DNA from: Octopus bimaculoides
Lineage: Eukaryota
Length of the DNA: 64,000 bases
Reading direction: 5' to 3'
Assembly (NCBI RefSeq): GCF_001194135.2
Contig: NC_068990.1
Span: forward strand, 40,609,399-40,673,398
The notes beneath the pieces were generated by a model, which made no database searches, was not told the origin of the DNA, and was given only the letters and a program-made list of their open reading frames with translations. Position numbers and translations under genes: made by a program. Each line of letters opens with the position of its first letter. Position 1 is the stretch's first letter. Shown here piece by piece: positions 1-64,000 of the stretch.

Positions 1-289
1 TATATATGTGTGTGTGTACATACATGCTCTGTGTCTCCTGTTACTACCCCCCCCCCCTCCACATGTAATTTCAGCTAATGATTCACTTCCTCCACCTTTG
101 CCTCCTAAAATTATTCCTCTATTTCATCTTCCAGTTCTGCTACTATGACTGCTTCCTCCTATATTAATGTTGTTTTCATTTACAAGTAGGAAGGACTTGC
201 AATACAGAATAACACAGTGAATGGATTGTGCTATAGATTGCTTCTTATATCATAGAGGACTTAGTCTCTTTCACTTTATATACGTGCAT

Positions 290-290
<1 letters not shown>

Positions 291-334
<44 letters not shown>

Positions 335-393
335 NNNNNNNNNNACACACACACACACACACACACACAGACACACACACACACACACACACA
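291..393. repeat. (CA)n microsatellite with an internal 10-N gap
   Basis: Read directly; the gap is at 335-344. Confidence 0.95.
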
Positions 394-1190
394 AACACAT
401 AACGTGTGTGTAAGGATACTTGTATGTACATACATACATACATACATACATATTATATGCAAACATTCACATGCATAATGCACATACAAATATATATATA
501 CACAGACACACATACATTTCTGTTTATGTATATACTTATATGTGTATACATGTGTGCCCCCGTCTCTCTCTCTCACCTTTCAAACTATGGCACTATTTCC
601 TCAGCTACTGAAATTATATTCTATCCCTACTTTGTGCTACTGGTGATCTCTCTCCTTGGAACCACTTCCCTTGTCACACATCACACATTTTCAACGTCAT
701 CCCATACCATTTTATTTTCCACTGAAAGCCCATTTTCCATGAACACCCTCTCATGTCTGCCATCGACAACCCCTCCCACCTTTTTTTTGTCACTATATCC
801 ACTCCTGCATACCTCTGACTTCCAGCTCTGTCACTGTTAACTACCCCCTTCACATCTTTCTATTTGTCCTCTTTGTGTATGGAGTGGGTATATTATACTG
901 TTAATCTCCACATATCGCCCACTCATGTTACTTTCTCTACTTCCCCTTCCCAAAGAGATTAACCATTGAGTATACCCCTTTATTCCTGCTCACCGTTCAC
1001 TGTATTCACCTCTACCTCATCTTTAGCCATCTATCACTCTTTTTTCCCACCCAGCCACCTTCCTCCATTTTGTGAATGCACTCTGACATATTCTCCAACA
1101 TCATTTCTCACTTTATTATTTGGTTAGCCATGTATCTTTCCCTGTAGCGAGACATTCCTATCCCTCTCTCATACTTTAACCCCTCAGCAC

Positions 1191-1402
1191 CTGAGGTAAA
1201 GTAACCTCACTTGTGCTGGTTCCATGAAAAAGAAAACACACAGTACTCTCAGTAAAGTGATTGGGATTAAAAAGGACATCCAGCTGTAGAAACCATGCCA
1301 AAGCAGACATGGGATCTTAATGCTGCCCTCTAACTCATAGTATTCTATTGAACCAACCAACCCATCAAGGCATGGAATATGCATATCAAATGATGATGAT
1401 GA
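1191..1402 (+). mobile_element. Short retroposon family 2 (RTE/CR1-related, non-autonomous) with (GAT)n tail
   Basis: The motif aaggacatccagctgtagaaaccatg...aaccaacccatcaaggcatggaa..(tga)n is shared with 49146-49300 and partly with 20955-21015. Confidence 0.6.
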
Positions 1403-1860
1403 CTGTGCATATGTGTATGTGAAATATACATGTACTTATATGCACACCCATAGACACATGCATATAATGTGAAATCTGCTTATTATATTAGCTATTTTTC
1501 AAGTGGTTATTGCCGAAATCAGTTGGACTTAACTTTTTTGCTTAATGTTATCAACTAGTATTGTCATCAAAAAGGTTTTAACCCCGAGGAGAAGTTTACA
1601 TTTTTAACATCGCCGATTCCTATGGATCGCATAAATTGCAATTCTTCGAAACATATGTCGGAATAAAAGTATGCAGCTATAATATGTGTTTACTCCATTG
1701 TTTAAATTTATATATACTCAAATACCCAAAATATCAAGGAGTTTCTGCCTCATAAACAGGAGTTACACCACAGTTATTTTGTGATCTTTGGTACCCCGGT
1801 ACCTATTAACCAATTTATTTTATCCGAGTTATTTTTTACTTGGAGAAAATAAATACATAT

Positions 1861-1862
<2 letters not shown>

Positions 1863-1940
<78 letters not shown>
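1863..1940. repeat. Compound (TA)n(TAGA)n microsatellite
   Basis: Read directly from the sequence. Confidence 0.95.
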
Positions 1941-2113
1941 TTGGCTGTGGTGAGGGAGTATATTAAATATCCATCATCATTAGCTCTAATAATACTTATT
2001 GTTGATTGCTTGATCATGCTACAAAAGTCACATTGCATTATTTGGAATTAATGTTACATCTTAAATTTAATTAATTTATAGTTAAACAGTATTATTGTTA
2101 TAGGTAATATATA

Positions 2114-2151
<38 letters not shown>

Positions 2152-3266
2152 GAAAACATTCATTTTTATTATTTTCTATAAATGCTGTGAAATAGAAAAT
2201 TATAATTATTGCATCAGGTAACATTACTTGATACTGCTCAGTAGCCAAATATATTTCCAATATTACTTGTCATATGACAAGTAACACAAATGTATGTAGC
2301 TTCAGATATATTATCCAAGATATACTGTGATGCCTCCATATACTCTAGATTTAACATCATTTGTTTACCTCTGTCTTTTCTCTTACAAATTATGTCGTAT
2401 CTCTTAATTTATCATTTGCAATATATTGTGAAGTCTTAATCTGATATTTGCAATAAATTTTACCCTTTATGTCGAGTCACACACCTTCAGTAAATGTTCG
2501 ATTGTAATTCTTAAATGTACTCTAAAAATAGTAACTTTATTATATATACATATTGTTTCACTTTAGACATTTGTATCCAGTTATTGCTTTTAGTAGGTTG
2601 TTTATCTTTTCTGCTTGTCAATTATTAAAATATTAGTAATAGTTGTTTTATTCCTTTTGTGTATGTTTTCTTTTTTTAATTTGCTATATCTGTCCATATT
2701 TCATAATAACCAAAATAAATGAATAAATAAAAGCAATATAATCGGCTGCATATATTTCTTTGTGTGTGTATGTATGTATGTATGTATGTATACCTTATTT
2801 CTCTAGGAACAGACATAAACTTCCTGTTGAAAAAGAGTTCAAAACTCCAACTAAAAACATTTGTCTCCCCTTACACACACTTCCTGTTTTGACATCACAC
2901 TTCCTGCTTAACACAAACTTTTAACCCTTTTTTTAAACCTAACACAACTCTCAATTCTCATGCATCCTTATTTTTCCAACCTTCATATACATGAATTACC
3001 ATTGAACTTCAAAAGCTCAAAGACAATATAATGTATTGGTATATTTATTTTTTTATATATTATTTTCTTCATTTTGTACTTCTTTGTAAAAAACATTTTC
3101 ATTCTCCTTCTTCTTGAAAATTTGTTTCGCAATGAAAGCCGGTTAGAAATCTTTATTAAAATATGCTTCCAGTTTAGCATTCTGCCTTATTTTTCATTTT
3201 CCTATTATTTTTCCATGTGCGGTTAACACAACCCCACTATTTACTGACTTATATATATATATATAT

Positions 3267-3420
3267 ATATGGGAGAAATTACGAAAAAAACAACAGACGA
3301 AGACAGGTTGTGTAAACAACAAATGGATGTATTAGTATAACGCTCAGGAATAGAGGAAGTCTTTAATGTTTCGAGCCTCTGCTCTTTCAACTGAAAGGAA
3401 CACAGAAAGTAACAAGGAGA
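3267..3420 (-). mobile_element. Retroelement end fragment, possibly Penelope-like
   Basis: The minus strand carries TTGAAAGAGCAGAGGCTCGAAACATT, similar to the TGAAGAxG..CGAAAC motif of Penelope-like terminal repeats. Recognised by eye only. Confidence 0.35.
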
Positions 3421-3494
3421 GAAAAAAAGAAGAGAAAAATAATATATATATATGATAAGGAAATAAAAAATTGTCATGAACTTCATTAGTTTGC

Positions 3495-3665
3495 AGCTGT
3501 TTCTGTTATGAGATGCAGTGCACTCATAGTACTTATATAACACCTTATAGCTTCATCAGAGCTTCAAAAATGAAGAGCTTTATTTTCAGACCTCAAATGA
3601 AGCTATAGGTTGATACACGCAAGTAGTCTACAGTGAGTGCATTGCATTTCATAGCAGAAACAGCT
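3495..3665. mobile_element. Palindromic MITE-like element (about 170 bp)
   Basis: 32-bp inverted ends (3495-3526 and 3634-3665) with 3 transition mismatches, plus an inner inverted pair tatagcttcat / atgaagctata. Confidence 0.65.
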
Positions 3666-3685
3666 AGTTTCTTTCCTAATTTCTT

Positions 3686-3748
3686 TTCCTTTGTCATTTC
3701 AATTTCTTATTACTATTCCTTTGTCATTTCAATTTCTTATTACTATTC
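3686..3748. repeat. Exact 30-bp tandem duplication
   Basis: ttcctttgtcatttcaatttcttattacta occurs twice, starting at 3686 and 3716. Confidence 0.9.
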
Positions 3749-6700
3749 TGTAATATACAGATGCTTTGCAGCATATGTATATTAAGTTCTAACACCAGGT
3801 TATTAGTATGACTATTCCTAAGTGAAGTCATTTACACACACACACACACAGTGACTATTTCATGCACCACAGCATCTTATGTAACTGGCTTTGTGTGAGT
3901 CTTACTTTAGTTATAAACTTGTATAAGCGTCTCATTTTCCATATCAAATTATATAACTTTGCCTTGTTTTATTGTTCTGCACTGATATTAATATAATCCA
4001 GTTCACTCATTTATTTCCTATGAAATCGATTATTAGCTAGGGAGTGTTGCTTTATCATGATTTGGACATATATGATATAAAAAGTAGGCTACATAACTCA
4101 GTGGTTGTTTACTTTGAAGTTAGCATATTAGAATACTAACTCCATAGTCACAAGTTTATATTTTATGTACGAGATGTCAAGATGTGCAAGTAGATTTTTT
4201 TAAATGCACTTTAATGCTTTAGAAAATTCATACAAATGCTTGATCTTCTCTGAAAACTGTATTTTTATTTTGTTATATTCGAATATGATTAATAAAATTT
4301 TAGAAGTAATTGTTACCTCTGTTTCTTTCTAAGTTTTCTAACTTTTTTAAAACTTTCTATATATGCCCCATGCAGCACAGATATAAAAATCTGTGAATCA
4401 CTGTCCTGTACAGACATTATGTTTGCACTTGCAAGAAATTTACCCGTGTTTAATTGAAGCTTTAACTTTATGTTTGACAAAATATATGAAAGCTGATGTA
4501 TTTATAATAGTTAGAATTTTATTCATTATTTCTCTCCCAAATCACATGAGAATCCAACAGGAATAATGTCAATAATATTCAATTTTTTTTTGCAGTTCTG
4601 GTTCTCTTACCTGTGTGGAAAGAGAGAAGGATGTGTTTAGTAACATAGAATTAGATGTAACTTCTAGTTCAGTAAAATCAGGATCAGGATTTTACATATA
4701 ATTATTACTATTTGATTTTGCTCATATTTTTTAATGTTCTTGAATGTAAACCTCAAAAGGTTTTGTAATTGTAGTACTGTGCCGGCTGTGTGTCAGTGAA
4801 AAGAGTTTCAATCCCATGTTTTCTAGTAATTAATCTCTTTATGAATTCGCAATCGGGTTTCTGTTAGGGTTGGTCAGTTCACGGTGCTTTATTCACTGCC
4901 TTCAACATTCTTCAGTAAAATTCATCAAGCTTGCTAGTAAGCACTACTTAAGAATGAGTAAATTTTTTATGTTGTTAGTCAAGGAAAATATATACTGGAA
5001 TAGCTTCTCATAAATACAGGGGATCTTGGCTGCTCACTTTAAAAATCATAAATCATTACAGCTATACACAGACACACACTGGTACGAAATAGAGGAACTA
5101 TGGCTACATTTTCATAAACCATCCAAACTGAGAGATATGGACAACTGAATATATGATTTGTCACAGCTTGTCACTACTTCAACCCTGAGACTTAAACTTA
5201 AGCCAGAAACATTATTTTGTGTAGAATAGTGGCATTATATGTCATTAAGTGATATATTCCCTGAGAGGCCCATTCCTCCAGGTTTGTTTCAGTTCTTCAC
5301 TCTTCTCTTTTACTCTCCCATAAATGTTACCCTACATCATAGGAATACATGATTATGTGTAGGACTGTGGATATAGAGTTAACAACATATAACAAGTTTT
5401 TTTTTTTTTTGATTTTCTTTGTATTGTTTGTTATGTATTAGCATACTCTTCTAAGTTCATTTCTACAAGAAGTAATTGATTTAAAACAAATAATTATCAG
5501 AGTTATTCCTTTCTGTTATATATCCATTTCAACTGTATCCCCTTGCAGATAAATAATTGAAAAGGTTATTAAACTGATGATACTTTCTTTTATTTGTTTC
5601 AATCATTGGACTGCAGCCATGCCAAAGCCCTATCTTGATGTTGATTATAGTAAATTAATTCTGCAGTGTTAGTCATAGTAAGTTACTTTCCAAAATTAAT
5701 TTACTATTGTCAAAAATCTAATACTTTTAGAGGAAGAGTAAATGAAATGATACAGCATTCACACCTTTCCTGTATGAATTATTGGCATAAGTGAAAATAG
5801 TTATAACCAGGACATGAAACCAATTCATAAACACTATATCTGGAGTTGAAAACTTACTATACATTTCTCACCACATGATTATAATATGTATACATTTTTT
5901 TTTTAGAAAAATTTACTTTCACTTCTCTCTTGCTGAAAATTCTGTCTGTCATATCAAGATATTAGAGCATGGAGTAGATTTTACTTTAAAAAAATACTCT
6001 CCTGTCTCTGTATTTGTATGTATATGTTGTTGAAATGTCTAAATGTGTTAACATTATCTCTTCATGTTTCTTTTTACTGGGTTAAGCCGATATATAAAAG
6101 AAATAGATAGCCTAGCATGTAAGCAATAGCTTATTATACATACATATCTCTATACACACACACACACTTTTTTCTCTGATTATTCATTATATTTTAGATT
6201 AGAGGATTAGTTCTTAAGTTACCATATTTTATTCGTATGAATTGTTGTGTATTCATAGATGTTATTATATCTCTATCTCTCAATGATTTTTGGCTTGTGT
6301 TTTTGTGTGTATAAGGTGGTTTGCTTTCCCTAGTGTATATGTGAGCAAAAGAGAGAACCGTGTCTCAGTTTGTATGTATCTCTATGTTTGTGTGTGTGTT
6401 TAATATGTCCATATAACACAACTTAATGAAATGTTGGCCAATTGCCAATCAAACTAAGTTGCCATGATGATTATTTTCTGTTAGATTGATGTAGGAAAGT
6501 GTGTAAAAGTGTAGTAGTGCTGCCTTTTGATGCCTTTCCTATCACCAGCAACAGCCACTGCTTGATAGTTTCTAAAGTGGCCACGAAATTTAGCAAGCCT
6601 CCTCTTTATCATTTCTCACTCTCTCATGCACACACACTTCACTTTAATTTAAGCTCTATTTTATACTTAATTATGAAGTGCTCTAAAGTATTCGTATTAA

Positions 6701-6789
6701 GTAGGTGAGCAAAATTCGTAAGTTTTCAATTCTTCACTGTAGTAACTTTCTTTCACTTGTACAAATCTGAAACTACATATAGAATTGTT

Positions 6790-7125
6790 TAGATGGTATT
6801 TAGTTATTGTTCTTTTGCATTCTGAATTCAAATCCCTCCGGGGGTTCGTTTTTACCTCTTATCTTTCTTACCAGGATCAATAGAATAAATATTAATCAAG
6901 TAATGGGTCAATCTAATTGACAGCATCCCTTCCTAAATATGTATGACCTTGTGCCTTACACTCCTGCCAAAGTGTGTGACCTTGTACTAATGTTAAAAAG
7001 CATTATTAGTAGAGTGATAGGATGGTAGTATCTGCAGGATGATGAACTTAGTGAAGCTCCTTTACATTGTGGATTCAAATCCTGCAGAAACCATCTTTGC
7101 TGTTCATCCTTCAGGGGTCAATAAT
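6790..7125 (+). mobile_element. tRNA-derived SINE family 1, two degraded fragments
   Basis: B-box-like ttctgaattcaaatcc and gattcaaatcc, followed by catccttcaggggtcaataa and a ccttgtgcc tail as in the intact copies. Confidence 0.55.
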
Positions 7126-7952
7126 GTATGAACCAGCTTTATATATGGGTCCTTTCAGTTAGCTTTTTCCTTTCCAGTTGTGTGTCAGTGTCAGCTTTTA
7201 TCATTGATTTCTTTCTCTAGACTAAGACTACACATTTTGTAAAAGGCATCTTTAACTGACTATATCAATCTTGCACCTTGTATGCATTTTACCAATTCTA
7301 ATGAAGGTAACAAATAACAGCATGCATTCCTATCTCTAGATGTTTTGCTAAGAAAAAAAAAAAAAACAATTTTAAAACCTTGATCAGTTTTAATTTTACA
7401 TGTTTATTACTGTTTGTAAAATAAAAATACCCTCCCTTATTTTTAAGAAGAAACATAGTGGATGTAAACACTGACCCCTATTGAATGTATGCCATTCAAT
7501 TCTCTATTAGACTTTAGGCTACTGTTGTCATTTTAAGAGAGGTATGCATGTCAAAATGTTCTGGTTCTCTTACCTGTAAATCAGTGGTAATAGAGCAGAA
7601 AAAATACCTATTACTATTATTACCAGTCAGTGACTGGGATTAATGTAATTGACTAATTCCCTCCCCTTGATTTCAAGCCTAATATAGACACAATTAGTAT
7701 TTGACTGACAGAGTTGTTAGAGCATTGGGAAAAATGCTTTCTGTATTTCTTTTGGCTGGTTACTTTCTCAAATCCTGTCTTGGTCAACTTAGCCTTTCGT
7801 TCCTCTAGGGGTCTATACAATAAAGTACCAATCAAGATTTTGAAAAATTCCAGACCTTGTACCTATGTCAGAAACAATTATTGGCAGAATCACTGGACCA
7901 TTGGACAAAATGCTTTGCAGTGTGTGTCATAGTTAAGAACCAGAACAAAAAC

Positions 7953-8025
7953 ATCTTGAGTTCAAATCCCACAGAGTTGAACTTTATCTTTTATCCTTCC
8001 AGGGTTAATAAAATAAAATACTAGT
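7953..8025 (+). mobile_element. SINE family 1 fragment
   Basis: gagttcaaatcccacagagttgaactttatcttttatccttccagggttaataaaataaaatac. Confidence 0.6.
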
Positions 8026-10539
8026 CAATTGCCGATAAATATCAAAGAAATATGTACAATGCATACACAAATGAAAATTGACTTTACTGGGGCTTGAAGT
8101 AATAAAGTATGAGGTACTAAGCTGGTTAGCTTAAAGTTATCTAACCCAACATTCTGTTTGTGCTTGGTGAGTTTGTGTATGTTTAATAGAATCTTATACA
8201 AATTTGCATTCAGAGATGCACACACACAAAGTGAGGAGGGGGGAAATCAAAGGGAGATAAGATACATTCTCTTAAAACAGTTCAAGTTCAGGATGAAATG
8301 TTTTCGATGTCCATTATTTAACATCACAGCTTTTTTATTTTGTTTTATATAGTTTATGCCTAGAATACAATAGCAAATATTTAAAGAGATCCTCGGTAGG
8401 GTAACCTTACTGTAAGTAGTGAAAATGACTTGGTTAATCTTGTCAAAATTGGAACCATTCTGTCTCTGAACATTACATTTATTTTGGCCATGGGTTCTTT
8501 TGTTGTTGTTGTTGTTGTTTGTATTTGTGTGTGTGTGCATTATAGTCATAGTTTGGTTCTGCTGATAATGTTTTTATAGTTTGCTACTTTCACATCTTCC
8601 AGAAAAACCTTACTTTCTGAAAAATTGCTATGCACACACACACACTCACATTCATATCTAAAAGGATCACCATACACAGCATATGGGAAATGGTTCATTA
8701 ACTGCAAACTTTTTCACATGTATATTCAGTATACATATATATATANNNNNNNNNNNNNNNNNNNNNNNNNNNNNNNNNNNNNNNNNNNNNNNNNNNNNNN
8801 NNNNNNNNNNNNNATATATATATGCACACACATGTAGAAAATGCTTATATACTCAATAACTTATTGAATATACATGAATTGATGTATAAAAAAATTGTGT
8901 TCACACTGACATGCTCGAACATGCACGCTTGTAATTAACTTTTTTTTTTAAATGTTTAAATAGAAAAATATATAGTTTTAATTTGAAAGAAAAATGAGAT
9001 GAATTTAAATTAAAACAACTTATGTTCTAAACATTTTATTGCTTGCATAAACAACATTGTCTGCTACCTTCTCATTGTCTCTGGTCAGTGAAGAGTAAAA
9101 ATTAATTTATACAGAATAACTTCAAGGACTGTAGTGGGGGTTAACTGGTTCCTTTCTGCTCATACTTTTTCTCATGTCACCAGGCTTACTACAGTAAACA
9201 CATCCATTTTAAACAAGTGTTTCAAAATATAGTATACTTTTTGTCCAGTATGTGAACTTAAATTACCTAAATGCTGAGAAAGTCTTCATTTGGCAGTCTA
9301 CTTTTATTAAAATGGCAAAGGGGAACTGAAATAGAATTCAAGATCAACTTCTACTTGATAGTTAAAAATAGGTGTTATTTTTTAAGCTTTTTATTCTCTT
9401 CTTCTAACGTATCTTCTTGATATTTTTGCCCTGCTCTTTTCTCTCTTTCTTCCCTACCCAAGACTATTTGAGCAGTTCTCAAGTAAATGATATGCTAGAA
9501 ATGGTAGTAGAATTTCAATAGCAGCAACTGCAGCTGCTATTACAGCTGTAGGTATAGTCCCTGACAAAAGAGAAAAAACAAAATTAGATTTTCTTTTTCT
9601 AGAAGAGAAAAGGCCAAACAGTTTCTTCCAGTTGTCAATATTTTCTTCCTTGTTTTTCATTTATATACCATATATTTTAGTTTGCTCTGTTTCACTTTGG
9701 TTTAATGATGTGTTAATATTTTTATTCATTTATTGAACCATTTGTAAGAATTGATGACATTTAAATTGTAGCCATATTTTTCACATTTTCAAAGATCAGG
9801 CCATTAGTTACTCATAATCTATGAAATTCCTAGTTAATTTGTTTTAAATTTTAGAAGTTTTACCAAAGCATCATGTTTGGTAGGGACATATTACCTGATA
9901 GTAAACTTTAATTCCTTTTTAGGGCAGGTCTAATAAGCATTCACTGTCAACAATATATAAACTGACTGGATTAGTATTAGGTGGTTTCCTTGGCATATAC
10001 ACCGTTCAGCTAGTTTCACAGTGTAAAGTTTGCATGGGAGGGGACTAATTTTGCCCTGTATAATTTAATAAATATCTGTTCTTATCATATTCTTGAGACA
10101 ACATTGGTTATCTTGTCCCTCCCTTTTTTTCTTCTGTGCATGTAAAATTATTGCAACTTCATATTTTTCAAAATAATTTTTAGTAGAAGTTAATAATAGA
10201 ATTCTGAGAATTTATTTCTGTTAGAATGCATGGATGTCTTTACATGATGGTGATTGAGAATAGAATATCTTTCTGAAAAGTGGGCTCATAAAATTTTTTT
10301 GTGAGATTAGTAGATTCTTACTATCTGTTCTAAAATTTAACTATACACCATGATATAATTTGTTTCATTATATCATGTATGCATATATGTGTATGTATGT
10401 ATGCACCAGTGCCATCATCATGATCATCAGGTCAGTATCTATTTTTCCATCCCTTCATGGATCACAATGAATTTGTTAGAGATTTTCTGCAGTTGGATGC
10501 ACTTTGTCACCAGCATACACACATACATATGTATGTGTG

Positions 10540-10589
<50 letters not shown>

Positions 10590-11639
10590 CATAGATGATA
10601 GATTGTATATACATATGAGTGTGTGTGTATATATGTGTGTCTGTATGTATGTGTGTCTGTATATATATATATATACACACACACATGCACATATATATAT
10701 AATTCATTCTTTTTATCTTGTTGTTTTTGAGAATTTAGAAATAATTTCATATTAACAAGCTATTGATTTTCTTTCCATAAAATTAGGTTATGCGTGTACA
10801 TATGTTGGTAGTATTCTCTGTGTATCCGCAATTCTTCACTGACAGTCAACTGAATTAACATTTTATTTCTGTCTATAAGTCTATAAGATATAGTAATTTC
10901 ATATGTCTGTGTATATATATATATATTTCTTCCTCCCTCTCTCTTTCCCTCTTGTTAGTAATACAATCTAAACACTTAAAAAATAATGCAATTATAGCAT
11001 CACTACTTTTCCATTTGTATCCTCTTGTTTTTGGTATAATCATTCTTGTTCTATGTATTCAGTCATTATGTTGATGCTGCTGCTTTCAATAGAAAAACAA
11101 GGTAAGATTATCCAGATTCTAGGTTGATTTGTTATTCTAAGTTGAAATGCCCTTCAATTGTGAGCTCAATAGCCTAAGTACCAATAATATATAGATATAG
11201 ACATTTCTTAACTTTACAAAGAAAATCATGTTGCTCAATATTTCTTTGGTATTTGAGTTGGCAAAATAAATGATGTTCTGGACTATAAAATGCTTTAAAG
11301 CATTTCAATTTTGAATCCTTAACATTTTTTTTTTATTTCATTCTTCTAAGATTCATAAAATTGTTACTAGGGTCATCAATTCAATCATCCCTCAAAGTTT
11401 ATTGCTTTGTATCATTATAAATAATTAATATTATTATTACGAGAATAACAAAATTAGTAAAGTGCCATGTCATATTTTTTCTTTCAAAAATTCTGAGTTC
11501 AGCTCTAGAGATTTCTGGGATTCATAAAATGTTTATCAGCCAAGTACTAAGATTAATAGTATTGACTTTACAATTCTTGAAATTTATCCCCTTGAACCTT
11601 TATTAGAAATCATTCATCATTATTGCTAATTGAAACATG

Positions 11640-12230
11640 TTGCTGTTGCTGCTGCCTAGGTGAAAAATGCTTAGCAACATTTTGCCTGTCTTTACATTAT
11701 GAGTTCAAATTTCACCTCAGTTGACTTTGTCTTTCATCCTTTCAGGATCAGTCAGACCAGTACCAGTCAAGCACTGGCGTTGAGGTAAAGGACTAGTCTC
11801 CTCCTCCAAAACTGATGGCCTTAGCAAGCTTGCAGAATTGTCAGCACACAAGACAAACTGCTTAGCTGCATTTTGTCCATCTTTATACATTCAGAGTTTA
11901 AATTCTGCTGTGGTTGGTTGACGTTGCCTTTCATCTTTTCAGGGTCGATGTAATCAAACTAGTCCCCTCCCCTAAGATTTTTGGCCTTGTGCCTATGATA
12001 GGAAAGATTATTGTTGTTGTTGTTTTTGTTACAATTATTACAATTGATGAGCTAGTAGAGTTATTAGTGTTGAAAAAAATTCTTGTTTTTTCTGGCTTTT
12101 TTGCATTCTGCTCAAATTCCACTGGGGTCAGCTTTGCTTTTTGTACTTTCGGCCACTAAAATAAAGTACTATTGAAGTACTGAGGTTGATGGTATTGATT
12201 AAATTCCTCCTCACAAAGCCATTATTGATG
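11640..12230 (+). mobile_element. SINE family 1, three head-to-tail copies
   Basis: Three successive units (about 11659-11825, 11826-12020, 12049-12225), each with a gagttcaaatt-like B box, a ctttgcctttcatc core and a tail. Confidence 0.8.
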
Positions 12231-13148
12231 GTGTTGGTGGTGGTAGTTATTTCATTCCTCTGTATTCCAAGTCCAAATCTTATTGTAGGCTGACTTCCTT
12301 TGACCATGTTGATCATTAGATACCAGAAGTTTAACCATTTAATTGTCACCCTCCTTTTACAAAATTAGCCTGATTTTTCAGGAGATAATTCTCAGGTGAT
12401 GATATTCTGCTTATTTGTTTGCTTGATTGATTGTTACGTTTTAAACAACCTGACTTAGGAACAAAGTCAAAGACGTATACAGTCATTAGTATAATGAAAA
12501 AATATTATCATAGGTAGTAGCATTGTGAGAGAAATGGTAGGAGAGAAGGAAAATACTGTATGATATTTCATGTTTCATATTTAAAAATCAGTGGATCAAC
12601 TTCGTAATTTCATCCTTCCTTGATCAATAAAGTAAGTAGTGATGCTATTCATTACTGTTTAATTGGTTAAACATCCTTCAAATTTGTGGCCTTGTACCAG
12701 TGTAAAAGAACATTAGTTTAAGTGGCATAAGCTGACTTTATTTGATATCTTAAGTTATTGCAGTGGAAATTGTTCAAGGTTTGATTAAATCACCTATTCC
12801 TCATCTGAGTGAATTTGCAAACTTTAGTCAATGTTACAAATCATTATTTATGTTATTGTCATTATGGTGCCTATTACATCTTATGTGCTCTCTCACATAA
12901 GATGTATTGCTATTTTTGGTCAAATTTTGGATTTCATGGATTATAAGTCGTAACGAATACATATTTCTACATAGCAGAATGAAAAAGGGTAAATATAGTA
13001 TCCTTAAGAGGTTGCATACCAAGTTTCAATACCATTGACTAATATCTTGTGGTTCAGCATTGTCTATGAAGAGAACAGGTGTGTGAACTTTTCTCCAGTG
13101 ATGCTGCGACGGTCGTTGCATGTGGATATACAGCGTACTTGTGTGAAG

Positions 13149-13407
13149 TTTTCCATGAAACGAAAAGAAGTCAGCAAAAACATAAGTTCAAAAACATCCA
13201 ATAAAACAAATGAAATTCCCAGAACTATCTTCTGCCTGTGATTGCACCGCTGTTATGTCAATGATGACCGAACTTGTAGGAAGAGCAGCAGCATGGTCTG
13301 ACACACCGGTGCAATCACAGGCAGAAGATAGTTCTGGGAATTTCATTTGTTTTATTGGGTGTTTTTGAACTTATGTTTTTGCTGACTTCTTTTCGTTTCA
13401 TGGAAAA
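13149..13407. repeat. Near-perfect inverted repeat: 101-bp arms, 57-nt loop
   Basis: 13149-13249 is the reverse complement of 13307-13407 with one mismatch (catcc vs caccc, a G-U pair in RNA). Confidence 0.95.
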
Positions 13408-13502
13408 TGGAATTGGAAAATCTACGTCTTTACCTGCGTCTTTAATCAGATTCCAATGGACACTATCAGTAGACAGAAATGATCACAGCACTAATCAAAA
13501 AC

Positions 13503-13893
13503 CATGAGCAGGGCCATGTTCAAGAACTAGCATGGAGTCGCATAGAGTAGGCTTGAACGCTGTAATAAAGGGAAATCTGTATGACCATTCAAAATTCCAA
13601 CCCTAAACTTTGCTACCACAAACTACCTGGACATAATTAACTGGCAGGTCACTATTGTTACTGAATCACCTCTAACAGGCATTTTCCAATGAAGAAATCT
13701 ATACCTTCGTTCAACAGCAGCATTTGATGCAACTTGAAAAATTACTGTGCCACACCCAAGCTGTGTAAAATTCATGACAGAAGCATAATCTAATGTCTGT
13801 GGTGAGAACAGTTGAGATGGTTTCATTAGGGGTTGAATCGAATTGAGAGAAAAAATTCCAGTGTTCAAGACAAAAAGGGACTTCAAATTGAAA
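13503..13893 (+). pseudogene. Degenerate C-terminal fragment of a DNA transposase (hAT-superfamily-like, possibly hATm group)
   Basis: Across stops and frameshifts it reads HEQGHVQELAWSRIE*A*...FKIPTLNFATTNYLDIINWQVTIVTESPLTG...CHTQAV..MTEA*SNVCGENS*DGFIRG*IELREKIPVFKTKRDFKLK. This matches the 'FKIPxLNFxAxxY-LIxW...TEPPLT...PCHTQAVERxVKLVTEAS..VCG...RDGFIR' transposase motif series as I remember it. The family label is a recollection. Confidence 0.75.
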
Positions 13894-14314
13894 GGTAATA
13901 CAGCAATAATCAATTAGAATTGTTTAGTTTTAGCTATTTTAAACTCAACAAACAATTAGCATTATGACGTTTTAGGAATTTCCAAAACAACAAATCTTTG
14001 ATTGTTCCATTCTTTATTTGAGAGTGAGATACTAATTCTCGTCTACAAAAAAAAATTAATTGGCTTTATTACTGGAACGAAAAGGAATGTACTACAACAA
14101 TTCATATTATTTAGTTACATGGAATTATTTTGAATAAATTGGAAATGTTAATTATTTTTATCACCAAAATGTGTCAAGAATCAAAAATTGGTTTACACGT
14201 AATTTTATTTTAATGTGTGTGTAATCTAGACCTCATGTAACACATATATTCGGTGGCCTAGTGTTAAAAATAATAAAGAAAACAAAGTCGAAAAGTCTAT
14301 TTATTTCACATAAT

Positions 14315-14566
14315 TTCAAAATTTCAAGTGCATTGCGGAGCCTGAAGATATAAATTTTAGAGCTTGAGATTTTAACACTCTTGTTTTTAAAGGATTTCGC
14401 ATAAGAAAGTCGATTCGCAACAATGAATGTAGAAAATAAAATGAGGAATGGCAAACGTGTTATAAATTGATTTTTCGCTCATTATTCAAAATTTCAACTG
14501 GGCTGCGGAGCCTGAAGATATAAATTTAGGAACTTAAGATTTTAACACAGTTGTTTTTAAAGGATT
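14315..14566. repeat. Two 82-bp direct repeats 170 bp apart (subterminal repeats of the hAT-like element)
   Basis: 14315-14396 and 14485-14566 share ttcaaaatttcaa...tgcggagcctgaagatataaattt...agattttaacac..ttgtttttaaaggatt. Confidence 0.9.
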
Positions 14567-15648
14567 CCTCAATAAAAAATATATTCTTGAAAACGTATTT
14601 CGAAAACCTGTGTAAAATGTACCCTTTTTTTATCCACCCTAGTGAATAGTGTAGTCAGTGTAGCTACAGGAATCAGATCAGTAGAAGTGAAAAAGATTGT
14701 GAAGGATATACTTATTTTGGTTCTTATTTTTCTTTATCCCCAATAATAATAATAATGATTTCTAAGTTTGGCTCAAGGCCACTGAGTGAAAGTAGTGGAT
14801 TAATGGAATTGTTAAAGTGGTGGGTGAGATGTCTGGCAGCATCTGTTCTGAGCTCCTGGGTGGTAATCTGTTGTCTCATTTAAATTCACCACTTATTCTT
14901 GGGTGCTCTTAGCAGAGTCACACCTTAAATAGTCAGGCCTGACTTCTAGTTTTAGGATAGAATCTCTCTCTCTCTCTCCTTCCCTCCAGTCTTGTGAGTC
15001 CCAAAAAAGAAAAAAAGAATTAAAGTTATCTCTACAGATTTTTTATAGAATTTAGAGTCAGCACTGAAAATTATGGTCTTTTGTATGCAAATACGTCTTT
15101 GTAAACAATGCAGTCAGTAACAGAAAAATAAGTAATGGGTGTATATGTATATTTGAGGGGTTATTGCTCCTTCTTCAACATTGCGTTCAACTCATTAACC
15201 ATTTAGGGGAAAATTTTAAAAAGTGATTGAATCCTACTGCTAACACAGATAGGACACAGTATTGGCTTACAAAGCCTTCAATATATGTGGTTGTGTATTA
15301 TGATTTCATAGCAAAATACAGTGTCCCTACCAGCAATAAATAGAGCTATGCAATGTAGAGAAAAAAATTTTGGAAAAAGTGCTGTCAGAAAACTCCTATT
15401 TTGAATAGCACAGAAAAAAACAAAGCAAAAAAAAAATTGCCACAAGGCAATTAAGACTAACCCCATAGTGCACCTGCTACACATTTCCTATGTGAATAAT
15501 TGCAATTTGTTTTAACTAGGACCAGGGCTTATAATAAAGAAGAATATGACCATGTTAATTTTAACATTTTACTCAAAACTCAATTTGAGACTTGGATGAT
15601 GATAGTTTTCTACAAAATGAAAATCATATTTATACTTGTTAATTTGTT

Positions 15649-15650
<2 letters not shown>

Positions 15651-15703
<53 letters not shown>
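15651..15703. repeat. (CA)n microsatellite
   Basis: Read directly from the sequence. Confidence 0.95.
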
Positions 15704-15707
<4 letters not shown>

Positions 15708-16401
15708 CAAAGTGGGAGAAAGAGAGACAGACAATTGAAAAATCAAAGTTCATTGAAGTAGGATTTTTAACATAGAACAGTAATGTAGTGGATCTTGCAG
15801 TCTTCTGTCATGCTTAACTCTACTCCCATCATCATAATTAGTCTAAGGTTAATAATTGTAGTTGTAATAATGTCTAATTTATATTCCCAGTGTGTCCAGT
15901 GTTATGTAAAAAGTTTCTTAAGTATAGCTTTCTATTCCTGTTGATTTAATTACATGCCAACAGTAATAGTTATAGTGGTGGTGGGTAATTGCAAAATAGT
16001 CTAACAGCAGAGAGCAGCTCAATCTGGTGATAATTTAGCCTTGATCAATATCATTTAGAATAACTTCCTCTCCTCTCTTTCATTTCATCCTGATATTTTA
16101 TATATTAATATCACTAAAATAGTTACTTAGTATATATTTTTTTGTGGCTTCCGTTTAACCTTAACCTTTTCAAACTCAAAGTTGCTACATGGCTGATACT
16201 ATTATGCTCTGTTTACAAAGGCTAATTATTAGCTACAGAATAAGTTTATAAAATATACTATATTTACTGTAGCTATATAATAATATTAACAGCTAGTATG
16301 TGTGTGTCTGATCATGACGAGTGCATTCCATGTTACGGACTAATTGCCAGCCACAGAAGCAAAAGAGAAAATAAATTGCGACGCAGTCATTAAATTCGTT
16401 T

Positions 16402-16433
<32 letters not shown>

Positions 16434-19400
16434 CCTCATCAGCTGCTATATTTTAAATTTAAACCATTTCATTGTATCATAAATGTGTATAATAACAGTG
16501 ATGTGCTGTTTGTTCCACTGCTTTTTATTCTTTCTCTTCGGATTTATTTTGTTTTATTTTCTTTTTCTATATCATCTTAAAAGAATCTTTTAAAACCCAC
16601 TTTCACGTAACTTATATCAAGTCTACTTTCACTACCAGCCCACTCACATAGTTGCAGTTTGAGTTTAGATATTCAATAAGTATTTCTGAAATGTTGCTGG
16701 CAGTCACTGAATCCATCTGACCCACATATTGATTTAATTCACCAGCTTTTTATATTTATTTTCTTATTGATTTTCAGATTTTGTTTTTCTTTAAAGCCAT
16801 TTATAATTAATCATTCTAATAAGATTTGCAGGAGTTTTTCTATTCTCCCTTTCTCTCCCTTCTCTCCCCCCTCTCTCTTTTTGTTTGCTTCTGTCTTTCT
16901 TCAGCCATAATATTTCATATTTGCATCTTCAAAGTTATTTATGAGGTTCTGTATTATTCCGAGTGCAGTTGGAATAGGTAACATCATCAGACAGTAAGGT
17001 TGTTGCACAGCTATTGAAGAAAGTTTGAGATTGTTTAATTCTGAGAATGGAATGATGAGAATTGGGTAGTAGGTTAATGTATTGAAATGGGTCGTTCTAA
17101 TTTTTCTTTAATATGAAACTAAACTTCTATCCTCCTCATTTTCCAGTTGCTTTCTCCAAAAAATCCTTTGCTCGTTCTACAGATTCCATAAATGCCGTCT
17201 AGTTAATTTTCGAGCTCTTGAAAGGAGACAGTGCCTTACTTACCCTCTTTATTAGTTTACAGCTAAATGCTTCAAAATTCCTTTATAAGTGATCTAACAT
17301 TTTTTTTTTTTTCATCTTGCAGTTGGCAGTTTTTTTTTGATGTTACAATGATATTTCTTCTTCATTTAGCTTTCTCTGTGCTGCATAATGAAATAATTCC
17401 ATCAGGCAAAATAAATATTATGTCAAATATTTATTATTTATTTATTTCTAAACCATTCTGTTTTTAATCATTGTAGTTTACAAATATTACTAAGACAGAA
17501 GTGGTATTGTCTGGTATTGTTTTGCAATCATTTTGTCAGTTTTTTATTGTAATATAATTTTTCATATAAAGATTTTCTTCTTCATTTGAAGTGGCTGATT
17601 CTCTCTATAAACAGTGTTTTGTATTCAGATAAATTTCATTTTCTTAGTAGACAACAAAACTTTGGTAGTGATTAATAGGACAAACCTTATGACAAGTCAA
17701 TAATGATTGGGCCTCCTTTCTCAGTCACTTTCTTGCCTTATCAATCAGTTCTTGCATATTTACAAAATACAAAATAGTACACCTTCTCAGTGTTCATCAT
17801 ATCACTTCATATAGTTTTGTAATATTATTCTCATAACTTGTTCTTTCTCAATTGCACTTATCTTTTCGACAAATCTCAACTTTGTTTGATGCTTTTTATT
17901 ATATTTCCCCTCAAACTGTCCCTTTTATATCTCTCTATAAGTAGTTTACTGTAAATTCATGAAGGTGATTGGTTGCATTGAACACATCACTTGTAATTGC
18001 ATTATAAACCAATACACTGTTGATAAATTCATTGCCATGCCAAATATGCATCATTTGTAAATTTGTCATGCTTTTTATGTACAGGATAAATAGAATACTA
18101 AACTTTGTTTAAAGTCATTTTTTTTTATTTGCACATTAAACATGTTGCATTTGATAAACAATGATAAAGAAATCCAAACAAAAAAAATCAAGAAATGAAG
18201 TAACACTTGTACAGTATATTGTTGATGCTGAAGTTCCATATTGCAGTAAAGGGTATGAAAATAGTTCAGTGAAAATTCAATGCATCGTCAACTTGTATAA
18301 GAATTGTGATTTATTGGATTATTTAAGAGGCAGTGAGCTTAATCTATCTTTACGTCTAAGCTAGTTGAGTAAATTTTAATATAATGTGTTGTGGTATCTT
18401 TCTCCATTGGGTAATTATTGCTGTGTTCTGTTGTGGTTGAGTACATTCAGTCAGCTCTATGACACTGCGGTTGCTGGTCAAAATTCAATATTTAAATGAT
18501 CCTCTCTGGACTCTATTAAAGATTAATTCTTTTAAATCGTTATGTTCTGAGCAATACTCATCTTCACCAAATGCATCTAACTCCATGACTTTTGAATCTT
18601 TCATTACCTTTTAATGATAGATAACCACATATCTATCCCCAAAGTCTCTTTCTCTCTATCCATCAATCAAAAAAATGAGTCCATTTATGTATGTCTGTAC
18701 GTGCATCCCATTGCTTTTGTTTTTATTAATTTTTGAATATTAATATCATTACAAATTTTCAGTAGGAAAGAAAAAATTGACTGAGAGAAGATGGTAGGGT
18801 ATTTTAAAAGTATTAGTAATTCTAATCCTTATTGATTTTTGTTATCTCCTTTTCTAACTATTTCTATCACTCTCTTCTCACTGTCTTTTCCCGTTCTCTA
18901 AATGTCTGCTGAATGGCAATAACACTGTCATGTTGTACTGCATAATACTGGGAAGATAACTCACCTCAGAATAATTGCTATGTAAATTTTTAAATATTTA
19001 TATACTGTTACAGATAGTGGGTGTCTGAAATTGGGACTAAATTTTATGATATTACATCTCATCATACTTTGTAAATCAATGTCACATATTTAGTGACATC
19101 ATTAAGAAATACCTGTGTGTATTCAAGGAAATTTTTAAAGGTGATAATGCAATGTAAAAGTCAATAGATTTCATTAGCAATATGGAAATATGTTGATAGA
19201 AGAAACCTATAAGAATTTCCTGTAAAATCATTTGTCTTACTAAATATATTTAGGATCCTGACCTGAGCTTAGGCACCTTGTTCCATTAAAAAGAAAAGAA
19301 AGTTTGTTCTTAGTACTGTTAAGTGTTCAATGGGTGTGAGAATATTAAGGGAACATTTTAAAAGTGTTTCTGATAACTGGCTTAGATTCAATGTATGTAG

Positions 19401-19633
19401 GTAAAGGAAAAACTTGTAAACTGTTTCATATGTTTACATATAGATTATGTTGACAGTTACTGATGAGTCATGTTCCTTCACTGCTGCTGCAAAGTATCTC
19501 TGGTAACTCTGGCTAATTTATTCCCAAATAACTCCAAACAGCTACCATGAAAGAGACCGGTATATGAACTCAGATTCTCCAAAAGTTACTAGAGAGATGT
19601 TGGATACCACTAAAATTATCTTCCTTTGTTTTA

Positions 19634-20250
19634 GCTCTTTATGGTCTGAATTCAAATCCTGCTGAGGTCAACTTTACATTTCATTCCTTTGTAGTCAATA
19701 AAATACAGTACCAGTCAAGTGTTAGATTCAATATAACCAACTAATCCCACTCCCCTCAAAATTGCTGACCTGGTGCCTAAGTTATTATTATTATTATCTA
19801 AGGTGGCGAGCTGGCAGAATCATTAGCATGCCAAATGGAATGGTTAGTGGCATTTCATCTGTCTTTACATTCTGAGTTCAAATTCAACCAAGGTCGACTT
19901 TGCCTTTCATCCTTTCGGGGTCGATAAATAAAATACCAGTTGAATATTGAGGTTGATGCAATTGACTAGTCCCCTCCCCCACAAATTTCAGGCCTTGTGC
20001 TTCCAGTAGAAAAGATTATTATTATTATGATTATTATTATAAGGCAGTGGATTGGCAGGTTCGTTAGAGTGTCAGAAAAAATGCTTTGTGGCATTCCTTC
20101 TGATTCTTTACACTCTGGGTTCAATTCTTACCATTGCTAACTTTGTCTTTTAGTCCTTCAGGTTGATAAAATAAAGTACTGAGATTGGCTAAACTCCCTC
20201 CTCCCATAAACTGTTGGCAAATTGCCTAAATTAGAAACGATTGTTGTTTA
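19634..20250 (+). mobile_element. SINE family 1, three head-to-tail copies (best copy 19800-20040)
   Basis: The best copy has an A-box-like TGGCAGAATC (19812), a B-box-like GAGTTCAAATTC (19874), the core gtcgactttgcctttcatcctttcggggtcgataaa and the tail aaatttcaggccttgtgc..agaaaagatt(att)n. Confidence 0.88.
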
Positions 20251-20835
20251 TTATTGACATCATCATTGTCATTGTTATAAGCTATTTTACACTAAAATGA
20301 TATTAAAGCAGTTCATCTTGAGTTATAGAATTAATTAATCAATTAGTATTAAAGTTATAAAGAGAACCAAATTACTCATGGTTGCCAAATGAACTTCTTA
20401 TCAAGTAGTTTTACAACAAATTCAGATTATGACTAATTTGGAGAAACAAAGCAAGAACAGAATGAGAGAAAAAAAGTCACAATTAGTTTTTAAAAATGTA
20501 TAAAATAGCAGCCACGGTGATGCTAAAGAGATATTGTATTACATTGCTTGTTATAGTACGGCAGTGCTTAAAACTTTAAAACTGAATTATGTGTTAGAAA
20601 ACAATGCAAACCAGTCTTTGAAGATTGTACAGTGGTATGAGAGTAGATGTGAAAATTTGACTATATTGCTCTGTTCATTAACTATCATGTGGCTAAAATT
20701 CTTACAATATACTTTCAGCAATGTTGGTTGTACTTTTTATTTGATGCAGTTCCCGATTAGCTAGACAGTCAATTTAACTATCCATCCCATTCTCTGATAA
20801 ATTTGTGGTGTGTTATATATATATAATGTATGTAT

Positions 20836-21015
20836 GTATAGGGTAAAGACCCCCCTTCGGTCGTGAATGACCATGGGATTGAACTTAGAAAGTTACCCTT
20901 CGAGGCACAAGTCCAGGCAAGGTTGTTTATGGAAGACCAGCAGCACCCATGCATACCAGCTCTAGCCAAACTATCCAACCCATACCATCATGGAAAATGG
21001 ATGCTAAATTATGAT
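20836..21015. mobile_element. Chimeric retroposon: family 3 SINE fragment joined to a family 2 3' end
   Basis: 20836 to about 20950 (gggtaaagacccccttcggtcgtgaatgaccatggg...ggaagaccagcag) matches an octopus SINE end as I recall it. About 20955-21015 (gccaaactatccaacccataccatcatggaaaatgga) matches the family 2 tail seen at 1191 and 49146. Confidence 0.5.
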
Positions 21016-21125
21016 ATAAGCATACAAATACATGGCAGGCATTATATTACATGTGATTATGTAATAAAAGCCAAATAAGACATGCAACTATTTTAACAGA
21101 AAATTCCTTGTCTTTTCAAAGGCCT

Positions 21126-21857
21126 TATAATAATAATATAATAATAATAATAATCCTTTTTACTATAGGCACAAGGCCTGAAATTTGTGGTGGGGGTTAA
21201 GTCAGTTACATTGACCCCAGTGCTCAGCTGGTACTTATTTCATCAACACCAAAAGAATGAAAGGCAAAGTCGACTTTGGGAGAATTTGAACTCAGATTGT
21301 AAAGACAGGCAAAATGCCACTAAGTATTTTACTCAGTGTGCTAATGATTCTGCCATCTTGCCACCTTACAAAAGTAAATGCTGGAATAAATAAGCAGTAA
21401 TGATTACAAAGTTGGCACAGAGTTAGCAGTTTTTGAGTAGATGGGGAAATTGATTACATCAGCTACCAGTGCTCAAATGGTACCTATTTTATCAAACCCA
21501 AGAGGATGAAAGACAAGGTTGACCTCAGAATATAAAGATGAATGAAATGCTACTAACATTTCTGCCAGCTCGCCACTTTATGGATAATAGCATACAATAA
21601 TATGCAAATCAAAAAGCTGCAGCTACTATTTGAGAGCTGCATAAAGATATCTGTCTCAGAATTGTTAACTTAAACTATTACAATAATTTTTTTATTCATA
21701 TGCCTATCATAATAACAGCAGCAGTAAGGTTGATACCATCAATCTCAGTACTTGGCTGGTACCTTAATTTATTGATTCCCAAAAGATGAAAAATATGTTG
21801 ATCTTGGTGGGATTCCATCTCTGAATGTAAATCTGCTGGAACAAATACTGCAAAGCA
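21126..21857 (-). mobile_element. SINE family 1, three minus-strand copies (21126-21368 full length, 21402-21580, 21727-21857)
   Basis: Reverse complement of the same consensus: aatcctttttactataggcacaaggcctgaaatttg...gaaaggcaaagtcgac...aatttgaactcag...gattctgccatcttgccacctta. Confidence 0.85.
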
Positions 21858-23695
21858 ATTAATGTTTTAACAACCACAAAGGCACTGTAGAAAAATACTA
21901 TGTAAATGCAAGCAAGAAACTGAAAGATTTACATTGAGAGAAACTGTAGCAATATGGACACTAATTCAATGAATCATGCATTGTGTTCATCAACTAATAA
22001 GCTAATAAATGCTATACTTTAAATTAGTCACTGCCTGTTTCCCCACCCCTGGGAATATGTAGCACATTTACAGGGTAGGCACTGACACAGTTGAAGGGAG
22101 CCGCTGTTGAAAGCAATAAACATACCCAAAGGTTTTATGGGAAGGCCATCTTTAGGAAACAGATACTATTGAAAGAAAAATGTTGGCCTAAAATTGCACC
22201 TTGACATCAAGTTTCTGCTGAAGACTGAACAAATCTCACTCTGTATAAGAGCAGGCAGGTATTTAAATGTAGATAAAAATTACATGAAAAATAAACAGAT
22301 TTGAAAATTTACTCAGTGTGGTAATAATATGAAAAAGTTGTTAAAACAAAGTGACGAAGACATGTTTAAAATATATAATTATGTGTAAGGAAAAAACAAA
22401 GGAAAATTTAGTGCTTCAGACCGTGTGTACCATAAATTCCGTTTCACACTTGCATCATGAACAATAGCTTATTATTCATCTTGACACTTCCTACCCAGCT
22501 GGGATTAATAATTTTATTGTTGCTTTGCTTCCTTAACTCCCTGATTTAGATAAATGCTCTCATGTATCTCTGTTTTGGCTGTAAAAGTTATTGAAAATAT
22601 CAGTTTTACATGTCCTACTTGTAAATGTGTCCAAGGCAAGTATTTCTTTATTGCAATAAAATCCTCAGTTATGGTATACATAAAGTATAATATTTGAGCT
22701 GAACTCATAATTATTAGTTGACTCATTCAGAATTACTGAATTTGTTATTTTCTTTGTTCGTTCTATATTGAATATTGCTGATCAGTTTGAGTTCTTCCTT
22801 ACTGGACCCTTAAGCATTATATAGTATCTACATTGCTAAATAGCCATATGTACCTTAAGATTAGTTTTCTCAACTTTGATCTAAAAGTAACTTTAAATAA
22901 GATTTTTAGATGACACTTGATCAGGAGACCCTGGGAAATTATCAACTGTATATAATTATAACAAACTGTTAATTAAGACATCACTACAACCAAATGAAAA
23001 TAAATTTTTAAATTTTTAAAAAATTGGTTAGTACATTGCTAACACTCAAGTATGGCATATAACTGGTATCTAGTGTTTCTATTAGATCATTGCAAATGGA
23101 ACTCAGGATTCAGCAAGGTTTATAATCAGATATTCTATTTGGTTAGTCTTCTACACTAGATTAAAAAACTTGATGATGGTTATTGTTTTGAAATTGTGGA
23201 TCAGCTAGGAGAAATGAGGATCCATCAAATTCTAAATGTCTTCTTGAATCAACAGAGTTGTTATTGTGATAGTGGTGGTGGAAGTGATAGTGGTCAGGAA
23301 ATTGTTAAGCTTGTGTGATCATGGTAGGACTTATATGAACTGCAAATGTATGTTTTATATGTTGTACAGAAGACTTAATGGCTGCTATATTAAGAAGAAA
23401 ACCCAGCAAATATTTCTTTGCAAATTCATCTTCTCTAAGAAAAAAGTAGCTTAAGATTTGATGTAAAATAAAATAGTAGTATCACACAATTAACATAATC
23501 TCTATAAACATGTGAAAATGTAATATGTGTGTGTGTGCGTGCACATGCAACTGTGAGTGCAATTTTACTTATGTTGCTTAGATTTGTGGATTCATTCTTC
23601 CAGTTCAGTGTCTTCTAACAGTAACTAATAGTAAAGATGCAACCATTGTAAGACCCAGTATAACCCAATTCCAATCATACTGTTTTCTTGGGATG

Positions 23696-23696
<1 letters not shown>

Positions 23697-23744
<48 letters not shown>
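23697..23744. repeat. (ATT)n microsatellite
   Basis: Read directly; similar tracts lie at 2115-2150 and 26519-26575. Confidence 0.95.
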
Positions 23745-23745
<1 letters not shown>

Positions 23746-26393
23746 ATGCCTTGTATTGTGGCATGTTTTACATCCCTTTTCATTCTGAATTTAAATTCTG
23801 CCAGAGTTAACTTCACCTTTTATCTGTGATACTAATTAAATTTAATTTGTACTACAAAACCCCACAAAATGTAAGGTCTTTTAGCTAATGTAAGAAATTA
23901 TTATTGGCATATATGCTCATCATTTTTTACATCAATTTGATAGTTAATCAAAATAGGTGGTGTTGCAACAGGCCTGAAATGACTGAGGTCATCAATTAGA
24001 TTTCCACAATCTCTTAGCAATAGACTTGTATCTGAAATTTCAAGTGGACAGCAATGTCCCAATTTTGGGGAAACAAATTTTATTTAATTTCAGTAGCCTA
24101 ACCTCATTTTACATTTATTTGTAACCTAATAAATTGTCTTCTCATTGTTTTATATTTATCACATATGATTATAAAGAATTTGATTGTAAATTAGAAATTA
24201 GTTGCTGATGGCTGGCTATATCTCAGGAATCCATTGATGATGACTATAATATCTGAAGCTTATTTATCAACTATGTCTTGGGATTGTTAGGACTATAACT
24301 GTAAAAGTTTTCATCATGATATTATACTGCTTCATTTCATAAAATGATTATCCTGTAAGAATATCTAAATGCAAAATTAAAGTTATAGGGATTTGTTGTA
24401 TGAGGCATGCAGGAAGCCTTAAGTTGAAGAAGGATGTTAGGTATTCATGATTTTCTAAGGACTTTCTTGCTCAGTGTAAGCAGTTTTGCAGATAATGAAT
24501 CATTAACTCATCATTGTTCGTTGCACTACATGACACCTTACTCATTTGCTATCAAAAAAAAAAAAAAAGAAAAGAAGTGAAGGAAATGGTCAGTATAGCA
24601 AAGAAAATAGCTTAAAGTGATATCTGTCCCCACTACGTCTCCCCCCCCCCCCCANNNNNNNNNNNNCCCCCCATAAACTCCCAGCCCTGAAGACTTTTAA
24701 CCTTATCTACTCAATGTGCTGATAATTTTACCAACATCTTGTCATTATAATTATAAAAGAAAAATAAACAAACTTCCAGCCTATAAAAATAAGCTTCTTC
24801 CTTAATAATTGTACAACTACTTTACTTTTTGTATTTTTTGTTTCATGTTTAAAAATTTTTTTTATCCATCATTGAAACAGCATTCCCACTCTTCCTCTTT
24901 TAATTCTAAAGACATTCCCCCCTCATCTTTATTCTCTTTCTGCTCTACATTAATGCATCTTCTACCTACATTGTAATGCAGTCTAACAATGTTTTTCTTT
25001 CTTTTCTTTCCAATATTCATTACTTCTTTAAAACCTGGCAATTATCTCTGATATAATACACTTATCTACATCTCAGACTCATGTACACGTATACAGAAAT
25101 GTATACGCACAAATATGCACTTGCATTTTATAAAAGAGCATCCAAAGAATTTTTTTCTATACTTTGTCCTTATAAGGAACTGATCTTTATTTTTTAATTT
25201 TGTTGTCAGTTTTCAATACTACAGAGGTCTATCGTTTTCTTTCTCATTAGAGCTAATGGCTTCTGAATATTTATACAATATTGTAGTTGCATGTATTTTC
25301 AGAAAAAAATATTGGTAATATTAGTATTACCTGTCCCTCCACACATTCCACAAACCTGCATAACTCTGCTGTATGTGTATGTTCATGTCTTTATGTGTAT
25401 CTGCAAATACAGGCAAGAAATTTGTTTCTTGAGTATAGCATTATTTTTTTTTTTAAAGTCTTGTATTGGCCCAAAACTCCCATGTAAAATTGTGTAGCAG
25501 ATGTTCTTGTAACTCAGATGCTCCAGCACTGTCACATAGTGTCACACACACACATCTCCTGGGTGTGCACCAAACCTGCTCAAAGTATTTGAATTATTGC
25601 ACCTTATTACACACAAATCCCTTCTACTTCCTAAACTTTGAGATGGTACAAAAATTTAGTGATATTTGTTGATAAAGTGTTTAGAATGTTCTAATGACCC
25701 AGATATTACTGGCATTGTGGCTTGAAGGTTTCAACTTCTATTTCATTTGACCCATTTTGAGAATATCAGCTGGTTAGTGTTAATCAATATATTTATCTAA
25801 CTTCTGGGAATTTATTTTAGATATATCTCAGTTATTTGCAGAATCGGTTAGTAAGGTAATTTTATATTTTAGTTTTCATATTTCATTGTCCTTTTAAAAT
25901 ATAGTTTAAGGAGTGTATGTATTTAGGTATCAAGATATTTTGCAACAAAAATCTATCTATTCAAATTCACTGTTATGAGAGATCATGTGTATTGGACATA
26001 CTCTGTTTAAAAAGTGGAATTTAAAATGCTTTTGTTAATACTGTAATTTTTTTTCCTCTACATTATTATAATGCTAATCCTATATTCAGGTTAACTATTG
26101 ATAAAATCATTTAAAAGATCTGTTTCATTGACCTATTAGGTTTGTCCTAATAACATAAATTATCTTCATATCTTGCTTTCAGCAAATGTCTCACCATTAA
26201 AATCTATTTACTTGAATTTAACATATATCAAGTCTGAGTTTGGTTATTGGGAAAATCTTAACTTTCATAATTTGAAGTGTATATCAGTGTGTGGTTACCT
26301 CTATGTATTTTTTTTACCCAGAAGCACATTAAGATACTTGCAATGGGCCGAAAATAATCAGTGGTAATGACAAACTGGCATCACAACTTCGAA

Positions 26394-26517
26394 GAAATAA
26401 CTTGCAGCATTTCTTTTGACTCTTTGCATCTTCGGAGTTGAAATTTTACTGATGTCAACTTCACTTTATATTCTTTTTGGGTTGATAAAATGAAGTACCA
26501 TGTGACTAAATTTAAAC

Positions 26518-26576
<59 letters not shown>

Positions 26577-26811
26577 GGCAGCAAGCTGGCAGAATTGTTA
26601 GCATGCCGGATGAAATGCTTAGCAGTATTTCGCCCATTGCTACATTCTGAGTTCAAATTCCACTGAGGTCAACTTTACCTTTCATTTTTTCGGGATCGAT
26701 AAATTAAGTACCAGTTGAGTACTGGGGTCAATGTAATCGACTATCCTCTTCCCCCAAATTTCAGGCTTTGTTCCTATAATAGAAAGGATTATTATTATTA
26801 TTATTATTATT
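26394..26811 (+). mobile_element. SINE family 1, a fragment plus a full-length copy (26575-26811) separated by (ATT)n
   Basis: aaggcagcaagctggcagaattgttagcatgccggatgaaatgcttagc...gagttcaaattcc...ccccaaatttcaggc...agaaaggatt(att)n. Confidence 0.88.
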
Positions 26812-27320
26812 CAGTAGTCTTATTTTTATCATGTGTTTCCACCTCACTACCAAGCGCAGCTCTGTGTGCCTTGGGTATGTGTTGTGGTGTTCTTATTTTC
26901 ACTGTAGTGAAAGTGCTTTGCGTAGGATGTGTGCAGTGCCTAGTAATGCTATTTTCTGTTTGTTATATATACTTGTAAGTTCTGGAGTTTTTGTTATGCA
27001 TTTGTCTGAATGTTTTTTTTATTATACCTAATGCGCCCACAGTAATAGGAATTGTGTCTGTTTTTAAATTTCACATTCGAGTTACCTCTATTTCCAGGTC
27101 TTTGTATTTCAAAAGTTTCTCCGTTTCTTTTAGAGAAACAGTCATCTGTTGGTATTGATACACTATTAGAAAGCACTTTTTTTCTTGGTGATCTTTGACA
27201 ACTATATCCAGTATATTGGCCTTAATCTCGCTATCTGTGTGTTGGTATATCTAAGAGTATGGTTGTTTTGTGACCTTTTCTGGCATATTATTATTATTAT
27301 TATTATTATTAATATTTTTT

Positions 27321-27940
27321 AAGGCGGCAGAACCATTAGCATGCTTGACAAAATTATGGTTATAAGTTCAGATTCTGCCATGGTTGACATGGACTTTCTT
27401 CCTTTCAGAGTCGACAAAGTAAGTACCAGTGGATTACTGGGGTTAATGTAATTGACTACACCCTCCCGCAAAATTTCAAGCCTGTATAAGAGAGGATTTA
27501 TTATTGTTGTTGTTAGACGGTGTAAAGTGGTAGAATCAATTGAGCATTGAACAAGATGCATGCATATTTAGCTATATCTCTTTTCGTTTTGAATGAAAAT
27601 CTTGCTGAATTGGTTTTGTTTCCATCCATCTAGAGTTGGTAAAATAAGCACCAATCAAATACTCTTGGGACAGTTATATCACATAGCCATCATCAATGAA
27701 TTTGCAGCTTTGTGCTTATATGTTAATCATTGTCAGAATCGTTACCACACTGGGCAAATTTCTCAGTGGTATTTCGTCCATCTTAATGATCCGAGTTGAA
27801 ATTTCACCAAGGTCGACTTTGTATTTAATCCTTTCGAAGTCAATAAAACAAGTACCAGTTGAGCACAGGGGTCAGTGTAATTGACTTAACTCCTTCCTAA
27901 AACTTGCTGGTCTTGTGCTAAAATTTGAAACCATTGTTAT
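27321..27940 (+). mobile_element. SINE family 1, three degraded tandem copies
   Basis: Units at about 27321-27512, 27513-27680 and 27729-27940 carry the shared head, B box and aagtaccagt core. Confidence 0.7.
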
Positions 27941-28540
27941 CTTTTTATTTGAATAAGTCTTGCTAATAAGTAATATTTGCCGAAACCAAGATCACCACCA
28001 GAGTGTGTGTAGCCTTGTACCAACTTTTGAAATTACTATTCATGTAGAATTATGACTTATGGTCTATAATAAGGTTAGGATTTTATTGTCAATATGAATG
28101 AAATAAATAGAACAAATACATAAATTTCCATTTTTCCTGCAAAATTGTACAGATAATAATTTCACCTGCGACTTGTAGCACAAAACAACTTCAACACAAT
28201 TTCTTTGATTTAATTACATTTATGAAGTTGCTTAAATTTTTAACATTCTTCTGACGAAAGAAGAAAGCAAAAACTTGTGGTTAATTTTTAGTTTGTCTTT
28301 AGATTCCTCCCTCATACCATCTCACTAGCTTTAAACATTTAATAGATGCCAGTAGTTTAGATGTTTCTTATTCCCATTTTGTAGTCATCTCACTTTAGCT
28401 ATACTATTCATGCCTTTGAAAATGAATGAATGTTTATTAAGAATTTTTTATTCTCCTCCCCAATAAATATACATGAATACCGTTGAAATGAAACTAAAGA
28501 AATTGACTTTAAAAAAAAAAAATTTAAGCATGTTATATAT

Positions 28541-28726
28541 ATTGGTTTCAAATTTTGGCACCAGGCCTGAAATTTGGGGTGGTGGGATAGGTACTTATTT
28601 TTTCAACCTTGAAAGAATGAAAGGCAGAGTCAGCTTCGATGGAATTTGAACCCGGAATGTAAAGACAGGTGAAATATCGTTAAGCATTTTGATCAGTGTA
28701 CTGATGATTCTGCTAGCTCACTACTT
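28541..28726 (-). mobile_element. SINE family 1, minus-strand copy
   Basis: attggtttcaaattttggcaccaggcctgaaattt...gaatgaaaggcagagtc..aatttgaacc...gatgattctgctagctcac. Confidence 0.8.
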
Positions 28727-31537
28727 TGCAGGTGATATATTTGTCAAACATCCTGTCTTGATATTGTAGGATGTAATAGGCCAGTCGTTCAACATGGATT
28801 CAACTGATTTACTATGACAGAGTTGCATTTAGCCTCAGAAACTTAAGTAAACAACCAAACTTTATATCTTTCCACCATATCTGCATTTTTGCTTGTCCCC
28901 ATCCAAATTAAAATTATCCAGTCAGTGCACATATAAGTTTCTTTTCTTTCATTTAATTATTTACATGTGATAAAAAAGGTATGTTTGCAGTAGTCTTGAA
29001 TTTCTACCTTAATACTTTCACTTGGGTAAGATTGATGAATATATACTTTAACTAATTTCTTGTTTTTATTTATCATTATGATAAGAGAATTCATGTTTCT
29101 TATTATGTAGATGTTCAGTTTCTTTATCTTTTTATTTTTCCTCCAGATCACTAGTGGTGGGACTGGTTAATTTACTTATGAGAAAAAGTTCTGAACTCTA
29201 GGAAATGTTTTAAATTTCTCATAACATATTTTTACTGTTCAACTTCCTTGAATGATTACTCAGTGATAAATCTTGTGTTTATCTATGACTTTTAGTTCTA
29301 CTGATTCAAAAATTTGTGGTTAAGTATAATGGATTTTTTTTATTTGATCTTTTGCTTTCCAGATGAAAATAATTATCTATGGCTAAGGGATTATTCTATC
29401 AAAATAATTACTTTAATAAATAGTTATAAGGGATGATGATTGGCTTCTGTGATGCTTGTAGCTTATATTTCTAGTAAGTCAAAATGTGTGTGTGTACATA
29501 TTTCTGTAGTCGGGTGAGTTTTTCATTTGTATTTAGATATGAGTACATACATTTGCTTTATGTATGCAATATCTTTATGCCTATGTATTTGTGTTTTCTT
29601 CTGTATGGAGACTTTGAATACATAGCCTTTGGTATGGTATGGTAGTGTAAAATTTTATGCATATGTGGAGATATGTTTGGATATGTAGAATGAAGCAGAG
29701 CTATGCTTATGCATCTATGTATGTGCTTCGATAACAAGATGGAAGATATATTTGCTTCTCAACAATATTAGCTCTCTTTACCAAACCAGCCTCGTTTCTG
29801 TTTATCTGATCCCTTTATAGATGCCACCTGGCAGCATCTTCAGACTGTCAAATGGCTATGTATGTCTGTCTCTCTCTTTCTCTAATTAATGATGTCATGA
29901 CTCTAAGGTCAAATAGTAATAGAGGTGTGGGACACTTCTAACCTTGCTATGTGACCAATCATCATTCTCAACGTTATCATTACTGCCATCTTCCTCCTCA
30001 TTCCCATTGTGTTATCATCGTTACTACCATAATCATCATTACCATCACTATTTGCTATTTTTTGCTTCTGCTTCAAGCAGTTCAGTTCAATTTTGATTAT
30101 CTACAGATGATGATGATTGATCTACCTTATTGTATACCTCTGTGTATATACTTGCATCTAGCTTCGTTTTCTGGATCTACATGCATGTTTTAAAATATGT
30201 TCACCTGTGTAATGTTTATGCATTTTTGTATTGTTTGTTAGCCTACGAATTAGTGTTTGTGTATTTATATTTGTGCATCCAGTTGTATGTGCGAATGTAT
30301 CTACTTCCAGCTCAAAAGCTCTATATTTATACATGTATAATACCATAATGCAAAAAAAAACTTATGAAGTTTCTCTTTTTCCTTCAAAGTTTAGCAAGAT
30401 CTACAAAGTACTTTTTCTTTCAATTTGATTGCACTTAACCACTCGGTTATGTGTAAGGGAGATGAGAGAGAGAGGAAGCTGTTTTCTCTTTCCATTTCAT
30501 TTCTATTCAATTTGAACCATTCCTTGTGATGTGCTAATCCCATTAAGGAACAACAGCTTCTGTTGAGTTCTTCATCCTTCTTCTATCAAAGAAATATGAA
30601 GTTGCTGTTGCTATGCAATGAAGGCAGTATTGGTGGAATCAAGTGTATCTTTCAAACAACTTATAGGAATTGGATTTCTTTGTGTATATGTACATACATT
30701 TGTATAGTGGCAGTGTTGTTTTTTGGTATACCTTTTAGAAACTAACTTTCGGAAACTGAATTCTGTGTTGCATTTCGTTGGGTGAAAAGGCATCTTTGGT
30801 TTTGTTTATATACTCTAGAAACTTATACAAATTGGATTTTTATGCATTTTGTTTATGTGTATAGAGTAAGAGCTTACACATATGTACTAGTTAGTAAAAT
30901 AATTTTTATTCTTAATTCATGAAATACTGGAAAAAGAAGTTTCATATCTTAAGATCTTTTAATTAACATTTATATTTTCAATTTTTAAAATGTACATGCT
31001 TTGCAATATTCTTATAAGAAATTGAATCTAATTCATTAAATTTTGGCGGAGTCACTGTCATTTCAATTTACAATGCTATATAACTTCGCTGAACGTTGTG
31101 AATACCTCATAAAAAAATAAATGTGTAATATATTTATAGGTAATGTATTCTAAATGGCTTTTTTAATGTGTCTAGTTTTACTAGTTAATTTAACCTCCAG
31201 TTGAAAACAACTTTTACCAACAGGGATTGATAGAGGATGGATGCTGCCATTTTCAGGTCCTTCTCACTTTTTTGATTTTAATATAAATCCAATAAGTGCG
31301 GTGATTTGAATTTAGTGTCTGAGGGTCAACCTTCAAGGAACTTTTTTATAAGAATAAGCAAAAATGTAGAAGTTTAAAAAAATTCAATCCTAATTAAAAG
31401 ATGGCTGTAAGATCTTAAAATATGAAACTTCTTTTATCATTGTTTCATAAATTCAGAAGAGAATTTATTTTTCTGACTAGTAGATCACATATGTAAATAT
31501 AAACTTTTACTCTTTCTCTATATACCTAACCAGCGGA

Positions 31538-31572
31538 TGGACAGGCTGCAAAAACTTTTTGCAGCCTGTCCA
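31538..31572. repeat. Perfect interrupted palindrome, 17+1+17 bp
   Basis: TGGACAGGCTGCAAAAA-C-TTTTTGCAGCCTGTCCA; the arms are exact reverse complements. Confidence 0.95.
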
Positions 31573-31664
31573 GACAATGTCCTTTTATGTGCTGTATTTT
31601 TGACAAAGAAGAGAAATGTTTGAGTGATGGATGTAGTCAAAATGACTTGTTTTCTTTCGTTCAT

Positions 31665-31755
31665 TCTCAACATTGAGTTCAAATCCTATTGGATTTTCAT
31701 CCTTTCGGAAGTTGATAAAATAAATGGCAAGCAAGTATTGGGATCAATTTAAATG
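31665..31755 (+). mobile_element. SINE family 1 fragment
   Basis: gagttcaaatcc...ttttcatcctttcggaagttgataaaataaa. Confidence 0.55.
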
Positions 31756-32044
31756 TTTTATCTTCTTTTTTTTTTTTTTTAAATTGATGCAATTTATATA
31801 TTGTCAGAATTTCTACTCTACTTTAAAGTAAGACATGCTAAACTTAGGGGATCAGAATTATACACTTTGTTCACAAGCACAATACAATATTGGCAGCTAT
31901 AAAGATTTGTGCTCCAATTTGTTTGTAATGCAGCTCCTTAAACTTCACAGTCCACTTGCATATTTCTTGACTCTTTGATATTCATGCTTTACAAAATGTT
32001 AATTTAGATAATATTTATTCTTGACTATGTTTCATCTAAGAATG

Positions 32045-32064
32045 TTGTTTATTTTCTATTCCAG
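32045..32064 (+). promoter_or_regulatory. Probable 3' splice acceptor of the exon carrying the zinc-finger CDS
   Basis: Polypyrimidine tract plus CAG (ttgttttattttctattccag|) ending at 32064, 171 nt before the ATG. Confidence 0.6.
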
Positions 32065-32066
32065 AC

Positions 32067-32234
32067 ATGAAAATTGGAATACGGGTCAGTGACTATTATG
32101 AATGTATGCAAAGTTCAACATGGATAAAACAAATAGTGGCCACAAGATGTATTGTTTCTACTGAAAAAACCAGAAATACCTCATTGTATTCTGCATATAT
32201 TTCTATCAAGAAAAGAAGCCAGCTGATTCACTAG
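32067..32234 (+). other. Upstream ORF, 55 aa (MKIGIRVSDYYECMQSSTWIKQIVATRCIVSTEKTRNTSLYSAYISIKKRSQLIH*)
   Basis: Translated by hand: ATG at 32067, no stop until TAG at 32232-32234, then one G, then the main ATG. It is below the 60-aa cutoff of the supplied ORF track. Confidence 0.6.
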
Positions 32235-32235
32235 G

Positions 32236-32954
32236 ATGAAGTCGAACCGTCGTAAGCAAACAAAACCAAACCGAGTTTCTTATAGTGCAGATTTGGATTC
32301 TGGAGAAACTGTATCAAAACAGTTTGAAAACCCTCCAGACTATGATTTGGAAGACTGTGGAGAGAGGCTGACCAATGATGAAGACGACACCAGCCAACTG
32401 AAGGAAGAGGCTGCTGATAATTTCTCTTCTGGCCAAAGTTGTCCCGAACTCTTACCATCAGTGTCTCCACAACCACAAGTACCACAGTTACAGCAATTAC
32501 CTCCCTTACAACTACCACAACAACAACTAGGGCCAGTGCCACTACCACCACCACCACCACCACCACCACCACCAGCAATACCACTACCACTACCAACATT
32601 ACAACAACTACCACCTCAACAGTTACCTCTCCAACCGCCAGCTCCAATACACATACCACCACAGTTATCACCACCACAGCTGTCAACACAGTTAACTCCA
32701 TTAACCCCACAACATATAGTACCACACCCATTACCTCCACAGCAAATATCACCCTCTCAAATATCACCTTCACAGATATCACCTCCACAGGTATCGCCCC
32801 AACATATACCTGCGCAAATATCCCAACAACAGTCTCCATTACCTTCACCACATCATCAACAACACTCACCACCACAGCAACAATCAACTGTACCTTCACC
32901 AACACCACCACTACCACCACCGCCACCACCACCACAACAATCACAACTACCACC

Positions 32955-32988
<34 letters not shown>

Positions 32989-35900
32989 CCACTGCTGGAA
33001 CCTGAAAAAGAACTACCACCCCAAGAAAACCACATCAGTGGTTTGAAACCAGAACATTGGCAGATATTTCCAACTGAATACCATCGCTTAGCAAATGAAC
33101 TCCAGCAAAGTATAAAACCACAGTCCAATGGTCAGAATGGCTTGGAGCCAACAGGCATACTTACAATAGTGCCCACTTCTGTGCCTCTTTCCAGCATACC
33201 AGGCCTTGATCCCACTGAGGCAGAATCCAAAGACTCAACTGGTGAACTCAGTATAAAAAATGATGGTACCCGGATATTTCATCCTGATGCCTACTGTGAA
33301 ATATGTGATAGAGAATTTTGTAACAAATATTTTCTGAAAACGCATAAAGCTAACAAGCATGGTATCTATGAGAATGCACCGTCACCATTTTCAATGAACA
33401 CATTTCCTTCAATGATTCCTCCCCCTCCACCTCAGCAACAGCCGCCTCAAGAGCAAATTGTCACACCATCATCATATAGATTAGATCCTCAGTCACAGAA
33501 TCAGAAAGTAATTACTGAAGGCAGTGTCAATCAAGACTTGGAAGACTATTGTGAGTTATGTCAGAAGCACTTCTGCAACAAATACTACCTCAAAAAACAC
33601 AAACAGGATGTTCACGGCATTGCGCCGGAGAGCTGCAACAATTTCAGACGTATACGTCCAGTCGACATCCCTACGTCCGTCGCTGTTACCTCGTCATCCA
33701 TTATTGTACCTCAGTCCATGGCCAGCATGCCTAATATGGCTGGTGTTATGGTGTTGAACCCTTTTGTACCTCCTGTAGCGATAATCCCAGCACAGCCTCT
33801 GTTGCACCAGCCCCAGCCGCAGATGCAACCACACAATAATTCAGTCCTTTCTCAGCCCATCGCCACTCCACACATGGAAGCTGCACCAACACAACAGATA
33901 CCATCTCCTCAACAGAAGCAACAACAAATGCAAAACCAGCAGCAGATTCAAAACCAACAACAACAGCAGCAGCCACAACTGCAAAATCCACAGCAACAAC
34001 AACTACAGAATCAACAACAACACTCGCCACTGCAGAACCACCAACAGCAACATCAGCAACAGCATTTGCAGAATCACCAGCAACAATTACAGACTCAACA
34101 ATTGCCGAATCACCAGCAACAACAGTTGCAAACACAGCAGCAACAGTTACAGAATCACCAACAAGTGCTGCAGCAGCAAATACAAAATCACCAACAACAA
34201 ATACAAAACCACCAACAACAACAACAAACGCAACAGCAGCAGCAACCTCTACCACTACCACTTCCACCACCAGCATCTCAGTCCTCACAATCGCAGCCAC
34301 AGCCACCATCATCAAGTTCCGCCCCGCCAGCACAACCCATTGCAAGTGATGCACTTCGTAGTATTGGGGTTCTAAATGCAGAAGCGTACTGTGAGATTTG
34401 TCGTAAAGAGTTCTGCAATAAATATTTCCTAAAGATCCACAAAGCCAACATGCATAATATTTATACTGACGAGATGAAACCACAGCTACAGCAACCACAA
34501 ATTTCGTCCAGAATAGCTACTGAGCCTGACCATCCTGATGTGAAACAGGAACCAGGACTTCTTAGAGACCAAGCAAAAGAAGATGCATTGTCTGGGCGTG
34601 TATCTCAGGAGCAAGGAATGCCTCTTGTCATGAAACCAAAGGACATGGGAATGAAGGAAGCAGAACAGATGAAGGAGCAAATGCTCTCCAAAGAAGCTAT
34701 TAGTTTAAGCAAGGATCTCACAAACCTGAAAGATCCTTCTGTTCTCAAAAATCTAGCACTTATGAAGGGGTCTGGAACAAACGATATTCCTCAAAATCTC
34801 TTGACAAGTACTGGTGTTAACGTGTCCCAGTCCAGCATGATCAGCTCTGTGGTGGGCCTGTCCCAGAACATTCTTTCAAATTCCAACAGTGAGTGTTATG
34901 TCACTTACTGCAACATCTGTAACAGAGAATTCTCAAGCAAATACAGCTACCGCATTCATCGCATGAACGTGCATGGTGTCTTTCATGAAACACCTTCCAA
35001 GAGCCATCCGCTGGATGGTCAGTTACCAAGTGACATGTCTGCACGGATTAAATCCATGCCTGGATTTGTTGGCAGCGACATGAGAAATGGAAACTGTGTC
35101 ACTGACAGCAGCGGAATGCCCACACTCTTTGGAAACATGATTGCAGCAAAGCTTGCAGATCGCGTTACCTGCGACATCTGTAGCAAAGAGTTGTGCAATA
35201 AGTATTTTCTTAAGAACCACAAGCTAAAAGTACATGGAATTGATATCATGTCTGCTGAGAAGGAGAACAAGCAGAGTGAGGGGAAATCAGTTTCTCCTAA
35301 GCTGAATTTGTTTAAAGATAATCAAAAGGAATACATACGTGATATTATTCGAGATCAAGCAAAAGAGCTAGCCTTATTAGAGATGCAGAAAGTTGATATG
35401 AATGGCAAAGAGTTTCTGACCTCAATGTGTAATATTGAGAAACCTGACCACCATGAACTGGTGAAAATGGGCATTGACCCAGAAGCATATTGTGAAATCT
35501 GCAAAAAAGAGCTGTGCAGTAAATATTTTCTCCGAACCCATAAGTTGAACATTCATGGCATCAAGTCAGATAGAATTGACAGTAAAACCATTGACAAGAT
35601 GCAGTTACCTCAGCCAAATAAAAAGTTGATAAATAATTTAGCTGTGAGTATGAGCATGGATGGTTTTCAACCAAATGAAAGTTTTGAAAAACATACATGG
35701 CGATGGAAAGAACCAGTGAATTCTTCTCGTGTGATTTGTGACATCTGTAACAAGGAGTTGTGCAACAAGTATTTCTTACGAACTCATAAGCTGAACAAGC
35801 ATGGAATCTTACCAACAGCTGAGGAACAGAAAATCACTCCAAGCCCTTCCATGCGGTCTTCTCCCGTAGACAGTGGTAGCATTGGTAATGCCTCCCCTGG

Positions 35901-37242
35901 AAGTCAAATTGAGAAGCTATCTGATGGCTTTTCAATTTTACCTAACAGCTTGTCAGATTCCTGCCTCACTAACTCTGATTCCAAATTATTGACCCAGCAT
36001 CAACAAAATCCTGATGAGGTCAAAATCAAAACAGAACAGCTTGATGATACCCCTGTTAACAATAGGTATTACAACCATTTCACTGAAGTTTGCAAACTGT
36101 GTGACCGACGATTTAAAAATGAAAAGTGGCTGCATGCTCATGTTTTAAAGGATCATGGGGTATCTTTACCTTCAGACAATAAATATGTACCTTTAGAAGC
36201 TCAGATGTGCCAGTTCTGTTTCAAAGTATTTCCAAATAGCATTAGCCTTCAGATGCATGTCTTGAATGATCATAAAGCTGAGGTAAGTGCAAAACCTGAT
36301 TTTTCACCACCGCATCACTTTGGTGGTCCTTTGCACAACAGTCTCAGCTGGGGAAATAGCTTACGAAGAAAGTACTCCCGTGGTGGCAAACCAAAGCTAT
36401 ACAGTTGTGTTCACTGTGATTACAAAACAAGGTGGCTTTCAAATATATATTCTCATGAAGAACGCAAACATAGCATTATTAAGGGCACTGTTGGGAGGTT
36501 CACCTGCAAAACCTGCCTTAAATCATTCCTTTATGAACATTCTCTCATCCGCCATATCACAGAATATCATGCAAATGATATAAAAGAATCCCGACCCCGA
36601 CCAAGAGGCATCCGTATCAAAAAGTTTAAGTGTGCCAAATGTGGCATTAAATATTTGAGTAAGAAAGCATGTCAGATGCATATAAGGGAAGTGCATGTTA
36701 AAAAATCCAAGTTGACATCAGATGTTGAGCCATCAGAAGATAATGGATTCTATTCTTGCAGACAGTGTGATTTTACATGCAGTTTTGCAAAATTGTTGCA
36801 AAAGCATATGGCTTTTAACCATGGGCCAAAAATGTCACCTTCTTCAATGCCTTCTGAAGATATTGAAGATTTAAAAGAACCCAATTCATCTTCTCCTCGA
36901 ACTCATAACAACATCAGTAATTATCCTGACGAAGAGCAACTACCTTCAACTAAAGCAACACCTGCAACAGATAATGATGACAACAACAACAACAACAACA
37001 ACAGCAATATTAACAATAGCAGCATCAACAACTGTGACATGGATTCTACTGATGAAAATGATGGTTATGGTTGTAGAAGTACTGACAATAAGTCACAAAC
37101 TCCTTTTATTATGCAAGCATTTCATTTAGAAAATAATTTAGTGGATACAAACTTTATTCCTTCTGTTGTACACATGCCGGTTCGCCAGCGTGTAACAGAA
37201 CCTGTTACACTCACTCTCACCTTGGTACCAGCTGAGCCTTAG
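32236..37242 (+). CDS. Multi-C2H2 zinc-finger protein (1668 aa, 13 fingers, P/Q-rich), probable transcriptional (co)regulator; single coding exon
   Basis: Uninterrupted 5007-nt ORF, more GC-rich than its flanks, with an in-frame TGA at 32224 fixing the ATG at 32236. Thirteen Cx2Cx12Hx4H fingers, each 66 nt, begin at 33295, 33550, 34390, 34909, 35170, 35491, 35737, 36091, 36208, 36406, 36505, 36631 and 36757. N-terminus is MKSNRRKQTKP. No orthologue name is recognised with confidence. Confidence 0.95.
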
Positions 37243-37504
37243 TATGAGCTCACAATCATTAAAATTCTTAAACATACATCTCATCCACACTCTCCCACAT
37301 GTATACAAGCATACATACATGTTAGTTTATCTACTGATATTTTACTAGGGAAATTCAGTCATAACAGGAAGAATCTTAACTCCTAAAGAGTGTTAAACTG
37401 AGGCAAGAGAAAATATACTGCAAACTACCAGAATGGTGTAGATCTATCTAGCATGAGACTTTGGCTGGTTGATTGGCTAGTTGCTCTTTGAAAACAGTGT
37501 ATTA

Positions 37505-37510
37505 AATAAA
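37505..37510 (+). promoter_or_regulatory. Candidate polyadenylation signal
   Basis: AATAAA about 260 nt after the stop, followed by T/GT-rich sequence. AATAAA is common in AT-rich DNA, so support is weak. Confidence 0.3.
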
Positions 37511-38764
37511 AGTTTTATGTGCAATTTCTCACCCACCTCAACATTTGCATTTGGCTTGATCTATATACAGAATTTGTTTTTTTATAAAATATAACAAAAA
37601 AAAATAAAATAAAAAAGATTTTGGAGAAATAAGAGCAGAGTGAAAGGTCAAGAAAATAAACCTTTCATACATGCATATATATATATGTATATATATCTAT
37701 ATATCTAAATATATATACATACATGCATACACACACACACGCGCGTGTGTGTGTGTGTGTGTGCTCTGTATGTACAGCACATACAAAACTTGGTTGTTCC
37801 TTAGAAGGCAGCAAGACAACCTCTTGTATATTCTTAGATCATGAATCTCAGTATTCTGTAATTCCATTATTAAAAAAAAAAAAAAAGAATATAATTAGTT
37901 ACCTTTCCTCTCTCTTGCTCTGCCTTTCCAAAACAACAACACTAACAATAAAACCAACAGCAACAGTATGCTTAAAGCAAGCAGACAAAATACAAAGTTT
38001 CAGAAAACATTTCTAACAAAGCCTCAACTACAACACCTAACAAAAAGTGAAATAAAAAAAATTATCATCCACAACTGTAGAGCAAAGGCAGATGCCACAA
38101 ATGATGGAATTTCTTCCTGTTTTATCATGAGATGGGAGTTTTTAAAAACAAATAATTAATAATGGCCAGCTTTGTTTGGCATCTGCACTATTTTTATATA
38201 TGTGTCTATACCTCAGTCTTTGAGGAAATGTGCACTGCGATTTGCCACAGAATGGTCTTGAAAGAGGAGTCTTCTATCTAAGGTAAAAATAAAGGAAAAG
38301 AATGAAAATTGAAACAAACTATAAAAACAGTTAAAAAAAAAAAATTAAAATAAAAACTTCTTAAACCCAGACAGGAAACATCATTAGAAAAAGTTGAGAG
38401 AAAAATACACTATAAGTATATGATATTTTTGTGAGCTTATCTTGGAATTGGTTTTACTTTGATGTGTGATTCTCTTTATATGGCAGTATTGTGATCTTTA
38501 AATTAAGTGTGTTTGATATGAGTGAGAGTTTTGCCATCACAGATAAAACAAACAAAAAATATACCAAAATAATCAACAACACCCCCTCCCCCTCCGAAAA
38601 AAGGAAAAATATGCCAGGATTGTTGGATAAGTTTTAATTTTTGTTGTGAAAAATACCCAAAACTAAAAAAAAAAAACAATTATTGGATTTTTCCAGTTTT
38701 TCCTTTGTTTATTTTATTTTAAATTTTTTTAATGTTTTTCTTTTTTTTTAGATTGGTGTCTTAA

Positions 38765-38822
<58 letters not shown>

Positions 38823-39187
38823 ACATATATATATTTTCCCTGTCATATTTTAGATTTTCCTCCTGCTATATGCTATCTGCAGCCAATCCTGCCATGGACT
38901 TGTCTTTATTTTTATTCATTTTTTTTTCGTCTCTTTTAATTGCATCTTAATTTATTTAATAACTCCTCCTCCTAATCAATGTCTCATCATTTTTCAAAGT
39001 TATCTTCAACTTCAGTACTTTGTTTGTGTTCTCTTATTTTTTCATTGATTTTATTTTTCCTCATAACGTTTGTTCTAAAGGTTTGACTCTGGTTTAAAAA
39101 TACCAAAATAGTTTTACTAAAATTATTAATAGCTGCTGTTAACTCTCCCATATCTCCTTTTCAACTGATTCTGCATACCTATGGAAG

Positions 39188-39225
<38 letters not shown>

Positions 39226-40248
39226 NNNNNNNNNNNNNNNNNNNNNNNNNNNNNNNNNNNNNNNNNNNNNNNNNNNNNNNNNNNNNNNNNNNNNNNNNNN
39301 NNNNNNNNNNNNNNNNNNNNNNNNNNNNNNNNNNNNNNNNNNNNNNNNNNNNNNNNNNNNNNNNNNNNNNNNNNNNNNNNNNNNNNNNNNNNNNNNNNNN
39401 NNNNNNNNNNNNNNNNNNNNNNNNNNNNNNNNNNNNNNNNNNNNNNNNNNNNNNNNNNNNNNNNNNNNNNNNNNNNNNNNNNNNNNNNNNNNNNNNNNNN
39501 NNNNNNNNNNNNNNNNNNNNNNNNNNNNNNNNNNNNNNNNNNNNNNNNNNNNNNNNNNNNNNNNNNNNNNNNNNNNNNNNNNNNNNNNNNNNNNNNNNNN
39601 NNNNNNNNNNNNNNNNNNNNNNNNNNNNNNNNNNNNNNNNNNNNNNNNNNNNNNNNNNNNNNNNNNNNNNNNNNNNNNNNNNNNNNNNNNNNNNNNNNNN
39701 NNNNNNNNNNNNNNNNNNNNNNNNNNNNNNNNNNNNNNNNNNNNNNNNNNNNNNNNNNNNNNNNNNNNNNNNNNNNNNNNNNNNNNNNNNNNNNNNNNNN
39801 NNNNNNNNNNNNNNNNNNNNNNNNNNNNNNNNNNNNNNNNNNNNNNNNNNNNNNNNNNNNNNNNNNNNNNNNNNNNNNNNNNNNNNNNNNNNNNNNNNNN
39901 NNNNNNNNNNNNNNNNNNNNNNNNNNNNNNNNNNNNNNNNNNNNNNNNNNNNNNNNNNNNNNNNNNNNNNNNNNNNNNNNNNNNNNNNNNNNNTATTTTT
40001 TTCAAACTGTATATTTGTCTATTTCACTAAATTGTACCAAGCCCATAAGCAGTATACTGTGATGACATAAGGAGAAACCTCGCTAACCAACTTACACTTA
40101 TCAATGAAAGCTGTAGTTATTTCTTGGAACTACAGGCAATTTACCCCTGATTCTCCTTAGATTTCTCTTTTGCTTCAATAACCTAGATGTTCAGAATAGG
40201 GCTTGAATACAGCACCTCTGAAACTTGCTGAATTGAGTCAGTCATCAA

Positions 40249-40281
<33 letters not shown>

Positions 40282-41764
40282 AAAAGGGGTTCACTGATGT
40301 TATGTGAAATGGTTGATCTCCCCACCTTTTTAACTTGAAGTGACTCATGTTCTAATGAGTTGATTCTTGTGGAAAGGAATAATTGTTTTATATTTTTGTG
40401 TTTATTATAGTTTTTTTTATAAATATAAAAAAAAAAGATTTGGTTAAAAATTATTCTTTTTGGCACTTTATATATATATATATGTGTATATATATGTCTG
40501 TGTGTATATATATATATATATATACATATATGTATGTATATATCCCTTGTCCTCTGTTGAAACTTCAAGAGTTGAAGTGAGTTGTTATTTATTTGTGTCA
40601 TGAAGATTATGGGCTTGTGTGGCAATAGGTGTTACTGGGTGTTTCATATTATTATTATTATCATCAAAATCATTGTCATCCTCATCACTTTGATTATCAT
40701 CATCACTATCATTATTATTATCATTTCATAGTGAAAAAATAAACAAAAAAGATATCTCATTGGAAAAAAACTCAACTCATCAGAAGAAAATAGAAACAAA
40801 TTACAAATATATATATATATANNNNNNNNNNNNNNNNNNNNNNNNNNNNNNNNNNNNNNNNNNNNNNNNNNNNNNNNNNNNNNNNNNNNNNNNNNNNNNN
40901 NNNNNNNNNNNNNNNNNNNNNNNNNNNNNNNNNNNNNNNNNNNNNNNNNNNNNNNNNNNNNNNNNNNNNNNNNNNNNNNNNNNNNNNNNNNNNNNNNNNN
41001 NNNNNNNNNNNNNNNNNNNNNNNNNNNNNNNNNNNNNNNNNNNNNNNNNNNNNNNNNNNNNNNNNNNNNNNNNNNNNNNNNNNNNNNNNNNNNNNNNNNN
41101 NNNNNNNNNNNNNNNNNNNNNNNNNNNNNNNNNNNNNNNNNNNNNNNNNNNNNNNNNNNNNNNNNNNNNNNNNNNNNNNNNNNNNNNNNNNNNNNNNNNN
41201 NNNNNNNNNNNNNNNNNNNNNNNNNNNNNNNNNNNNNNNNNNNNNNNNNNNNNNNNNNNNNNNNNNNNNNNNNNNNNNNNNNNNNNNNNNNNNNNNNNNN
41301 NNNNNNNNNNNNNNNNNNNNNNNNNNNNNNNNNNNNNNNNNNNNNNNNNNNNNNNNNNNNNNNNNNNNNNNNNNNNNNNNNNNNNNNNNNNNNNNNNNNN
41401 NNNNNNNNNNNNNNNNNNNNNNNNNNNNNNNNNNNNNNNNNNNNNNNNNNNNNNNNNNNNNNNNNNNNNNNNNNNNNNNNNNNNNNNNNNNNNNNNNNNN
41501 NNNNNNNNNNNNNNNNNNNNNNNNNNNNNNNNNNNNNNNNNNNNNNNNNNNNNNNNNNNNNNNNNNNNNNNNNNNNNNNNNNNNNNNNNNNNNNNNNNNN
41601 NNNNNNNNNNNNNNNNNNNNNNNNNNNNNNNNNNNNNNNNNNNNNNNNNNNNNNNNNNNNNNNNNNNNNNNNNNNNNNNNNNNNNNNNNNNNNNNNNNNN
41701 NNNNNNNNNNNNNNNNNNNNNNNNNNNNNNNNNNNNNNNNNNNNNNNNNNNNNNNNNNNNNNNN
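39226..41764. other. Two assembly gaps (39226-39993, 40822-41764)
   Basis: N runs entered through (TA)n. Other gaps are at 335-344, 8746-8813, 24655-24666 (inside poly-C), 53943-54540 and 59252-60147. Confidence 0.99.
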
Positions 41765-44700
41765 ATATATAAATATCACTCTCAAATTAAGGCCAACTGT
41801 AATTGAAAGGTGTCTCATCCTGCCTTGCTAGAATATAAAACCAGTAAGTTTTATTGCATGGTCTTAATTTTATCCTTTAATTATTTTTCCTTTCAATTTC
41901 TTTCTTTCACTCTCTCACAATTACGCTACACAGATACCTCTTTCGCATGTTTTTTTAATTCACCTATTTAATTATGTCCTTTCTGTGTCCTGTAACATTA
42001 ATAATTATGGCTTGAACTCATCCGTTCCAATGGCAAGTCATCTGACTTTGCAGCCAAAATATGTCTAGGTCTAGTTCTCAACCATCCACCCTACACACTA
42101 CATCTTACACAGTTTTTACCCATACCCACTCCTTGGCTTCCAGATCTGCATTTCAGTTTTGTAGCTTTTGCTACACATTCGATTCATTAGCATCATTATT
42201 GTAGAAGTACTGATTTTGTTGATATGATATTCACAGGCTATTAGCTCCCAGTGTTTTAGTAGTATGTATATTTTTTATGTGTACATAGAACACATACATG
42301 TAGATAATTAGACAGAGTGCATGAGTTCACATTAAGTATGACCATGCTGTTTGTGTACATTCAAAATAATCTGTACGGCATGACCTGCATGTGTGTTTAT
42401 TTTGAAAAACTACACAAAGACAAAATAATTAACAAATGGAATTTTTTAGTCATCTTCATTGAAGGATATTTATTATGACAATACTTTCTCATTAAAACAT
42501 CTTACAATAAGCATACTGGGCTATTGTTACAGATATTATGAAAGCAAGTCTCTAAATTATTGGTATGAGTATATTTCTTTTTGTTTTATTTCCTAGTCAG
42601 ACCAAAGTTCAATATTTGCTTATTCCTATATCTGTTTAATATGGTTCCTGTTTCTTTAATTTTGGTAGTGGCCAGTTAAGGAAAGTAAGGTTTGTTCCTC
42701 AATGTTTACAACTATTTTCCTTTCTCTCGATGTGGCATTTGGGCATTGAGCCATAATATCTAGTTTTGATATTTAAAAGACAGAAGTAGAACTTTGTTTG
42801 ATAAAGGAGTGAAACAGAGTTTAAGTTTAACCATAAATTTTATATATTTTTCAAGAATTTTGTTATGGCAGTTGAATCAAATGATGTTTAATAATAATAC
42901 TTTTAATTTTTTTTTTTTTCATTGTTATCAGCATAATTATTATCATTATTATTGAGAAGAGTAGCCAATTGGAAAAGTGGTGGAACATTGGTAGAATATC
43001 TGGTTGTGAGCTCTACTCACACATGTTTTTGATTTATGTGAGAAAAGGCATGAACAACACAACCACCCCCTTTATTAAGTAACAATCTATTGATATTTCA
43101 GAAATTATTGACTGCTGTTCTATGGTGATATATACTGAAGCTGCAGATTAATTATTGCTATGTTGGAATTGAGTTAACTATTTTACTTACTGCAAGTAGA
43201 TGGAGTACTAGACTGAAATCCTGTCACCAGAGCTGTGTTAATATACTCAGTTCACTTAACCAAACTAAGTATCTCAGAGTAACAGCAGTTTAATCACTAA
43301 TATTCATTCAGCTTGCTCTGCTGAATTCAAATCCTTCCATGAGTTTAGCTGAAAGAAGGATCAGCTCTACCCAGCTGATTTACCTAAAATATACATGAAG
43401 GCAGTGTCTTTAGTGGTTCAAGTAGCTTTGTATGTGATTACATATTTAGAATTTAGAATAAAGATTCATATCCAAACCATTGTGGCCATGACATATTAAG
43501 ATAGATTGTTCAAATGACAAAAAGCATTTAGCATTATTTCTGGTACACCTTGTCTAAGTTGAATAATGTCCCTTGTTAATGATTTACTGATCTAAAGAAG
43601 CAGCTTCACCAAACATAACTTGCTTCATACAATTCTGTTTCAGTATATAAAGATAGTTCCAATATATGAAGGTAGTTCCAAGACATGTACAAAACTTTCA
43701 TTTTCTTTTTCTTCTTTTTTTCATTTGGCTTCTAAATTTCAGTTAAATTCTTCAGTAAACAGCCATATATTTTCCATGAGGTTTCTCTCTCTCTCTCTCT
43801 CTCTCATATTTATATATCCATATATATATATATATGGACACACGGACACACACACACAAATTGAAGAAGCATAATAATTTACTCGTGCACGTATTTAATG
43901 GGAATTACATCGCAATTAATACTATTGTTCTGCTGGCAACAGCATCAAACTACTTCAATAGTAAATAATAACGTTATTAATAATTAAAAGAAAGATACAA
44001 GAAAATCTCCTAATGCTTTGTCACTATGAACTCAGGCATATTTAAAAGATGTATTTATTTCAATTGATACCCCAATAACTTTCTACCTCATTAACTACCC
44101 TGTTTCTAAGACAATTCTTATGATTTTTCTTGAGATCCCATTTGCTGAAAAGTATTTACTGAAACTAGTCATTGTGTTAGATATATTAGTTGAGAGATGT
44201 ACCGTCAGATGGTTTCAAAACATTGTGCATGCCCCACATACACCTCAAACAACCCACCCACCCTACTTCTTCAAGTCCTGTAAATTCATTTGTTTGAGCT
44301 AATTTGTCCTGTCTTGCATATCATTACATCAAGTATCTCTTTCAGCTTGTCTAGGTATTTCTGTTGCATGTTTTTACTGATTTCATGTCTTTTTTAGTTT
44401 TCTGTGTATATGTCTCTGTGTGATGTGTGTGCATTCACTGCTGTTATACTTATAACTTCCAAAGATGGTCTTTTAATCAAACAATTCCTACTGTAAACTT
44501 TTTTGCCACTAATATGACTTTCTCTCAAACCATCCAGTTATTTTCCCATGAAATCTTGTCCATTGTTATCATCATCATAAGGACAATTAAGTTGTTGTAG
44601 AGCACTCAACTAAATTGCTTATGGCATTTAGTTTGCATTCACATTTCAGAGTGATTGACTTTGCATTTTATTCTTGTTCAAGTTGCAGCCAATAAAATAT

Positions 44701-44912
44701 CTATACTATTTCATGTGTATTCTCAATCTCCTATAAACATTTACTTTTGTTCTAGCAAAGAAAATAAAATAACAGTCCTTAAAGTTTTCAAAATATACCC
44801 TTAGGGAAAGCATGAATGTCATGACACTTCTCTTCACAAATTCCCCATATCTATTATTTATGTATTTATTATTATTAAGTAGTAGTTGTAGTATTTGTTC
44901 TATCTCTTTATG

Positions 44913-45278
44913 TTTTGAGGTCAACTTTGCTTTTCATTTCTTTAGGGTTAATAAAATACAGTACTGAGGGCAATTTAATCAACTAACTCATTCCTTCAAA
45001 ATTGCTAACCTTGTGCCTAAATCAGGAACAGTTATTATTATTATTAAGGGCATCAAGCTGGCAGAAACATTAGAATGTTGGGCAAAATACTTTACAGTAG
45101 TTTGTTGTGACACTACATTCAAGTTCAAATCCTGCTATTGTCAACTTTGCCTTTCATCCCTCCAAGATTGAGAAAATAAAGTACCTGTCTAGTACTGGGG
45201 TGATGTAATCAACTAAACTCCTCTCTTCAAAAATTGTTGACCTTGTTCTTCAATTAAAAACAATTATTATTATTATTA
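44913..45278 (+). mobile_element. SINE family 1, two tandem copies (44913-45045 5'-truncated, 45046-45278)
   Basis: The second copy begins aagggcatcaagctggcagaa directly after the (ATT)n tail of the first. Confidence 0.8.
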
Positions 45279-47306
45279 ATTACATTTTATGGAAATTATT
45301 AGATGATTCTTATTTTTATTTTATCATTTTCTTTTCAAACTTCATATAAAAAGAAATTTCATTTTCACATGTTTATTCTGAAGTTTGTTTGCATTCCTTA
45401 GTTCTTGAACACTGGAGTTGCTCCAGTAAAGCTTACCAATAGCAAACTTTATGCAAACATCTTCATATTAAACTCGAGCATTTTAAATAGATATAATTTT
45501 GTTGTGGAAATTTTATACAAGACTATGTAAATTTATCTCGAATATTTTAAGCTTCTTGGAAATATTTTTAATGTTTCCTGAACATTTATTTTTTAATGGA
45601 ATCTGTTAAGGCTTTTTTTTTATTATAATTTTCTTTTTTATAGAATTCAGCACATTTTAACACCAGCTGATTACAACTGCTGTGTGTGCAGCAATTTCTA
45701 GGAAGCTTTCACTCTATACACACACTACTAAATTTCAGATACAAAGTGAATAATGTACATGTACTTATTATTTGACTGTCACTTTTGTTATATACATTCT
45801 GCACTTACCTGCTTGGACCTCACAAAAATTTCCTAAAAATAATGCATATTTTTATATGTATAAATGTGTGTATACATGAAGTCATAAAATACACACTTAT
45901 ACTTTCATTTCAGAAAATGGAAACTAAGTATTGTAATGATTGGTGGAATATTTTTGAAACCAAAATGAATGGTAAACATGAAGCATTGTCATAGGAATTT
46001 TAAAAAGGTCAATCTTAGAATAGATAACATCAGTACTTTTAAGTTGTCATGCATAATATCCATTTAAATTTTTCAATTTTTATTAATCTGGTATTTAGTA
46101 TTTAAATTTTTATTACCTGTCTTGGATCTGCTCAGGCATTTTTCTTTGACTTCTCTTTTCTCTCCTATAGAGAAAGAAAAAAAGTGTTTTTCATTTCTTC
46201 TTCTTCTTTCTCTCTCTTTCCCTCTCCCTCTCTCACATCACTACTATAACATCCTCAAGTTTCCTCAGTGGCTTGCAATCCTCTTCACTTGCTCTGGTTG
46301 TCAACTTTGAATACAAAATATGACAGCTGTTTAAGTTGTGTGTGTGTGTGTGCATACATATGTGTATGCGTGTGTGTAAATGTATGTGTATATATATATA
46401 TATATACACATAACACACTTGAAAATATTGATCATGATGATAATACAAGCAAACACAGCAAAAAGAAAATACAAAAGAAGGAATTCTTGTGAGCTTTTTT
46501 AATCTCTATTTGGGCTGCCTATTTGAAAAGTAGTTCACATAGAGATAGGAAAAAAAAAATCATAAAGACAAAATTCTTCAGCAAGCAGTGGCTTATTTTT
46601 GATACTTCATGCAACACATACAGTCCTTGATAGCCAAGTGAGGGTTTTGATTCTTTTTGATTTTCAGTTACTTATAATCTTTTGTTGTATAAATTATATT
46701 TCTGTGTGTGTGTGTACATGCATCCATTGTATGTCTGTGTTTTTGTCCATGTTAGAACAGAGAGAATTCCAAGTTTGCCTCACTCATGTTGTCATCTCCC
46801 CCCCCCCCTTCCCTATCCGTTGTTCGTGTCCCATAGCAGCCTATTACATACTAGATTCCTAGGCTTGTGTATATTTCTGAGAACAATGGTGGATAGTCTA
46901 AAAGTTAATACAGTACACTGGGGAACATTGTGGCAGTACGGAAGAATCAAGCAGTTATGTTATTTACTTGTTTACTTGTTTGACTTTTTTTTTGTTTCAT
47001 TTTGTTTCCACCCCTCCTTGTTTTTGCTTCAATTTTGGAATTGTTCAAACACATTCTTGAAATTAAGTCATCACTTTGTTTGGCTTCAGTGCTCTGGAAA
47101 TACGGGATAAAAGAAGAACTTTAAGTGGAGTGTTGCCTTTTCCATATATTTCATGACAGAATTGTCGAATTTTATGTTGTGAGCAAATGCTATTCAGATA
47201 ATTAATGGTTTCATTCTCTTAGTTTTCTTTCCATTTCCCAAGATGTTGCTTCATCTGAGTGTTTCGTATGATTTGTAATAGCTTTTTAAAATTTAGCTAT
47301 TATCAC

Positions 47307-47311
<5 letters not shown>

Positions 47312-47366
<55 letters not shown>
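47312..47366. repeat. (CT)n microsatellite
   Basis: Read directly from the sequence. Confidence 0.95.
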
Positions 47367-47369
<3 letters not shown>

Positions 47370-47612
47370 TCTGTGTTTTCATTTTGGTTTGTCAGATGCT
47401 TCACAATGGGTATTTTTTATTTAATTTCACATCAACCTCTCACCTTGAGGATTTTTGGTACTTTGAGCTGACAAAATTGTATCATAAGCATGTTTGACAT
47501 TCCCTGCTAATATTTGAAGTTTTATTTCTACAAGTTGTTGAAAAATGTTAATATTTGAAATTAAAAAAAAAAATATAGAATGTGTGTGTGTGTACATGTG
47601 CATGTACGTATA

Positions 47613-47643
<31 letters not shown>

Positions 47644-49145
47644 TACACAAAGGTAAAAAATAAAAGACAAACCATGCTTATACTTATGATACACTGGCCA
47701 GGTTTGTTATCCTTTGACTTTTTCTAGTATTCTTGGAGAAAGTCTGGATCATTTTCTGTTTTATAAGGATTCCCATACTTGTCTCTTTTTTCCCAACCCC
47801 TTCTTTCCTCCAAAGTACTTCAACTCTCCAAACATTCCTATTTTCCAATGTTTGTAAGTCTAAGTTATTGCTGGCCTTTATATTAAATTTGCCTTTTTTT
47901 ACTCATTTTATTTATGTCCATTTCATTCTCTTGCATCTGTCATTATTAATATCACTAATATGATTATCATCTAAGTGATACTATTTACTTCTGTTTCATT
48001 GAAACACTACATATGTGTATTTCTAAGGATAATTTAGATTTCTTCATCTTAGCTTGCGTCAACCAAATTGAACATAAGTATAATGTAGATGTTAAACTGG
48101 AAGCTCTCTTGTATCGTTATACAATTTGAGCTTGGGAGCAAGGGATTTCTTACTTTAAATCATCAATTTCTATTATGTTACAAGAATTTATTTTCAAAAA
48201 ATACTAAATGGTTTTCAAATGAGGTCTCTTAATTCTATACATTTAGAATCATGATACCATTTTAGAAATATTTTTAGTGATTAAATATTCTTCCACAGTT
48301 CTCTGCTTTGTTTTCTGTTATAAACTCCTAGTATAAATAACATTCCATCTCTTAAATAAATGTTACAAAATGTACATATCTATACATTGTTACACGCATA
48401 CACACACAAAAATGCTAGATTTACTTATATTAAATTGAAGCCATATCACTCTTTTTAATGGTTTTATAAAAATATATTGGCATTGTTCTGTTTATAGTTG
48501 ATGGGAAACGAATGCTAATCATACATACAAAGTACCTTTCTCAACTCCTACTTCTATATGCAGTTTAGTAATAAGCTTTCAGTATTTAAAAAACAAACAC
48601 TTCTGTATTTGTATGAGTGACCTGTGAGGTATACATATGTGTATTTGTGTGTATTTATACATCACGTATATATGTATATGTATATGCCTTTTTATAGGTT
48701 TATATAATATGTATATACAGATAGACTATCTGTATATAGTCTATATAGTATATATGTATATACAGATAGACATGACTATCTATGATATATGCATACATGG
48801 GGAGATATTTATGTATGCTTTGCATCCAGCCCATTCTAACATGGGTTAACTTACACAATACTGAAACATTGTTTTACTGATAGATGCCCTTGCTTTGACT
48901 AACCTAACCCATATTTCAAATACAGGAATTTTTATTTGACTTGTCTTTGTTAGGGAACCATCAGCAAATATCACTGTATGTAACTTAATGTCTTTTTACA
49001 TGAAGTGCAGAAAGTAAACAGTCAAAATAGGCATACATATATACACTGTACTGGCATGTGTTAGACAAATGCATATTATTGAAACACATATATATTTCTA
49101 ATTTGGTTACAAGGGCAACAATTTCAGAGGAGAGTTTGAAGAACT

Positions 49146-49261
49146 GCCAGCTGTAGAAACCATGTGAGAGCAAACACTGGAATTCAGTACAGTTCTCCAG
49201 CTTGTTGGATCTTGTCAAACTATGTCCAACCCTTGCCAGCATGTAAGACAGACATTGAATA

Positions 49262-49293
<32 letters not shown>

Positions 49294-49300
49294 AATGATG
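49146..49300 (+). mobile_element. Short retroposon family 2, 3' fragment
   Basis: ccagctgtagaaaccatg...gtcaaactatgtccaacccttgccagcatg... followed by a (GAT)n tail. Confidence 0.6.
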
Positions 49301-50179
49301 TAGTTTACATTTATGTAAAGATATATATGTATATGTGTGTGCTTACATTTAGAACATAATAGAAGTCTAAAAAACTTAGAGAAGTAAATGTAAGTTTCCA
49401 TCAAAAAATTTCAAAAGCAAAGCAAAAAAAAAAGATCAAGAAATAAAAATAAAATGAATCTGTCAAATATTTACTGAAACATTGTTTATTGGAGACTTAC
49501 ATGTGCATGTTTCAATATATTTATAATGTCTTTAACAGTAATTACCTTAATTTGTGCAAGTAAAAAACATATATATAAATCTCTAGTGCTCCTAAGCCTA
49601 TGTCAATGAATTTAATTGTCAAGGAATTGTTGAAAAATATGAGAGTAAACTTTGTTTAGACTAGTGTTGTTATTGTTGTAGTTGGTTGGGTTTTTTTTTT
49701 TTGTTCATTTTTTCTCTTTGCAGTTTTAGTGTATCAGCTGGAAACAGTACTGTTAATTTCTAGTTTCCTAAATATTGTTCCTATAAATAGTTATCAAACA
49801 GATTCATTTTAGTTTTATTGTTTTGTTTTTTTTTTTTTGGTTATTTCTAACTTTTCAGTGGAAAGCATTTTCTTTATTTACTTTCTGTTATCTTTTTATT
49901 TCTTTGAAATCTTTCTCTAGTATTCAGTAATGAACTTTTTGCTACATTATTATCTGACAAGTGTTCCTGTGAGGATTCGAACTACTTGGTACTCATGATG
50001 AATTAGTTGATAGATTCAATAAGATGAAATGGTTTCAGGATTTTTTTTTTTTTCTACTCTGCTGCTATAATATATTCTCGAATTCTTATTATCCACTCTG
50101 TTCATCTTTCTATCTTTATTCTTTCAGATGCTGCTTTTTAATGTAATAGTTTCCGTTTTGGATTTCTATTTTATATCTA

Positions 50180-50223
<44 letters not shown>

Positions 50224-52317
50224 GCATGCATGTATGTATACACACACGCATATTTATTTTGTTAATCACCTTACCTTCCTAAGAGGATGATAACTTCAGA
50301 ATTCCATAGTTTTTGTCTGAGTGTGTGTTTATATGCATATGTGAATTTCATCCTTCTATCTTTAGTCATGGAAGCGTAGCTCACATCAATCTACAAAGTA
50401 CTTTTTCTTCTAGATTATAGTTATATGTGATGTTCTATAACTTGGACCACATTTCCGTTTTGGGTAAGCCATTTTTTCTCCATTTACTTCCAGTTCCTTT
50501 TTCCTCTAGCTCTTTGTTGAATTACAGGACAATCTTTGATGGACTTCTTACTCTTTTACACAACTGATAACATTTCAAGATACTTTTCTTAGTTTAGTTT
50601 CCAAACTGGATATCTTGATGTGTTGCTTATCTCCCCATCTCCCTCCCATTATTTCTCTTCTTTTTCTGTTGTCATTTGTGTAGAATTTAATTTATGTGAT
50701 ATATCAAATAGTTTATCAATTGTTTTTACCTGCTTTCTTTAAGCATTCTCTATGTTGAGGTGGGTAGAGTACTTTTAAAATGTTCTTGACACTGCTGTTC
50801 CATGAGTAAGATTTAATAAGTGGGGGGAGGGGGTCATAGATTTTCTCTTGAAAAGGAGAGAAGTTGTGGCAAATTATTTTTAGGAAACTCTCTTAATCTT
50901 TGATAATTTGTTTGATGGGGATAACACAAAAACAAAGAAATTCTTAATATTTATCGTGAAGGAGCAATAAAGAGTCTGGAAAACATCGAGTTTGTAGAGG
51001 TTTTAAATACAGTGCCCGGATGATATAACAATATGTGATAGCCTCTTTGAACTCGATGTATTTCTTAAACTTTGCTTGCTTTCTGCTTGATAAGTGTTAT
51101 TAATCAATCTGATGCCCTGTACTCCTCACCCTCTGAAATTGATTTTTCCCCACTCCTTTAAAAGAATATTATATCTGTTCTTTTGGATGCACATCTAAAG
51201 AATTGTAACAGTTTCAAAAATGTTCTCAAATTTCTGTGTACCATTTTTAATGAAAGTTTGTAACCCGGAAATGCAAGGTAGAAACTTCTTCCCAAATATG
51301 TTATTTTTCTCAGTTGCAGAGGACTTTCCTGATTTATATTCCCCATAACCCTGCCAAATGTTAATTCTGGTTTTGTTAATAACATAATATGCAAGAGTTT
51401 CCATATTTTTCTTGTATCATATTTAGCTCTTATACATACATACATACACATAGTTGTGTATGTATGTATCTAAGCACTATTCTTAAATGTTGATGTTTAC
51501 AAGATTCATCAGTAATCCTGTATAGTGCTGCTACCCTATAAAAAGAATTAATTGTTCCACTTACAGGAAAGTCCTCTCTATCTTAGAAATTTACATGTCA
51601 ACAAGAGCCGAACATGGGCTAATGAGATATACAAGGTGTTCTAAATTGCTCACCAACTAAAAGCGTGATGGAAATATATCTAGAGCAATTGGCAACTCCT
51701 GTTTTCTCGTTCATTGATTTTGTTTTGTTCAGATAGATATAATTAATATCAGATATGTTATTTCTATATGAATGAAAAAAAGTGTTAAATTTTTTCTCAC
51801 ATCTATAACACATATGTATGTATTTTACCCTTTGTTTTCAAATTTTTTGTCTAGTTTAAAACATAATTCCCCCAAATCTTCAATCATGTGTATATTTGGA
51901 ATTGTCACACCTGTTATGTGTGCTTGTCCCTTGCCTCCACTACTCTGCCCTGCATAATGGTTAGAACATTTCCCACATAATTTTATTACAGTTATCATGA
52001 AAAATAGTTTGTTTTCTTTTTAAGCAAGTTAAATTTAGAAGTTCTTTTAATTATTATTTTTTTTTTTTTTGCTGTTTTATTATACATATACACACCTACA
52101 CACACTTGTACATTTGTGTGTGTGTGTTTGTGTTTTATATATATATAGATATATATAAATATATATATATATACATATATATATAAAGTGTTGCAAAATA
52201 TTTGAAGTTGCTTTTCTTGTTGTTGTTGGTTTTCTTTTCTGAATCATAGATTTTTTTTAATGATTGGCTCTGTTGTCTCATCATTATTTATTTTTGTCTT
52301 TGTAAAATGATGATTTT

Positions 52318-52351
<34 letters not shown>

Positions 52352-53065
52352 TATTTGCTGGAATCAATCCCTTGTAATATAAATAGAACAGAACAGTACT
52401 GTATCCTTGCAGTGCCCTCTGATAGAAACAGTGACAACTTTGGTTGATCTCAGATTTCCAAATGACTGACCAATCATCCAGCAACATACTGACATTCATA
52501 GGCTAAATATTTTTTTTGGTTTTTTTTTGTGTTTTTTTTTTGTGGCAGTGGTGGGGTGTCTTCATTTTACCTCTGTACATTGGTATGGTGAAATGGATTC
52601 AGGCGGGCATAGAATCAAAGACCTTCTTTCAGTTGCAATCATTCTTTTCCTAAGTATAACAAGCAAAAAAGAAAAAAAATGAAAACCAACAAAGTATTGA
52701 TCCTATATAATTCCTTGAAATTTATTATGATGGTAAGCTTATTCAGTAAAGTAAATCTGTCACCTGCTTTCAATTTCCATCCTGTCTACTTTCAGAAAGT
52801 ACGTTTCTTAATTAAAAGGGCTAAGTTATGTTAATTATCCTGTTATCTATATTTCCTAAGGATGAGGTATGATCACTGTACACTAATGGTGCTTATTAAA
52901 CTTACCCTCATACTTCTTTCTTTGGCATAATTTTGAAAGAAAAATATTGGAATCCTTAGAAAATTTGTTGGATACGGAGTATCATTGGAAATATTTTGCT
53001 TAAAAGTGGTCCCTAATCAATCCTTTGCTACATGTATGAAATGTGCTTGTTTGTTTTTTATGCAT

Positions 53066-53109
<44 letters not shown>

Positions 53110-53893
53110 CATGTGTGTGTGTATTGTGAGAGTGTAAATACATATAACATCAAGTCTTTTATTAGCATCACTACTAGCTCACCTAATTACATAAAACATT
53201 ATTTTGGGGATTATTATACCATATATTAGCTCATTCTTTTTTAAAACACAAATGTATTGTGTTCTCTGTGTTGCAACCATAGGTGTCAGTTTATGTATTG
53301 TTTATATAAGAGGAGAAAATGTTTGTTGACGAAGCTGACTTTTAGCAGACGCTTAGTAAGCGTCATATTTCGTTCAGGCTGCTAAGATAGAAAATATTCT
53401 ACAAAGCTTCATTTCTTTCAATGCCTCAGGATGCAGTTCTGACTTTTGTCCTGGTTTTCTGTATTTGTGTTGGTGAGTTTCATTCTGGACTTTCAAGTTT
53501 CTACTGTCAGTCCAGTTTAAGAATGAGTTATGTATGTTTGCTTATTAGTTCTCTTCAAAATTTTTACTTGGGTGATGGATAGAGTCCGTTCAAGAACATT
53601 TCTGTTACCAGAAAATGCCTAAATACAATACGACACCTTCATCTTGCTCATGGTTTTTTACAATTTGATGGTAAATATAATTTTTTAATTTAGTTTTCTT
53701 GTTTTTAACAGACTATTTTTATTAAATTTTGTAAGTATAGACATAAAAAATATTCAGTCTTTGATATCTTTGCCTGCCCCTCCAAGAAAAAATACTAATA
53801 TATTCTTTTGGATTATATATTTATTTCCATCTATTATTAGTAAAAGGTTAAAATAAAAATTAAAGCAACAAAATGTATATGAATATATATGTA

Positions 53894-53942
<49 letters not shown>

Positions 53943-54692
53943 NNNNNNNNNNNNNNNNNNNNNNNNNNNNNNNNNNNNNNNNNNNNNNNNNNNNNNNNNN
54001 NNNNNNNNNNNNNNNNNNNNNNNNNNNNNNNNNNNNNNNNNNNNNNNNNNNNNNNNNNNNNNNNNNNNNNNNNNNNNNNNNNNNNNNNNNNNNNNNNNNN
54101 NNNNNNNNNNNNNNNNNNNNNNNNNNNNNNNNNNNNNNNNNNNNNNNNNNNNNNNNNNNNNNNNNNNNNNNNNNNNNNNNNNNNNNNNNNNNNNNNNNNN
54201 NNNNNNNNNNNNNNNNNNNNNNNNNNNNNNNNNNNNNNNNNNNNNNNNNNNNNNNNNNNNNNNNNNNNNNNNNNNNNNNNNNNNNNNNNNNNNNNNNNNN
54301 NNNNNNNNNNNNNNNNNNNNNNNNNNNNNNNNNNNNNNNNNNNNNNNNNNNNNNNNNNNNNNNNNNNNNNNNNNNNNNNNNNNNNNNNNNNNNNNNNNNN
54401 NNNNNNNNNNNNNNNNNNNNNNNNNNNNNNNNNNNNNNNNNNNNNNNNNNNNNNNNNNNNNNNNNNNNNNNNNNNNNNNNNNNNNNNNNNNNNNNNNNNN
54501 NNNNNNNNNNNNNNNNNNNNNNNNNNNNNNNNNNNNNNNNCCTCACCCTTTTATTCCTTCTTTAATTAAAGAAGCTAACAATTAAATCAGAGCTCAAAAT
54601 GCAGTATTTTTACTATTTTGTTACTAATAAATATATTAATAAATGTATGTTTTCATCAACATGTTCATAAACAGTATGTATGTATGTATGTA

Positions 54693-54760
<68 letters not shown>

Positions 54761-56659
54761 TACACATACATATATACACATACTATACATATATACATAC
54801 ATGTACACACGCGTGTGTGTGTGTGGATGTGTTAAAAAATAAAGAAAAAAGCTAACATTCTCAAACTACCTCAGCCATTTTTGCTTAGATGTTATTTCAA
54901 TCATTATTATTATTATTATTATTACTATTATTATCATTATCATTATCTTTTCTTTTATAAATATTCATCAGGCTGTGAATCGAATATTTAGATTTTTATG
55001 GCCTTAAGAAAGCCAGAGGCTTATATTTATTACCTTATTCTCGAGAAGAGACCTGGACATCAATTGCAATAGCTGCAGTCAGTTTTAATTGTATACCTGT
55101 TTAATTCATCATGAATTTAGATATGCAATTGTTCCTTTCTCTTCTATCATGAAAAGTTTTTTAAGATATCCATTGGCTATTCCTCCAATCCCATTTTATC
55201 TATTAGTCAATCACTTGAGAGAGTTAGAATGTTCTGTCTATATCTTACTAATTTGTACCTTAGATTAATCCAGATAATGCGACAAAATTGTTAGGTGACA
55301 TTTTTTAGTATTTTTTTTCTCTCCTCCTCCTTTTTAAAAATTATGTCTATCCATTAATTGTTTCTAGTGTATATGTTAATTTCTATTTGTTTGTTTGGGG
55401 TCATTCATTTAATCACTGACCCTATTTTAATGTTTAGTAATATTACAAACATAACGCTTCTTAAGATTACTGCTCTCAGTAAGAATTATATAATTATAGA
55501 CATATAGTCTAATGTTTTAAAAGTATATTTTTATTTTATTTTAATATCAATCAAAAGAAAAGTTATATATAAACAAATAAAAGATAATCAAGTCTTGTTT
55601 AAATAACAACAAAAAAAGTAAATATATAAAAAGGAAATTTCTTAATTTAGAAAAAGTGTCCTCAGATGTAAATATAGTTATGAACCTCTACTTAAATGAA
55701 AAGATGTGACTTTCCCTCTTGTATTCTTATTTTTATTTATTTATTTTTAATCTTTCTCTTATAAATTCTTGCAAAAAAAAGAATGTTGTAGAATACAAGG
55801 AAAGGAGATTCCTAATATTGCTGGATGGTTTGTCGTCTAAACTTTCTCAACCTCTCTCTCTCTCTCTCTCTCTCATATTTCCTTCAGTTTGTATACCTTA
55901 ATTTATTAACCATTCTTGATTTTTTTACTTTCCTTTTTGATTTCATTTTTTTTTTTTCTCAAAACACCTCTTTTGTTAAACTGGAAATATTGTAGAATTA
56001 TTATTATAATTATTATTATTATTATTATTACTACTACTACTACTATTATATTTTTCAATTTCTTCAAAGAATTTTCAGTGCAAGTTGTCACTCCTGACAT
56101 TACTGTTCTGTGTTGAAAGGGAAAAATTTCATTAAGAAAAATGGTGTTTTATTCTTATTATTTTTAAAGAGAAAATAAAAGCCCAAAAAGCTAAGCCTTC
56201 ACTGTGTAGGGAGAAGGAACACCAAGTGCCATTAAACTGTGTAGTATGGTGACGACTTTTATTGTAATCCCCTCCCCAGGTCGTTCCCTAATTTATAGTA
56301 GCGTGAAATTTTGCTTTTTATCCATTGATTTATTTTGGATTCTTATAATTTTCCAATATACCTCTAAATCCTCTCCATTTATTTATTTTTTTCTTTTTTT
56401 TTGTCTCATATTTTATTTAAATTTTATGATTTCAAGAAAAAAACACTTATTTTCTTTTTGAATCTTCATATTAAAAACTAACAAAAAAATTTGTTTTGTG
56501 TATGATGTATGTGTAAACTTTTTTTTATCATCTCTCTTTTTCTCCCTTTCCACCCCATTGTCATTTCTTCCTCGCATATTTGTACAGCATTACCTTTATA
56601 ACACACCCTGCTCCCCACATTTTTTTTTTGTAATAATTCAAATCTCCTTTCTTACTCTC

Positions 56660-56691
<32 letters not shown>

Positions 56692-59600
56692 GGTGTTTGT
56701 GTGTAAAACCTCATGTAGAATACTAAAATAAGCAATTGTTTATATACATGCATATGTAAATGTATGCATGAGGAATATCAAATTGTCAGTATTTTAAACT
56801 TGCAATTAATATTTTTTAGTAGTTATTTGAATTTAAACATGACAGTAAAATACGAAAGTTTTTAAACTCAGAATATGCACATATTAGCTGTTAGAATCCT
56901 GTCAGAATACTGCGCTATCATTTTTACTGAAATACCAATTCTTAACTATGCCAATACAGAGTCTTTGTCTTCTGTACTCTGCAAGAAAGAGTTAAACTAA
57001 ACTCTTTTCACCTGGCAGGAATAGGTTTCTTCTTTCATGTAAGACCATCTTTTGATGGGTTTCAACTAGCAACAGCTCTCACCAAGGCCATCTTTATATT
57101 TTTTAGTATCAGCTGGCAAAATGATGCTGACAGTCTATCAGTTTATCCAGGTTACCATCTAAGTAATAATGAAGCTGGATATTATTTAGCTTTCAGTGGT
57201 TAACATAGAACCAGTGATACACTCTGCTATTGAAGAAGTTCCCTTTGACTTTACTGGAATTTTCTTATATTTTTTCAATTTTGAAGCTTTTGTTTTAGAA
57301 GTTGCAAGATATTTGAAATGAAGCCTGAAATGCATCATTGTTTTATTAAATTACTTGGAGATAGTTATTCTTTAAAAGAATTCTCTGCTCCAACCTTATA
57401 AATTATATAGTTTAAACTGCAAGTGGTCATTTACCTTAATATTACATTGTTCTAATTAGCTTAACTCTCCACTCTTGTATTGCAGAAATAGATTATTGTG
57501 TATAAGAATAAATTTTGATAGCATTATTGGGGATAGACTAATTCTCTCTATTATACTTTATTTTCAAATGCCCCTTCTGCCTTTTAATGCTTTATCATTT
57601 CCATTTGATTCCCATCTGTATGGTTGCTTTCATTTCTTGAAGCATATGTATATTTGTGTTTAAATGTTTACCTATTCTTTAATATGTACGTTCATATATG
57701 TGTATGATTATGTTATTATGCACATACTTGCACTTATGTATGTGTGTAAGACTTGTTAACTGAAAAATAAAAATGAAGAGAGAGAGAAAGAGAATAAATT
57801 TTTATTTTAAAATTGAGAAAGATGATATTTGATGTTTGAGAGAAACGAAAACAACAACAGAACAACAACAACCCCCTCTTTTCATTATTGTTTATTTTAT
57901 TATTGTTGTCAATGTTCCATACATGATAAAAGAAAGACACATAGGACTTGATTTTAATGGTACCAATTTGTAAAAAATGAAAAAAAAAGAAAAGTGAATA
58001 AAATGAATAAAAACAACTAACAAAACAAAACAGTTGAATTAAATTTTTTTCTTTAAAAAAAAGCAGAATCTAGTCAGAATATTATTTTAGAACATGTTTT
58101 AGTGCTATTACCAGATATAATGATAAAGTTTATCAGAAAATTGCAAACATTTATCAGAATCATTATCATTAATTAGTAATGTCCTTATGAAACACTAACC
58201 TTATTTTTCAGTTACATCTGTCATTTCGTGTATGTGTCTTAAAGAAAAACAAAAAGTAACACGCTATTAATTTATTTTATCAGTTCAGTTTTTTAAAAGT
58301 GTCCATTATCATTGCTGTCTTTATATCACTGCTACCTTTATATCTTTGTTTGATTTTTATTTCAAAACTTAGTTAAATTTTGTTCAGTTAATTTATTAGC
58401 AATTTCACCATCATGTTTTACTTGCTGTTGCTTTTATAGGATAGATTAGAAACACTTCAATTTAACATTTAGATAGCATTCTCATTATTTTTCTTGTAGT
58501 TTCTGTTTCACTTTCATTATGATTTAAGTTTTTCAGCATGTTCAGGCAGTGTCATTTTATGTTATATTCATAATTTATATAGTAACTATGTACTTGTGTG
58601 TGTCTGCTTATTCTTATGACATTATCATCTCTATTCTTTTTCCACTGAAAGTCTATTTATCATTCACAATTTTCTACCATTTATGTCCTAGTATCTTCCT
58701 TTTAGTTATGATGTGTGTTTTCAGCTATACACACCCCCTCTTTTTTTTTATATTTAATGTATATTAGAAATAATTAAACATTCCTCTCTCCTTCCCTGCT
58801 CCTCAAATTAGAAATTTTCCTTGATACATAGATATATACAAATAAAATTTCGCTTGTCTTTCAGTATAATTTTAATGAATCTAGTTTTATCTGATATTGG
58901 CACTTCACAGTAAGAAACTCCCAATATTCCTTGACCTCACAAAAAATTACTTCTGTTCTTATTGGGAATTATGTGGATGTGAGAAAGAGGGTTAAAGTAT
59001 ATGATATAATTAGCCAGTCATCTTTCATTGAACTTCATCCTAAATAAAATTTCTTTCATCTCTGGCTCTCATTCCCCTTGTACAGTAACATAAATTGAAT
59101 ATTAAACACACACACCAAAAAGAAAACAATTTTTTGTTAAATCAAGACTTATATTATGTATGTGGGTGTGTATGTATATATATATATATATAATTATATA
59201 TATATATTATATATATAAATTATATATATATATGTGTGTATATATATATATNNNNNNNNNNNNNNNNNNNNNNNNNNNNNNNNNNNNNNNNNNNNNNNNN
59301 NNNNNNNNNNNNNNNNNNNNNNNNNNNNNNNNNNNNNNNNNNNNNNNNNNNNNNNNNNNNNNNNNNNNNNNNNNNNNNNNNNNNNNNNNNNNNNNNNNNN
59401 NNNNNNNNNNNNNNNNNNNNNNNNNNNNNNNNNNNNNNNNNNNNNNNNNNNNNNNNNNNNNNNNNNNNNNNNNNNNNNNNNNNNNNNNNNNNNNNNNNNN
59501 NNNNNNNNNNNNNNNNNNNNNNNNNNNNNNNNNNNNNNNNNNNNNNNNNNNNNNNNNNNNNNNNNNNNNNNNNNNNNNNNNNNNNNNNNNNNNNNNNNNN

Positions 59601-60576
59601 NNNNNNNNNNNNNNNNNNNNNNNNNNNNNNNNNNNNNNNNNNNNNNNNNNNNNNNNNNNNNNNNNNNNNNNNNNNNNNNNNNNNNNNNNNNNNNNNNNNN
59701 NNNNNNNNNNNNNNNNNNNNNNNNNNNNNNNNNNNNNNNNNNNNNNNNNNNNNNNNNNNNNNNNNNNNNNNNNNNNNNNNNNNNNNNNNNNNNNNNNNNN
59801 NNNNNNNNNNNNNNNNNNNNNNNNNNNNNNNNNNNNNNNNNNNNNNNNNNNNNNNNNNNNNNNNNNNNNNNNNNNNNNNNNNNNNNNNNNNNNNNNNNNN
59901 NNNNNNNNNNNNNNNNNNNNNNNNNNNNNNNNNNNNNNNNNNNNNNNNNNNNNNNNNNNNNNNNNNNNNNNNNNNNNNNNNNNNNNNNNNNNNNNNNNNN
60001 NNNNNNNNNNNNNNNNNNNNNNNNNNNNNNNNNNNNNNNNNNNNNNNNNNNNNNNNNNNNNNNNNNNNNNNNNNNNNNNNNNNNNNNNNNNNNNNNNNNN
60101 NNNNNNNNNNNNNNNNNNNNNNNNNNNNNNNNNNNNNNNNNNNNNNNATTATGTATATTATATATATTATGCATTATATATATATATAATTATATCTATG
60201 TATTAAATAGATATGCATATTATATATACAAATATGCATATTATATATATATATAATATAATAGATTATATTTATATATATATTATAGATTATATTTATA
60301 TATTATATATATTACATTTATATATAATATATATGTACGTGTGTGTATATATGTGTGTGCGTTTGCAACCAGAAGCTAGTGTGTGCGTGTGTCTGTGTGT
60401 ATGCATACACATATACATACACACACACATGTATATATATATGTATATATATAGCATTGTCACTAGTTAACCTTCTGTTTGGCAAAGATGCCAAACCAAT
60501 GGTGCTTGTATCATGTATGAGTGTGTATATGTGTGAGTGTATGTATTTGTGTGTGTGTATATATATATATATATAA

Positions 60577-60613
<37 letters not shown>

Positions 60614-62124
60614 ATGATTTGAACTTGATTTTTTATGTATTGGATAAAATATCCCTTTTGCTGGTAGATAAATAAAGCATTCAGATGGCATCATGCATAA
60701 GTCTGTCTTGTTGTTTCTGGGTTTGGTTCTCTTATATGTTGTAACATCTTTGTTTCCTTGAAGAATTCCCTTCTTATTACCTGTAGAATCTTAACTACAT
60801 GAAGCATCATGAATTAAATAAACTATCACACAAATTCATATTTTTTATCCATTAAATGTGTTAATATTGTTCATCTTTAATGTGTACTATACAATATTAA
60901 AATCTACTGATTTTCTATTTTAACTCTTTTCTAGGTTTTTTTAATATCAGTAAATGCCCTTTCATAAATCATATTATACAGAGTAGCATTGTGAATTAGT
61001 GTCTTTGAAAGAAATTAATTTTTTTGCTGATTATGGACTAGACACATAAAGTTCCAACTGTCTGAAAGTAACTTGGACCTTGCACAAAGATGTATTTTTG
61101 TGGCTGACAAATGGCTGAGAGTTGAAAAATAACTTCAATTCAAAATATGAAAAAAAAACATTTGATATGAATATATAGAAACATCACAATGTTGCTATAT
61201 TTCACCTTCATTATCGCTAAAATCATAATGAAACGTGAATTAGGGAGGAATATTGCACATCGATAAATCGGAATAACTTCACAAACTATGTTAATATCCT
61301 TTGTATATGCCTTAAGATTAAGAAGTCAGTTTTTAAAATTTTGCATTTCATCATTGATTTAATTTATCTTAATTAAACTGTTATAGATGGTCATATTTTT
61401 AACTTGCTGGTCTGCATGCTTACCAATATGAAACACTGCTGATAGCATTCTTCAGATTTTCTTCATAAATTATTTCTTGTTCCTCTTTATTTTGACTAGT
61501 TTTGTTTGTCTTGTTTTATTTTTACCTATAATTTCCCTCAATACATTACTTGGTAACCAGTGAGTAGCACATGCATTCATGCAATTATAGCACAGTGCAT
61601 ACATAACTATACATGCAGTAGTAACCACAGGCTCAAATTGGTTGAGTTGTGTAAGATTCAGAATGTCTTGCAATAACTATTGCAGCTAAACTTTCATTTT
61701 TCATTACTTTGGGGCTCTATAAAAAAAATGTACATGTCAGGGTGGTAGTTTAGCATAGTGTTTAGTGTCAGATGACAGGTCCTTTCAGTGTCTGCTTTGT
61801 TTCTACCATACTAAGTTCAAATCTTGCTTCCTATCATCTGAAAAAGAAAGGGCCCTATAAAAGTGATGAAAAATCTAGGAAGTCCTCTAGTTGCCAATAC
61901 ACCAACTAGCAGGAGAGAATGCAAGGAGACCTTCAAATTTTGTATACTCAATGGTAAAGGCAGGAGTAACAGGAGCTATGTTTGGTTTGTACAAAGAAGA
62001 GAATAGTCATGCTTAGGTGTATATGTTAATTCCCAAAAATCACATTATTGCTATTGAGTTTCCTACAATTAATTTGTGATTATGTGATGTATGATTTAAT
62101 TGAAATCAGTATGATTTAAATGAG

Positions 62125-63285
62125 TGTAGGTGTGGTTCATTAAAGATTTTCCCCAACCCACTTTGGACAGGGATAAAGAAGACCTGACATAATTATTAGT
62201 CCTCTACATAGCCACCACCAATGGTGATACACTTCTCCCATCGTTTTATGCAGCTGTGAAGATCTCGTCCGTGGAAGTTGGTAGGTTGTGTCTGGAGCCA
62301 AGACATTACCTCAGAAATATGTTCATCATCATGTAAAAAGTGCTTCCCCTTCAAAAAAAGACTTCATGGTTGGAAAGAAGTGCAAGTTTGGGTGAGGAAG
62401 ATTTCATAGCCGCAGGAGTGTGCTTTCATCTGAGCAACATGCGCATTGTGAACTAGACATTGTCTTGGAGGAGGCAGACTCCTTTGGTCAGCATGCCACG
62501 CCTCTCTCTTTTGGTGGTGTCCTGCAATTTTTGTAGCAGAGAAGCATAATATGCCCTGTTAATTTAGTACCCTTTGCCAGAAAATCAATCATCACTACTC
62601 TGCATTGGTCCCAAAAGACTGTGAGCATCACCTTGCCTACTGAGGGTTGGACACGAGCTATTGGAGGTGGTGAGTTATCATGCTTCCATTGCTTTGATTG
62701 GATTTTAGTTTCAGGATCATAGAGGTCGATCCATGTTTCATCCCGTGTGATAAGTCCTCATTTTCTTTGCACATTGCCAAAAGAGCCTGGGAGCAATTTA
62801 CTTGTTCCTGCTTCTGAAAAGGTGTGAGCATCCAGGGAATCTATCGTGCAGACAACTTCTGCAAAATGGTCATGAATGGTTTTTCTCCACAGACCTTATA
62901 TTTATCTTCACTTCTTGGGCTAGTTGCTGTATAGTTATGCAGTGATCCTCCAAAATGGCAGCTTCCACTTTATGGATGGTGTTGTCATCAATGACGGAAT
63001 GTGGTTGTCCAGGAATAAGAGCAGTTTCCACCAACGGCAGTGCATTGTCACCATAAACTTATTTCATCTCATCAGAAGTCTCTTTTGATGTACAACATGT
63101 TGAGTATAAGAACTTGATCACTGATCTGCATTCAACTGTCTCCTTTATAACACCTTAGTCCATTTCAGAAAGCTGTAAAAGACAAACAGAGACTAGTGGA
63201 AAGTTACTATTTACAATGTGACGTGTAAAGACCCTGCAATAACTGGAAGTAGGTCAGGGGAAATCTTTAATGAACGTCTCTTGTA
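62125..63285 (-). mobile_element. Mariner (Tc1/mariner) element with degenerate terminal inverted repeats
   Basis: The TIR core gttcattaaagattt(t/c)ccc..acc at 62135-62158 matches the reverse complement of 63252-63275. The right end reads TACAAGAGACGTTCA on the minus strand. The repeats enclose a transposase pseudogene. Confidence 0.85.
62196..63163 (-). pseudogene. Mariner transposase pseudogene
   Basis: Minus strand reads MD*GVIKETVECRSVIKFL...VYGDNA...KLSAR*IPWMLTP...ITRDETWIDLYDPETKIQSKQW...GKVMLTVFWD...CLLQDN...LPHPNLHFFPTMK...RWEKCI..GGGYVED*. It has several stops and frameshifts, and the YSPDLAPxD block with the third catalytic Asp is deleted. Confidence 0.92.
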
Positions 63286-63308
63286 TGTACACAAACAAAC
63301 ATATAGAG

Positions 63309-63454
63309 CAGTTGTGAGCAAACTGCAGCCTGTGGAACTTTCTGAATTAGACACTGATGAAAAATTTCCTTGAATTTGTTTTAGTAGTGCAGCCCACCTG
63401 TTGATGAGTCATGTCACACATGGCCGACTTCTCAAAAAATATTACCCATGCCTG
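63309..63454. mobile_element. Non-autonomous hAT (Charlie/MER1-like) MITE
   Basis: Ends CAGTTGTGAGCAA...TTACCCATGCCTG resemble the CAGGGGTGGGCAA-type TIR. The flanks are 8-bp near-duplicates, ATATAGAG (63301-63308) and ATGTAGAG (63455-63462), typical of hAT target sites. Confidence 0.6.
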
Positions 63455-63650
63455 ATGTAGAGATTGAATCTAAGGGGAATGTTTTTGGCGTTTGAGATAC
63501 ATTGAGAATAATCAGAATGGTATTTCACTCATAAAATCCAATTTGGCTGTTGATATAAGCAAAGCCTCAGAGAATACCAGCAAAGTTTTGAAGAACTGTT
63601 ATTTAGCTTATCTTGCATTTGTTCTTATACCTAAGCACAAACTTAGAAAT

Positions 63651-64000
63651 GATAATAATAATAATCCTTTCTACTACAAGGATAAAGCCTAAAATTTGCT
63701 GGTGGGGAATTAATCAATTACATTGACCACAGTATTTGACTGGTATTTGTTTTGTTGACCCTGAAAGGATGAAAGGCAAAACCAACTTTGGTAGAATTTG
63801 AACTCAGGGCCATAATGAACTGAAAGAAATAACCACAGCATTTTTTCCAATACTAACAATTCTGCTGCCTCACTACCTTAAATAATTGTTTCAAATTTTG
63901 GCACAAGGTCAGCAGTTTCCCAACTCCAGTACTTGACTGTTACTTATTTTATCAACTCAGAAAAGGACAAAGTTGACCTTAGCAGAGTTTGAAACCAGAA
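63651..64000 (-). mobile_element. SINE family 1, two tandem minus-strand copies (63651-63880; 63881 to window end)
   Basis: (taa)n tcctttctac..aaatttg...gaaaggatgaaaggcaaa...aatttgaactcag...aattctgctgcctcactacctta, then a second tail aattgtttcaaattttggcacaagg. Confidence 0.82.

What the first reader, a model, noticed from the sequence alone, without database searches (positions are those of the whole stretch)
13149..13407. 101-bp fold-back inversion inside a dead hAT-like transposase: a possible Mu-killer-like hairpin locus
Seen: two 101-bp arms with one G-U-compatible mismatch around a 57-nt loop. The left arm codes ...QMKFPELSSACDCT on the + strand. The right arm plus loop, read on the minus strand, continues the peptide as MKFPELSSACDCTGVSDHAAALPTSSVIIDIT. 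The structure is therefore A followed by revcomp(A+B), joined at a short CACCG/CGGTG overlap, and the sequence then jumps to the transposase C-terminus. The arms are about 99% identical although the transposase carries many stops. Established: maize Mu killer is an inverted duplication of a transposon 5' region whose hairpin RNA silences the family in trans, and long dsRNA is a substrate for Dicer and ADAR. Inference: a template-switch rearrangement that is recent or maintained, and could be a source of endo-siRNA or a hyper-edited stem. The CDACD-R-GVSDRAAA-type motif assignment is from memory.
Basis: partly seen in the sequence, partly recalled or inferred. Interest (0 to 1): 0.7.

Follow-up and report, generated by a model that had tools for sequence, protein, structure and literature searches.

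The report
Young inverted duplication in octopus DNA
A 101-105 bp stretch of octopus intergenic DNA is copied backwards right next to itself, forming a near-perfect hairpin; this is a common kind of replication accident, and nothing ties it to a transposase or to a silencing function.

Summary
Arms 13149-13249 and 13307-13407 pair at 100 of 101 positions. The one mismatch, T13197/G13359, is a G-U pair in + strand RNA. The loop is 57 nt. Allowing a second mismatch gives 105-nt arms and a 49-nt loop. It is the only complex near-perfect inverted repeat in the window.

The window is Octopus bimaculoides GCA_001194135.2, a gapped assembly. The repeat lies mid-contig in repeat-rich, gene-poor DNA, 18.8 kb upstream of the only clear gene.

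The interpretation mostly fails. No hAT or other transposase signal was found in Pfam, in PDB sequences, in an exhaustive HMMER search or in two word-index protein searches. The quoted peptides are real translations but have no relatives. The neighbouring 96-aa ORF belongs to an unclassified dispersed repeat.

A published survey that included O. bimaculoides found no dedicated endo-siRNA pathway in molluscs, which weakens the Mu-killer analogy.

The best reading is one recent replication template switch that made a local inverted duplication with no demonstrated function. If transcribed, it would be one of very many octopus dsRNA-forming loci that ADAR hyper-edits. Assembly artefact, palindromic MITE and ancestral state could not be tested here. 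Interest is low.

The parts
13149..13249 (.). Left arm of the inverted repeat (101 nt; extends to 13253 if one more mismatch is allowed)
13250..13306 (.). Spacer or loop, 57 nt (49 nt, 13254-13302, in the 105-nt reading); 47% GC against 35% in the arms
13307..13407 (.). Right arm, reverse complement of the left arm; 100/101 match, with G13359 opposite T13197
13304..13311 (.). Perfect palindrome CACCGGTG at the inner junction of the right arm. Together with TGT (13251-13253) / ACA (13303-13305) it is a plausible switch point
   Evidence: sequence
13401..13421 (.). Direct repeat TGGAAAAT (13401-13408 and 13414-13421) spanning the outer right junction. There is no target-site duplication across the two outer edges (GTGTGAAG| ... 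|TGGAATTG)
13623..13913 (-). 96-aa ORF next to the repeat; no Pfam or PDB match. Its N-terminal half lies in a dispersed repeat (window 13758-14243) that is 77% identical at DNA level to a copy on contig L002
11664..12201 (.). SINE-like dispersed repeat fragments with 5 or more copies in the window; context only

Best explanation
This is a real, evolutionarily young, local inverted duplication in repeat-rich, gene-poor DNA of Octopus bimaculoides. Most likely a replicating strand briefly switched template, to the opposite strand or back onto itself. It copied about 101-105 nt in reverse complement only 49-57 nt from the source, then returned. One such event creates a near-perfect hairpin-forming repeat. 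The inner switch point lies at the palindrome CACCGGTG and the TGT/ACA microhomology. One or two substitutions have accumulated since. The locus has no demonstrated function and is probably a neutral, possibly unstable, structural variant. If a transcript runs through it on either strand, the RNA would fold into a ~100-bp perfect duplex. The expected fate of that duplex in a coleoid is ADAR hyper-editing, not siRNA production.

Shown: the structure, its uniqueness in the window, the absence of detectable transposase or other protein homology, and the genomic context. Inferred: the template-switch origin, the young age and the neutrality.
For: Sharp-edged 101/105-nt reverse-complement copy 49-57 nt from its partner at 98-99% identity. 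Palindrome and 3-nt microhomology at the inner junction. No target-site duplication and no other copy of the arm in 64 kb, while local SINE-like repeats recur 5 or more times. No protein or RNA family match for the arms, loop or flanks. The repeat sits mid-contig, 4.3 kb from the nearest gap. The internal T/C mismatch is not what a fold-back artefact of a single molecule would give. Template switching is documented to create perfect hairpins in one event, with copied tracts of 28-83 nt reported (PMC10710096; PMC5453318). The arms are far less diverged than copies of the adjacent repeat, 1-2% against about 23%.
Against: No outgroup or second assembly could be reached, so the ancestral state without the duplication is not shown, and which arm is the copy is unknown. 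There is no microhomology at the outer junction. The copied tract is longer than the 28-83-nt examples I found quoted for template-switch events. The assembly contains N gaps and reads could not be inspected. Genome-wide copy number could not be measured, so a rare palindromic MITE is not excluded.
Confidence: 0.6

Rival explanations
1. Assembly or library artefact. The hairpin was created by chimeric fold-back reads or by mis-resolution of a repeat in the assembly, and does not exist in the animal.
For: The window is a gapped scaffold with seven N runs. From general knowledge, inverted repeats longer than the assembler's k-mer are hard to resolve in de Bruijn graphs. No independent contig carrying ORFs across the junctions is on record.
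Against: The repeat is mid-contig, 4.3 kb from the nearest gap. The arms differ at an internal position, T13197 against C, which a single-molecule fold-back cannot produce. A 57-nt unique loop with two distinct junctions would need consistent read support to be assembled.
Confidence: 0.12
2. A palindromic non-autonomous transposon, either a MITE or foldback element made almost entirely of long terminal inverted repeats, or two inverted insertions of one short element.
For: The overall shape, long arms around a short spacer, resembles palindromic MITEs such as the heavily edited ~200-bp Harbinger repeat of Xenopus (PMC5625713). The surroundings are full of repeats.
Against: No target-site duplication of any length at the edges. 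No second copy, whole or partial, in 64 kb, while the local SINE-like repeat occurs 5 or more times. No match in protein or DNA scans.
Confidence: 0.1
3. The arms are part of a hAT-like transposase, and the hairpin transcript silences that family in trans, like maize Mu killer, through small RNAs.
For: The geometry is the same as Mu killer, an inverted duplication giving a long perfect hairpin. A weak by-eye hAT C-terminus-like string, ASNAAVER, lies 270 nt away on the minus strand.
Against: No hAT or other transposase domain at E<=10. The exhaustive HMMER search finds only an anonymous repeat ORF. The arm peptides have no relatives. The order is wrong, because the arms lie downstream of the putative C-terminus on that strand. 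A mollusc small-RNA survey that included O. bimaculoides found no dedicated endo-siRNA pathway (PMC12479628). No active family was identified, and there is no evidence of transcription.
Confidence: 0.03
4. A transcribed hairpin RNA that is an ADAR hyper-editing substrate or a nascent miRNA-like gene. This concerns function and is compatible with a template-switch origin.
For: It meets the published criterion for a dsRNA-forming locus: more than 95% identity over at least 40 bp, inverted, within 2 kb. O. bimaculoides has the highest hyper-editing among the species surveyed, and 0.44% of its random 50-bp loci meet that criterion (PMC5625713). Template-switch hairpins have seeded miRNA genes in primates (PMC10710096).
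Against: Transcription could not be tested. No clear gene or large ORF was found within 18 kb. The ~100-bp stem is about three times the preferred miRNA stem length. The best Rfam hit is chance level, mir-140 at 18.7 bits against a gathering score of 70. If it is edited, it is one of a very large number of such loci.
Confidence: 0.15

Closest known systems
Template-switch mutations (TSMs) that create reverse-complement repeats and hairpins during replication (Loytynoja & Goldman 2017, PMC5453318; Monttinen et al. 2023, PMC10710096)
   Same: A reverse-complement copy of adjacent sequence, a short spacer, sharp boundaries and near-perfect pairing produced in one step, with a palindromic motif or microhomology at a switch point.
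   Different: The copied tract of 101-105 nt is longer than the 28-83-nt examples I found quoted. The ancestral state was not observed here, so the four-point reconstruction could not be done.
Maize Mu killer (an inverted duplication of the 5' part of MuDR whose hairpin RNA silences the family)
   Same: Geometry only: an inverted duplication able to give a long perfect hairpin RNA.
   Different: No identified transposon in the arms, no known active target family, no evidence of transcription, and a host clade with no detectable endo-siRNA pathway (PMC12479628).
Inverted-repeat ADAR substrates (inverted Alu pairs in primates; the palindromic Harbinger MITE in Xenopus; inverted repeats in octopus, PMC5625713)
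   Same: A long, nearly perfect intramolecular duplex within 2 kb, in a species with very high hyper-editing.
   Different: Those are usually pairs of dispersed repeats or multi-copy palindromic elements. This looks like a single-copy local duplication, and editing was not tested.
Drosophila hpRNA loci and mouse oocyte endo-siRNA hairpins
   Same: A long inverted-repeat transcript as a potential Dicer substrate.
   Different: They need a dedicated siRNA Dicer/Ago pathway, which was not detected in molluscs, and no target gene is evident.
hAT superfamily transposons
   Same: Only a weak by-eye resemblance of ...ASNAAVER... in the neighbouring ORF to the hAT C-terminal motif.
   Different: No Pfam hAT dimerisation domain, no catalytic domain, and no 8-bp target-site duplication or terminal inverted repeats identified.

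Membership tests
hAT transposase remnant | C-terminal hAT dimerisation domain (Pfam PF05699) and/or RNase-H-like DDE catalytic domain detectable in translation | tested here: not met
   Pfam at E<=10 on six frames of 12700-14100 and on individual ORFs gave no hit. PDB sequences gave none. Exhaustive phmmer gave one anonymous 58-aa hit only.
hAT transposase remnant | 8-bp target-site duplication and short terminal inverted repeats bounding the element | tested here: inconclusive
   No direct repeat at the edges of the inverted repeat. The boundaries of any larger element are unknown, and the weak inverted repeats nearby are SINE-like fragments at chance level.
Mu killer-type silencing locus | Arms derived from a transposon family that has active members | tested here: not met
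A whole-genome search was not possible.
Mu killer-type silencing locus | Read-through transcription giving hairpin RNA that is processed to small RNAs and silences in trans | not testable with these tools
   No expression or small-RNA data are available. The literature reports no dedicated endo-siRNA pathway in molluscs, including O. bimaculoides (PMC12479628).
Template-switch mutation hairpin | Reverse-complement copy of nearby sequence with sharp ends and near identity | tested here: met
   101/105-nt arms, 98-99% identity, 49-57 nt apart, with no complementarity beyond the edges.
Template-switch mutation hairpin | Microhomology or quasi-palindrome at the switch points | tested here: inconclusive
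   The inner junction has the CACCGGTG palindrome and TGT/ACA. The outer junction has no microhomology, only a local TGGAAAAT direct repeat.
Template-switch mutation hairpin | Outgroup or ancestor lacks the inverted copy at the orthologous site | not testable with these tools
   No other octopus assembly of this region could be reached. The nearest retrievable gene is 18.8 kb away and the flank limit is 10 kb. L002 is a paralogous repeat copy that ends before the inverted repeat.
ADAR hyper-editing substrate | More than 95% identical inverted match of at least 40 bp within 2 kb (criterion of PMC5625713) | tested here: met
   criterion read.
ADAR hyper-editing substrate | Transcribed, with clustered A-to-G mismatches in RNA-seq | not testable with these tools
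   No RNA-seq access. ORFs across the repeat are not on record in any assembly, including run assemblies.
MITE / foldback transposon | Target-site duplication and multiple dispersed copies | tested here: not met
   No target-site duplication and no other copy in the 64-kb window. Genome-wide copy number was not testable.
Known RNA family (miRNA and others) | Match to an Rfam covariance model at its gathering score | tested here: not met
   No hit at gathering thresholds. The best E-value hit is mir-140 at 18.7 bits against 70.

The most novel reading that the evidence does not exclude
The hairpin is transcribed, for example within a long upstream or intronic transcript of the neighbouring polyQ zinc-finger gene. 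It would then be a lineage-specific regulatory RNA caught soon after birth by template switching: a proto-miRNA or hairpin precursor, or a dedicated ADAR-bound duplex, in a clade known for exceptional RNA editing.
Probability: 0.04. Interest if true: 0.5.

Novelty: new member of a known kind. Interest (0 to 1): 0.15.

Why it matters
Very little as it stands. It is one more local inverted duplication in a genome where about 0.44% of random 50-bp loci already have a near-perfect inverted partner within 2 kb. If population or sister-species data showed the state without the duplication, it would be a clean and unusually long example of a single-step template-switch hairpin in a cephalopod. It could then serve as a dated natural substrate for studying ADAR hyper-editing of a newborn duplex. 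It gives no evidence for a transposon-silencing locus.

Tried and rejected
- hAT or other transposase identity. I ran Pfam on six-frame translations with stops masked as X, on single ORFs, and on the minus-strand peptide with the left arm removed. I also searched PDB sequences. Nothing matched.
- Exhaustive phmmer of the neighbouring 96-aa ORF. It gave one 58-aa hit, P0001. Its contig L002 carries a paralogous repeat copy next to a different C2H2 gene, and it ends or diverges at about window 13758, before the inverted repeat. It therefore cannot show the ancestral state.
- A 2248-aa composite six-frame query in the word-index protein search found nothing. It did not even recover P0001, so I treat that design as insensitive. 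A focused 424-aa composite of the ORFs around the repeat also found nothing at E<=1. The 96-aa ORF alone shared no words with any candidate. P0001 is a singleton cluster.
- Exact look-up of ORFs that span the junctions, to get independent contigs. None is on record.
- Reaching orthologous DNA through the zinc-finger gene. It is 18.8 kb away and the flank limit is 10 kb, and no gene-like ORF lies closer.
- A JGI metagenome scan with a 24-mer from the arm gave 0 hits, as expected.
- Rfam at gathering and E-value thresholds gave chance-level hits only.
- MITE reading: no target-site duplication and no second copy in the window.
- I prepared wider Pfam scans of 9-18 kb and 11-16 kb but did not submit them. 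The core 12.7-14.1 kb had already been scanned.

Full report
**Observation.** The inverted repeat exists as described. The repeat finder gives arms 13149-13253 and 13303-13407, 105 nt, 98% complementary, 49 nt apart. A direct comparison shows two mismatches. T13197 faces G13359, which is a G-U pair in + strand RNA and an A-C mismatch in - strand RNA. C13250 faces C13306. Outside the arms complementarity drops to chance at once. The CACCG/CGGTG overlap is real, and CACCGGTG at 13304-13311 is a perfect palindrome. The quoted peptides are correct translations. The predicted hairpin has dG -186.7 kcal/mol (z = -25.6) on the + strand and -183.2 (z = -23.3) on the - strand, and none of 200 shuffles does as well. 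It is the only complex near-perfect inverted repeat in the window. The others are microsatellites or SINE-like pairs at 77-83% identity.

**Where it is.** The 1668-aa ORF at 32236-37242 is encoded exactly on Octopus bimaculoides GCA_001194135.2, chromosome CM046610.1, at about 40.64 Mb. The window contains seven N runs, so it comes from a gapped scaffold. The repeat lies in the contig between the gaps at 8746-8813 and 24655-24666, 4.3 kb from the nearer gap. No gene-like ORF of 75 aa or more exists in 1-32 kb. The C2H2 zinc-finger, polyQ gene, 18.8 kb downstream, is the only clear gene. SINE-like fragments lie at 11664-12201, with five or more related copies elsewhere in the window. The stretch 12207-14315 is otherwise unique within the window.

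**Is it inside a dead hAT transposase?** I found no support.
- Pfam at E<=10 gave no hAT or other transposase domain on X-masked six-frame translations of 12700-14100.
- Pfam also gave nothing on the 96-aa ORF, on the ORFs through the arms, or on the minus-strand peptide with the left arm removed.
- PDB sequences gave nothing.
- An exhaustive phmmer search of the 96-aa ORF (13623-13913, minus strand) against 1.84 billion representatives returned one hit, a 58-aa anonymous ORF at 60% identity covering query residues 5-58.
- That hit lies on an ENA 'metagenome' contig, L002. L002 aligns at 77% DNA identity to window 14243-13758, including AT-rich non-coding sequence. It sits beside a different C2H2 gene, so it is a paralogous copy of a dispersed repeat and not the orthologue.
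- L002 diverges or ends before the inverted repeat, so it says nothing about the ancestral arrangement.
- Two word-index searches with the repeat's ORFs found nothing. The first was probably insensitive.

By eye, ...QVASNAAVERRYRFLHWKMPVR... on the minus strand recalls the hAT C-terminal motif. It lacks the conserved F-S and has no statistical support. On that strand the inverted repeat lies about 215 nt downstream of the ORF's stop. That order does not fit arms that encode an internal part of the same transposase.

**What it most likely is.** The anatomy is a sharp-edged reverse-complement copy of about 101-105 nt lying 49-57 nt from its source. The arms are 98-99% identical. There is no target-site duplication, no other copy in 64 kb, and a palindrome plus 3-nt microhomology (TGT/ACA) at the inner junction. 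This is what a replication template switch produces. Such events are documented to create perfect hairpin-forming repeats in a single step, with copied tracts of 28-83 nt reported in primates (PMC10710096; PMC5453318). Arm divergence of 1-2% contrasts with about 23% between copies of the adjacent repeat, so the event is recent. Long inverted repeats with short spacers are known to be fragile (PMC3855049, listed). From that I infer that youth explains the high identity more simply than selection does. I could not determine which arm is the copy. Both arms continue in open frames into their own flanks, and no outgroup sequence was reachable.

**Function.** Nothing indicates one. No transposon was found and transcription was not testable. 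A survey of mollusc small RNAs that used this very assembly found miRNAs and piRNAs but no dedicated endo-siRNA pathway (PMC12479628).

The ADAR idea fits the host better. O. bimaculoides has the strongest hyper-editing signal among the surveyed animals. In that survey, 0.44% of random 50-bp loci have a more than 95% identical inverted partner of at least 40 bp within 2 kb (PMC5625713). This locus meets that criterion, but so do a very large number of others. Its roughly 210 nt of arms in 64 kb (0.33%) is about the genome-average density. That published figure was computed without low-complexity filtering, so the comparison is rough. Rfam has no match beyond chance.

**Rivals.**
- An assembly artefact cannot be excluded without reads. 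It is disfavoured by the mid-contig position, the unique 57-nt loop and the internal arm mismatch.
- A palindromic MITE is disfavoured by the absence of a target-site duplication and of any second copy. It needs a whole-genome search to exclude.
- The Mu-killer-like reading is the least supported.

**Verdict.** The structural reading, a recent fold-back or inverted duplication, is supported. The hAT and Mu-killer framing is not. This is an ordinary, probably neutral, new instance of a known mutational product in a genome rich in such structures.

Noticed in passing
window 32236-37242 (+): A single uninterrupted 1668-aa ORF with long polyQ/polyP tracts and many C2H2 fingers of the recurring form C-x2-C-...F-C-N-K-Y-F-L-K-x-H-K-x-x-x-H-G (Pfam zf-C2H2_4, 7e-14). 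It is the only clear gene in the window and identifies the source as Octopus bimaculoides GCA_001194135.2, CM046610.1.
   Followed up: partly
L002 (ENA ERZ23487155, BRAZ22-1 ... METAG-scaffold_3224), 9700-10150 and 1-230: A contig deposited as metagenome carries a 77%-identical copy of the repeat at window 13758-14243, an (AACCTA)n-like satellite and an 810-aa C2H2 zinc-finger gene. It looks like octopod or other cephalopod host DNA inside a metagenome assembly.
   Followed up: partly
window 13623-13913 (-): A 96-aa open frame within an unclassified dispersed repeat. It contains ...ASNAAVERRYRF..., faintly reminiscent of a hAT C-terminus, but has no Pfam, PDB or HMMER support.
   Followed up: yes
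window 14315-14436 and 14485-14606: A local direct duplication of about 122 nt at 79-85% identity, 170 nt start to start, inside the same dispersed repeat. L002 has one unit.
   Followed up: no
window 19794-19981 / 21186-21373 and 30882-30958 / 31409-31485: Inverted pairs of SINE-like repeats (188 nt at 77%, 77 nt at 83%) between the hairpin and the zinc-finger gene. These are older potential dsRNA-forming pairs of the usual kind.
   Followed up: no
window 335-344, 8746-8813, 24655-24666, 39226-39993, 40822-41764, 53943-54540, 59252-60147: Seven N runs. The four large gaps and the first small one are flanked by (TA)n/(TG)n microsatellites, which explains the very low GC bins (16-19%) in the composition profile.
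   Followed up: no
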